Shown here piece after piece: positions 1 to 64,000 of a stretch of DNA of 64,000 nt. The position numbers and the translations under genes were made by a program. Numbering within the stretch: the first letter of the stretch is position 1; every line of letters starts with the position of its first letter. The notes below the pieces were generated by a model, which was given only the letters and a program-made list of their open reading frames with translations, was not told where the DNA came from and did not search any database. The stretch is from Epithemia pelagica (Eukaryota > Protista > Bacillariophyta): assembly GCA_946965045.2 (NCBI GenBank), contig OX337229.1, positions 5,456,001 to 5,520,000 of the forward strand, given 5' to 3'.

Positions 1-960
1 CAGAGACATACACAAATGGAAGTATAGCGTTTGTTGAGCAGCAATAACCGGGAAGATTTTCCTGTGTTTTACAAATAATCTACTCCAAACTAGAGAGAGC
101 ACAATAAAACAATGACTACAAGGATTGATATTATTTCATGTTGGTTGGTACACCTGCTTCCTCCTATGATACGATGGCTTCCATCCCAATCGTAGGTAGG
201 AAATAGAACATGCAGACACTCATCATTGGTTCCTGCACACAGGAGCTCATTTTTATTTTCTGTCCGGGACATGTTGTACATGATGTGAAAATGTGCGCGC
301 AGGGACGGAGGTGCGCGATGTCCCTCTCTGTGTTTGTCGATGCGCGCATTGGCGGAACAGACAAACCACAAAAGGAGCGTGTTCTACACTACTTATCGGC
401 GAAACTGGCGATCGTTGTCGGACGTTTCCCTATCTATCCGAACTGGAGAGCCGACAGGTATCCGTTGCACATGCCAGTCGAAAGGATTCTCATAAGTATA
501 TTTGGATCTCTGAGAAATCTACTTAGATAAGTTTTAAGGTACAAACTCCGAAATAATCGATAAGGTTTGCCACACGACTTGGCTGTGGCACGCGTCCGAT
601 GGATACTCATTATTTATTGTGCGCATGTCGTGCTGTCGACCAAATTCGCCATCCGGCTGTTTCGCCCACCATTGTGGCGGTGCGTTTCGCCCACTCTCTT
701 ACTTCTTTGGCACATCCATCGTCATCCTAGTGCGACGACAGGCTACTCTACATGGTTTCTTCCTTTACAACGACAACAACAAGTCCATAATAGTCTCTCT
801 TGCTTGTCCTTGTTGCTGGATCTGTTGCCGCGTCGTGAAGCGAAAATCATCTTCATTCACGTTCGCTTGCTAGAATCTCTGGTGTGTGCATCGTCTGCTT
901 GAAAATTGGTTGTTGGACGACCCATTTCCTTGGACGAACAACAAGAACAAACAAACAACA

Positions 961-3126
961 ATGGGAAACTCGGACTCGAAGCAAGAAAGTTTGACGGATG
1001 CCGTCCAGTTTGGTCCCTGTGGGACAGACCCCTATGCATACCTTAGCTTTGACGAGACCGATTTGCCTCGTGGGTTGAAATTCAGCATGAAGTTTTTGAC
1101 CCGCGAAGAATTTGAGTTTTGCCAGCGATTATGCGATATGGGCCAAGAACATTTGTTTGACGAATGGGACGAAATGAGTGCTGAAGAACGTTTGGCTCTC
1201 GTCAGGCAGCTTTTGAAAGTGGAGGATGAAACAAATCAAGTAGGAGGCCTAAAGAAATACCTCCATGTGGCGGGCAAACTCCTGGACGAATCCTACTTCA
1301 ATGCCGAACGAACCAGCATGCCACTAATGAACCCCATGGTACGAGGTTGGTCTCCATCTGTACCAGCAGAGAATCAAACGTATGAAATCGGCTCCGAAGA
1401 ATTCATGGAGATGGAGGACAAGGGGCTGTCCGAATTGTCGGGCGTTGGATTTTGCATCTCGGCCGTGGGAATGAGCTCGACGCTGGTGACGGGTTGCAAA
1501 TCGCCCATGCCGAAATTTCAGTTGCCCATGGAACTGTCCACAGAAACGACGTATCTACAGAACTGCATTGAACACGTTCTACATATTAGCCGCAACTACG
1601 CAAAGAAGAAGAAGCATCTTCCACTCTGCATCGTGACAAACAAGGAAACGGATGCCTCCATCCGCGAATACCTCGAAAAACACAATTTCTTTGGAATGGA
1701 GCCCTCTTACTTTCATATTCTCTCTCGACAAGAAGGCATTCCAGCATTGGATGACTCGGAGTGCCGCATTGCTCTGGATCCCAATGACCCCACACTGGCA
1801 TTACTTCATGATCGTGGACATGGCGATATGCATTCTCTCTTGGCCGAAAGTGGAACGGCTCAGCAATGGCTGGAGGAGCGAGGATTGAGATGGCTCTACA
1901 TGATTGGACAAGAAACGAATGGTATGGCCTTTCACACACTCCCACTTTTGCTGGGTGTTTCCAAGGAACGAGGACTTCTTATGAACACCTTGGCAGTCCC
2001 TCGCAAGGCCAAAGACGATGTGCTCGGTGCCATTTGTGCTCTCAAGAATCGAAGGAGCGGGCTGTACAAAACAGCCAGCGTCCAATCAAATGAATTGGAT
2101 GCGCTCTTGCAATCAAAGGGCTACGAGCATGGCGAAACCAATGATCAAAATACAGACCTCTCACGGTTTCCAGGAAGCACCAACCAGATCTTATTTAATC
2201 TCCAAGAATATGTTGCCATTATGAAAGAATCCCGAGGCCAAATTCCAAAAGCTCTGTGTCCCAAATCGGTAGAGGTGATACGGGAGGAAGATGAAGATGA
2301 AAAGCATGCGTGGGGCAAAAACAGAGGACCAAGCACCGATGACGAGAGTGCTCACTCGAGTAAGCGCTCCAGAAAGAGAAAGAACGGCAAGAAGGAGCGA
2401 CGGAACGGTAAATCATCGACAATGGATGAATTAGACAATGACGATCAAGACCAACCGCTTTTCTTCGAGATGGAACCCGCCTCACTGGAGTCAAGAATGG
2501 AAGACTTTGTACACCTGTTAACGACTTCGGAAGACTTGGATCGCGTGGGTTATACGCTCGTGACGCCGACGGAACTGGCGTTTTCCCCCATGGAATACAG
2601 TGTTGACAATTATGCCGACAGCTCGAGATCGACCGCCACGGATCTTCCACCATACACGGCCAGTACGGCGGAAGCACATCAGTACAACTTTGGAAGGAAA
2701 ATGCTGGAAGCGATTGGGTGCCAGGTCGAGCAAGCTCGTCCCGTCAAACATGCAGGCGATATCGAATTAAGTCCTGGACCTGCCATTGTTCTTAAGCCAA
2801 ACTTTGGATTTTGTATGACAGAGCTCAAGGAAAAGTTTCCCCATCCTGAGAATATCAAGATCAGTGCCAAATCCACTTTGATTATTCGTGGAGATGACAT
2901 AGTTGTGAAGAGCTTGGATTTGGATGGCTGTTTGCTCATTGATTGCGAAGATGGACTCAGCCTCACTGTCGAGGACAAAGTTGTGAGAAATGCGGGGTGG
3001 AAGATCGTGAGAGACCCCTATGCAATCCTCGAGGATCATCGAATGCGTGGCTTTTCCATTGTTCGGAAAAACGAAGACACCATTGAGAAATTGACAAAAC
3101 AAGAAAGTTCGTGTTCCATCATGTAG
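961..3126 (+). CDS. UDP-sugar pyrophosphorylase (USP)-like protein, probably catalytically degenerate
   Basis: USP-type motifs in the expected order (GHGDMH, QETNG, FPGSTNQI, LESRMED, PGPAIVLKP, beta-helix tail). ATG 961 (MGNSDSK) preferred over GTG 886. Ends in CSIM-stop. Confidence 0.8.
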   Translation: MGNSDSKQESLTDAVQFGPCGTDPYAYLSFDETDLPRGLKFSMKFLTREEFEFCQRLCDMGQEHLFDEWDEMSAEERLALVRQLLKVEDETNQVGGLKKYLHVAGKLLDESYFNAERTSMPLMNPMVRGWSPSVPAENQTYEIGSEEFMEMEDKGLSELSGVGFCISAVGMSSTLVTGCKSPMPKFQLPMELSTETTYLQNCIEHVLHISRNYAKKKKHLPLCIVTNKETDASIREYLEKHNFFGMEPSYFHILSRQEGIPALDDSECRIALDPNDPTLALLHDRGHGDMHSLLAESGTAQQWLEERGLRWLYMIGQETNGMAFHTLPLLLGVSKERGLLMNTLAVPRKAKDDVLGAICALKNRRSGLYKTASVQSNELDALLQSKGYEHGETNDQNTDLSRFPGSTNQILFNLQEYVAIMKESRGQIPKALCPKSVEVIREEDEDEKHAWGKNRGPSTDDESAHSSKRSRKRKNGKKERRNGKSSTMDELDNDDQDQPLFFEMEPASLESRMEDFVHLLTTSEDLDRVGYTLVTPTELAFSPMEYSVDNYADSSRSTATDLPPYTASTAEAHQYNFGRKMLEAIGCQVEQARPVKHAGDIELSPGPAIVLKPNFGFCMTELKEKFPHPENIKISAKSTLIIRGDDIVVKSLDLDGCLLIDCEDGLSLTVEDKVVRNAGWKIVRDPYAILEDHRMRGFSIVRKNEDTIEKLTKQESSCSIM

Positions 3127-3449
3127 TAGTTTGAGCAATGGTCGCTCGAAGTATGTACTCTATTTTAAGTTATTCCACGTGACACTGTTTCAAAAGACCG
3201 TCTACAGTCGTTCGGTAGGGCATTGACGAACAATAGGCGCCTTTAGAGGAGCAGATTCACATTCCTAGAAGATGATCGGTGGAAAATAGTCCACCAGCAT
3301 GCAGCATAGCTACAGATAGCTACTCCAAAAGTAACCCTAACCCCAATGTTTCCCATTGTCACGAACCAATTCATCTGCCAATGGTGAGACGATCTTCCTC
3401 CATGAAGGAGTAGCTTTTGGTTGTTCTCTTTTCTTAATTTATCTCTATC

Positions 3450-5921
3450 ATGCCGCCACCATCGTCACCTGCCAAGCAGAGCAGCAACATGGCTGCAATG
3501 ACGGAGGATCACATTATTCTCCCTCCGCCTTCGGCGTCCAATCCCTGGCCAGCATTGGGTGCTGCCTTACGGGTGGATCAACAAGAACAGCTGATGGAAT
3601 TGTTGCGCCAAGATCCCACAACCACTTCTCCTGGACGAGGAGGATCATCTTCGGGTCGAGTTGCCATGAGTGTAGGTGCGACGTCGTCTTCGAAACCACA
3701 CTTTCGACAGCTTTTGGTGTTTGCAACGGAACGGTTACGTACTCTGCTGTTGAGACAAGCGTTAACGGACCCTCACCAACGCGTATGGAAAGGTCAATCG
3801 AAGAATTGGGACACTACTGATAGTTTTCCGTTTCCTGCTGACCTGGGAAATAGCATTGTGGGAACCAAAGTTTTGCTTCCAAGCGCGTCGTCCCCCATCT
3901 CTTCTTCTTCGCAGGACCCAGCCAGTCCATCGGAGCCCGATTGGACCAACTTATCCTTGTTTGATCAAGTGTCCCATTCGGGAAAGAAAGGATCGCAGTC
4001 TTCTACGCCTCCCTCTCCGGGTGCAACATCGTCGTCGTCTTTCTTCTCGTCACCCTTTGAAGACAATGATTGGAACGATTCTGTCCAATGGGCAGCCGAT
4101 GGAAAACTAGACGTTGTGACCTATTTTTTGCACCCGCATTCCCTCGAACACACCAAAGCTGCTATTCACCGTTTTGAGAAATCGTTTCGGAATGCACGCT
4201 CTTCGGCGGCCACAACGCATTCATCTACAACGAGCGGTGCCTTACTGGGGAGCAATGCTCCAAACACTTCCAAAACCACGCACTTGATTCATCATCGAAT
4301 TGTCTATATTCCACAAATGACAGCCTTGGTCCAACAACTGCTGCTTCAGTCGGGGCTAAACAGCCAGCCAAATGTGTCGTTTGTCTCCTTGCAATTGGAT
4401 CTTTTCCCACTGGAAACCGACGTGTTTAGCACCGAATATCACAGTGGATTGCGAGATGCCGTGGCAGTCGAAATGACACCGTCCAATCTTGTCACATGCA
4501 CCGCTCGATCGGTCCTCAAGTTGCAGGATATCACAGGCACGATTCCGCGCATTCAAGCCTATGGTCCACTGGGAGAAGAGGTCTTGCGCAAAGTTCTGCA
4601 CATGACGGTCGACGAATACCTTGCCAGTGGCGGGGACAATAACAACCATGACACGGCAGAAGATCAAGGAAACACGGAGGAGGAGGAGGGAAAATCCAAT
4701 CGAGTTCCACTTCCAGAATCGGGGGTAGCAGCTTTGATTCTCATGGACCGACGCGTGGATTGGGTGACTCCCATGGTTACGCCGCTGACATATGAAGGCT
4801 TGTTGGATGATTTGTTGGGCATTGATGCTGGCTTTCTCCACATTCCTGCCTCTCTTGTGAATCCTCCCGAACGAGAAAGCACCTCCAATGACCAAGGAAA
4901 GGACGATGCAACAGAAGAGATCGCCTTGGGAGTGAATGGATCCGACTCTCTCTACGCCGAAGTCCGGAACCAACACGTGGAAACGTTTGGTTCGTATTTG
5001 CAGAATCAAGTTATTGCAATGCGACAGTCCCATGCCGATTTTACCACCCATGGCAAGAAGAAAGATTTGTCCGAGATTCATCAATTCGTAAAGCAAATTC
5101 CAACCCTGACGCAAAACCTACGTTCGCTGACCAATCACATCAATCTTGCCGAACTTGTCAAGAAGAATACACAAGATGTTGTTTTTCGAGAAAGATGGGG
5201 CACGGAACGGAACATACTAGAAGGAGAGACTTGTTATGACATTTTGGACGATTTGGTGGCTTCGCAGTACCCTCCATTTCGTTTCTTTCGTCTCTTGTGT
5301 TTGCAATCTGTCTGTGCCGGCGGTATCAAGTCCTCCCGACTCGATTCCTTGAAAAGAGATGTCGTCCAGACATATGGATACGAGTACATGTTTGTACTGC
5401 ACAATCTGGAACAGGCTGGTTTATTGCGACGTCGTGAAGGTCTTTGGTTGGATTCTGCTTCTTCGTTTTCGACTCTTCGGAAATCCTTGATTTTGATCCA
5501 TTCTGAAGTCAATACAGAAGAACCGGACGATGTGGCCTATGTGAGCAGTGGGTATGCTCCAGTATCCGTGAGATTGATTCAGACCGCTGTCAAGGGGTGG
5601 ACGGGGCGAGAAGAGATCTTACGTGAACTGCCAGGACGAGCCTTGGATATCTGGCAAACTCTTCCACCCCAAGATCTGGCAACTGCCATACAAGTCACAC
5701 CCACTCAACCTCTCGGTGCCACAGTTCCCAAATCGAATGACGGAAGGATGTCGGGAACCAACAAAAAACCTATCTTGGCCGTTCTCTACATTGGTGGTAT
5801 AACGTACATGGAAATTGCAGCGCTTCGGTTCTTGTCGTTACGACCTGGGTTCCCGTATCATATTCTCATCCTTACGACCGAAATTGTGAATGGATCGACT
5901 CTATTGCAATCCATGAGATAG
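3450..5921 (+). CDS. VPS33: Vacuolar protein sorting 33 (Sec1/Munc18 family)
   Basis: Motifs LDLFPLETDVFS, LILMDRRVDWVTPMVTPLTYEGLLDD, SLTNHINLAE, YVSSGYAPVSVRL and LYIGGITYMEIAALRFL, typical of Vps33. Confidence 0.92.
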   Translation: MPPPSSPAKQSSNMAAMTEDHIILPPPSASNPWPALGAALRVDQQEQLMELLRQDPTTTSPGRGGSSSGRVAMSVGATSSSKPHFRQLLVFATERLRTLLLRQALTDPHQRVWKGQSKNWDTTDSFPFPADLGNSIVGTKVLLPSASSPISSSSQDPASPSEPDWTNLSLFDQVSHSGKKGSQSSTPPSPGATSSSSFFSSPFEDNDWNDSVQWAADGKLDVVTYFLHPHSLEHTKAAIHRFEKSFRNARSSAATTHSSTTSGALLGSNAPNTSKTTHLIHHRIVYIPQMTALVQQLLLQSGLNSQPNVSFVSLQLDLFPLETDVFSTEYHSGLRDAVAVEMTPSNLVTCTARSVLKLQDITGTIPRIQAYGPLGEEVLRKVLHMTVDEYLASGGDNNNHDTAEDQGNTEEEEGKSNRVPLPESGVAALILMDRRVDWVTPMVTPLTYEGLLDDLLGIDAGFLHIPASLVNPPERESTSNDQGKDDATEEIALGVNGSDSLYAEVRNQHVETFGSYLQNQVIAMRQSHADFTTHGKKKDLSEIHQFVKQIPTLTQNLRSLTNHINLAELVKKNTQDVVFRERWGTERNILEGETCYDILDDLVASQYPPFRFFRLLCLQSVCAGGIKSSRLDSLKRDVVQTYGYEYMFVLHNLEQAGLLRRREGLWLDSASSFSTLRKSLILIHSEVNTEEPDDVAYVSSGYAPVSVRLIQTAVKGWTGREEILRELPGRALDIWQTLPPQDLATAIQVTPTQPLGATVPKSNDGRMSGTNKKPILAVLYIGGITYMEIAALRFLSLRPGFPYHILILTTEIVNGSTLLQSMR

Positions 5922-6149
5922 GATGAAGTAATTCTGTTGTCGTTGAATAAATATCTCGAGCTGTTATGAATATTAGGGATTCTATTGGAGAAATCCAGAA
6001 AGAGAAATGATGATACGGCACATGGCACGCGTTCAAATCTTCATGACGATGGTTGATAATTTATGTCACATAGTACTTCTTCTCCTTTGTGGCTCCTTGC
6101 GCCCCCTCTACGCTTTTGGTTGCTCCAGGTATAAAACTGGTGGTAGTGC

Positions 6150-6902
6150 TCATCTAGCCAAAACGTGGCTCTGCAAATCGGAAACAGACGTCGGGCTTCC
6201 GCGCCGACGGTGAACCGCTTTGAAGGAGTGTGCTTTGGTATTGAGAGCTTCAACATTCGCAAACACCGGAACTGTCCTTCGACGCTGTTTCCTTGATCCT
6301 GCCAGCAACCATCCTCGGATCTTTAGCAGCGCATTTTTCTTGGAAAGTTCGCACCATTCCTCGTATCCGGAACTCGCGACTTTTCTGTCCAAGAAGCGGC
6401 TTCCATTGGCCGTACTTTGGTTGTAAATTTGTTTCAAGATCTTGTACTTCTGGCTTCGACAGGCGTCGGCGTATATTGGTTGATATGTTTTGACCATTGC
6501 CATAACCATCATGTTCCCCGAACGCATGACTGATCCTCCATTCGGTGTATTTTGAGGGGAAGCGCCACGTTCGTTGGCGGGCAGTGGCTTAGCCGCTGTA
6601 CGTCGATAACATGTGTGGTCTCGTTCGTCTTTTTCGTGTTGCGGAAGGGAACAACCGCGTCCTTCGTAGCTATTGAGACTCTCGTCGTTCGACATCAGCT
6701 CGATGAAGTACTCAAGAGACGAATCACTCGACCAGCTAAGGTCGTTGTGTTCGGCTCCGCCATGAAAGGAAATTCCCCGTTCGCAGGAAGGATCGTCGGC
6801 GAAAAACATGCTGCTTAGCGACAGATTTTCAGTGGGGTTCCATTCCGGATCGATGTCAAAGTCTCCAATTGGCTCCAACAGTAGCTCGTTTGACATCTCC
6901 AT
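6150..6902 (-). CDS. DUF6824-like domain protein
   Basis: Segment YQPIYADACRSQKYKILKQIY...GSRFLDRK...WCELSKKNALLKIRGWL resembles the diatom-expanded DUF6824 domain. ATG 6902 (MEMSNELL) chosen within the longer ORF. Confidence 0.6.
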   Translation of the reverse strand: MEMSNELLLEPIGDFDIDPEWNPTENLSLSSMFFADDPSCERGISFHGGAEHNDLSWSSDSSLEYFIELMSNDESLNSYEGRGCSLPQHEKDERDHTCYRRTAAKPLPANERGASPQNTPNGGSVMRSGNMMVMAMVKTYQPIYADACRSQKYKILKQIYNQSTANGSRFLDRKVASSGYEEWCELSKKNALLKIRGWLLAGSRKQRRRTVPVFANVEALNTKAHSFKAVHRRRGSPTSVSDLQSHVLAR

Positions 6903-7476
6903 GGTTTGGGTGGTAGTGGTAGTGGTGCTTGTATTGTTGTTGATCGTTTTCTTTTGATGGATTTTTGATTTTGTGGAGAAGAATCTTTTCTTTCGTGATT
7001 GCTGTTTGTCCGGAATCGGGAGTGCTTTCTCGCGCGTGGGGGATACCGGTACTACATGTGGCATAAGTAAAAAATGACTGGCCGACAATGCCTCATGTAC
7101 GGACGGCGCGAAAGGCACATATAAATAGACTGTTCTTTGTTTCCAACCGATCAATCTTGCCAACTTTGTGTCTTCTGAACCAATGGCTATCTAGATTTCC
7201 CCCTCTAGCTTGAAACTGTTGCCTCTTCAACATTCAAGCCCGAGGTTCAGGTCACAACGAGACTATCTCCGCCATTCCCAAGAACCCGAGCGTACCTTTA
7301 TCCAACATGAAAGAGTCATGGATCTTCACCCTCTAGAGTAGAGAGACTAGGTAGGGACAGATATCGGGAAACGGACCGTCGAGATGTTGTCGATTGAAAC
7401 GGATGAATTCGCACTGGTGGAGCAAGTGACTATTGCTTCGATCCGTGAGCTACCAAGAGAACGTTAGTCAGATTTG

Positions 7477-8943
7477 TCAAGTGGGAAGATAGTTTGCGTA
7501 CACCCGCGTCCCTCCATTCTTTTCATCTTTTCGCACTGTCACGATATGGTTCGCATGTTTTCCCAACCAAGACTTGAGGCTCCCTTTCTTTGGTGCCGGA
7601 AACTCAGTTTCCGGCCAAAGCTGCCTCCACTTTTTTCGTAGATTGGAAATATCCAGCCCCTTCTTACCGTATTCTAAAACGACGGCAGTGAGCTGCGAGG
7701 CAAAGTGATCCGCAACGCTATCACAAGTGCCACTGGGGGTAGCAATTTTGTCTCCGTGAGAGATTGAATTGCTAAAACTTCCTGTAGTAGAGTCGGTCAA
7801 AAGAAGCGGCAATTCATGCTTCGAATTCCTTTGTGACCCTACGCCATCCTCATCTGTCAAATGACGATAGGCGCGCAACAGAAGAACAAAGTCATCTACT
7901 TTGCGACTCTCAGAAACAAGTGCTTCGGTCGAACTTTCGCTCGCCATGTGAACTAAACGATCAGGATGCAACTTTCGAGCAGCTCCATAGAATGCTGCTT
8001 TGATTGCAGCGTGGTCATATCTCTGATCAATAGTCAGGCCCAACGCCTGGCATGAACCAACGGTTTCGGCACTGCAATAGGTTCTCAAGTATTGAGCAAC
8101 TTCGACACGGCCTCCCATGTCCGCCAGATCCGCCGCATAGTTACCCGATTCATCGGGGCTGTCGTCGTACATACCATGAACTTCATGGAAATACTGGCAT
8201 AGACGCAGATGGCCACCCCACGCGGCTTTATGTAAGGCCGAGTGGCCCTGCTTTTGCTTGGCGTAGACATTCACGTTTGGTAAATTGCAAAGCCATTCGG
8301 CAAGCTCATGAATGCTCGATCCATCGTTCTCTGAGCTTTCCAAACAGGAGTGGGGGATCAATCCTAGCCAATGGATAGCAGTACATCCAAAAACATTAGC
8401 CTGGCCTGCGTCGACTCCGCATTCGTTGACAAGCCACATGCAAATGTCAGTGTGCTTTCTCCACACTGCTAAATGGAAGGGCGTCACTCCATGGTGCGCT
8501 TCGACGGGAACAACATTCGCATTATGCTTTTCCACTAGATAGCGCGCAACATCCAAGTGTCCATTCCGACAAGCATAATGCAACGCAGTGCGACCGAGGG
8601 AGTTTCCTTGTGCCTGTTGTTCCACGTCAAGAGCATCACCAAACTCGGTCAAGAAAAATTCGACCAATCCGAGATTGCCCATTCCAGCGGCCCAGTGTAG
8701 AACAGAGCATCCATGAGTTTTATCAAATATGTGTAGCCACCAACATTGTTCCGTATCATCAGCTTGTACACGGACTTTTACTCCGTCAGGTCTTGCCGTA
8801 GGAAGGCCACGAAAAAAGTCTACGCACACTCCATCAACCGCGCCTTGAAGTATTTCTTGCTCCAACTTTGTCGCTGCGACGACTTTGATTGAATTCTTCT
8901 TTCTACTTGGTGCTTGACATCCGTTGGGACGCTTTGATGTCAT
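7477..8943 (-). CDS. Ankyrin-repeat protein with J-domain and C-terminal LOTUS/OST-HTH-like segment
   Basis: Ankyrin motifs (LHWAAGMG, TALHYACRNGH, TPFHLAVW, SALHKAAWGGH), J-domain AFYGAARKLHPD, and C-terminal GLDISNLRKKW...LKSWL. Confidence 0.78.
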   Translation of the reverse strand: MTSKRPNGCQAPSRKKNSIKVVAATKLEQEILQGAVDGVCVDFFRGLPTARPDGVKVRVQADDTEQCWWLHIFDKTHGCSVLHWAAGMGNLGLVEFFLTEFGDALDVEQQAQGNSLGRTALHYACRNGHLDVARYLVEKHNANVVPVEAHHGVTPFHLAVWRKHTDICMWLVNECGVDAGQANVFGCTAIHWLGLIPHSCLESSENDGSSIHELAEWLCNLPNVNVYAKQKQGHSALHKAAWGGHLRLCQYFHEVHGMYDDSPDESGNYAADLADMGGRVEVAQYLRTYCSAETVGSCQALGLTIDQRYDHAAIKAAFYGAARKLHPDRLVHMASESSTEALVSESRKVDDFVLLLRAYRHLTDEDGVGSQRNSKHELPLLLTDSTTGSFSNSISHGDKIATPSGTCDSVADHFASQLTAVVLEYGKKGLDISNLRKKWRQLWPETEFPAPKKGSLKSWLGKHANHIVTVRKDEKNGGTRVYANYLPT

Positions 8944-9049
8944 GGGATAACGCCAAGAGCAGGTTCATTGATCTCACGGGACGGGCAGGTGCCGCCATTG
9001 TACATTGTCACGATGTGAAATGCGATGCGACAGACAGACCGTAGCTTTA

Positions 9050-10539
9050 GAGTGGAGGAAAACGGTTTGACCTAAAATCCTAAACTCCTTCCCCCCTCAA
9101 ATAGGATTTTAGGACAAACCGTGTTGACCCCCAATTTAACCTAAACTTATTCGTAGTCTGACCTTCGTAGGAGCTAGCACCTCTATGTAGGTTCCGAATG
9201 AAGTCAAGATTCCCACGAGAATTTGTCAATGCGATCCCATTTTTCCCGAACAATGCCAACGGAAGATCAAACCAAGCGAAGAAGATCAAGGATATGATCG
9301 CGGCACAGGAATTGTCCACTGCGGCTGTATTGTAGTCCCAGCTGCAGAGACTTCCAGTGCTGCAATGCAGTGCATTGAAACAATGGGAGACAAGCTTGAT
9401 GTCGTTCTCCAAGCCATCCAGTTCTATAGAAAACATGCTAGAGTAGAACTAATGAAGATTCGGTCTGTTGCTAGTCATGTACTTCTTCCTTATCATCATT
9501 TTCCTCTACTTCTTGTTCTTCATCAAATTGTTCATCATCAGAGCGGCTTGTTGCATTAGGTTTTCGCTCGACATGTCAGCTGAGCTACACCGCCAACCAA
9601 GCCGCAGTAGACCACGGATCCAAAACTTGTCGTTAACCCTGACATCACAAGAGTAGCCAGAAAGCATAGCCACGAGCATACGGATGAATTTGTCATGGCG
9701 ATAGTTTGCCAAGGCACCCAAGAAACAAGACCATGGTTTGGACCACGAGGATCGCCGACAAAACTCGAACAAAAGAAGCTCGGCGCAAGGATTGACTGAG
9801 CCATGTTGGCAAAGCTTGAAAGTACGCCGTAACCGCATTGTGGAAGTCTGTGACACCACCGGCAGTCGACAGTGACGGGGCACTGAGCTTCATGGGTAGT
9901 CAAACGGAAGGTTGGCTTGGTTGGTTGTTGGTTCGAAGGATGCTCTCCCTCTATGGTTGTTGTTGTTCCGACGAAAATTCATTCCTTTGCGCAGCCAAGG
10001 CGACATCAGTATGGAATATACCAAACCAGTGCCACCAGTCCTGGAGAACGAAATTTCGTTTGTTCGGATCAATGAACTCTTCTTCTGTTAAAGTGGCAAG
10101 GATTCTGTGAACAACAAGCGAAACCAAGGTGGATTGGGTGAGTTTTGACGCGACAAGCAGAGAATCACAATCCACAAATGAACTGATTCACTTCCCAAAA
10201 CATGCACTGCATGAATCACACCGACAACAGCAGCAACTGTAGAACCCGAAAGTGCTAAGCTGTCATATTGATGAATGACAGCGTGGCAAGAGGAAGATTC
10301 GGAAGTCGACATGGCGAAATTTGTGGGCCGTTGGATGGAGATTTTGGTTCCAAATCGTTTAGGATTCGTTTAGGTCTTTCGACTGCTTCCAGAAGATGAC
10401 CGATCGAAACTCCTAAACAAGAGGCCTTTCACGCCTAAACTGGAGGCCAAATGCGTCTGAACGTCGTACGATTTGGAGCGATCTGATTGGCTAAGAATAG
10501 GATTTTTAGGATTTTAGGTCAAACCGTTTTCCTCCAGTC
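9050..10539. mobile_element. Non-autonomous TIR DNA transposon with TTA target duplication (PIF/Harbinger-like ends)
   Basis: 35-bp TIRs at 9050-9084 and 10505-10539 (GA[G/C]TGGAGGAAAACGGTTTGACCTAAAATCCTAAA, 1 mismatch). TTA at 9047-9049 and 10540-10542. Interior has only short broken ORFs. Confidence 0.85.
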
Positions 10540-10606
10540 TTAGCGTAGGATTTAGGATTAGTCTTAGTCCAAACTTTAGTTACTCCTACAATAAATCCAG
10601 CCAGTC

Positions 10607-10780
10607 TGTATAAATCCTGCCACTACACGCTACAACACGGTGTATACGGCGTGCAACAAGTGGCTAGACCAGAATTATGACTAGAAAACTAGATGCGTAG
10701 CAGCATATGTAGGCGATGCATATTCGCCAATATGCGACCATGTATCCGCCAATATGCGACCTGTTGGCGGGATTTATTCA
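10607..10780 (-). repeat. 3' LTR of Copia element 1
   Basis: Identical by eye to 13276-13449; TGTATAAATCC...GGATTTATTCA ends. Confidence 0.95.
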
Positions 10781-10934
10781 GTCCCCGCGAGCTAGATCGG
10801 AAGCATTTCGACTAGGTCGCCCACGACTTGTTTCAGCAGAGGCCGGTCCATCAGGACTATTTTTTCTCAATTAAGAGGGGTGTCTATTCGGACAATAAAA
10901 GAGGGGTGTGAGGACAATGAATTCGATCATGTAA

Positions 10935-12588
10935 TCACCACAAAACACGTTGTGCTAGAAAACGCAATCGGGGTCCTGGTAACGATTTTGTCAGCAGGTC
11001 CGCAAGATTGGTTTCACCTTCTTCCCAGGCGATACGCACGATGTTGGCGGCTTGTGCCTCACGTGTGATGGTAAGCAATCGCATTGTGTTTCTTCTTCAG
11101 AGTGACTTCAGGCATGGTTGCACTCTTGAACACAGATTCATTATCACAGAACACATTGGTTTCGCCATCAAGTGGAATGCCCATCATTCTCAACTTGTAA
11201 CGGAAACCCTCTATCTGTTCGATGGCAGTCTTCATTGCGACAAATTTGGAGCCAAAGGTTTCAGACTTTGGAGTTTCAGTTTTACTCAACTTGCGAGAGC
11301 CATTTTCATCTTCAGTTCGCACGGCTCCGGCCTTGCGCTTTCCATTAGCGTCGTTCTGTTCTTTGTCTTTCTGTTCTTTACGGGCACGGAGGATTTCGGC
11401 CTTCTCTTCATCAGAGAGCTTGCGCCATTCATCCAAACTGTAATGACGTGTCTTCTTTTTATTCTGCTTGTAACGACCATTCTTCTTTCCACTAGTCTTA
11501 GTCGTACCCACACCAGCAATCTTTCGATTCTCGTCATTGGTCTTGTCGGTACGGGATGCAGCAATCAACGTGCCAAAATACTGCTGGCATGCTTCAAAAT
11601 CAGAAAGCTTTGCTGCGTCACCGTTGACGACCGTCTTTCCCGCCGCCAAAGAGGGATCCGATATACCTTTGAGGAAATCGGTTACCTTTTTGGTTTCGGC
11701 AACGGGTTCATCAAGTTCAGCCAACGTATTATGAGCTTTCTGATGGCGGTGAACATATTGTTGATACGAGAAACGACCGCGACCTGTAAACTTCGCGTCG
11801 GCAATAGCAGCGTATGCTTCTTTCTTGCGGATGGTGACAGCTGCGGTTCCAGTAGCTTGGCGAGTCAACGCAAGATACGCCTCACGGCCGTCCTTCTTCT
11901 TTTGGTGTGGCTTGATGAACGTCAGGCCAGGTCCGCCAACAAGAAAAGGTTTCATCAGTGTGAAGAGGCGTTGATTGTCAAGGGCATACTGATCACCTTG
12001 CAGGATAGTAGTAGCAATCAAATCGTCATCGATAGTATCGTAGGCAGCATTCCTTGCTTCAGAACCGACAGGCTTAGTTTCACGAAGGACGTATGTCAAA
12101 GGGACACCCGTTGTGGGATTGCGATGCTGTGCGAGGAACGTGAGCAAGGCATCGTTAAACACCTCCCACTGAGTAAACGAAGTCAACTCTTTCGGTGGGG
12201 TCAGTTCATCGGAGGCAACTTCCTTGTTGAGTGCAAACAGTTCCTGGGTACGTTTGGTCCATTTCTTGATCAGGGGCGGATCAGAGAAAAGTGAGACTTT
12301 AAGAGCCTGACCACGAGACGAACGGTATTCGAGCCACATTTGGAAGCCGTGGAGCTGCAGGTTAGCACTGAAGGGAAAGGCCCCGTTCTCTAGAGGGGTC
12401 TTTGCCATCATCTTCAACATCGACGGCACTTGATGGACCGCAACAGTCATGAACGATTGAGCATCATCAAAACCCTGCTCAATGATGTAGGTAACGGTGG
12501 CATCATTGTATCCACAGCGTTTAACGGCAGCCTTGAAATCTTCCTTGGGATTTTCAGGGGCAGTGGATGAAGACATGGTGGAAGGCAA
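10935..12588 (-). pseudogene. Copia gag fused in frame to the C-terminal part of RNase H
   Basis: Gag motifs (GVPLTYVLR, VTDFLKGISDP, HYSLDEWRKL) run directly into FGSKFVAMK...FCDNESV...KKKHNAIAYH. ORF stops at 11059; the RNase H tail (EAQAANIVR...NLADLLTK) continues in another frame to 10935. Confidence 0.88.
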
Positions 12589-13275
12589 AAGGAAAGCAAG
12601 AGAGCCAGAAGCAGGAGAGGTTCAGAGCAAAACACAGGCAAAAAACATGCCAAAAGGTGATGCAGATCGCAGATTTCGCGATTCTACCTGGAATTAAGGT
12701 GCACAAGTAGTGTCGACTTGCGTTTGCGCTGCAGTCGGCAGAGAACAAATACTTAGGACGTGTGCGTCGGCACAGTGCAAAAGGAGGTATCTATATTTTC
12801 ATGTATGGAGAAAAGATTACCAAAACAATCGCTCACTTAAGCGAGTGCTCCCCGTCACGTGGGAGAGTGCCATGGGTCACACATCACGAGTGTGAACTAT
12901 AAGTAGTGCCGCAAGCATACCGTGACGAGTAGCTTAGCGCGAACACTCCCAAGCGGTGATCAGCCGCTACCAGTACGGGCAAAAGGCAAAGAGCAGAACT
13001 CGACAGAGTTCTCACATGGTGCACACAGAGCACCTTAGCATTTAGAATATCCGAGGCAGCATAGTCCTGGTCAGAATTGAAAGAGTTAGGGGACAGTCGG
13101 ACGCCGATGCACTATCTGGTCATTTTGATCTACCATCGGAGAGGTGGGTCCCGATACAAGGTCCAACGGCCGGTCGTCCGATAAATCATGGGGATTCGAA
13201 CCCCAGACCTTCCATGCCAACAGTGTACACAAACCAACTAAACTACTGCGGCTGCGGCGGTTGGGTCTGATAAAC

Positions 13276-13449
13276 TGTATAAATCCTGCCACTACACGCT
13301 ACAACACGGTGTATACGGCGTGCAACAAGTGGCTAGACCAGAATTATGACTAGAAAACTAGATGCGTAGCAGCATATGTAGGCGATGCATATTCGCCAAT
13401 ATGCGACCATGTATCCGCCAATATGCGACCTGTTGGCGGGATTTATTCA
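13276..13449 (-). repeat. 5' LTR of Copia element 1
   Basis: Identical by eye to 10607-10780. Confidence 0.95.
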
Positions 13450-13669
13450 AGTCTCCTCCTATCCGAATCAACATGAAATCGATGAAGAAGAAGCAAAATG
13501 ATCCTGAATCCAGCACTCTATAGAAGAAGAATCTCGACAGTACCAACATAATGTATCCAACGGGTTCTCAGACCAAACACTGATCCTCCCGACTTTCGCT
13601 GCACCGGCCATTGCATCTGAAACACCTCCTCTGACGTATCGTTCTTGGCGTCTGATCCTTAAGGCCTCA

Positions 13670-14629
13670 TCACTTTGGCCCTAGAGCATGGTTGGATACA
13701 AGAAAGTCACATACTTTTCTGGCAATTTCCGCAGGCTTCTCCATCATGATCAAATGGCTTGCCTTCTCCATCGGAACAAATTCAGTTGTGGTTGGGGCTA
13801 ACTGGTTCACCAAATGTTGTCCCCATTCAATCTGTAAAATCCCATCATTGACACCGTGGAAATGAATCACAGGCTTGTTGTTGATCGCTTGAATGAGCTC
13901 GTCGGACGTTGCCCATTTTGTTTGTCTGTAAAAGGCTTTGACCATGAACATCGCATTGCTGTCATTGGACTTTAAACATTGATCATGAAGTTCTGGGTTG
14001 CTGGGATCAATAGCTCTTGACAAAAATTCTTTTGTCAATGTACTTTGTAACATCTCCAGCATCCATACTGGCAATCGAAAGACAGGATGACCCCCATCAG
14101 GCACAGGATGCGAAGAGTTGACACGTACGGCGGCTCCCAAGAAGATGAATCCCTTCACCTTATCCATAACAATCTTGTTGTGATCTGAGTTCAGCCAGCG
14201 GACAAGAATATTGGGTCCATATGAATGTGAAACGAAGTGAATAGGTAGGGAAGCGTCAGAGAATGTTTCCAGTATATATCCAAGATCTCTCTGCAGCTCC
14301 TGTCCACTGTAGGCATCCCAGTCTTCAATCATGGGTGACTGGCCACATCCCACCATATCGAATAAGATACATTTTATTCGCAACTTTGTTGGTCCATAGA
14401 GAAGAAGATAATCCAACGAACGAAGTAGTGAATGAAATTGAGCTTCGGTGGCGCAACTGCCATGAATACACACGAGTTGGAGATCCTTCGGCACTGCATC
14501 GTTGTTCTCATCGTTCGCCTGTATGCCAAGGGTCCATTCGCGAACAAAGAGTTTGCGTCCTGGACGGACTTCCCTCAATTCGGCAAATATTTCTTTCATG
14601 GTCTCGCGATCTTTGTTTGTTGAGATCAT
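13670..14629 (-). CDS. Alpha/beta hydrolase fold protein
   Basis: CIHGS, FDMVGCGQS, nucleophile elbow VSHSYG, HGVNDG and ASHLIMMEKP. Confidence 0.88.
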   Translation of the reverse strand: MISTNKDRETMKEIFAELREVRPGRKLFVREWTLGIQANDENNDAVPKDLQLVCIHGSCATEAQFHSLLRSLDYLLLYGPTKLRIKCILFDMVGCGQSPMIEDWDAYSGQELQRDLGYILETFSDASLPIHFVSHSYGPNILVRWLNSDHNKIVMDKVKGFIFLGAAVRVNSSHPVPDGGHPVFRLPVWMLEMLQSTLTKEFLSRAIDPSNPELHDQCLKSNDSNAMFMVKAFYRQTKWATSDELIQAINNKPVIHFHGVNDGILQIEWGQHLVNQLAPTTTEFVPMEKASHLIMMEKPAEIARKVCDFLVSNHALGPK

Positions 14630-15535
14630 TTGTGGAAAGGAGAATAAACCTAAGCTGGTTCATTCCGCGAGTGTTCTTTCTAATTATCATGATGATCTAC
14701 TCCGTGCGCTAAGTATTTCATACGTGGTTTCATTACCTACTCCTAGAGTCGGTTGTCGGAGTCGGAGGCCGTGTTTTGTCTACACCTTGTATTCCCTTTT
14801 GGGTAGGTAGCTGCCCAATTAGTATGGGGCTCGGTCTCGATGGCTCCGGGGATGTTCATTCGAAAACAATTACCTAGACGTCAATGTCAATCCTCTTGAG
14901 CACAAAGAACACCCACAGAAAAAAAAGACTTTGCTCACTTTTCGTTCAAATCTATCAGGCTGACTGTCTCAGTCTTCCTGTCCATGTTCCATTTCCGGAT
15001 TCTTCAAACGGCGACGTCTTCTCGCGGGAGACGTTGGAGGATCTCATGGAGTTGCTGCTCTCCTAGGAAAACCCACAGTGGGCCTATCGAAATCTTGGTC
15101 TTTTGTTTTACTTGTTCAGTTTGGGAGATTGAGCAAGAGATGAGCGCTGGGATCTGCCCTTGTTGAGAGACGGATCGGTCTGTAGCCTGTAACTGCAACA
15201 TGAGCTTTGTAATGGGTGACAGGGCAAGGGAATACGAAATGCAAGGACAGCATACCTAGGTAGAACAATCTACGGTCTGTTGCCGATTTCTCGCTCTCGT
15301 CGTTGTCGTTGGCATTGGCCGATTACTTCCCGGGACTCACCAACCGAATTGCGATTGCGGGCCATCGCGGATTGGGGCCCATTGATGCGACTGACTGTGT
15401 GATCGGTGATACAAACGTACTTCAATCGGTGGTTCATTCTTTGTTCTATTGTGTTTTATCGACCATTGATTGTCGAGAAGGTACGGCGGGGTCGACAAGT
15501 GCATTGACAGAAGTGTCCTTAAAGTCAACAGTAGT

Positions 15536-16360
15536 ATGACAGTCATTGCTCTTTGGTGTTTGGTGTTTGCTCTGTCGAACTTTCCATCTCAAGCATTTCC
15601 CCTGCTGCACAGTCTCCGAAGGAGTGTCAAGAGCAGCCCACTCTTTGTCAGTGAACTCCATGTTCCTGGATATGCTGAAACGAAGCTACCGTTCATAATC
15701 GAAGAAGGCGAAAGAGGCAGGGTGAATCCCGTGACGTTTGATACTGACCGAGATTTTGAGGGGAGGATACCATACAACGATGGCCCACTACTGTTCAAGA
15801 CCAAGGGACCCATTTTGACTCCGAGTGAGTGCCAGAATATTGTCAACGAAGCAGAATTGGTGGCGTCACAAATAAGTTGGACCAAAAATCGGCATGGCAA
15901 TTTCCCAACGACGGATCTACCCATTGTCGAACTTCCAGAAACGCTAGAGTTCATCAAACGTGCTTTGGTGGAACGCATCTATCCAATGTTGTCGGCGCAG
16001 TTTGGAAACTATCTACCTGATGCAACAAAATTGCGGGTAGCCGATGGATTCGTCGTCAAGTATGATGCGGCAGGTGGTCAGAAAGAATTAAAGCCACATC
16101 GAGATGGATCCGTCTTGTCGTTTAACATTGCACTGAATCCATCCTCCGAATATGAAGGAGGAGGAACTTGGTTTTCGTCTCTGGGAGACGACGATGTGGT
16201 CAAGATTGAACAGGGTGAAATCGTGAGCCATGCGTCGGCCTTGCTACATGGGGGTCATGGAATCACATCCGGTCGACGCTATATCATGGTGGCATTTGTC
16301 ATTTTAGAGGGATACGACAGTTGGTCGATGCGATTTTACAACCAAGTTCGGAACCTGTGA
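15536..16360 (+). CDS. 2OG-Fe(II) oxygenase (prolyl/lysyl hydroxylase-like) with probable bipartite plastid presequence
   Basis: HRD, LHGG and RYIMV motifs; FVVKYD and YEGGGTWF. N-terminal hydrophobic signal followed by SQAFP. Confidence 0.82.
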   Translation: MTVIALWCLVFALSNFPSQAFPLLHSLRRSVKSSPLFVSELHVPGYAETKLPFIIEEGERGRVNPVTFDTDRDFEGRIPYNDGPLLFKTKGPILTPSECQNIVNEAELVASQISWTKNRHGNFPTTDLPIVELPETLEFIKRALVERIYPMLSAQFGNYLPDATKLRVADGFVVKYDAAGGQKELKPHRDGSVLSFNIALNPSSEYEGGGTWFSSLGDDDVVKIEQGEIVSHASALLHGGHGITSGRRYIMVAFVILEGYDSWSMRFYNQVRNL

Positions 16361-16713
16361 GAATCGCAGGATTGAGCCATGCAATATCAGCTTCCTTCCC
16401 ACATCGAATCCATGCAACGAATTATATCCTAACGGGAAAACAGAACTCTAAATGCAAATCGCTACAAGAAGTAAGAATTTTCTATGCGGAATTATCATTT
16501 CGTTCAGGGAGGCAGGATTTTTGGAAATGCAAAAGAGGCAAAGAACAAACCAAGGTCATGTTTTTGTATTTGTTCGACAAGAATTACGCTATGCGGTCCA
16601 CCAGAACGTGCAGACAACGAATACAACCAATACAGATAAATGTAAAATGACAATCACAACAACCTCAGGAGCTTCTTTTCGTCGAAATAATAACACGCGG
16701 CAAAAGGGTTGCG

Positions 16714-18387
16714 CTATGCAATGTCTGTTTCCAAGATGCGATGTTTCAGGAGTAGGAACAATGCATCCAATGCGGCGACGCCATGATTTTCGTTGGATTT
16801 CTCCTTTTCGGCTTGCTGTTGATCCTGCCCTTCGGCTTGCTGTTGATCCTGCCCTGTGGACAATGCATCCAACGCATGCTTTTCATTGGGCTTCTCCTTT
16901 TGTGCTGTTTGTTGTTTTTGTTGTTGATTTTCATGGTCCACTTCTTCCATGAGTCTCGAAATGGCCAATTTGTCCAAAACATCCATCCGACCCGAGGGAT
17001 GAAACTCCAATACATTTTGTACCATTCGCAAATTGCTGTTCCTCTTCAACAGTGCTCCCAAGGTTGCATGTGTTGATGCGTTTAAGGTGTGACCACGATA
17101 CGACAAGTCCAACTCTCGAAGAGAGAGATTGGGTCGCAATGCATTGATGATGGCAAGGGGATGTGAAGAAAAGTCGATACCACCTTGACTCAGATCCAAC
17201 TTGGATAATCTCATTTTGGGCAAACACGACAAGAGCTCCTTGAATTCGGCCTCACTAAAACTCCATGACTTGAGACTAAAGACGGAGATGCCGGCTGAAT
17301 GTCTCGTATAACTTTGAGGTTGCTGCTCGTTCGGGAATAGTGTCTGGGAATGATGGTATGGATAGTGCTGCTTAGTTTCTGGCACTGGTCTTTGGTTTGC
17401 CAAGCCACGGAAAATGGCACGCACAATGTCGTGATTCAAACGTGATTCTTGAATGGAAACATGTTGAATTGTCATTGTTTGGAAATATTCTTCAAAGGTC
17501 TCCACCGTGGATGGCGCGGCTGGTACTGCAATTGGTTCGTTTTGTTGGTGCTCCTGCTGCTGCCGTGGCCCATTCTCTGGCCGGTGTTCGTTGGGTTGAG
17601 CTGACAGCAAAGCAAAGAGTGACGGAATCATTGAAATGTGCAGTTCTTCCAAACCACAATGTCTTTGTTGTTGTTCATGTTGCGGATGAGAAGTGGATTT
17701 TTGCTGTGTGCTGCTGCTGCTGTTTTTGTTCGACGAGGATTCGTAGCTGCCCAACGTGACAATTTTACTCATGGAAGCCGTAGTTAATCCTCGAATACGA
17801 CCCAAATGCAACGATTTGAGAGTAGCATTGCGTCGGATACCCTTGACCAAGTCAGCAAAGACGGAATCCGTCATGGTCCATCCATCCAGACGGAGCACTT
17901 GTAAGCGTCGCATGCGAGAAAGCGAGGCAACCATGCCACTGTCTAGTTCGGCATAGTTCATGGAACCCTTAAAGTCGAGAAACAATTTCTCCACCTTGTT
18001 TTGACAGGCCGTCAGTATCAAATCACGATGAAGGAACGCATCGTTGCCTCCCGGAAGGATCACAATCAATTCTTTGTTGTGAGCACCATCCAGCATGCGA
18101 GCAATGTTTGTATTGTTGAGGTGATTCTTGACCATGGAAATGGATTCAATCGATGTGGTTTGATGAAAGAAATCTTTCAATGCTTCCAAGGTACCATCGC
18201 CTTCATGGAAGCGACAAAATTCAAACGTCAAGTGTCGCAAAAAGATGCCTTTGCGAGCACATTGAGCAACGTGTTCCACCAATGCTCGTACATCTTCTAG
18301 TTTGACCATGCAATCATAAAACGACAAGAAACCTCTCGTCAAATTCATGAGTCGTTGTTGACGCACTTGATCACGCAACTGAAACAT
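16714..18387 (-). CDS. RNI-like leucine-rich repeat protein
   Basis: LRR strands (LQVLRLDGW, LKSLHLG, LSKLDLS, NLSLRELDLS). N-terminus paralogous to 53870-55129. Confidence 0.75.
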   Translation of the reverse strand: MFQLRDQVRQQRLMNLTRGFLSFYDCMVKLEDVRALVEHVAQCARKGIFLRHLTFEFCRFHEGDGTLEALKDFFHQTTSIESISMVKNHLNNTNIARMLDGAHNKELIVILPGGNDAFLHRDLILTACQNKVEKLFLDFKGSMNYAELDSGMVASLSRMRRLQVLRLDGWTMTDSVFADLVKGIRRNATLKSLHLGRIRGLTTASMSKIVTLGSYESSSNKNSSSSTQQKSTSHPQHEQQQRHCGLEELHISMIPSLFALLSAQPNEHRPENGPRQQQEHQQNEPIAVPAAPSTVETFEEYFQTMTIQHVSIQESRLNHDIVRAIFRGLANQRPVPETKQHYPYHHSQTLFPNEQQPQSYTRHSAGISVFSLKSWSFSEAEFKELLSCLPKMRLSKLDLSQGGIDFSSHPLAIINALRPNLSLRELDLSYRGHTLNASTHATLGALLKRNSNLRMVQNVLEFHPSGRMDVLDKLAISRLMEEVDHENQQQKQQTAQKEKPNEKHALDALSTGQDQQQAEGQDQQQAEKEKSNENHGVAALDALFLLLKHRILETDIA

Positions 18388-19367
18388 GATGATGATGATG
18401 AATGTGTAGTGAAACGCACAGCAGGGAGAGCCTCACTCTTGTCACGACAAGAACATGCACACCATGGAACACTTTACTGCAGGTTTCAGCCGCAGCAAAA
18501 CAAAGGCAAGACGTTTGCTTGGTGGCAGTGGAGCCTTGTTTCTTGTGTACACGCTATGCAATGTACAACGGAAATGCGTGTTTCGTGGTTGACTCTTTGA
18601 GACGATCGATCAAGGGAATTTTTCGAGCGATGGGAGAGCGGACCAGAATCAATATGTAGCTTCCGTTGTTTGTAGCTTGAGTGGGAAAAAGGGATGCTGG
18701 AGAATACAACCGACGGACACCGTGACTTGCAATGGTCGAAGGATCGGTTGATATTAGGTTTGCATAGAGACTGGGTCGTTTTTTGCGAAGCGTTTGAGAA
18801 ACGGATTACGATGGATGTGCGATCATCCTCGGCCGATCTCAATTATGCCCACTCGCAAATCCAACATTTAGTGCGACTGATACGGAACTGACTATAGGGT
18901 CAAGCAGTTCTATCGATGTGACTCGCTCGCTTCCGTTTCTCCTGTTTGCGAGACGCGGATGCCAAGTCTGCACCCATCGGTGAGCACGACTGAAGTTCCC
19001 GGTTCAGTCTCGAGTTGAAATTTGTGCGATCTATCTGCTTTGTGTGGTCCTCTGAGGTCGCTCTGAGTCGCAGATCTCTGCGTTGGGACTCGATTCCGCT
19101 AGTCAATTTTAGTGTACAACCGACCTTTGTGCTACTGGTACTCGTACTCTGTCCCAAATAATTACTTAATGAAACATCATATATACATAGGAGGAAATAG
19201 GACATAGGACATTCCCTGTCCACGACTCATACTTAAGAGGACAATGGTACTCGTACTCGTATTAATACTCCTACGCGTACTCGTAGTTAATACTCGTAGT
19301 CGGAAAGATGCAACATGAACATGATGGATGATGGCCATTGGCCAATTGGCAATTGGCAATTGGCCTA

Positions 19368-20891
19368 CGAGCTCCATCAATCGATATGTTGGCGCTCAGT
19401 TGCCCGTGCTTTTCAGGCCCCCACTGTTTTCTCTATAGTGATTCTAGCTTCGTAGGAAGAGCACTACGGTCATTTTGCACTGCATAACCCCACCATGGAT
19501 AACAAGAACCTCTGTGCACCTCCAACGAAAGGTGCTAGCACTCCGCCGACCATCCAGGAAGCTTGATCTTGAAGTGTACCGCAAAGGGTGAAAAGGGCGG
19601 TGATGAGTCGGCTAGTTTCATCGACCTACGGCAAGGTTCTGAAGTCTTCCATATTTTGGGCTGGAAGGAAGCAAGGAGATGACAACGATTGGAGTCAAAT
19701 GATGATGGGATGAACGAAGATTGCGGGGTGGGAGGACATTGGAAGCTTTGATATAGCTCAATGAGGCATGGCAGAGTCGCAAAAACTGCTCACAGCAATC
19801 AGACGGATCGTTTCGACGATAACAACATCAACAACAAACTCTGGCTTCCAAGGAACGACAACAACAAGCAACCCCTTACACAAGCTCTCTAAAAGCAACA
19901 ACAAGAACAAGCAATATGGATGCAACAACAAGTCAATCCAGGAGTGGATGCCACGAAGCTGCGGTGGCGGCTATCCGATCAAGTGGTCGTCCTTTTCCTT
20001 CTCCCTTGTGTTCGGAAAACTTTGTGGCACAACAACGACACCAAACAACAGCGCAACAATCAAATGCGCTATGTTTCTTTTGGTTCCACAGTTCTACAGC
20101 CCAAACGAGGCAAAGCGGAAACCATAAGTAGCGACAGCAACAACGAGCGGTGTCAACGACAACGACAACGAGTGGCGACCATCACAACAACACCATACTC
20201 AACAATTCACTCCTCGTTCCGGCTGTGCCCTACAGCAAGCGGCAACAACGGCATGCGACAAGACAGCAAGCGGCAACAACGACAAGCGGCAACAACGACA
20301 AGCGACGACAATGACATGCGACAACGCGACAATCAACTACTCGCTGCCGCCGCACGAAACTCTCGACAACCCCAATGCAACAATCAACTACTCGCTGTCA
20401 CCGAACGAAACACTCGGCGACACCACCGACAACACGCCCCGACGACAACAACGATAACAACACGCGACAATCAACTCCATCTTTCTCACGGCCTCACGAG
20501 ACAACCCTGTGCCGCGACAACGACACCAAACGCAACAACGAACTCCTCGTTTCGGCCGAGTGAACCAATCCCCTATAACAACGAGGACAACAAGCAGCAG
20601 TGATGGTGGCAACCTAATATAGGCTTATCATTAGGAAGCCGTTTGTACAGTTTGATCTACTCGTAGTCCTTGTACTTTTACTTCTCGTACAGAAAGGGGA
20701 AGCGCCTCCACGTCATGGTGAAAGGTTCATCGGTAGGAGTGCGAGGTAACCTTACGAGAACATCTTGTCAATGTGGGGCAATTCATTTTACTTCAGGAAA
20801 ATGTATGGTAAAGTGAATCTCGTAGGGCCGGAAGTTTCACCGAGGTGAAGCACGGGCAACTGAGCGCCAACATATCGATTGATGGAACTCG
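19368..20891. mobile_element. Non-autonomous TA-flanked TIR element (Tc1/mariner-type ends), copy A
   Basis: 44-bp TIRs at 19368-19411 and 20848-20891 (1 mismatch). TA at 19366-19367 and 20892-20893. Interior is low-complexity CAA/CGA-rich sequence. Confidence 0.8.
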
Positions 20892-21449
20892 TACTCCTAC
20901 GAGATTCGCTTCACCATACATTTTCCTGAAGTAAAATGAATTGCCCCACATTGACAAGATGTTCTCGTAAGGTTACCTCGCACTCCTACCGATGAACCTT
21001 TCACCATGACGTGGAGGCGCTTCCCCTTTCTGTACGAGAAGTAAAAGTACTAGGACTACGAGTAGATCAAACTGCACGGCTTCCTTATGATAAGTCTATT
21101 ATGTTGCCACCATCACTGCTGCTTGTTGTCGTTGTTATAGGGGATTGTTTCACTCGGCCGAAAAGAGGTTGCGTTTGGCGTCGTGTCGCGGCACAGGATT
21201 GTCTCGTTCCGCCAAAACAAATTGATAAGTGTTGAGTTTGTTGTAGAACCGTAGAAATGAAAGAAATGGAGAGCAGTTGATTGTTGCGTTTGGTGTCATT
21301 GTCGTGGTCCCAAATTGTTGAAACGACGAGTTGATTGTAATGATTGGGACAAGAACTGCTATGCGAGGCCAAAACCAGTTGATTGTGTAATTCCTGGTAT
21401 CTGTGATCATGGTTGTGGGTATTGTATCATCATCACCATCCGATGGATT

Positions 21450-22191
21450 TAGCAGAGCTCTCATTGAGAATTCAGAAGAGTTGGGTAAAAGGCTCGCTGA
21501 GCCGACAATCGATCACCAACCGATACAACAATCCTCCACGGGTCAGAGAAGAGTTGCAAGTCGAGGTCCGCCGTGGGTAGGGGCAGTCGGTCCACTGATA
21601 AGAGGTTAGTCTTAAGATGTGATGAAAGGTGATATTAATGATTGTGAGACAATTACTAACTAAGGTGGTTGATGGTGCCGAAGTCCTGGCTCTTGTATAC
21701 GGCCATGGATCTGGTGTGATAGGTCCTCACTGGTTGGAGTAGACCGGCATTGGTGTATATTGAATGTATAGGGTGATGGATAACATGTATGGGATGCGAC
21801 AGCTCTTGCTTTGTCGTGGTATAAGTCTCGTGCTGGGCGCGTTGCTGTTTGCATTCTTGGATTTGTGGGAACAGAGATATGGTCTCGCGTGATCGTGATT
21901 CGTGCTTTGATTATATAGACCGTTAGGTCGAGTCGTGGATGCGCGTACTCGGATAATCAAGGCGCGCACTCGATTGTTTTGGGCGCGCACGTGTTGGGCT
22001 ATAGTTAATATCCGAGTGGTCGCCGATAACACGTGAATGCGAGCATGCCATGGCCAAATTTATAGTTTCGCGAGCATGCCGACATTCCTTTCTCACTTTT
22101 AGGAAAATGTCATCGGATGCCATAAAATACTAACATCATTCGATGTGTTGTAGATTCCACCACCACCTAGTTAAAGGTGAGAATCCTAACA
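21450..22191 (-). repeat. 3' LTR of Copia element 2 (terminal 8 bp missing)
   Basis: Near-identical to 26073-26815, roughly ten differences by eye. Confidence 0.92.
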
Positions 22192-22205
22192 CTCCCCACA
22201 ATTTG

Positions 22206-25200
22206 TCAAGTGAGGATTGTTATTTTCCTCGTCATGCTTCTGAACGTTTCCTCCCCAGAAGAATATGATCTTGAACGTGGTCCATACTTTCGAGAATTTC
22301 CAATGCTTACTGACAATGTATCCTGGACGCTCTCATAGGGATATCTCACCAGGCAATAAGTAATCAGTTCATCATTCTTCAGTTGGTAGGTCTTGTCGGT
22401 GCCCTTTGAGCTATGCTCCCCAGGTGCCTTCTTCATCCAAACATTGGGATCTGCTTTAGTTGGTGACAAATCCATATCAAGTGGGATGTCAAAGAAACAG
22501 TCACACCAACATGCTCCTGAAGATTTTAATCCTTTTGATGCCCTGTGTTTAATCAAGATGTGACCTGATTCCTTGAGTTCTTGTCTTGCAACTATCAAGA
22601 TCTTCTCCCCAGATAAAGCTTCCGGGTCGTGTGCATTTCCAACTTTTGCTCCCCATATATCCATATCATTGAGAATCCCAAGACAGGTGGTTGTATGGAA
22701 GTTGTGAATGGAAGAAGTACACAAAAAGATTGCCTCAACCGGTTCTTTGGTAAAAGCCTCGTCTGTGATGAGAAGTGCTGGGCGACTATCATCATGTTTT
22801 ACAAGATGGATTCGAATCTTGTTCTTGTGATACTCTTCTGGTGATGCATTTATCATTTCCCTTCTTTTGAACTGAGCTTGAACGCAATCCTTGATTTTTG
22901 TGAGGGATTGGATCTGTGAAACCTGAAAGAGCTCAACTTCGGTAGTGTCGTGCCACTTTCTTTTACCACGTTGCTTGTCTAACAAAACAACTAATTCTTC
23001 ATTTGTCTTTGAAACTTGATAACCAAACTTGTACTTGATGGAACGACAGACTTGCTTGATTCTTGACTGCTGTTTGGCAGCTTTAACAAGGCATTTACTG
23101 GTCTTGACAAAATGCTTGAGATGTTTCCATCCAAGTTCATTCAATAGATCATGTTTCTTGGCATAGGCATCATTTACCACGAGTGACGGAGGCTCATAGA
23201 TCATCGCCCCAGTCTCCCAATCAACAAGTATATTACAGTGACTTCTTTTGTAGTCAGGATTGTTGCTAATACTTGACGGTTCTTGATCTGCAACAACGTC
23301 TCTGAACTGGAAAACGTCATCTTCAGTTGCCTGTGCTTGGTTGTCCTGTTTGATGTATTCCATATGTTGACGGTATGAAATTATCTTGTCAATGTCGGAA
23401 ATGGATTTGCAGAAAGTGTACTTGATATAGTCTTCTTGCTTGAGAGCATCTTGTTCTAAATCAACAATGCATCTGATAAGACATGGTTGTGGTTGCTCCC
23501 CATTATATGGTTGTGGTTGCTCCCCATTTTCCTCTGGATCATAAACAAGGAAAGGTTGTCCAAAAGTGTTATCACATTTGATCATAGGCATTTGCGTGGA
23601 TGGATCTTCACCTTTGCTACCAACGAAAATGGGTTTATTTGGAAGCGACTCCTCCCCTGAAGAGGTATCCACACAAAGGTTGCTGGGTGGCGTGGGTGCA
23701 TCATGAAGAATGGCAGAGTAACAAAGGGTTTGAGTGTCCAGAGACAAAGTATCACCAATAGGAGGGGCAAAAACAAGCCAGTAGCCAAGTGTCGTGACAA
23801 AAGAGGGAGGGTAGGGACGGTAGGGACGGTGGGAGAGGGCATATGATTCGGTAAAGTAGGGGGCCTTGTCCCAGATAAGGAAGAAAAGTGGGTGGGTAAT
23901 GCCGGGTGGGCGACCATTGAGGATCTCAAGAGGGATATGGCCCGAAACGGTCACGACGTATGTTGTCCTCTTAACGGTCTGATAACGGTTCTCAGCCATG
24001 TTCTGATCTTGGAGGTATGGTTTGGAACAGTATTCTCCAAGCAGGGGTGTGAAGAAGGAAGGCGTATCAGGTCCATGATCGTAAGGTAAATCCAAGAGAA
24101 GGTTGAGGTTACAGACAACACGATTGGTATACTTCCCAAAAGCATCATGCGGATTGTTGCCATCATTTTCAACAGTCCTTGAAGAAGGTGCCGTATCTTG
24201 CATGGGATCAAGATACCAATGATTATAGCCAGTCAATTGATTGTCACCGGAGAAAGTAGACATGCGAGAGAGCAGATGTCGAGATATCTCAACTTTCTGT
24301 TTACAGTTGTTGTTCTCGAGACAATCATTAGGGATGGATGTTGCCTTGATATTGGACACCAAATTAGCAAGATCAGATGTTGGATGATTGACATCAATAT
24401 TGGTCACAACTTGTGGAACCAACCGGGTAATCAGATCAAAGAAATTATCTTGATGGTCTTGGGAATCATCTTGAATCATGTCGTCAATCCATGCACGACC
24501 AGGGTCGGGATCAGGTTCCGGATCAATGTCAAGAGTATGCGTCTGTTCCATGCATGCAGTTGTTGATGACGCATTCTGGGTAGACTTGTTGTACGCAATG
24601 ATTACTTGACGACTATTGTCGTTGAGTTTACTCCACAGATCTCTTGGAAGACTGATCTTTGGACGAAGCGAAGATGATTCCTTGGTCTTCACGTTGGTTC
24701 TCTTAATCATGCGGTGTTTTTCTTTGGGTGATAGATCTTTGATATCAAAATCTTGATCATATTGAAAGTCGCATTGCTTGGTATGCTTAAGTCGGTTAGA
24801 CTTTGGTGCTCGAGTTGCTTGGTCATGATCATATGCGGCATCAAGGAGAAGACGGAAATATGATTGATAACAAAGTGTCTTTGCACCAGACAAGATGTTG
24901 ACTTGTCGTAAATCAGGTACCTTTTCAACGGCTTTCATCAGGAAGGTCATCCTAGTGTAGTGGCCAGGAATGTGATCAAACATTGATACCAGATTGTCGA
25001 GGAGATGGAACTGGTGTTGAAAGTGTAGGAGAAACTGGTAGGTTGTGCCGTGCCATGAATCATCGAGACAAAGATTGGAGATGTAGTTGTTAAGACGTAG
25101 CACCTCTCTTTTTGCTAAATGAAATGACGAAATCCAACCTTGGTTCAGGCGAAGCTTGGTGAAGTCTGCATTGATTCTCCAATGATCGTAATTGGCCTTG

Positions 25201-25568
25201 GTGAGGTTCAACCAGGTAGAACGGGATATATCACACTGCTGCAGGGTTGAGGTTTGTTCTCGTGACCAATATGTTATGATCTTCAGTTGATGCCTTGTAT
25301 ATGTCTACAGGTCCATGGTCTTGTTCCCATACTTGTATTGTCCAAGGTCCTTGATATTCTTTTCTGGATTGACTGCAAGATAGTCGATGACATTCAGAAT
25401 GTGTTCGAAACCACTACGTTTTATCCATTGATGAAGGGCTTGAGCTTGTTCTTCATCACATTCAAATAGATACTGGGTGATATGATTGAACACTTGTGTA
25501 TCTGATATGTCAGGCGGTACTGAGTCGTCAGAAGGAAGAGAAGGTGTCTTGGGGTATGTTGGATCCAT
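22206..25568 (-). pseudogene. Decayed Copia gag-pol (gag, integrase and RT remnants)
   Basis: Gag (LDDSWHGTT, AVEKVPDLRQV), integrase (QNMAENRYQTVK) and RT (YKFGYQV, DIWGAKVGNA, ADPNVWMKK) remnants. No YVDD and no RNase H. Gag N-terminus is a separate ORF at 25305-25568. Confidence 0.82.
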
Positions 25569-26064
25569 GGTAGTATATGGTTGGTTCGTTGTTTATTTAA
25601 TGTGTGGTGTGATCTGAACCCGGATGTACCACGTGTGTGCCACGTATGTAAGTACCCGGATGTGTGTTGTGCTTGGAAACCGGATGTGAGGAACTCGGTT
25701 TTGTCTCTGGTTTGTTGTGGAAACTACTTAAAGTTACTTATCCTTGGTCACTTCCGGACTCGTTGCGGTGATCGAGTTGAACCGGGGAGTCAGGAATAGT
25801 AGTAGCTTCCTCGTCTTGCTCGTAGTCCTCAACAAAGTACTGGTCAGGTGAGTATTGGGAAGGTAGTTGCACGGAGTCCTGGTCCAGCTTGAGGTCCTGG
25901 AATAGGAGAGGGTTGGTGACCCTAGCCTCAGCCAGGCTGGCCCTGTTGTTGGGTTGGGTAGTTTTGTCCTCTAACTCTTGTTTGTTGGGGTAGCTCAATC
26001 TGTAATGGGTGTAGATGGGTAAGTAAGGTATCCAATGCAACTGCAGGGCAATGAGCGATGAGAC

Positions 26065-26815
26065 TGTTAATCTAGCAGAACTCTCATTGAGAATTCAGAA
26101 GAGTTGGGTAAAAGGCTCGCTGAGCCGACAATCGAATCACCAACCGATACAACAATCCTCCACGGGTCAGAGAAGAGTTGCAAGTCGAAGTCCGCCGTGG
26201 GTGGGGGCAGTCGGTCCACTGATAAGAGGTTAGTCTTAAGATGTGATGAAAGGTGATATTAATGATTGTGAGACAATTACTAACTAAGGTGGTTGATGGT
26301 GCCGAAGTCCTGGCTCTTGTATACGGCCATGGATCTGGTGTGATAGGTCCTCACTGGTTGGAGTAGACCGGCATTGGTGTATATTGAATGTATAGGGTGA
26401 TAGATAACATTTATGGGATGCGACAGCTCTTGCTTTGTCGTGGTATAAGTCTCGTGCTGGGCGCGTTGCTGTTTGCATTCTTGGATTTGTGGGAACAGAG
26501 ATATGGTCTCGCGTGATCGTGATTCGTGCTTTGATTATATAGACCGTTAGGTCGAGTCGTGGATGCGCGTACTCGGATAATCAAGGCGCGCACTCGATTG
26601 TTTTGGGCGCGCACGTGTTGGGCCATAGTTAATATCCGAGTGGTCGCCGATAACACGTGAATGCGAGCATGCCATGGCCAAATTTATAGTTTCGCGAGCA
26701 TGCCGACATTCCTTTCTCACTTTTAGGAAAATGTCATCGGATGCCATAAAATACTAACATCAGTCGATGTGTTGTAGATTCCACCACCACCTAGTTAAAG
26801 GTGAGAATCCTAACA
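26065..26815 (-). repeat. 5' LTR of Copia element 2 (751 bp)
   Basis: TGTTAATC...CCTAACA ends; matches 21450-22191. Confidence 0.92.
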
Positions 26816-28619
26816 GGATTGGTCATTGAGGTTACCTGTCGTCCAGTTGTAGCGTCGTAGGTCGTTGTTGTTCCGTTTGTCAACGTGCCAAACAGTTTTC
26901 CGCTCACATGGCTCTTCGACCACTGCCACCACAGCTCCACTTTGTCCACTCCTTCTTCCACTCGAACTATGTTGTCGGAAGGAGCCGCACCACCGGCACC
27001 AGCATTGGCGGCGGCGGCGGTAAGAAGCAGTCCTTCCACATATGGTTGCGTGTTTGTTGTTTCGTCGAACCAAACTTTTGTTGCGTAAGAACCACCAATC
27101 CGATGAGGCTTTGATTTGGTGGGTTCGGGCCAAGGAAAGATGAGAAGTTGATTGTTGCATGCGGATGGAAGATAAGTGAATTGCTGTATTCATTCCATCC
27201 AGTCTCGTCGTCTTCTCACGGTCACTTCCTTCGTTGCGGTTGCCGAGATTCTTGTCATGTTTGTGCGTCGGAATCCTCCAGTTGATTGCCATGTGTCCTT
27301 GCTGCTGCTCTCCTTCACCTCATCCATCCATTTTGGAGCTTCCATTGTCGTCCCTCCTTGCAATCATGGTTCATTCCATCTTTATCCGACTCCAATCTTG
27401 ATCCTCTCGTTGCTTCCTTCCAACCTCAAAATGGAAGGTCTTCTAAATCTTGCCGTAGGTCGATGAAACTAGCCAACTCATCCCTTCCCGTCCATTCCAT
27501 CACGGTACACATAAAGATCAAGCTTCCTGGATGTTCAGAGGAGTGCTAGGACCTTTCGTTGGAGGTGCACAGCGGTCTTCATTGTCCATGGTGGTGATAT
27601 GCAGTGCAAAATGACCGTAGTGCTCTTCCTACGAAGCTAGAATCACTATAGAGAAAACAGTGGGGGCCTGAAAAGCACGGGCAACTGAGCGCCAACATAT
27701 CGATTGATGGAGCTCGTACGAGTACAACATACAACAATCAACCAATGAGAAGGAGAATCACGAATCACGAATCATTAAAATGAGGTGGACGGGAGACAGG
27801 ATTCGAAATTCGAAAAGGCGCGGTCTTGTTTTGCGATTGGGATTCTACTGTAAAACATATACTTAAAATCTTAAATTAAAAACGCACTTAAACGTGCGCT
27901 CATAACCCATTTTATTTTAGGTTTGAGGCCAAAATTTGTCCGAGCCAACAGCCAACCCCTCGTCTCACGAACACTTCTCGTAAACACAAACCTAGTCGTA
28001 GAGTATATATTTATATGAACGTATATCATATAAGCCTTCCCCCCCCTAAGAAATCGTCCGTTCGACAGATGGAGCAATAGCAGCAACAAGTCCTCCTCGT
28101 CGTCGTTCATGGTTCTTACAAACAACGCCCTACTCAAACAAGGAAAGAAAGGCGAAACAACGATACCCTGTATTCGACACGGAGAGAGGTACGTTCAACG
28201 CCAAAGGTGCAGGTGGAGCCCCAACTAGGTAGCCATTGGCTTCTTGGGGGAACAGGGGAGAAAGAAGGCGCGAAAATGCTTATGTAGATAACGCGAAATG
28301 AATGTTCTATATCATGCGTTGAGTACGGCGTGCGCTGTGCCGCATCGTACCGCCCCGGTCAAGAAGGGACCGACGGACGAACGCTGATCGAGTCATCGCA
28401 CCCAAAGGAGTTCCTGGAAGAAGAGAGTGTGTTGGGACGGTCTTTGGGAAGACTGTCCCAACAAAGTTGCAACAATCATAAATTGTTGGAAAGAAGATTT
28501 GCGAAGGTCATCGTTGGATTTGATCACCCTACGGTTCTTTACATTCTTCTTTCGCTTCGGTTTTTCTCTTCTCCCTGTTCGACCGTGCCATCCACCTCAT
28601 CCTTGTCATCGTTTTCGTG

Positions 28620-30950
28620 ATGTTTGAGTGGGCAAGTACTCCGGATTCTTCGCCTTCTGTGGGATCGTCAGGTGAGTCTACTGTTTCTGTGACCGGGGGG
28701 GGACCCTTCGTTCGGGTTCTCTCTTCGGTGTTGTTCGTATCGAACAAGATACCTTTGATGCGTCTTGTCGTGGTGTCATCGGGGCAGGGCAGCGAGTGTG
28801 CATTCGTACGGATTGTTCCGTCGCCGCACATGCTGCAAAGAAGCAAGAGTGGAGTAAGTTGGTTGGTGACGACACCTCGGGCATATTTATTCGGGGTGTT
28901 AGTGACTCTTCGAGTTCCGAGGCTTCGGATGTTCTCTTTTGTCAACCGGTTCTTCAAGGCAACTGTATTCGCACTCTGGATTGGAATGAAATGGAGCTAA
29001 GCCCGCGCTCACTTGAGAGTTGGCAAGCCACCTTTGCATCCCTCAAGCATGCGGCCTCCGAGTCGGGTGAGGGTGTGGATCTATCTACGGCAACTAAAGT
29101 CATGGAAAACACAAAGTCTGAAGTGAAGTTCGTAGCCATGACTCCCAATCCCAAACGCAAGAAACGAGGTTCTCAAGTTTTAGTTGAAACGGTTACAAGT
29201 GAAGATGAGGAAGATATGGGAGTCAAGGTACCCTCAGTTGCTACTCCACAGAAGAGGAGGGTGGTTCCTTGGAAGGCTGTACCAGAAGACATTGGGACTG
29301 AACAGCCTACACCTAGTGTCAAGGTGTTGCAAAGTGGCGCGTGGTCTAACTTAGTTACCAATGTGAATACCTTGCGTGAGGAGCATGAAAAGGAAGGACA
29401 GGAGCGAGACGTTCTGGAAGCAACGGTGGATGTGGAAATCGAAAAGCTGCATGTGAAGCTTTCACTGATCCATGCCTTGTTGGGAGAAAGATCCGAGGAG
29501 TTTGGCACTCAGTCTGCATTCGAAGCATTGACTCATTGCATGACGACTGTGCGTGCCTTACAAGGCTTGGTGGCCAAGCGTCTGGAAGCTCCATTGGATT
29601 CTGGTTTCTTGGGCAGGAACAGGCGGTGGCTTCATCAAAGACGTTGGTGCAAGAGCGATTGGATGAATTCTTTGCTGATCACAGCGATTTTCGGAAGCAA
29701 TTTGTAAATCCAACCTTGCAATTGCTTGCACGATCCACGTCGAACAAAAGTGATCCAGGAGGGAAGTGGGCGGAACTGTTTGCCGAGCTCACTTCGAGGA
29801 TCGAGAGAGTGGAACAACAAGGCAATGCGAGTCAGCCAGCGCAGTCTGTGTCGGGCAATACAAGAGTCCCGGGGGTTTCGTTTGGATGGCCCATTAGTTC
29901 TGCTTCAACTGGTGGATGGTCCACTCAATCGTACGGAGGAACACAGGTGAATGGGCAAAGTGCCGACCAAATGCAGTGGATACAGGGAGAGTTTCAAAGG
30001 TTGAAAGAGGAAATGAACACTCTCAAGTCGGGTATGAAGGACCTGCAAGAACAGGCTGAATCTGATGCCATTTTTGTTGGGTCGATAGTGTTTCCGTCTC
30101 GCGGGTTCTGTGTATCTTGGATGGCGCGCCATGCAGTAGAAACCGACCCCCATGTGTTTGTGGATGCGGTATCGTTGTTGTCGCTGGCCACATCGGACGT
30201 GAGTCTAGACGAAGAACGCGCGGCGAATCTGCGGGCAACGACAGCCAAGGTCCGTGATAAGACACCTTATCACACCGCTTACATCGCCTCGTTTAACTTG
30301 GAGGTACCCCCGTTGCTGGGCAAAGGCTCGGACCAGTCTTTGACCACCAATTCGAGGGCATTGGGTGGAGTGCCGAAATTCGAAGATTTCCATCGCCGTC
30401 GGGTCGCGAGGGAATTCATCAGCGGATTCTGGATCACGTCAAGGATGGACGTAGGACTCTGGAGCAAGCGATTGGAGACCTGTTTGCTTTTGGAACGGAG
30501 CCAGCCAGCGTCGCCCATGAGTTGCTACTACAGAGCAAAACATTTTGGGATGACTTGTGCCATTGGATCGTTCGCTACCATCAGCAGGTCCAAGCAGAAA
30601 GTGAAGCGAGCTGTCAGGAAGTGTGGATTCTCATCTCACACTGTGTCCGAGCAGTCTTTCGGAGTCTGCGAGAAGCAATGGCGCCAGGACGGGCAACGAA
30701 CACTCCTGCCGGGATGCTTTTGGGCACCTTGCGCGCCCACGAAGTTATGAAGGAATATAGGCAGGCAGATTTCAGCGGGCATCCGAAGATAGCGCTCATT
30801 CTGCATGAACATCTGATTCGGTTTGCCACGCCCAGGTCAAAGTTCACGGCTCTCAAGACTGGGCTAGAGGAACGCATGGACAAGCTGCAGCGGTCTGTGA
30901 ATTCAGCTGTGGCGGCCACCAACAAGAGCGGAGGAAAGAAGAGTGCGTGA
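28620..30950 (+). pseudogene. ORF1 (gag-like) of the YR retrotransposon, frameshifted
   Basis: Successive frames (28617, 28796, 29536, 30522) join into one product with a C-x10-C-x4-C-x4-H knuckle, coiled coil and IFLHEHL-like end. About three frameshifts. Confidence 0.65.
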
Positions 30951-30974
30951 GAAGGAAGGTATGGGACGTCAAAT

Positions 30975-33900
30975 ATGAGCAGAAAAAGAAGGATGGTGGA
31001 CGAGATGGGAGGAGATGCGGCGATGAATGGCGAGAAAGTTGGAGATGGGATGGAGATTGGTTTCGCCAAGGATAATTGTTACGTAGAAAGTGTTTCGCTT
31101 TGCAACTCGCAAAATGGAGTGGAGGAGCGAAAGATTTCTCGCTTGCAAGTAGGACAAGGCACGTGTCGTATTGGGTTGGCGAGTGGAGGAACGCCCTTTT
31201 GGTTTTGGGCCGTTTCCTCCCTGGGTCAGATATTGTGGATTGACACTCCACCGGAACGATTGGATAGCGGAGAAACGGGTTCGGAAGACTGGAGCAGGTT
31301 AGCGATAGCAAGAGAAGAAAGACTCACAAAAAACCGAGGGTCCAAGAAGGCCAGGGTATCATATGTCGTCCCACAATCCTGGGATAAGCGTGCTGATGTG
31401 GATCTTGTCTTTTTTGATGGAGGAATGGCGCCCGGTCCTGGGCACCCGGTTTGGAAGATGGGAGCGGTGAAAGTAGTTTGTTGGATCGGAGGAAGAAAAG
31501 GTGCGGGGCCGTTTGATAAGGCAAGATGGAATACGACTGTGTTGAGGCTGCCGCATGATGAGTTGGGCAGTGTGACGACTCAGGTGTCCATGATCCATGT
31601 GGCGGAGCGCAACGATGGAACCACCGGCCAACAGTTCGTTGATTGTTGGAGAAATTTTGTCGAGAGTGGTCTGAGGAAAACCACAATGAGTGGCGTTGTC
31701 GATTGTACGGTCCATGGGCGGCAATGTAAGACTCCACCACGATATGAACCAGGCGTTTACGGGAGAACTTTGATGGATCGAAAGTTGAATTGGAAGACGG
31801 ATCATGACCGGGAGCACGTTTTGCCCTGTGTATTTTCAAGAACTGATTGGGTACAAAGGAAGCTATCCCCACAAGAATTGGCAATAGCTCTTGATTTCCC
31901 TGCCGATTTGCACAAGCGAGCGACGGCTGAGGAACTGGGTTGTTGGATCCATGAACTGAAGGTTCCATTCAAGTGTCGAGTCCAAGTTGCTTTATCGCTA
32001 AGGTCATGGTTGAGAGAAGAGGAAGAAGAGGCAGACGATAGGAGGATGAAACGAGAAAGAGAGAAAGGAGGAGAGAGGATGGGCCACGAAACTCTCTACA
32101 GAAAAGGAGAAGAAGATTCCGAGGAGTTGCGAATGACGGAAACCGAAGCTTTGTTTTTGATTCCTGACAGCGATGAGGGAGTTGGATCTCTGAATGTAGA
32201 AGAGCGACGTGAGGATAGAAACCTCAAGGCAACGAAAGCGGACGACGCGGCCATTCCAACTTACCTTTGGGATGACCGGATTTGTGCCAAACTGGGGATT
32301 CAAGATGTGAAAAAACAAGCGCAATGTGTTAAAGCACTAGAGGTCATTCGTGGTGGTGCTCTCAGATATTGGAAGCGACTCGTATGTTCAGACTTCTGGC
32401 GTTGGTGGCGATACCAACGATTTGATGACGACTGTAGCAATGATCAGAGTCTAAAGGAACGGACAATCACCGCTGGATTGAGTGCTCTAGCCCACGCGTC
32501 GGAGGCGTCCTGGTGGGACTGGGACAAGGGATCGTCTCCTTTCTTCTGGAGAATCCCAGATGCTCAGTGGCTTCAAGAAATGCGGGATGGTGTCTCACCA
32601 ATGTGGATAGGAGACCCACCGGCATATAGAAGACGACAGAGAGCGAATCCAGATGAGAAGCAAAGAGCGTTTGAAACAAAGAAAATTACCAAGGTCCGAC
32701 GGCGTGGATACATTGCCCCAAGGAGTGGGATTAAATCACTTACAAGTTTCTTTTCGGTCCCCAAGGGCGAAAATGATATTTGCATGGTCTATGATGAGAC
32801 TAAGAGTGGACTCAATGATGCTTTATTCGCGCCTTGGTTTGGACTGGGGAATGTCACGTCAATGTTGAGGACGGTAGAATCAAAAACGTGGTCAGCCGAC
32901 AACGATTTCGGCGAAATGTTTTTGAATTTCTGGCTGCATCCCGATTTGAGGGCATACACGGGAATTGACATTACCGATTTATTCCCAGACAAACTTAAGG
33001 AGAAGTTTGGCCGTACGCGACTTTGGGAGGCATGGACACGTTGTGCAATGGGGCTAACTACATCACCTTACCAGGCCACCCAAAATGCACAACGTGTTAA
33101 ACGATTGATATTTGGAGACAGGTTAGATTCGTCAAATATCTTCGGTTGGGTGGATGTGCGTTTGAACTTACCAGGTGATGCGGATTATGATCCGAGTTTG
33201 CCTTGGATAAGTAAGATTCACGACAATGGTGATATTGCAGCCGACGTTCATCCATATGTGGATGATTTGAGAGAGACTGCTCCTTCAGAGGAGGAGGCAT
33301 GCTTGGCAGCAAGCAAGATGGCAAAGGGTGCGGCATTCTATGGACTGCAGGATGCGGCACGGAAAAGGCGTCCACCCAGTAAGACTCCTGGTGCCTGGGC
33401 TGGAGCCGTTGTAGGAACCGACAAAAAGGGACAGGTTTTTAAGACAGTCTCTCAGGAACGTTGGAAGAAAACAAGAGGTCACATTTCAACGTTGAGAAAG
33501 TGGGCCAAGACAGACCAGAAGATTGACCGAAAAGAGCTTGAGCGGGTGAGAGGATTCCTGGTGTATGTGTCGTTGACCTTTGAAACAATGGTGCCTTACC
33601 TGAAAGGAATCCATCACACACTAGAGTCTTGGCAAGACGATCGCGATGCCGATGGATGGCGACTGCCTGACAAAGATCGGCGAAAGCGGAAATATAGCGA
33701 GTTGGCTAATTCAAAGGGGCCCCCAGGGAAGTTGCTCAATCTCCAAGGTTCAAAAGCAATGTAGCAGCGTTGTCTGAGCTGACAAAAGAGGAGACACCGC
33801 CAAAAATACAGGCTCGCCCGACCGCAGGAGCGAAGGTGGCGATTGTATTTGGAGACGCATCCGGAGAAGGGTTTGGCTCCTCACTGTGGATGTATGGCGC

Positions 33901-34780
33901 CAATACAGTAGAAACGGAGCATGGGCAGTGGACGAGAGAGTATGGCTCTCGCTCATCGAACTATCGCGAATTGTACAACCTTGTTCTCCGATTGGAAGCA
34001 TTGATTGAAGATGGCACAATTCCGAGAGGTGACGAAGTACTTGTCTTCACAGACAATTCGACGGCAGAATCAGCCTTTTACAAAGGAACTTCTTCTTCGC
34101 GGCTGCTGTTTGAGCTTGTACTTAGAACAAAACGTTTGGAAATGCTGGGCAAGGTATTTGTGCGGGTAATTTGGGTTGCAGGAACCCGAATGATTGAGCA
34201 AGGGACCGATGGCTTGTCCCGCGGAGATCTGATGACGGGCGTGATGGCAGGTGGGAACATGCTGATGTATGTACCGCTCAACAAGACGGCCGAAGAGAGA
34301 CAAGCAGGGCTGGTGGAATGGGCGAAAGGTGTTGCGCCAACAATGAACTGGAAAGAACTTGAAGCGAAGGATTGGCTTGACCGAGCTTTCGAGGATGATA
34401 ACTTCATATGGATGCCTCCTCCAGCCATTGCCGATGTTGCTGTGGATCAGTTGCGCGAAGCACGACACATCCGCACACGAACTGGTCATATATTTATCTG
34501 CCCTGCCTTGATGACAAACAGATGGAGAAAGAAATTGGGAAAAGTGGCGGATTGCGTTTTTACTGTCCCGGTCGGAAGTGAATTGTGGAGTAAATCTCAA
34601 CATGAACCGTTGATTGTTGCTTTTGTTTGTCCTTTTCTGCACAGGCGTCCGTGGCAAGTCAAACAGGCTAAACCACTATTGGACCAAATGGACAGGGAAT
34701 TGCAGGGGCTGTGGACATCCGGTGCTTCCGCTGTGCGGGATTGTTTGTGCAAACTTTGGTTGTACAAGGGGGACGAGTAA
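30975..34780 (+). pseudogene. ORF2: MTase-like N-terminus, reverse transcriptase and RNase H, one frameshift near 33720
   Basis: RT motifs FFSVPKG, MVYD, DFGEMFLNF, MGLTTSPY and YVDD. RNase H motifs FGDASGEGFG, SSNYRELYN, FTDNSTAE and DGLSRG. Confidence 0.9.
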
Positions 34781-36191
34781 GACGTGCGATGGTATTTGGC
34801 ATGCCAAATGTTATCGACAATTGATGGAAGACAAGTTCCCAGTATATGAACCGGGAGATCTTGACGATGCATTGTTGGATAATGAATTGAATTGTGAGAT
34901 GGTGGATGATGAGGCTAGATTTCAGGAGGCGAGAATCGGAGACCACTTGATGTGCACTTTTCAGTGCGATGACTACAGCTTCTTTAATTTGCAAGGCCGA
35001 TACCCCAATACGGCAAAGGAAGCAGACAAGTTGCTCTTGCTGTGTATCAGAAGAGCCACGTTGGATGCCTTTTGGGCAAGGGAGCAAGCAACGGTGGACA
35101 AGAATTGGAGGGAAATGAAGAGCTTGATTGCGACGGGCGAAGCCGTGGGGATGGAACGTCCCTTGCCACTGAGAGGTCCATGTCCACCAAGGGACGAACA
35201 GGGTCTCAATGTAGCCTGCTTGATGCTGATGAAGACGTTGAATCAAGGCCAAAATGCAAGGCATATTCAATTCGAATCGGCTCGCAAGGTTAGGTTGGTC
35301 GTCTCCAATTTCTATCATACTCTGCCAGGTGGAACAGGGCTCTCAACGGTTGGGCAAGGAGAAAGAGGTGGATTGTTTTTTAGTGCCAGTACTACCAACA
35401 GCCACTGGTATAAGAGATTCATGACCGGTTGCCATTGAAGAATGGGGGATGTGTGGATTCCCGATCAGGCAACTACGGTGGATGAGATCAAGGCCGGTCT
35501 GGAAATCTTGGAGGAAGAATGGCAAGGTGGGGCAAAGGGTGCACGGAAATCAGAAATAGCGTTGACAGGAGCCTTGGTGATTGCTGGATTTGTTGCGGCG
35601 CTTCGAGGAGAGGCAATCCCACAGATTGACGTCGGACTCATGCGGAAGTATTGGCAGGAGGGTCTGGACTATCCGCGAAAGAGGCATGTCCCTGTGGCCC
35701 TTGCTGGAAGGTTTAAGCAGACGAATGGGACGCACAGAATTTACATCCACCCCTTAGCTGATGAAACTGCGTCGGGGATCAAGGTCCGGTTGTGGTTTGA
35801 AAGAGCAATACGATGCTTGAACGACAGCAAGATAGTCTCGGGTCCGATGTTTCGTGTCGTCAAAAGAAAGGGACAAATCGCTCGAGCATCAGTGGGGGAC
35901 TTGGATGTCCTGTTCCATGATTTATGGAAGCGGATTCAACACAGACGACCCCAGCTTATTTCTGAATCTACAAAGATAGAAGAAGTATACAGTGTGAGGA
36001 GATCGTTGAGACGAGGAGCGACGACAGAAGCCCAGAACAGGGCGATGCCCACAGAGGTGTTGGAGGCCAACAACAGGTGGAGGAAACACTTACGTGGAAG
36101 AGGCGTCTTGCCCAACATGTCAATGGTGGAGCGATACTCTGACGCTAAAGCGTCGGTTGAGACGTTGGTACGATTTTCAGAATTGATGTAA
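34614..36191 (+). pseudogene. ORF3: tyrosine recombinase with N-terminal Cys/His finger, in-frame TGA at 35436-35438
   Basis: CANFGC...C..WHAKCY finger; AALRGE, GRFK, RSLRRGATT, NNRWR and MVERY motifs. Two ORFs in the same frame separated by one stop. Confidence 0.88.
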
Positions 36192-36833
36192 GAAGTAACA
36201 AAAATGAAGTGGAGGAGAGGATACGGATGAAGATTGCAAAAAAGGAACGACCACACGGGGTGAAGACTCGACTGTACTACCTAGTGGTGCATGTCCAGGT
36301 CGCTTGTTGTCTGTCAGCTTGACTGTGGAAGAGGAGGAGGTTGTTCTCCGAGTTGGTTGCTTGGGGCTGGCACTCCACAGCAGCTGATTACTGTACTAAC
36401 TCCAGATCAAGCTATAAAGTTAGTTCGTCTCACATTTTTATACTATAGTACGAATTTTATTGTACGACCGGGAAGTAGTAATTACCAAAAATTCGTGCGA
36501 ATCGCGCGAAACCGAGCGGGGCGAGCCAACCAAGGGGGAAGCGCACCACGAAAAGGAAACCAACGGAACGAGAAAGGAAACGAAACCAAACCAAGAACGA
36601 CCATGAGGATGTGCAGAAGACAAGGAAGAATAAGAAAGACTGTGTGAGAGTGGGAAATGCAACAATCAAACTGGGAAAATTCAAGACAGGTACTTACAGT
36701 AGTGACTACCGTGGACGAATGCTGACTGACTGTGGAACAAGAAACACAAAGATGAGAAAAACGAAGCACAAACAGAAACCAAGCAAGAAATGACTCACCA
36801 ATCAAACATCTACTCCATTCATGGCTATCCCAT

Positions 36834-39800
36834 TCATTCCACCTTTTCTTTGTTCTTCTTCTTCTTGTCCATATTGGACACAGAACGAGCCATGGTAGGT
36901 TGGGCCATGAACTGATATGGTTGTTGGGGCATCGTCGTTGCTGGCATCATTCCATTCATGGCCATCCCATTCATTCCACCTTGTGTCATCATGGGTTGCA
37001 TGGGTTGTTGCATGAAATTAAAGAATGGTTGTTGCGGCATGAACATTTGTTGTTGTTGTGGTGGTTGCACCATCATGGTGCTCGGTTGGTGGAACATCAT
37101 GCCAGGTTGTTGGATCATCATGCCAGGTTGTTGGATGATCATGCTCGGTTGCTGCATCATCATGCCAGGTTGTTGCATGGAGAACCCAAAAGATGGAGCA
37201 CCGAGGACAGCCTGTGGCTGAGCCTTCGGTTTTGGGGACACATCCGAAGCAAAAGAAGACGAAGATGGAGTACTTTTCGGAGGAGGAGGTGGCGGAGTTT
37301 GTTTTTTGTCCGCTTCGGGTTTGGATTCCTCGTCCACACTCAAATGACGTGCCACAGTAGGATTGGGTGGCGTCGTTGGTTCGCCTTGTTTCGTGGTTGG
37401 TGGTTCCGATGGTTCGGTGGCGTTGTTGTTGGTGGTCGACGATACACTACCAGCAGCTGACGACGCGGGAAGAGCAGGCATTTTTGAATCTGAAGGAAAT
37501 TAAAAGACAAGGTGAGAGACCAATCACAACAAACAGCAATCAAACATAAAACTTACCAGACTCGTCCCCATTGTACCAGTTCGCCTTGATTGCCTTTGCG
37601 AACGTCTTGGAGGTGAACTCCTGGTACTTGAAACTGGCACGATCCGTTGCGTGCCGGCCAAACTTGTTCACAACAAGTTGGGGAACGCCGGATTCGGCCA
37701 CGTTCGAAATTGCCGTGCGACGCCCAGTCCGGGAAGTAGCCTTCTGCCACTTTTCGTGTCCGCACCTCTTGTAGATGATCTTCGCGTTCTGATTCGCCCA
37801 ATTTTTGCCCAAGTGGCCAGACGGGCGCATTGGCAGAGGCGGGTTTTCTCCCAACTTGCGAGCCTTCTCGTACTCTTCCATCGCTGACTTGCTCCTGTCA
37901 GGAACCATTTTTGTCCCAGCCCACCACGTGTCTGTCGAAGGACGTGCTTTGCGTTCCTTGTCCGAGGCAATATTGAGAAAAAGTGGGCCATCCCAGTCGG
38001 GTGGCAAGGCGCGATTGATCCAGTGGCGCAAAACTTTGTACGTACTCCAATCGTCATCAGGGTTGTCGATAACGATATTCACGACCATCTCCTCCTCGTC
38101 ACGCAACGTGGGTTTCGCGAGCGAGAGAGTCGATGTCTTTTCTCGCTCGCACTCTTTCATCTTGTAGGCCGGCAGGCCTGCTAACTCTCCATACTCTTCC
38201 GGAAGGGCATCAATGTGTACAAGTTCTATTAGTTTAATACAAAGAGTCTGAACAGAAAACACGAGTGACACAGGTGAGATTCGTCCCAACAATCCAACAG
38301 AGAGTGTTAGCAATCGCATGCGACTTACTTCCATGCCGCGTCCGCCGAAATCACGGCTCATTTTGTACACAACGGTACGCAGGCAGTCATGTGGGTTCTT
38401 CTTCCAATCGAAGGGGGGATCCGCTTGCGTGCGGAGCATCTCCTCGTCTTTCACATTGACGAGTGCTTTGTTAGGACGACGGCCATAATCCGGGCGACGG
38501 TTGGCTTCCAATCTGAATTTTTCAACCAGTTGGGCCAAAAAAGATCCTTTGACAGATTGCATGTCGGGGACCGAATATTCGAGACCATTGCTTCGAAAAA
38601 TAGCTTGATGCAGCCTGGTTGGTAAATCTCACCTTTTTTTGTTTTGAGCGTAGGTATGAAGACTGACATCGCAAGGTTGAGTACATTCTCTTTCTCGGGA
38701 AGCTTCGTACCGCGAAGCATGAGAAAAAGACGAAGCGTGAACTTCTTCGGATTGGATGGATCCGGAAGAAGGTCCACCAAGATGTTCAGATCTTCGTGAT
38801 CCTTCAGAGAGGTAAGCAGTCTCTCGAAGGACCTGACCTTGTCCTTTTCGTATTGCTTGGTGTTCAAAGAGGAGTTTCTCAACTCTTTTGTGTTTGGTCC
38901 GAGAGCATTCTTGCTCAGTTGCGCGTACATCGACAGTGCTGCAAGGTCATTTGGATTCTCTCGAAGGCTTGGGATGGAATTCTCTGTGTCAGAGACCATC
39001 ATTATTTCGTTGGTTGCCTCGTCGACGACCAAATCTGTTCTTGTCGACGCCGCGATGGAAATCACACGGAGAGATGGCGACTTGAGATTCGAGGGAGGAA
39101 GCTGCGTCATCAAGGCACGGAGTGCAGTCGTGGGCCGACGGTATCCAAGGGGAATCAATGGCGGCAGATCATCATCGTCTTCCGTTGAGAGTGCAGCACT
39201 GTAACAAACAACAATCAACCAGTTAGATGTGACCCAACATCTACCTCTGCGACAGACAAACACAACAATACGATGCTTACCTGAGCGGAGGATCGGCTAA
39301 GGAAGGACCACCAGAGTTGGTTCGAGCGGCAACAGTGGAAGGTGGAGGTGGAAGAACTGGGTGCTGCTGAGGATCTCCATTTCGTGCCCTGAGAACGACC
39401 AAGGGAGTTAGCGAACCCAACAAACAAGCAAAAGAGCAACGAACAAAGCAACAAGCAAACAACTTACATCTCCAACGAGTTGGATTGTTGATGACTGGTG
39501 GTGGTGGTGGTGGAAGCCATGGTTTCCGGAGGGTGGCCCAAACTGGAATCACCACCAGGTCTTTGTTCCAATGGAGGGCGGCGTCTGAGAACGACACAAC
39601 AATCAACAAGTTAGCGAAGAATGACAAGGGTGCAACAATCAACAAACAGAAAGGAAGGCAACAACAAGCTTACCTTGGATCAGGTTGAATGGTGATGGTG
39701 ATGGAGGAAGGGATAGGAGCGACATCTTCCAATGCCGACGGTGGACGCTTCTTGCCCGTCATCGTCGTCGACGGTGGAGGTACGACGTTTTCCTTGTTCT

Positions 39801-39855
39801 CGACGGTGGTGGAGGTCGTAGCTGCCGCTCGGCGGCTCTGATTTCGGGTCACCAT
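36834..39855 (-). pseudogene. Multi-exon DUF3504/Crypton-type tyrosine recombinase with P/Q/M-rich tail (one apparent frameshift near 38600)
   Basis: KKGEIYQPG, FGGRGME, LGKN and TSRTGRRTAIS...GRH...FKY. In-frame GTAAGT...CAG introns at 38248-38328 and 37490-37556. The 5' exon structure upstream of about 39200 is uncertain. Confidence 0.72.
37080..37180 (-). repeat. Imperfect 21-nt tandem repeat encoding QQP[G/S]MM[M/I/F]
   Basis: CATCATGCCAGGTTGTTGGAT-like unit repeated about five times. Confidence 0.8.
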
Positions 39856-40017
39856 GATGATCTTCCTCTTGTTGCGGCTTTTCGATTCAACAATCCGAGG
39901 AAAAATGAAGAGTGAGACGATTCAAACGATCCGTTGGACCTGGGAACGCTAAGTGCGACCAGGAAGATTTGAACGCAAAAGGAAGACCGCAATGGCCGAA
40001 AATGGTCTTCCAGACCG

Positions 40018-40482
40018 TCAAACGGCCTCAAAAACACAGCAATCAAACAAAAAAACATACCATCGATACCCCCTTTCCAGCATCCATGGATCACTGGTCA
40101 AGCTATGCACTTCTACGTTCCGTAGAAACTCAAGATAGCTCTTTCGGTACAAACGACCCTTCCACTCCACAGCATTTGGGTCACTAAAGACAAACTCAAG
40201 ACTCCCTCCAGAGGAATCCGTGGAATCCGATGACTCTGAGTCCTCAGAATCATCATCAGTGGATTCATTGGTGAGATCTATGATCTCCTTGGTCAGATCT
40301 ACGACCTCCTCCATGGTCAAAGCAACAATCAATCTTCCAGATTCCGTGACACAAAAGAGGTCACCATGATCCGGTGCGCCTAAGTACGCCGCCCAACGCA
40401 TGGTTTGATAATACTTAGTATAAGTAACTTTTCTATTTATGAATCGATTTGTCGTACCATGATAAAAATGTTTATGCGACAT
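40018..40482 (-). CDS. Hypothetical protein inside the Crypton-like element
   Basis: ATG-initiated 154-aa ORF with an acidic/Ser tract; no recognised domain. Confidence 0.35.
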   Translation of the reverse strand: MSHKHFYHGTTNRFINRKVTYTKYYQTMRWAAYLGAPDHGDLFCVTESGRLIVALTMEEVVDLTKEIIDLTNESTDDDSEDSESSDSTDSSGGSLEFVFSDPNAVEWKGRLYRKSYLEFLRNVEVHSLTSDPWMLERGYRWYVFLFDCCVFEAV

Positions 40483-40918
40483 GTCTAAGCGTGTGCTAGT
40501 TTGTTAAATCAACCCGGGTGAGACTCACTAACTTTATAGCTTGATCGGGAGTAAGTTTCCTAATTCCCCATGTCTGGCCGTCCCTTCTCGTCGGGCGCCC
40601 TACTTGTCGGGAGAATTCCTCGTCGGGAACACTTCTCGTCGGGCATGCGCCCTCCTCGTCGTGTTCCCTCCTCGTCATTCTACCCTCCGCGCCGGGCGAC
40701 CCTCCTCAAAAGGGACTACCGTATTTTCCGGATTCCTGGACCCCAGGAATGTACATGATTCAGGGCGGGGGGTCCAGTACTCCGGCATTTTTATTTTAAG
40801 ATTCCATATCGTAGTACTATTAACATCACAGTTCTTTTTCGCGCCTTTTCTGACCTCATCCGGATCGGAGGTAGGAGTCCTGCTGAGAACTCAATGTTGT
40901 TGGCATTTGTTGTTGACC

Positions 40919-42256
40919 ATGGAAGACCTTGACGATGATGTGGATGGGGTGATACGCATCCCAGCAACCCCTCGTGTTTTCATCCCTGTCAAAAGGAAGC
41001 TTGACATCTGCAACAAACTCCGTAGAGGTCGTAGACTGGATTCCAAGTTCTCCCTAAAGAAACTTGCTCGAGAAGAAGATGTTCGTCCTCACCAGATTCG
41101 GCAATGGATGAAGCAATTGCCACTCTTACAGGCTTCAAGTGATTCAAAGAAGTCTAAATTCTCCATTCATCAGGGGAGGCCTACCACATTTCCAAAAGCA
41201 GATGACTTGATTGACAAGATCAAGGAACTGAGAGAGACTGGCATGCCTGTTTCAACCAATATGGCTGTCCTCATGGCCTCTCAGATGGACGCAGGCTTTC
41301 GTCGCAAAAGTTCAGCTGCCAAATATTCCTTGGTGAGGAGAATCCTTCGAGCCCATGGGATAGTTATTAGGGCAAAGACTCATGAAGCACAAACTCACCC
41401 ACGTGAAAAGATGGAGGAAGCTAAACAGTTTGTGCAGTCTGTACTCCCTTTGGTAAGACAGAGTTGCCGCGACAAAAATTTCATTGTTAACATGGATCAG
41501 ACCCCTGTTTTCTTTTCAATGACCCCAAACAGCACTTTGGAAACCCTAGGAGCGAGGTCTATAAATATCAGGGCTTCAAGTGGAAGCACTATGAGGGTTA
41601 CATTGGCAGTCTTCGTAACAGCCAATGGTGAGACGCTGCCTTCCTACATGATCTTCAAGGGGAAGGCAAATGGGAGAATCAACAGGGAGTTTACTGATGA
41701 TTCCTACCAATATCCCAAAGATTGTTTCTTCAATGTTCAACCAAAGGCCTGGATGGATGAACGCTGTTGTCTGGATTGGGTTGACCGAATCGTCAAGCCA
41801 TGGGCGTCGAAAGCTCCAGAAGGAATCATACCATTGATGTTCCTCGACTCTTATAAGTGCCACTTGCAACAATCAGTGAGAAATGCCATAGAAGACCTTG
41901 GAGTTGAGGTGGAATACATCCCAGGGGGGTGTACTTCATTATGCCAACCTGTGGATGTCGGCATAAACAAGCCCCTCAAGAACAGGATCAGGGCGTCCTG
42001 GGAACAATTCATGTTGGAAGAAGGACTTGCCCAGAGTGTCACCAAGCCTCCAAGTCGTGCAACAATTGCAAAATGGTGTGATTTGGCTATCAAAGAACTG
42101 GATGGTGATATTGTTAGGAATGCATGGAGACATTCAGATTATTCTTATTTCCCTACAGAAGAGTCGACAGCAACAACAGGAGGAACAACAACTACAGCTG
42201 CACTGGAAGATCTAATGGATGAACTTAGTCTTTCAAGTGATAGTATTGATCTATAA
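40919..42256 (+). CDS. pogo transposase (HTH, CENP-B HTH, DDE_1; DD35D)
   Basis: NMDQTP, MFLDSYKCH and CQPVDVGINKPLK, with 35 residues between the last two Asp. Uninterrupted 445-aa ORF. Confidence 0.93.
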   Translation: MEDLDDDVDGVIRIPATPRVFIPVKRKLDICNKLRRGRRLDSKFSLKKLAREEDVRPHQIRQWMKQLPLLQASSDSKKSKFSIHQGRPTTFPKADDLIDKIKELRETGMPVSTNMAVLMASQMDAGFRRKSSAAKYSLVRRILRAHGIVIRAKTHEAQTHPREKMEEAKQFVQSVLPLVRQSCRDKNFIVNMDQTPVFFSMTPNSTLETLGARSINIRASSGSTMRVTLAVFVTANGETLPSYMIFKGKANGRINREFTDDSYQYPKDCFFNVQPKAWMDERCCLDWVDRIVKPWASKAPEGIIPLMFLDSYKCHLQQSVRNAIEDLGVEVEYIPGGCTSLCQPVDVGINKPLKNRIRASWEQFMLEEGLAQSVTKPPSRATIAKWCDLAIKELDGDIVRNAWRHSDYSYFPTEESTATTGGTTTTAALEDLMDELSLSSDSIDL

Positions 42257-42718
42257 AGTCACTTCATTTCTGCTTTTCTTCTGGTTCTTGTGTGCCTCTT
42301 CATCATCTGGTATAGTAGCACTGGGTTGTCGCTTCCTCTGTGGAGTATGCACCAATTCCACCAATGCAGCACGACAAACACCTTTACCACGATGACTCTT
42401 CTCCCGTTCTGATGCAAATTCTGAGTCCTTCAAGAACTCTGTCACTTGGGCAAGCTTTCCATCATAAGTATTAGCTTGCTTCTTCATGTACCTTGGTAGG
42501 AACCCGACTCTGCAGCGATCTACTCCATCAGTTACCCAATATACTGCCAACGCCATCTCTTCTTGTCCACCAATGGACACTTGAACCTTTCTGATGCGTA
42601 CCAGACTGTCATGCTGGAGGACAACACCACAAACAGAGTGTTCTTCACAGCATCTTCCATTCGAAGAAGCTTCAATACCAACAATATTCACAGTTTCTCC
42701 AGTTTGAGAGACACCCAT
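42251..42718 (-). CDS. Accessory protein of the pogo element, possibly HIRAN-like
   Basis: 155-aa ORF within the TIRs, convergent with the transposase. GRCCEEHSVCG and ALAVYWV...RVGFLPR. Confidence 0.65.
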   Translation of the reverse strand: MGVSQTGETVNIVGIEASSNGRCCEEHSVCGVVLQHDSLVRIRKVQVSIGGQEEMALAVYWVTDGVDRCRVGFLPRYMKKQANTYDGKLAQVTEFLKDSEFASEREKSHRGKGVCRAALVELVHTPQRKRQPSATIPDDEEAHKNQKKSRNEVTL

Positions 42719-43380
42719 GCTACGAGCGACACACCGTTGGAAAGCTCGTAATATCACGAATCACGTGATATGCCTAAAAACTACGTATGTTATTCCGTTC
42801 AAAACTTAGAGAGTCATGTACATGAAAGGAGGTAGGGGGGTCCAGGACTATAGGGGAACCAGGAATCCGGAAAATACGGTAGACATAGGGAATTATTAAT
42901 ACTACTGCGAAGAGATTTCGAGAGTACAGACTCACTTGTGAGTAAATGGAGAATGGCTCACTTTTTGGAAACACGCTCGCCCACAGAAGACGCGTACTGT
43001 TCAGAATCTGGAGTTCTGGCAACTCCGGATCCCTCCCTAAACGGGATTGATGGGTGGGGGGCCTATACCCCCCAGTGTTGGTTAAGTACATAATTATAAT
43101 GTTTATCAATTATCAATGAGCAAGTGACGCAGGAACGACGAGGTTGCGATGTGAGGAAAAGGGAGGATCAAGTACCTTTTGTCTCACTGGTTAGTTGTTG
43201 GGAATTCAGTAGTGTTCACGGTCTTAAACATATTTTGTAATTTTGGGGCAATTACGTTTAAGATTGCGCTACAGATATGTTTGTGTAATTCAGTAGAATC
43301 CCATTAGGTCATCGTTGGATTTGATCACCCTACGGTCTATGGTTCTTTACATTCTTCTTTCGCCCACCCGCCCGCCCGGT

Positions 43381-43939
43381 AAGACTCGACTGTACTACCT
43401 AGTGGTGCATGTCCAGGTCGCTTGTTGTCTGTCAGCTTTACTGTGGAAGAGGAGGAGGTTGTTCTCCGAGTTGGTTGCTTGGGGCTGGCACTCCACAGCA
43501 GCTGATTACTGTACTACTGCGAAGAGATTTCGAAAGTACAGACTCACTTGTGAGTAAATGGAGAATGGCTCACTTTTTGGAAGCACGCTCGCCCACAGAA
43601 GACGCGTACTGTTCAGAATCTGGAGTTCTGGCAACGCGGCGCGATTCCGGATCCCTCCCTAAACGGGATTGATGGGTGGGGTGGGGGGCCTATACCCCCC
43701 CAGTGTTGGTTAAGTACATAATTATAATGTTTATCAATTATCAATGAGCAAGTGACGCAGGAACGACGAGGTTGCGATGTGAGGAAAAGGGAGGATCAAG
43801 TACCTTTTGTCTCACTGGTTAGTTGTTGGGAATTCAGTAGTGTTCACGGTCTTAAACATAATATTTTGTAATTTTGGGGCAATTACGTTTAAGATTGCGC
43901 TACAGATATGTTTGTGTAATTCAGTACAAAATCCCATTA
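43381..43939 (+). repeat. Terminal B2 repeat of the YR retrotransposon
   Basis: Direct repeat of 36263-36398 joined to 42900-43306, with small indels. Confidence 0.92.
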
Positions 43940-44405
43940 TCAAAACCAAATCCAGAAGAGCATCAGCAAGGGCCACCATCTTTCGAATGTTTTGGAGAGT
44001 GTGCGTGGTACTTGCTCTTTTGGTTTTTGGTTGTTGACGGGGGTTGTTGTTTCGACCAAGTGTTCCGACGATATATCGATATGGATACACTCTTGTTCGT
44101 AGCGATGGTATCTTCGAAGATCCAGTAAGAGGTCATTCTCTTGAAACAGCGACCGTGTTGTGTCTTGGCCCGGCCCCGCCTCCACGGATTTGTTATTGTT
44201 GAGCTCGTGGACCAGCCTTCGCATTTCGGAAGCTGGATTGCAAAATGCATTATTTGGAATTCGAACGAACAAGATGCCAAGGAACCCAATTTGTTGCTTG
44301 CGTCAATGCGAATACTCGTACTTTGCTCCGTGGTAACTGAACCGACTGCATTGCGCTCTCATAATAGGATCTTTTCTCAGAGTGAAGCATATGAAGGTAA
44401 ACACC

Positions 44406-45473
44406 ATGATTTTGTCTCGTGCTCTCGCAATCGCTCTCTATGGCTATGGCGTCTCGACTGCCCAAGCTTCCCCACGTGCCGCATCATCCAGTACCGAGCT
44501 GGAGGAGCGTTTCATGACAGAGGTTTGTACCGGCACCACGGGCACTTTCGCGCCACAGTCAACAGGCGTTTGTGAAGGTGATGCCTCAACCTGGTTTAGC
44601 AGCCCCACGACCAAGAGCTGTGACGATTGTCCCACTGTCCATTTTTCTCCCGTAAGTCTCTACGGCGAAGCGATAATTGGTGACCACAAGGTGGCTTGCC
44701 ATTTGGCGGTGGATTTGGTTGAAACCGGAGGCAAGACATTCATCATGAAGCCTGAAGGCCATAAACCCGTCTTTAAGCTCTTGGAAAGCCCAGAAACAGG
44801 AACCACCGCCACCGGAGCTATTGGCCAGAAACCCGGTTGGTGCATGGGACACAGCATCAGAGTTGCTGAAGTGCCCTCTGACGGCTCGGTTAACATTGAA
44901 TGCAATGTGCGCCTCAATCCTAGTGCAGTTTCTCCTCGATACGGTGCCTGCCAGCTTACTACCCTCAAGTATCCTGCTGTCGCCGAGGCTAGATGCGGAG
45001 AAGTTAAGCTCAGCAGTACAGACCCAGACGAATTCGTTGCAAATAATTTTCAGGGAACGCAGAACAAAATCCCGGCCTACAAAAAGAACTTTGAGAAGCC
45101 CTGGTTTCGAATCAACAGGGCGGACGACGACGTCTTGTTGAAATCGTTGACGGATGGATGCAAGGTCCTGATGGGATGCAAATGTTTCGATTCGATTTCC
45201 TATACTTATGGAGACGGGCACAAGGCCGTCTTCTTTGATCCCGACTGCAATGATTGCTTGTCTACGACGTGCGGTGACTTTACCTTGAATGAGAAATGCT
45301 CCGATGAAAATGCCTACGACACGGTGGTGGTGAATAAGGATAGTTGTACTGTTCCCAACACCACAGTGGGAATCGCTGGCAATAGTGATGTCGGAATTAC
45401 GTGTACAGAAGTTACCATCTCCGCCTCCGGTGACACCAATGTGCCGCCGATCACCTTTACGGCCATCTTTTAG
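44406..45473 (+). CDS. Putative secreted cysteine-rich protein
   Basis: Signal-like MILSRALAIALYGYGVSTAQA followed by many Cys residues; no recognised domain. Confidence 0.65.
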   Translation: MILSRALAIALYGYGVSTAQASPRAASSSTELEERFMTEVCTGTTGTFAPQSTGVCEGDASTWFSSPTTKSCDDCPTVHFSPVSLYGEAIIGDHKVACHLAVDLVETGGKTFIMKPEGHKPVFKLLESPETGTTATGAIGQKPGWCMGHSIRVAEVPSDGSVNIECNVRLNPSAVSPRYGACQLTTLKYPAVAEARCGEVKLSSTDPDEFVANNFQGTQNKIPAYKKNFEKPWFRINRADDDVLLKSLTDGCKVLMGCKCFDSISYTYGDGHKAVFFDPDCNDCLSTTCGDFTLNEKCSDENAYDTVVVNKDSCTVPNTTVGIAGNSDVGITCTEVTISASGDTNVPPITFTAIF

Positions 45474-45897
45474 GTATGCCAGGCATGCATCAAGCATAGT
45501 TGTTTATCTCATTGGAGGGTACAGAAAGTGATTACTTGCTCTTGCCCTGTCTACGTAAAAAAGTATTTGTGTGCAAAAGACGCTTTTACAAGACGATAAC
45601 TCGAACCTCTCTCTCTAGTACACGTTGCTAGAGTAGATCGTGTTTGCGTTGCTCTAGCCGACCTTTTCACTTGCACATACACCCTCAGTCCAATGTAGCT
45701 GGCAAGACCAGGTAGTACTCCTCCTGCTAGTAGAGAGTAAGATAGAAGTACCTCTCTAGGTAGACTACTAGCTAGGTAGAGAGCTGGGTATCTTATGGCC
45801 AGAGCAAAATGCGCGAGACGCGAGATTCGCGATTCGCGAGAGCCATCAGATTCGCCTCGATGACAACAATCACGGTGCATACCATCTCATCGACACA

Positions 45898-47298
45898 ATG
45901 AAGAACACCTGGCTACGCCAGAGGATGTTGAACGCATTTTCATCGTTACTTATACTATCTCTTGGTTGCACTACATTCCTGGCTGGACCGTTCATACCTG
46001 TGGCAGCCAGTTTTTCGTACTTGACTATCCGTACTAGTACGACGCTCACGGCAGGGAACCTCCTTGAATGGGCATGTCAACGACAAGATGGACGAATCCA
46101 TGGCATGTCCGCTTTGTCCTGGACCAATGGAGGACATTCGAGATGGCGAAGCAAGAGGACACCATGCAGACAATCGTCACTGGTACATTTCATGACATGG
46201 GGAACTGAGAACTCCTATGGAAGGGGGAGTGAAATATGGCCTCCCACCAATACAGATCGGTCCGTCAAACTCAATGATTCGTTTCCCAACGGAATGATTC
46301 CCTACAAGGCCATGGAAATGATATTGGAACAAGAAAAACTGGTTTCCAAAGTACAAGGGACCAACAATAACAAGAATAAGAACGGCCAAGAGAAGGACGA
46401 CAACCAACCACCCGACCGCAAACGACCCACAACCACAACAACCAGCAGTACGACGACCTCATCCTGGGTGGATCGGATTCCAGGTTTGATGGCCTTGGGT
46501 TTATTGGGTCGTATACGGCCCGTGGCGGATGTTGGTTTGGTGGTGGTCTTATCGGCCTATACCGCGCTTTTGACCTTGGCTGCCCAAAGTGGACGCGTGA
46601 GCGACCAGGACTTGTGGGAGTACGACGACACGAATGACGACGACACGGACATGCGTTCCACTCGCTGGGTGCCGACACTTCCCAGTTTGCCACCACAAGG
46701 ACATGTTCCACAATTGGTTCAAAACCCCATGCGTGACTTGTCGTATTCGTTGGAATACGATTTGTGGTGGCGTTTGGGAATTGGTTTGGGCTTTGTCTTG
46801 CCTGTCCTGTCTCTGATCATCACGTCAGCGTCCACACTACTCGCGTCGCCCTTTTCCTGGTTGCCCTTTGTGGGAACCACCACCACGGCCGCAGTGACCG
46901 CTGCGACCACTATTACTACTACTACTTTGGCCCGACCCCTCTTTTTGTTGTGTTGCCAAGCCTTGACGGAGGTCTTGTGCAAAGATTGGTTGGTCCCCTT
47001 ACCGATTCGAATATGGATTCCCATTAGTTACCAAATGATTCGAATACCCTATTTGGCCATGGGTTGGGTCAGCTTGTTCCCCACATTGTCGTCCGTGTCG
47101 TGGACAATGGGCCACTGGGTCGGACTCTTGACTGGATTGAATCTCGTGTATACTGCTGTCAATGTCTTTGGCTTTTTGATCCCCGTGGCCTTGATGCGAT
47201 ATCTCCGGGCTCATTTCTTTGCGGTGGAAGCGGCCAGTGTCACGGTACACAGAGGATTGGAAGAAACCATTGGAGTGCCACCCGCGTCGTCGTCATGA
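45898..47298 (+). CDS. Hypothetical multi-pass membrane protein
   Basis: 466-aa ORF with an N-terminal signal-like segment and several hydrophobic helices. Confidence 0.65.
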   Translation: MKNTWLRQRMLNAFSSLLILSLGCTTFLAGPFIPVAASFSYLTIRTSTTLTAGNLLEWACQRQDGRIHGMSALSWTNGGHSRWRSKRTPCRQSSLVHFMTWGTENSYGRGSEIWPPTNTDRSVKLNDSFPNGMIPYKAMEMILEQEKLVSKVQGTNNNKNKNGQEKDDNQPPDRKRPTTTTTSSTTTSSWVDRIPGLMALGLLGRIRPVADVGLVVVLSAYTALLTLAAQSGRVSDQDLWEYDDTNDDDTDMRSTRWVPTLPSLPPQGHVPQLVQNPMRDLSYSLEYDLWWRLGIGLGFVLPVLSLIITSASTLLASPFSWLPFVGTTTTAAVTAATTITTTTLARPLFLLCCQALTEVLCKDWLVPLPIRIWIPISYQMIRIPYLAMGWVSLFPTLSSVSWTMGHWVGLLTGLNLVYTAVNVFGFLIPVALMRYLRAHFFAVEAASVTVHRGLEETIGVPPASSS

Positions 47299-47618
47299 GA
47301 CAGGGAGACGGACACCAAGGCAGGGCAAGCCGCTCTGTGGCATGTCCAACCATTTCTACCCAAGGTAGCTAGCTAGCCACACAGTCTCTGTTCACAACAA
47401 GATACACGTCGGGAGCGCAAAATGTGTAGCAGAGTGACAAACCTTGCAAGAGTTTTCCCTAATTGCTACTTCTATAGCCAATTACAAACATCTACTAGAG
47501 CGCTGAGAGAAAGGTTTCCTTTAGAAAAGGTCCTATACGACAGCGCGAAGAATTTTTTGAGCGTGTTGGAAAGATAGAGTTGTTATATATAGTTTTGCGG
47601 TGTGTGTTTCTAAATAAT

Positions 47619-48239
47619 TTAATCTTGTCGTCCCTTGAGTTCCTTGGTGGTGACTCCTTCTGGGGTAATGATATGAACGATGCCTCCCCATCCGGAAATG
47701 GAATCTCGATCGACGGCGGCCAAGAGTGTTTGCGCCAAGGTTTCAAACAATTCGTCGGGCGATTGATTGGGTCGATACAAGGATTCGCACATGCCCAACA
47801 AATTTCCCGTACAACTGCCCGTCACGACAAAATTTTTGGATTCCGTTTCGACACAACCAATCAAATCCATGGAGGATAAAAAGGGTTGATTGGTTTTGTC
47901 ATCCAATCCGGCAATGACGGGTTCAATAAAGTAGGGACCAAATCGTTTTTCGTACAACAAATGGGAGAGCAGACTGGTCACCACCTGCGGACTCATGTCT
48001 CGTTCTTCCTTGAGTTTGTACAAATTCATGCGGAATTCCAATAAATTTCGTATTGTCATGACATCCGTGGCCAATCCGGCCAATCCGACATAGAGTTTGG
48101 GTTGCAAGGAAAAGACCTTGGGACGATCGGTGGCCAAGGTTTGATGTTGAATGCCAAAGCGCAAATCGGACGCAATGCCTACACAATCCTTGCCCACCAT
48201 GGCCACAACAGCGCCTCCGTTGTAATTCAAGATCGACAT
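47619..48239 (-). CDS. PSMB3: 20S proteasome subunit beta type-3
   Basis: MSILNYNGGAVVAMVGKDCVGIASDLRFG, GLAGLATDV, LYEKRFGPYFIEPVIAGLD, AVDRDSISGWG; 206 aa. Confidence 0.96.
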   Translation of the reverse strand: MSILNYNGGAVVAMVGKDCVGIASDLRFGIQHQTLATDRPKVFSLQPKLYVGLAGLATDVMTIRNLLEFRMNLYKLKEERDMSPQVVTSLLSHLLYEKRFGPYFIEPVIAGLDDKTNQPFLSSMDLIGCVETESKNFVVTGSCTGNLLGMCESLYRPNQSPDELFETLAQTLLAAVDRDSISGWGGIVHIITPEGVTTKELKGRQD

Positions 48240-48654
48240 GATTGCAGTGCTTGGTGTGTTCTGGAATAATATCAGAGATACGACAACAGGTCTTTTGCAA
48301 GGATCTGTACTCCGCAATCAATGAGGATGGCGGTCGAGAAGTGAAATGAAAGCCAAAGATCTTCACGGAGTCCGGATCGGGACTCAATAGGGGGAAGGTT
48401 CCCTTCTTTTCGCCCCCATCTCGTTTTCGGGGGGAGTTCAGTCACGTGGGTATCCGGACTCGTGTTATGAGGCTTTTTTTTGTTCACCCGGTTGTGTCGT
48501 CGTGGTGATGAATGAGAAAGACGGTGTTCATCTCATCATCTACCAGAACGAGGAGGAACAGATCCAGGGAATGACAAGTCGCCTCTTTTGTAGAAACCTC
48601 CCTTTCCAACAACGCCCGTGACGGACTACTACTAGAGGTACAAGAGGAGGAACC

Positions 48655-51600
48655 ATGTCGTCGTCCCAGCCAAGATCCATCGACCAGGACGACGACGACC
48701 ACCACCAAGAGTCATCCACTACCACGGGAATAGCATCGTCGAACGAACCCGAAACCACTCTACAAACGAAAATCAGAGACAGTATGGAAGATTCGAGTGA
48801 AAGAACAAAGCAAACGTCATTAGGAGGAGGGAAGGCCCCAATGGTGGTGGATGACATGGACGACCAACAACAGCGTTCCGAGAATGCCTTCCACAACAGC
48901 AACGAGGAACCAAATGTACCTCTATTGACGACAAGCCATGAAACTCCCGACGTGAATGGTACGGATCCAGCATCCTTGTCATCACAACCACAACGGGCAC
49001 AACCACCTCCTGATGATGCTGCGTCTTGTTGGTTGTCCCAGGAACAAGTTCATGAAATGAGTTTGACCTTATTGGAAGCACCGAGTTGGAGGACGAGACG
49101 ACGACGACGACAGTCTCTCGTGGCCTGTGCCACTGATGTCGGACAACGATTTCATCAAGCCACGGTGGACTTGTTGCAACACGTGTGCTCCTACTTGGAG
49201 GAGGACGACCAACACAACAAGAATACGGAATGGACCATTTCTGTTACGGCCTTGTCGTGGTTGCTCTTGTTGCTACAGGCATCGGACCATCCAAACAACA
49301 ACAACGACGACAGTCCCAACAAGGACGAGTCCTATGGACACATTTTGCTGCATCATCATTATTATTATCATCCTTCCGCACCAGAAGGAGGACGAATGGT
49401 TCGTCAACACGTGCAACGATTGCGAGACTTGATCTTGTCTTCACCGAGTTCCACCGGGACACGACGTCGATGGAGTCGGTTGCATGTCACGCGATCCGCC
49501 ACTGTGTCCACCAACAACAACAATGACAGCAAGAACAATCACAAACCAACGAGTCGCATGCATCCTCCGTCCACCCGTTTGTCGCCCAAGGTGTGGCCAC
49601 CCAGTACCACGCATCGTGACTTGTCCTGGTCCCTCGCACCCTTTCTTCCCAACCAGGAACCTCCCCATAGCAGCAACAACAACAACAATGATGATGACGA
49701 TGACGACAGGAAAACGCTCGCTGCGAAACAATGGTTGCAAGCCTATTTGCACTGGCAGGCACACCCCCATCTCGGTCCCCGATTTCCACAAGAATCGTCG
49801 GCCACCACCACTGGACCCGCCGCCAGGGTCTTTTTGTCTCGTATAACCGCCTGGTGGTTGGATCAAATTCCGTCGTCGTCTTTTGCCGGTCGATCGGTGC
49901 CAGCTGTGGCACCGTCCATCCAAGTCTTGCGTCTGGAACGCACTTCCCTGGAAGACTGTTTCTCCTCCAGTGGGGACTGGACCACGGACCTGTTTCAACA
50001 ACAACAACCACAAGCATTGTGGAACCAACCAACCACATTAATATCCACGGAGGACGATCCATTGGCAGCACCCTCCATCCCCACACCACCACGGGTGACA
50101 CTCTATCCCAAACTCGTACACCTTCAAATCACGCATTGTTCCCTCCCCCTGATACATCCAGACGACGACGAGAACAATAATAAAAAAGAAGAAGAGAGGC
50201 ATGTTGTGTGGAGTCATTTTCCAGCCCTTGAATCCTTGCGCTTGTCTCACAATGCCTTGGGAGGACAACTACAGGCCTCTGCACCCAATCCTTCTCCGCC
50301 CGAACAAAGGCCAAGCAATACGACAGTCACAACGATCCCGTTACTGGAAGGTTTGTCGGTCTTGACCCGGTTGCAAAAACTCGATCTCTCCTACAACAAC
50401 TTGTCCAGTTTTCATCTGCAACGGATTCACTGTCAGGTGGGAAATATCGTGGAAGTAAACCTCTCTAACAATGGCCTCACGTCCTGCACCGGTGTCGATC
50501 GGTTGTATTCCGTGGAACGGTTGTGGTTGCATCACAATCAATTGACCGACTTGGCTTCGGTACGAGGACTGGCTTGTCTGCCTCAACTCACAAGCTTGAC
50601 CCTCTATGGAAATCCTCTGGCGCACCTCAAAACCACACTCTCGTCTAAACTTGCCACCACCACCACCAAAACCTCAACAACAACATCTTCACGACGACAA
50701 GGACGATCCGTGTTCTTGTCACGAGTTGGTACAACCACCACGACAACCTCTGCTCACAACCACAACCACAACAACAGCAAGACGAAACAACTTGCCTTGT
50801 CCTCCTCGTATCGGTTGGCGTTGTTGGATTTGTTTTGGCAAGCACGTGGTTCCCATGGCCATGACGACGACGACACCGACAACAGTCTACTATCCTTGCG
50901 GTTGGATGGCAACGTCGTGTCGCGACAAGAACTGACGGCTGTGCGTTCCATGGCCTTTGGTTCCAAACTCGTGGCACCCGAGTACCATCGACCGCATCCA
51001 CAGGACGACGACGATGACAACAACCTCCACATCAACAACGACAAGGAGGAGGAGGATCCCACGGGGGTACTACAAGACTCGCAGCCAGAGCGCACACGGA
51101 CTACAACGACGGAAGGTATTCGGAGAAGACGACGCCCTGTGAAAATTTTGGAACCCTCCCATGTCAACAACCACAAACGAAAGCGAAAACTACAACATTC
51201 GACCAATCTCCCTCCCCTAAAGTTTGATGCTGTTGATATTCTACAGACGCTTTGTCGGCCTCTGTTGATCACGGACGATCCTGCCGTCCATGAAAAAGAG
51301 AAGGAAGAGGAAACGCGCAACCCTCAAGCTCCGGCTGTAGTGACTGAAGACGAACGCGAGGAAAAGGAATCATTGTCTCTCTCAGAGTCCGACACCAATG
51401 GAGACAACCCTGTGGAGAAAGCGAGTAGTAACACCGACTCTGATGCTGTCGCCATGACAGAGAATCCCAAGTCCACAGTTTCTTCTGGCGAGAAAGAGGT
51501 TACAGTCTCGCAGGATGATATGAAAACAAGTGTTGCCGTTGTGAAAACAGATTCCTCACCACTTACAAATGGCAGCGAAAGTGCAAAGGACTTGGATTCC

Positions 51601-53442
51601 AAACCGAAAGCAGTGGAAGAAGCATCGCATTCTGCGTTGGCAACGGCTCCTGCTGGTAGTTTGGTTCCAGAAACCATGTCGAAACTACATGAAACCTCTT
51701 CAGAAGGTAATGAAGAAAACAATATACCTGAAGAGACACAGGTCACACAAAACGCCCAAGCTGATTCATCACAAACGACGCTGTCAATGTCCCCTCCTCG
51801 CAAGAAGAAGGGATCTGTCATGTTACACAACAAGAGCACCCCTACAAGAGATTTGGATACGAGCAAAATATCCAACGCGAGTGACTCGTCGTTCCTGGGA
51901 GAAGGCTCACGCACAGATGAGATATCCATTGATAGCACCAGAAATGCCATGCTGAGTTCCGCCATGTTGATGACGGTCACCTCATCCGAACAACATCCGT
52001 GGTCTCGGAGTGGTGAACATGATTGCAACAGTTCAGCACCGGGCTCTGTGGCGCATTCACAGGTCGACGAACAAACAAAGTTCGCCATGGCGGAAAAGAA
52101 TTCTACATTTGTGGGACCTCACACGTACAAACAAATTACAATTCACGATAATTTGGATATATACTTTCGCATGTTTGTGTTTTCGACAGCGGTTGGACCA
52201 ACCTCCTCGAATGCATTGTTCTTTGACCCCGAAGAGGTCATTTGGCAACATGTCTTGGAGAACTTCCCCAGAATTCAACTCTGGCCTGTCGACCGTCGTA
52301 TCCAAGAAGCAGAAGCGGCCAAGAATATGGGCCCTACGGGACCATCGGCCCAAGAAGAGTTCCGTCGCGTGTGGCAAGAGTGGGTAGTAGGATGCGGCAA
52401 ACCAGCACTCAAACGGCTCACACCTGTCAGGACTCCCAGGCTTGGGTTTCATGGAGAGCTGGTCTATCCTCCGTCTTCGACGCTGGATGTTGCTGCAGGT
52501 GTTGCCAATAGTTCATCCCCCAACAACAGAGTGGGACGCCCTGAAACAGTGACAAAAGAGCGCAAAGCGGTGCTGTGTGCGTCTACAGTTGCCTTTTATG
52601 TGATTGTGGATCATGACACTGATTTGATGTCTCGAGCAATGTCAACGACGAAGCCATCCAGAAAGGCATTCCCCAAGCCCATCCCCATGGATGCGTGCTT
52701 TGCGGAAGCTTTTTGGCCTCACGCCCTTGCTCGCCATCCATGGACGCATTTAAGAGCCATCACAATTGGTTTCAATTTTCAAAGGCTATCGTTACGCTTT
52801 GTTCAGCCGAATACAACCAACAGTAAGGCGAAGAACGCGCCAAACGACAGCGAGGACAGCGAGTTTTGCTACATATTGCTGACTTGCAACAAGCTCCAGA
52901 CTGTCAGTTTGCTAAAAGAGTTTCAGGATCTGACAGACAATATCGCTGTGGCTTTTGATTCACCTGGTGCTATAAACCATGTAGCAATTGATAATGACGA
53001 CCCGGTTGTGTTGGATGGATTAAGCAACACTGCATATCACAACTCTTTCGGGGCAGTGTGTCATTTCCAAATTCTTCACCAGTATTGGAAAAATGGAGAC
53101 AGGGGCTTGGTTCGTCGTCTTTGTGTGGTAACGGATTCACGGATCTATCTTTTCGATGAGAACTATTGTGGTGATGGGTCATACGATACTGGTGCGGTCG
53201 AATCGAGCAATGGGGAGTGGGGAAAGCCACAATATTTCCCAGTCGACGAGGCTAGTTTAGTTCAGGTTCTTACCGTCCAGGCAGCAACCTCGGATCCCTG
53301 CTCGCTCACGATCTCCATCACACCAGCCAGTCGATTGTCAAGAACTCACAATTGGAGGCTCATCTGTAAAGATCGAGAGGGAGCAGAACGTTTGATCGAA
53401 GATGTTCGAAAGGCCGTAAACATGGCTAAAGCTGGAGCTTAA
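48655..53442 (+). CDS. Large LRR protein (nischarin/STK11IP-like LRR block, PH-like C-terminus)
   Basis: LQKLDLSYNNL, VNLSNNGL, LWLHHNQL and LTLYGNPL. C-terminal RRLCVVTDSRIYLFDE...WRLIC...LIEDVRK. Confidence 0.75.
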   Translation: MSSSQPRSIDQDDDDHHQESSTTTGIASSNEPETTLQTKIRDSMEDSSERTKQTSLGGGKAPMVVDDMDDQQQRSENAFHNSNEEPNVPLLTTSHETPDVNGTDPASLSSQPQRAQPPPDDAASCWLSQEQVHEMSLTLLEAPSWRTRRRRRQSLVACATDVGQRFHQATVDLLQHVCSYLEEDDQHNKNTEWTISVTALSWLLLLLQASDHPNNNNDDSPNKDESYGHILLHHHYYYHPSAPEGGRMVRQHVQRLRDLILSSPSSTGTRRRWSRLHVTRSATVSTNNNNDSKNNHKPTSRMHPPSTRLSPKVWPPSTTHRDLSWSLAPFLPNQEPPHSSNNNNNDDDDDDRKTLAAKQWLQAYLHWQAHPHLGPRFPQESSATTTGPAARVFLSRITAWWLDQIPSSSFAGRSVPAVAPSIQVLRLERTSLEDCFSSSGDWTTDLFQQQQPQALWNQPTTLISTEDDPLAAPSIPTPPRVTLYPKLVHLQITHCSLPLIHPDDDENNNKKEEERHVVWSHFPALESLRLSHNALGGQLQASAPNPSPPEQRPSNTTVTTIPLLEGLSVLTRLQKLDLSYNNLSSFHLQRIHCQVGNIVEVNLSNNGLTSCTGVDRLYSVERLWLHHNQLTDLASVRGLACLPQLTSLTLYGNPLAHLKTTLSSKLATTTTKTSTTTSSRRQGRSVFLSRVGTTTTTTSAHNHNHNNSKTKQLALSSSYRLALLDLFWQARGSHGHDDDDTDNSLLSLRLDGNVVSRQELTAVRSMAFGSKLVAPEYHRPHPQDDDDDNNLHINNDKEEEDPTGVLQDSQPERTRTTTTEGIRRRRRPVKILEPSHVNNHKRKRKLQHSTNLPPLKFDAVDILQTLCRPLLITDDPAVHEKEKEEETRNPQAPAVVTEDEREEKESLSLSESDTNGDNPVEKASSNTDSDAVAMTENPKSTVSSGEKEVTVSQDDMKTSVAVVKTDSSPLTNGSESAKDLDSKPKAVEEASHSALATAPAGSLVPETMSKLHETSSEGNEENNIPEETQVTQNAQADSSQTTLSMSPPRKKKGSVMLHNKSTPTRDLDTSKISNASDSSFLGEGSRTDEISIDSTRNAMLSSAMLMTVTSSEQHPWSRSGEHDCNSSAPGSVAHSQVDEQTKFAMAEKNSTFVGPHTYKQITIHDNLDIYFRMFVFSTAVGPTSSNALFFDPEEVIWQHVLENFPRIQLWPVDRRIQEAEAAKNMGPTGPSAQEEFRRVWQEWVVGCGKPALKRLTPVRTPRLGFHGELVYPPSSTLDVAAGVANSSSPNNRVGRPETVTKERKAVLCASTVAFYVIVDHDTDLMSRAMSTTKPSRKAFPKPIPMDACFAEAFWPHALARHPWTHLRAITIGFNFQRLSLRFVQPNTTNSKAKNAPNDSEDSEFCYILLTCNKLQTVSLLKEFQDLTDNIAVAFDSPGAINHVAIDNDDPVVLDGLSNTAYHNSFGAVCHFQILHQYWKNGDRGLVRRLCVVTDSRIYLFDENYCGDGSYDTGAVESSNGEWGKPQYFPVDEASLVQVLTVQAATSDPCSLTISITPASRLSRTHNWRLICKDREGAERLIEDVRKAVNMAKAGA

Positions 53443-53869
53443 TAAATAAAATGAGCAGTCACCAAAGCATATGATAAGCCATATGTTTAACTGAGGATGT
53501 TATTCTCTAAACAAAGCATGTACTCATATTTCCTGTGCGGTGAGGATGCATGGTTATTGTCCAATGATGCTGGTCCCATAGCATGAGTAGCTTTCGGTCG
53601 CGCATGATATGCGTGAGTTGTCACGAGCTGTAACTACCCCCTAGCGAAATGGTGAGTAATGAGATTTCGTGACTGCCTCTTTATGTCTGTTCGTAACATC
53701 AATCTGCGCTCATTCACGAAACCTCACGACTCACCCTTCCGCTTGGGAGTAGAGCTGTCACTTTCACGAGGTGATTGCTCAAACCGCACATGTTATTCTT
53801 CGCATCTTCTCTCCATTCAAGGATCTCTCCTCTACGTTCGAAGCAAGGTGATGCAAAGGCATCTCGAAA

Positions 53870-55129
53870 ATGTTTCGACTTGAGGACCTTCTTCGAAATC
53901 AATGGGATGTGTTCCTGGAAAACGGGGCCTTGGTGTTTCACAACTGCGCGTTGCAAAGGAGAGAAGTGGAGCAGCTTCAACACTACATTGATCAATCGGG
54001 TGTCCCCTTGAAAAGTATTCAATTCGAACGATGTCATCTTGATGCTCGTGATGAGGAAACAATTCGATTATTGCGCGATTTTTTTGGTACGAACTCGCTG
54101 AAAAATATTGTATTCAATACACCGACGCTCAGCAACGAACGAGTCGCTGAAATACTTGATGGATGTCGAGACAACATCCAGCAGCTGCTGTTTACCTGGT
54201 CATTTGCCAGAGCTGCGACATTGAACCGAGACCTTGTATTTGGGAGGCTTCATCAGCTTCACACTTTGGTGCTCAAATATGGTGGATTGGAGTTTTTCGC
54301 CGAAATGGATTCGGACTTTTCAAGAACTTTGCCAACATTGGAGAAACTGGAAGTACTGGAATTTCACGGATGGACCATTCGTGACGTTCGGTTTCGAGAA
54401 CTCATAGAAAGTATTCGATGCATGACCTCGTTACGGATATTGCATTTTGAGAAGATTGAAGGACTGACATGCGCCTCTCTTGCCTCTCTCGGAGATCTGG
54501 CAACCGTGGAGGACGGCATCAATGGTGTCGAAGAGCTAAGGTTCCACAGGATTCGTGGAATGCTTGCCAACGCGACAAACACAGAAGTTGAATCTTTTCT
54601 CAGTTTCTTGCATGTGAAGAAACTTGAACTGCAGGATTGTTATTTGACGAGACCTGTTGTTCGAGCTATTCTACGTGGGATGGGAGATCCGAATATCTGC
54701 TCTTTATCAATGCTGTCACTGCATGAATCTGCTTTCGGAAGAGAAGAATTCGAGGTTCTAATTGAGGTTCTTCCAAGGACAACCCTTCGTTCACTATCGA
54801 TTGACCAAGTCGCTGTTTCGATGCAAGAGTATGATTGGTCGGGAAGATTCGAAGCTGCCTTAAGCAAGAACATGACTCTTACCAATTTACATTTCACGGA
54901 TCGAATGCATCAACGGCTGCCTCGATCAAGAGAAGAAAGGATCCAAAGATTGATGAAGCGCAACCAGAGAGGACTTTTTGTCAACCGGGTGTTGAAGGAG
55001 CTGTCCATAATGGACCAGTCAACCCCCTTTTTGCTATCGCATGCATTCGCTCGTTTGATGGTCGACAATGAAGCGACCAGTGACGTACAACGTCTTTTGA
55101 CAAATCGTGTCTCATTAATGGCAGACTAG
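53870..55129 (+). CDS. RNI-like leucine-rich repeat protein
   Basis: LEVLEFHGW, LRILHFE, LRSLSID and NMTLTNLHF. Paralogous to 16714-18387. Confidence 0.75.
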   Translation: MFRLEDLLRNQWDVFLENGALVFHNCALQRREVEQLQHYIDQSGVPLKSIQFERCHLDARDEETIRLLRDFFGTNSLKNIVFNTPTLSNERVAEILDGCRDNIQQLLFTWSFARAATLNRDLVFGRLHQLHTLVLKYGGLEFFAEMDSDFSRTLPTLEKLEVLEFHGWTIRDVRFRELIESIRCMTSLRILHFEKIEGLTCASLASLGDLATVEDGINGVEELRFHRIRGMLANATNTEVESFLSFLHVKKLELQDCYLTRPVVRAILRGMGDPNICSLSMLSLHESAFGREEFEVLIEVLPRTTLRSLSIDQVAVSMQEYDWSGRFEAALSKNMTLTNLHFTDRMHQRLPRSREERIQRLMKRNQRGLFVNRVLKELSIMDQSTPFLLSHAFARLMVDNEATSDVQRLLTNRVSLMAD

Positions 55130-55564
55130 GGACCTTGCCGGGGGCGGAAACTTTAGCATAAAGGAGTTCCGGAAGGCCGTAGAGACACACAATGAACCTC
55201 TCGCATCGGGTAGCAGTTTGGCATGTTCCATGTTGGGCTCCGTGAGTTCATTTGGTGTTGTAAGATGGCTTTGTGTCAGCTGGCTAGTTGCTGGGGTTTG
55301 ACTTGTCTATGAGATTGATTTGAGATACAAAATACACGATGTGATTTTGTGACACGACGTCGGACAGACTGTACCTTATCTACGACTCACGATCTACGAA
55401 GATTTGATCGTGTTGTTCCCATTTTTTGCAAAGGAAAATGAGAACCAGACACGACGATCACAAAGGTGATTGATTGATCTTCGAATTACAATACTGTTTC
55501 ATCTCGAACACACACACACAAGATATCATTAAAAAGCTCATCTTTGACGATATTTGAAACAACA

Positions 55565-56074
55565 ATGGCATCCACCGGGTCGCTACATACCGCAGTTATC
55601 TTTATCTTGATAGTTTTTGCTTTTCTAGTTTCGGTCGTCCTCGAAATGGCTGCAGGGTTTGCGAGCGTTGGTTGGGATTCGGGATATCCGCGGGCTGTAC
55701 ATCGGGCATTGGATATGGCAACGTTGGTGTGGATCATAAGTTGCTGCGTCGCAAGCGTTCTTTTCTTTCAAGTATGCCGAGCAAGCATGGGCGGTGGAAA
55801 CAACGACGGAAGTGCAAGGCTACGATCTGCTGCCATTGCGATGATGATAACAGGATTGGCACATATTGCGGCTTATCTTTCTTTTGTCCTTGTTCTTGGA
55901 CACCATTCGGGGTACAAGCCAAAGGCCAAGCCTATGGGATGGCTATTGGTGTTGGTACCAGGTATTCTGTGGATTTTGGCAGGTCATTTATCGCTCCAAC
56001 AGAGCCAAGTCCTCGATTCCACATTCAAAAATGATACGACGGTATATTCCCAGCTTCCGCAAGAAACAGCTTGA
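55565..56074 (+). CDS. Small multi-pass membrane protein
   Basis: Four strongly hydrophobic segments in 169 aa. Confidence 0.6.
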   Translation: MASTGSLHTAVIFILIVFAFLVSVVLEMAAGFASVGWDSGYPRAVHRALDMATLVWIISCCVASVLFFQVCRASMGGGNNDGSARLRSAAIAMMITGLAHIAAYLSFVLVLGHHSGYKPKAKPMGWLLVLVPGILWILAGHLSLQQSQVLDSTFKNDTTVYSQLPQETA

Positions 56075-56447
56075 AGATGCGAGAGAAAGTGCAGATGGAG
56101 TTCATCCATATTGGAGGTCGACGTGGTGACCACTTTCCCGTACCACAAGAAACAATGCTGCCATAAGTTGCTTCCGATCTTGAGAAAATGACGAACGAGC
56201 ACCTTCATCCACGTCCTTGTGCATGTATGTATGTATAGTGATTCAATCCGCTGCTTCATGTAAAGCCATAAATGACAGTTTCATAGTCTTCTTCGTCTGT
56301 TTTGCCTCCGTCTTTGGTATCGAAACAATAATCTCGCCAACACATCATTTCACTTAACTAGATAGCCAATCGTAGCTCAGGCTAGACTGATAGACCTTTG
56401 GATTCATTGGGTCGAACACTGAGATGCAAGGCATGTTTTCATCCTTG

Positions 56448-57713
56448 TTAGTAAAACTCAATAATCAGATTGCCTCGTTCATCGGTATCTTTGATGGGCA
56501 TTCCCATGTCAGGTATTGTCAGCGACTGTCCTGGTTTCAATAAGCGTTCGGCTCGTTCCCCAGGGACAACCCGTTCCCACACTTGTCCATCGGGTAGGGT
56601 CACCGACAAGCGGACGTCGGCCGTGACCAGTTTGCCGTTTTTCTTCTTTTTCTTTTTCGCCGTACCCGTCGACTTGACCTTGTGTCGATAAATGAGGTCA
56701 TCTCCTCGTCGTTCCAGAGTGGGATGTTTGGCCTCTTCAATGATAAATGTAAGGGGTGGCGTAGAGCGACCACGTTGTTTGAACTTGACTTTGGTACCCG
56801 CCTTCCACCCTGGTTTTAGTTGAATCGTATATTGTTGCTGTAAACGACGACCAATTTGGAGAGTGACAGTCTTTGTCTTGCCAGTGTACAAATCGGCTAG
56901 CGAGCAGGTTAATGTTCGTGTCACTTCCTTGAGCGGTCGTGGTGGTGTGGGAGGTCGGCGTTGGCGAGTAGTCGAGCCACCATCAAAACCACCACCACCG
57001 CCACCACCCAACATCATGTTGCGGATCCAATCTTCAAACGTAAAGGAAGGCGAGGAGCCACCAAAACCAGCGGAAGAGCCACGAGATCCACCAGAGAAAA
57101 AGTCTTCAAAGAAATTAAAGTCATTGGCACCGTTGTTGTTGCTATTAAAGGACCGTTGCTGATGATGAAAGGGAAAGGGTTGTGGTCCACCTTGGTTCGG
57201 CACTCCTCCACCAATGCCTGCATTGATTCCAGCATGGCCAAATTTATCGTATCGAGACCGCTGCTCTGGATCCGACAAGATTTCATATGCCTGCGAAAGC
57301 TCCTTGAACTTTTCTTCATCTCCTCCCTTGTCGGGATGTTCTCTCAATGCTGCTTTCCGATAGGCCTTTTGCAGTTCTTTGGGTGAGGAATTTCGAGGGA
57401 CCCCCAACACTTTGTACAAACATCTCGGCTTGTTCGAGGCCAAGACGAGACTTCCAGAGGATATCAGAATACAGCAAAAGACGAGTATAAGGAAGCACTG
57501 CGGCAGTCGTAAAGATGGGGACCGATGAACGTGGCAATGGCCAATGGCGACACCGTTGGGTCTGCGCAAAATTCTGTTGCTCCATCCTCGAGCGTGTCTT
57601 TGAGGAGGACGCCTTCCAACATTAGATCGAAGCGTCCACTTTGGGAACATACTGGGAGAGTGGGACCGTTCTTCTCTGTTGCTTTGATGAGGCCACTCAA
57701 AACTCCACCCCAT
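56448..57713 (-). CDS. Type II (class B) DnaJ/Hsp40 protein
   Basis: J-domain LYKVLGV...[17 protein letters not shown] region, and DnaJ_C motifs [24 protein letters not shown]...RGNLIIEF. Start codon uncertain. Confidence 0.9.
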
Positions 57714-57997
57714 TCATTTCCATCCACGCAAAAAATGGCTGACACATGTCATTTTTCAAAAAAACAAAAAACTATGTAGACTATGAGGTATCTATCATAT
57801 GCATATCACTCTGTCCTGGAGCTGGAGCAGCGGTTCCTGGCTTTCAGTATCGCGACGCGCGACTCCAACAGCTTTACTATGAAGTAGATAGTACGTGACT
57901 TCGCCACCGGATTTTGACTTTATCCGCGAGACGACAAGTACTGCGTACTGCGTATCTACTGTCGCCATTTTCATCGAGAAGATCATGATGCTCCTCC

Positions 57998-60900
57998 ATG
58001 ACGAGTCATCGTCCGTCCAAAAGCAATCGTCGTTTGAGTGAAGTTTGCCGATCAAACTTCTATGGAAGGGATGCAGAACTTTGTCTGCTCAAACGTTCAC
58101 TCAAGGGCATTCAATCTTTCAGCAGCAAGGGGGAAAGACAGCACCTCGACCGCAACGAGACTCTAAATCGTCGTCCATCAAGCGAGTGTGCGCCGAGCCA
58201 AAACCATTTCACCTCTACAGAAGCAGTGGAAATGAATCCATCCAGCAATGAAGACCATACCTTTGGAAAAGAGTCGGGACGTTCGTTCATCTTTGTCCAA
58301 GGAGAATCGGGGACTGGGAAGACAACACTTGTTCGAACGGCGTTCCAGGACGAGTCATGCTTGTTCTGTTCAGGCAAATTTGAAAAGGGGGGTCATCCTC
58401 GACCTTTTGCTGTTCTGACCATGTGTCTAAACGAGCTATGTCGAGGTATGGCGGCCTTTTCTGTAAATGATACCAACGAATTTTCTTTTCCAGCTCTGAT
58501 TCGAAGAGTACTGGACAAGGAGGAAATTGGGATTTTGGCTCGAGTGGCTCCGAATCTGGCCAGCGTAATGGGAACAATTGAATATCAACAGCAACAGGAA
58601 GAAGATCTGTCTCCCCTGCAATCTGCAAACGACATTGAACGCCTGAAATTCATATTACGGAACTTTCTCGTTGCAGTTGCGACGAAAGACAAGCCTGTTG
58701 TCTTCTTCTGGGACGATTTGCAGTGGATCGATGCTGCATCGTTTGAAGTCCTAAAAGCAATCTCACACAACTGTGAACTACGATACTTTCTTTTTGTTGG
58801 TGCCTTTCGTATTGACGAAGTCTCTGACGATCATATTGTGAAGGAGTTCATTAATGGCTTACCTCATCCGATTCATATCACCATTACCAACCTGACATCG
58901 ACTGATTTATCAAACATGCTGCGAGTTGCGTTCGACCTTCGAGATCACCACAAGGATCGTATCAAATCTGTTCAGGAGCTCGCGGACCTGCTTCATCGAC
59001 GAACAGATGGAAATATCTTTTACGTGCTGGAAATTTTGGACTACCTTCAGGCCGCCGAATTGCTGACCTATGACACCCTCAACTTTTACTGGACATGGAA
59101 TATTGACAGAAACCAAAACCTCACAAATCTATCAGACAATATGGTGGATATTGTAATTACCAAGATAAAGGGCCTTCCTCATGACGTTCGTGATTTTCTC
59201 CAATTTTGCAGTCTGCTGGGATTCCGAACAGATCAAGAGCTGGTCGTTTCAGTTTTCCAAAACTTAAAGGGTGTAAGCACGGAAGACATTCAACTGTTGC
59301 TTGGAGTTCTTACAGAAGAGGGACTTCTGGAATCATTCCGAGGAAGACTAAAGTTTGTCCATGACAAGGTTTACCAAGCAGCAACTGATCTCCACACGAA
59401 CGCAAACGAATCTCATCTGATGATTGGCAGAGAGCTACAGAAACAAGTCGATGACTCAAATGAGAAAAGCACTTTGGATAGCAACGTGTTGTTTGTTTGT
59501 GTCGACCAGTTGAACCTTGGCAGTGCCCTGATATCCGAGAGCAGTGAGAAAGTACGACTGGCTAAGCTCAACCTGATGGCTTCCAAGGCGGCCGCAAGAA
59601 TGTCTGCCTTTGTTCCAGCGATGAGGTACGCGGAACTCGGATTCGATCAACTTGATCGTAAGAGCTGTTGGGTCGACTGCTATTTGGTGACATTGGAGCT
59701 TGCTACTTCACTGTCGGAGTTGTACTCTATCACCGGACACGTGGAGAAGCTCGCAGTTATTTCAAAAGAAGTACTTTCCAATGCAAAGACTATTGATGAC
59801 AAACTTCGCGTTCACATTGCTTTGAACCGTGCTCCTATTGCAGAGAAGAAAATTGAGAAAAGATATGCAGATACAGTTGAACTGATGAAGGTGTTGGGTA
59901 TAGTTCTTCCGGAGGAACCAACGAAAGAATATGGTGAACGTGCATTTGGTGATTTGAAACAAAGATTAAGAGCGCTCTCTGATGAACACATATTGTCATT
60001 GTGTCATTTAACAAAAAAAGAAGAACTTGGAGCGATGGAAATGCTTGGTTTCATGACAACAGAGCAAGTTATATCCTCCAAGAAAGACAGTGTGCATTTG
60101 GATGCTGTCGTTTCATGCATGGTGAACTTAACGCTTGACCATGGTCTGTGTTCAGAATCGTCTGTTGGCTTCTCGTTGTTTGGAGCGCGTCTTGCAAGCT
60201 CTGGTGAAATTCAACTTGCCCAACGACTGGCTAAATTATCAAAAACACTTTTGGATGTACCAGGTTTCAACGGCAGCGCACGTCCTAGAGTGTTGCTGTC
60301 TAGCTGTTTGGTCCTCCACTGGAGTGAAAGCTTGTCAAGTTTGACAGACAATGCTCTGGAAGCTTTCAATTATGGTGTTAGACATGGGGATACGACTTCA
60401 GGATTTTCAGTACGTGCCCAGTTCGTGATAATCGGAGCGTGAGGAATCTATTTCCATTTCAGCGTGTCCTCACCGGCTTCTTTTCCAGGCTGTTGTCATG
60501 TACGCTTCCCTCTGGTTTTACTCCGGCCTTCCACTTGGTAAGAGACCCAGTACTTGGCTTTCAAGTTCATGATCAAATCCCATAGACTGATCGCAACTTA
60601 GTTTCTTTTGTCAGGTGCGCTTTTGGAAGATTGCGAAAAGATGGCAACAGGCCTATCAGATTATGGACAGCATTCGATATTGTTAATGCTGCTACCTTTT
60701 CAACAAAGTGCCGTGAATCTATTGGGCTATGCAGAGGATATTCTGCTTATTAACCAAGGCCCATTATTGAAGTTGCGTTCAAAGTTAGGTTGGAAACATG
60801 GCTGTGGCGGCTCAGGGGAGTTCTCGGAAGCGTCGTTGCGCATGCAAATGGCGCTTTACTGCGAAGAGTTCGAGTTGGCGACAAGCCTGATGTCTTATCT

Positions 60901-61552
60901 GAAAGAGAACACGCCGTCAGTGACAGTTTCCCTTTGGCCTGACCAACAACGTACCTTCTTCTTTTGTCTGCTTGAAATTCACACGCTGAAAACGTCGCGT
61001 TCAAAGAATATTTTTTGGCGTAGATCAAAGCACCAGGAAATAAAGAAACTTCACTGCCAGATGCAAGCCTTGGTTCTTGACAACGGTAGCATCAACAGTG
61101 CACACAAGCTTCTCATCTTGGATGCAGAAATGCAAGCATTCTCAACACGGAGCTCTTGGGATACGGAGAAGCTTGAGCATGCGTATGACAAGGCCATTTC
61201 AGCTAGTACGAAAGGTACGGACTGTAAGCCTTTGGCCCAATTTATTTCTTGAGTGTCTTACCCGTTTCTCGTTTCAGCCGGGTTTTTGCAGGATGGAGCC
61301 CTTGCTGCTCACCTTGCGTGTCGATCCATACCAGCAAAGCAAGATATGTACTGGGATCTAGCAGTCGACTTATACTCTAAATGGGGTGCTAGTGGAGTCG
61401 TGAGCTATGTAGAAAGGCATCGTGACAGGGTGTCATCAGAAAGGGAAATCGGCGGTAGCCTCACAGAGTCGGGGTTTCGTAGTAGAAGCAGGTATGATGT
61501 TACCGTTGTGAACGGCCACAAAGTTCTTGACAAAGAGACATCGTCACAATAG
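57998..61552 (+). CDS. AAA_16/STAND-type ATPase with helical C-terminus (4 exons)
   Basis: FYGR, Walker A GESGTGKT, Walker B FWDDLQW, TDGNIFY, KFVHDKV and LYSKWGA. Frame-preserving GT-AG introns at 60410-60488, 60538-60614 and 61215-61277. Confidence 0.85.
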
Positions 61553-62134
61553 AACCAGAGGGAAAGTTGAGGAGATCTTGTGGATTCAAGCAGCTAATAT
61601 TCGTCACAAGGCAACTGGCATACTCAAACGGAATGAGAAGAGATCTGCTACCCGAAACCATGAACAATGAGCACCTCAAACGGTCGAGAATCCATGAGAG
61701 AAAACCTAAACAGCTTGATCTGAACGCACTCTCTGAAGAAAGATCGCATGATGGACATTTCAGGAAATTGCAAATTTGCTTTCTCTTTCAGGGTCATCGT
61801 GGGACATAAGACCGAGGTCATTGATTCTCAATCCCTTCTCCTCCTCCAAAGAGAACGAACGTCTGAGTCAAAGTAAAATGTAGATTGCTTTGTATTATGT
61901 GGAAGTGGACTGTTTTGTTCCTGGCGTAGATAGACCCATATACTCCAGTTGCTCTATGGAAATTACTCCTAATAGCTGGAGGGCAAGAAAGAGAGAACCT
62001 TTACCTTTACATAGCTATGTCTATGTTGCAACATGGGAGAAAATTTTCGGTCTTCTCATTTATTTTGAAACTTCGACAATGAATGACAATTTCATTGTCG
62101 AATCCACCGTTCTACACACCTAAACCAACAAACG

Positions 62135-64000
62135 ATGTTGCGACAGCAGGCTCTTGCTACCATGATGACTGATGGAACGTCGCTGGAGTTGAAAGAAAAA
62201 TCCAAGGTGCTCAGGAAGAAGAAGCTTGTCTTGCAGTCGCCATTAAGACGACATCTAATTGGTAGAGCTTCCTTGTCGTGGATCATGGCAGTGTTTCTGT
62301 ACACGCTTGCAAGTGATTCCAGAATGTGCTGTTCTGCCACGCCTGATAATGAAGGGAACGAGAACACGAGCAAGAAGGAGGTTGGCGACCTTCACAATCA
62401 CCCCCACCTACATGATTTGAAATGCTATCGACAGCTGTCATCCGACATCAATCGCGCTGACAGTTTAAAATGCGAGTTCGTAGTGTCAAACTATGGCGAA
62501 CGAGCGACAGAAATGTTGTCAAAAAATGGTGAACAAGCGCTAGAAGAATATTGTGACGAGAACAATCTGCTATGCATGCAAGCCAGACTACTGACAATCG
62601 GAGATGCCTCTTCAACCGAGACGGCACAACATGATCCCTCCAGCGTGAAAAGTGAAAAATCAAACAGTGCTGAAACGCTAGCCAAATCGGCAACTCAAGG
62701 ACAAACAACGGCATCGACATTACAGCACCCGTCATCGTCGTTGTTGCGACAATTGTATGAACCACCTTACAGTCAATACGGAGAGGAAGTGGAAGCTTCT
62801 CTCAAAGAGTGGTTGATCTCAGAGGCGATGTTTCAAAATGTACCTGGTGGGGCCAGTGCCATGGATGTGAACGATGACATGTATGTGGTCGCGGAATGGA
62901 TGCATAGAATAGGAATGGCACATCGCAATGAAGCTACAAAAATCAGTAGCCGACAGGGGCAACAACAAGAAAACGAACAAGCCCTGAATAACAACAGCAA
63001 TGAGAATTCTTTTCATAAGCAAGTGCAATGGTCTATTCGATCCTTTCGTAAGGCTCTTCAGCACTACGAGGGACTGGCAGTAGACACCGACACTGGAGAC
63101 CCATTGTTTAGGGTATTGAAGCAATTGCATATGGCCATCTGTTGTTATAATCTTGCTGAGTCTCTCACGTTATCGAATGATCCAAAACAAGCAGAGTTGG
63201 ATAAGGATTATTATGTTCAAGCGGATCAACTTTTCTCTAATTGCAAGACTCATCTCATGGAACTTCCGCCGTCGTCGGCGTCCAGCCAAACAAGCTTTCC
63301 ATTATTCTTTTTCGAGGGAGTGGAAACGGGAAATCAGCGATCACTTGATTCTCTGTGGAAGGATGCACTAACTGCGTGGGGCCAAGTGTCTGTTCGCTTG
63401 GGAGTGGCAGAAATGTCATCCTCGGATTCCGCATTCGATTTGCTTGATCTTCCGCTCAGTGGGGATTTCTCGGAGGATGATATAGCAGACTTGCAAACCA
63501 TGACCATGAACCTTTTGCAGACGGGAGGTGACATGGCTGATCTTGATCTTTCGAAGGGAGGCGAGGAATTACAACAAGCGCTGAGTGATCTGGTCAAGAA
63601 CAAGCTGCCGAAATTTCTCGCGTCAAGTGAGCGCGCGGAGTCGTATTTTGAACATGCAGCGAGTCTTTTTCGTCGCATTCTCACCAAGCACCCAGGAGAG
63701 GACGACTATGTGATTCAAATTCAATTGGGAAACGCGTTGCAAAATCTGGGGACAACATCAATTTCCAAAGGTGATTCGGAAACAGGCATTAGGCGCTTGG
63801 AAGAAACGTTAGAAATCCAACAAACGGCATTAACAAATATTCCATCGAACCCGAATGAAAGGGATGGATTCGATGATAACGATCTGAAACAGGCTATTGG
63901 CGAAACTTTGTATAGCCTGGCACAATCTTACTTGGATAAGGGAGATTACGATAGCTCGCATACGATGTACAATCGTGCGATGGAGTGGTTTGGGAAACAT
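62135..64000 (+). CDS. TPR-repeat protein with N-terminal hydrophobic segment (partial, runs off window)
   Basis: Manual translation is open from ATG 62135 to the window end (absent from the ORF track because no stop). TPR-like LGNALQNLG and IGETLYSLAQSYLDKGDYD. Confidence 0.75.
   Translation, partial: MLRQQALATMMTDGTSLELKEKSKVLRKKKLVLQSPLRRHLIGRASLSWIMAVFLYTLASDSRMCCSATPDNEGNENTSKKEVGDLHNHPHLHDLKCYRQLSSDINRADSLKCEFVVSNYGERATEMLSKNGEQALEEYCDENNLLCMQARLLTIGDASSTETAQHDPSSVKSEKSNSAETLAKSATQGQTTASTLQHPSSSLLRQLYEPPYSQYGEEVEASLKEWLISEAMFQNVPGGASAMDVNDDMYVVAEWMHRIGMAHRNEATKISSRQGQQQENEQALNNNSNENSFHKQVQWSIRSFRKALQHYEGLAVDTDTGDPLFRVLKQLHMAICCYNLAESLTLSNDPKQAELDKDYYVQADQLFSNCKTHLMELPPSSASSQTSFPLFFFEGVETGNQRSLDSLWKDALTAWGQVSVRLGVAEMSSSDSAFDLLDLPLSGDFSEDDIADLQTMTMNLLQTGGDMADLDLSKGGEELQQALSDLVKNKLPKFLASSERAESYFEHAASLFRRILTKHPGEDDYVIQIQLGNALQNLGTTSISKGDSETGIRRLEETLEIQQTALTNIPSNPNERDGFDDNDLKQAIGETLYSLAQSYLDKGDYDSSHTMYNRAMEWFGKH

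Follow-up and report, generated by a model that had tools for sequence, protein, structure and literature searches.

Within the window, i.e. the whole 64,000-nucleotide stretch of DNA that was analysed, positions 36399-42899 hold a copy of a Crypton-type tyrosine-recombinase (YR) DNA transposon of diatoms (Table 1). It is interrupted by a pogo/Tc2-type transposon, a separate element flanked by its own TA duplication at 40717-18 and 42880-81. The only DDE protein within the block is that of the nested pogo, from which other copies of the family are free, and the YR element itself encodes no reverse transcriptase (RT), DDE, gag or RNase H. After subtraction of the pogo, the element measures ~4.34 kb, the length in the family being 4.1-4.6 kb.

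The boundaries are given by the host sequence, a Ngaro-type repeat present twice in the window, one copy of which contains the YR element. In the intact copy, TACTA occurs once and TAA is absent, whereas in the filled copy TACTA occurs twice, enclosing the element; the halves of the host repeat rejoined across the element correspond to the intact copy in 526 of 549 columns. A previous sequence-only reading had mentioned this block with its TACTA repeats as an alternative boundary, which is exact and matches the filled and empty sites. Its favoured unit was a smaller one, 36400-40551, bounded by terminal inverted repeats (TIRs) and a TAA target duplication. The inverted repeat indeed exists (36400-36433 and 40518-40551, 31 of 34 positions matched), a 25-mer probe of it returning two matches only, with 0 expected by chance, and TAA is present on both sides (36397-99 and 40552-54). 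These repeats are, however, not the termini of the element, because related copies stay homologous for ~190 bp further. In five YR-bearing loci, all from one assembly (L001-L005), homology continues beyond the inner repeat arm and over the pogo insertion point to a common end, and in all five the inner arm runs into this conserved ~190-nt segment and not into unique host DNA. Neither is TAA a target duplication, since the empty site is devoid of it: in the left TAA, two letters come from the TACTA target repeat, and the right TAA lies within the element. Comparison of filled with empty sites, a check that the reading had itself suggested, yields no once-versus-twice pattern for TAA. The specific claim of a TIR-bounded, TAA-duplicating YR transposon is wrong.

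Regarding the true ends, TAG begins every left end and closes every right end in gene-sense orientation, in the window copy as in L001-L005. The two ends have 5 bp in common in the window copy and L001, 4 bp in L003, and 3 bp in L002, L004 and L005; TAG comprises the sole invariant letters and suffices alone as the sequence shared by the ends. Homology to the target is one-sided, the element core being constant and the host letters after TAG variable.

Table 1. Features of the YR element, its nested transposon and its insertion site (positions in the window)
Feature	Positions	Strand	Details
Whole YR DNA element, nested pogo included	36399-42899	- (gene-sense)	Filled versus empty site; ends common to L001-L005
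Direct repeat TACTA (gene-sense TAGTA), 3' end	36394-36398		Family-wide core TAG at 36396-36398
Terminal arm B'	36399-36433	-	Formerly claimed left TIR
Last YR exon	36834-37489	-	Pro/Gln/Met-rich tail
YR catalytic exon	37557-38247	-	K 38139, RxxR 37731/37722, H 37653, Y 37626
YR exon, conserved N-terminal part	38329-39198	-	First catalytic Arg (38340); frameshifted at 38604/38605
YR exon	39281-39388	-	Low complexity
YR exon	39468-39584	-	Low complexity
YR exon 1	39674-39855	-	ATG at 39855 (true start uncertain); GT donor and phase, donor common to L001 and L002b
Short upstream exon/ORF	40062-40317	-	SIM-like (V/I)IDL motifs, acidic stretch; kept by five copies with a common GT donor
Internal arm B	40518-40551	-	Formerly claimed right TIR; complementary to B'
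Internal core	40552-40560	-	Partner of junction core; conserved T.T mismatch and 1-nt bulge; includes the supposed TAA
Internal arm A'	40561-40574	-	Complementary to terminal arm A
Rod hairpin body	40575-40718	-	Repeated GAGGA/GACGA purine loops; apex 40641-40652; broken by pogo at 40717-18
Nested pogo/Tc2-type DDE_1 transposon	40719-42879	+	TIR pair; DDE_1 E=1e-19
Terminal arm A and junction core letters	42882-42899	-	Arm 42882-42895; core letters 42896-42899
Direct repeat TACTA, 5' (hairpin) end	42900-42904
Empty-site control	43512-43516		Second copy of the host Ngaro-type repeat

The recombinase gene and its relatives

The predicted gene model comprises six coding exons (881 codons) separated by GT-AG introns, in phase and with no internal stops except at one point. 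At 38604, the frame switches in all homologue alignments; contigs of runs X1 and X2 have 22 extra letters there, and run X3 has the window sequence. A 22-nt deletion at 38604/38605 frameshifts the window copy upstream of the catalytic domain. An intron at 38514-38633 that would bypass the frameshift is rejected, because the region aligns colinearly in L001 as well as in four distant homologues. The spliced minus-strand YR gene reported by the sequence-only reading is present, with its R, RxxR, H and Y and in addition a catalytic K, but is not intact. With this frameshift and the pogo inside the rod, the window copy is probably inactive. Copies of the family retain their introns. The short upstream exon or ORF may be linked to the YR ORF, and a PIDLT motif is N-terminal in the Entomoneis YR P0088.

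Protein queries consisted of individual exons or of the natural ORF 37543-38562, in which an in-frame intron of 81 nt is read through. A Pfam search of the window's YR exons did not return any match, but 83 protein relatives were found, including those of the diatoms Entomoneis paludosa (transcriptome) and Cylindrotheca fusiformis. Conservation is at least 90% for R278, R281, H304 and Y313 of the ORF, and no fewer than 90% of the aligned homologues have Arg in place of the first His. Profile comparison places RxxR, H and Y on the HxxR, H and Y of XerA (E 0.4, weak on its own). The AlphaFold model of the ORF (mean pLDDT 86, low only in the 27-residue read-through intron) matches Cre (Z 17.2, rmsd 2.8 over 196 residues), the top ranks being all YRs and the resemblance to Cre (Z 17) exceeding that to IntI (Z 11.5). 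This structure prediction, also proposed beforehand as a check, together with the catalytic residues supports the earlier assignment of a Crypton-type YR in a diatom. Among 75 homologues, 10 match Phage_integrase and two weakly match DUF3504, the CryptonA-type YR (best E 0.011), and the best Atlas structure for the YR is a DUF3504 cluster (TM 0.63). The CryptonF domain GCR1_C has no Pfam match in the exons or in the full-length homologues. A tblastn search of phages gave no match, a search of viral contigs turned up neither the hairpin pattern nor any protein relatives, and the relative P0020 used as a query recovered only itself.

A hairpin end and its internal partner

In gene sense, the element reads host-TA|G-core-A-rod-A'-core'-B-YR gene-B'-TA|G-host, and a rod hairpin of ~190 nt makes up its true end. 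No inverted repetition links the two termini, but each is matched by an inverted partner inside the element: the B'-core-A joint that is made when the ends are joined reappears, as its reverse complement, in the internal A'-core'-B segment, and the inner arm 40518-40551 belongs to this inverted copy of the circle junction. When the ends are joined, the rod continues through the 34-bp arms, forming one ~270-nt palindrome across the crossover, and the fold across the junction has z values of -6 to -26. A natural head-to-tail B'-TAG-core-A joint is present at L002, where a 382-bp mini-element abuts a full copy; among the contig matches listed (assembled contigs), none is a circle junction. The earlier suggestion that the inverted repeats are recombinase binding arms is plausible, but at the true ends TA|G, not TAA, serves as the crossover core.

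The rod favours the gene-sense strand, because almost all of its mismatches on that strand are purine-purine. In the window copy, the fold has 94 paired positions, with 23 purine-purine mismatches (21 of them G.A) versus 3 pyrimidine-pyrimidine ones (p 9e-5), and the corresponding counts are 26:3 in L007 and 33:0 in L130. The repeated loop unit is made up of two G.A pairs, one G-C pair and two more G.A pairs, and the opposite strand would show T.C mismatches instead. Tandem sheared G.A pairs are stable in both DNA and RNA. The sense strand is favoured by no more than 3-10 kcal/mol with DNA energy parameters and by 17-28 kcal/mol with RNA energies.

Six copies contain 24 compensatory pairs versus 11±2 in shuffles (maximum 18) and at most 4 when the alignment is slid, although the relatedness of the copies inflates the significance. 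These pairs are found mostly in B/B', 4 kb apart, and in the core and A, including positions inside the core. Gene conversion by fold-back, or proteins that bind duplex DNA symmetrically, could alternatively account for such co-variation. A separate MITE with a nested YR unit is rejected, because the family always has rod, core and arms together, and the three co-vary. An FLP/FRT-type inversion between the two sites is unlikely, their cores differing in length and sequence. Rfam returned nothing above chance for the hairpin, and a metagenome scan with the hairpin-apex pattern gave at least 120 matches, mostly bacterial REP-like palindromes, none of which encode a YR of this family.

The same end architecture is found in L007 (41% protein identity), except for a longer partner core and TAA instead of TAG in the left repeat, as well as in L008 and L009 (26% identity, from another sample), with a single 935-codon ORF and a purine bias of 14:6 in L009 that is not significant (p=0.12). 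The rod architecture is also kept in L130 (25% identity, from a third sample). In L134 and L135 (22% identity), the arm pair is seen and the contigs start where the rod is expected, and no rod was detected in L132 (20% identity). The Entomoneis transcript is devoid of the rod, but its 5' end may be incomplete.

Candidate routes of transposition

This organization is suggestive of excision and integration as folded single-stranded DNA, similarly to the attP of the CTX phage or the attC of integrons, a mechanism that is the best of the models considered and to which we give about even weight. One strand of the element, exposed for instance in replication, would fold by pairing A with A' and B with B', both ends thereby meeting on their internal complement. 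The YR would cut TA|G at both ends and reseal the host strand, releasing a folded single-stranded circle whose junction would be a duplex recombination site. The circle would then undergo a single strand exchange at TA|G in a double-stranded target, replication completing the insertion. The tandem G.A loops may stabilise the purine-rich strand and yet keep the duplex from being a perfect palindrome. The introns that persist in the family speak against an intermediate in the form of spliced RNA of the folding strand. The YR element encodes no helicase or HUH protein to make single strands.

To our knowledge, YR recombination of folded single-stranded sites is known in bacteria only. The CTX attP(+) possesses two inverted sites 90 bp apart that need pairing within one strand to be functional (PMC4246890), and the recombining strand of attC is purine-enriched in its unpaired parts (PMC5027507). 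As in these systems, which are served by XerC/D and IntI, respectively, the diatom element has two inverted YR-type sites able to pair within one strand, here ~150 nt apart, along with unpaired core features, one-sided micro-homology and a purine-rich favoured strand. In contrast, the bacterial systems are experimentally shown, whereas ours is a eukaryotic transposon with its own YR, whose mechanism is inferred only. The broader proposal, that of a diatom-wide class of eukaryotic YR transposons moving as a folded single strand with a built-in splint, the inverted end-junction copy carried on a tandem-G.A rod, is put forward tentatively, its probability falling somewhat short of even. If true, it would provide a eukaryotic counterpart of the CTX-phage and integron chemistry, and a replicative route explaining how a YR DNA element gains copies.

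The element may instead move as a classical double-stranded Crypton, a possible but rather doubtful reading, in which a duplex circle would integrate at a short core, heterology being tolerated as it is by the Tn1549 integrase. In that case, the inverted site inside the element would serve either as an accessory site bound by the YR or as an operator located immediately upstream of the promoter, and the rod would do something else, for example control the promoter or act as the circle's origin of replication. Duplex circles are the standard model for Cryptons (PMC3212892; PMC13565253), and circles are used by Starships as well (10.64898/2026.09.21.753150). Arm B does sit just upstream of an AT-rich, promoter-like stretch, and four of seven reconstructed targets, a small sample, read TA-N6-TA, which resembles a symmetric YR site (p about 2e-4). 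However, a duplex circle leaves unexplained the core complementarity between the junction and the internal site, the continuity of the stem across the joint and the strand-specific purine loops, and the left end is free of coupling sequences of host origin.

The structure could also act as RNA, either as a structured non-coding RNA, regulatory or guiding the donor joint in the manner of a bridge RNA, or as a DIRS-like internal complementary region (ICR) with an RT acting in trans. Its layout is that of the DIRS ICR, in which adjacent internal repeats of the two outer ends are found (PMC7192593), the preference for the sense strand is pronounced with RNA energies, and the copy is located in a Ngaro-type retroelement. 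Yet the element has no RT, its YR is unrelated to that of the surrounding Ngaro-type element (probability 0.7%), and the hairpin has no Rfam match. The folding strand is, moreover, the spliced strand, yet introns persist, and owing to these introns and to the rod-less Entomoneis transcript, with the caveat on its 5' end, we consider an RNA role unlikely.

Lastly, that the inner unit 36400-40551 is a TIR-bounded, TAA-duplicating transposon or a Harbinger shell with a YR, landed within a small separate element, is highly improbable: the TAA-bordered repeats give it a superficial likeness to PIF/Harbinger DDE transposons and MarCry-1_FO is a precedent for a YR within a DDE shell (PMC3212892), but the repeat is non-terminal and its inner arm adjoins the same rod in all five related loci, the arms co-vary with the rod, TAA is missing from the empty site, and no DDE or Myb protein of Harbinger type was found.

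Relation to Cryptons and DIRS elements

The element falls within the broad definition of Cryptons, having a YR with the catalytic tetrad, no RT or DDE of its own, and short direct repeats matching the target. Cryptons are described as devoid of TIRs and of long repeats (PMC3212892; PMC13465315), and their transposition mechanism is untested experimentally (PMC13565253). The sequence-only reading had mentioned sub-terminal inverted repeats in some Cryptons, for which the papers searched gave no support. Within the same literature, no paper was found describing a comparable hairpin end, and the element thus appears to be of Crypton type with an end structure that we have not found described. For elements described as lacking structured ends, this family supplies exact ends and a predicted substrate, and a small eukaryotic YR inserting at a 3-bp core could interest genome engineers.

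The stramenopile CryptonS elements resemble the present one in their single intron-bearing YR gene, the absence of RT and DDE, short end repeats, a diatom host and a similar length. Their repeats comprise 4-6 bp, mostly TATGG, whereas only TAG is fixed here, the terminal direct repeats being 5 bp in the window copy and 3-5 bp in its relatives, i.e. reaching below the described Crypton range. The majority CryptonS termini TATGG are not found, the ends here being TAG(TA), but the 4671-bp CryptonS-1_PTri of Phaeodactylum, with CTGTAAG ends, itself departs from TATGG (PMC3212892). A further difference is the conserved ~270-nt split palindrome, CryptonS being compared by description only. Protein searches with the YR and its relatives did not bring up any protein named as CryptonS.

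With DIRS-1-type retrotransposons, the element shares a YR and an internal region complementary to both outer ends, side by side and inverted, as well as a trinucleotide junction core and single-stranded intermediates, the latter only proposed here (PMC7192593). In contrast to them, it is devoid of gag, RT, RNase H and long ITRs and keeps its introns, and a purine-loop rod lies between its end and the internal site.

Copies and variants of the YR element

Both ends of the YR element exhibit a read depth far higher than that of its body, implying that numerous short copies exist. A non-autonomous copy of 382 bp (L002:4970-5351) lies head-to-tail with a full copy (L002:5347-9932) and is joined to it at TAG, the letters fixed at both ends of family elements. 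At another locus, a further copy (L005:9872-9973) begins 57 bp past the L005 element, where the contig ends in a stretch rich in TAG. Comparison of the window with contigs of three sequencing runs reports a 22-nt deletion at 38604 in those of X3 but not in those of X1 and X2, and X3 contigs contain an additional variant devoid of 37772-37935; these differences represent either alleles or sister copies. In a distant relative of the element, SET/AWS and PHD_NSD genes (L130:234-2364) adjoin the rod end and are either host genes or cargo.

Conserved parts upstream of the YR gene

Each of the five family copies compared carries a strongly conserved non-coding motif 5' of the YR ATG (39945-40020), which is possibly an internal promoter or a splicing signal. 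The Entomoneis YR begins with PIDLT, which is similar to the motifs of the conserved short exon (Table). Together, these SIM-like motifs suggest SUMO-dependent targeting.

The rod-apex module in metagenomes

Pattern scanning identifies the apex module of the terminal hairpin, or rod, CGAGGAGGGC-loop-GCCCGACGAG, in at least 120 metagenome contigs (L010-L129). Among 124 matches, 82 sit within a bacterial REP-like palindrome with a TGTCAT start, which resembles the CGTC/TGTC-tagged REPs (PMC3733652). These bacterial repeats seem to re-employ the same tandem-G.A module as the rod.

Host, nested and neighbouring elements

Pfam analysis of the convergent ORF of the nested pogo/Tc2-type element did not return any match. 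Elsewhere, a 1001-aa ORF is flanked by inverted repeats, a hairpin and LTR-like repeats, and this segment (19366-27718) is a putative further cluster of nested mobile elements. Two repeat-bounded units, 9049-10540 and 10606-13449, are predicted to be additional small transposons.

Table. Features of the mobile elements in the window
Feature	Position	Strand	Remarks
TIR pair	9049-9084/10505-10540		36 nt
Direct repeat	10606/13275		175 nt, perfect
Large inverted repeats	19366-19818/27266-27718		453 nt
Hairpin	20645-21077		182-nt arms
LTR-like direct repeat	21512/26136		300 nt
Ngaro-type retroelement	28505-43929		host of YR element; direct repeats split
Ngaro split repeat, pair 1	28505-28555 = 43306-43363
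Ngaro split repeat, pair 2	36263-36398 plus 42905-43298 = 43381-43929
Ngaro RNase H-like ORF	33770-34780
Ngaro's own YR-like ORF	35442-36191
Short exon	40062-40317		SIM-like (V/I)IDL motifs, acidic/Ser stretch; conserved
pogo/Tc2-type element	40719-42879
Additional short inverted pogo/Tc2-type TIR copy	40769-40785
Second pogo/Tc2-type ORF	42251-42757	minus	168 aa, convergent
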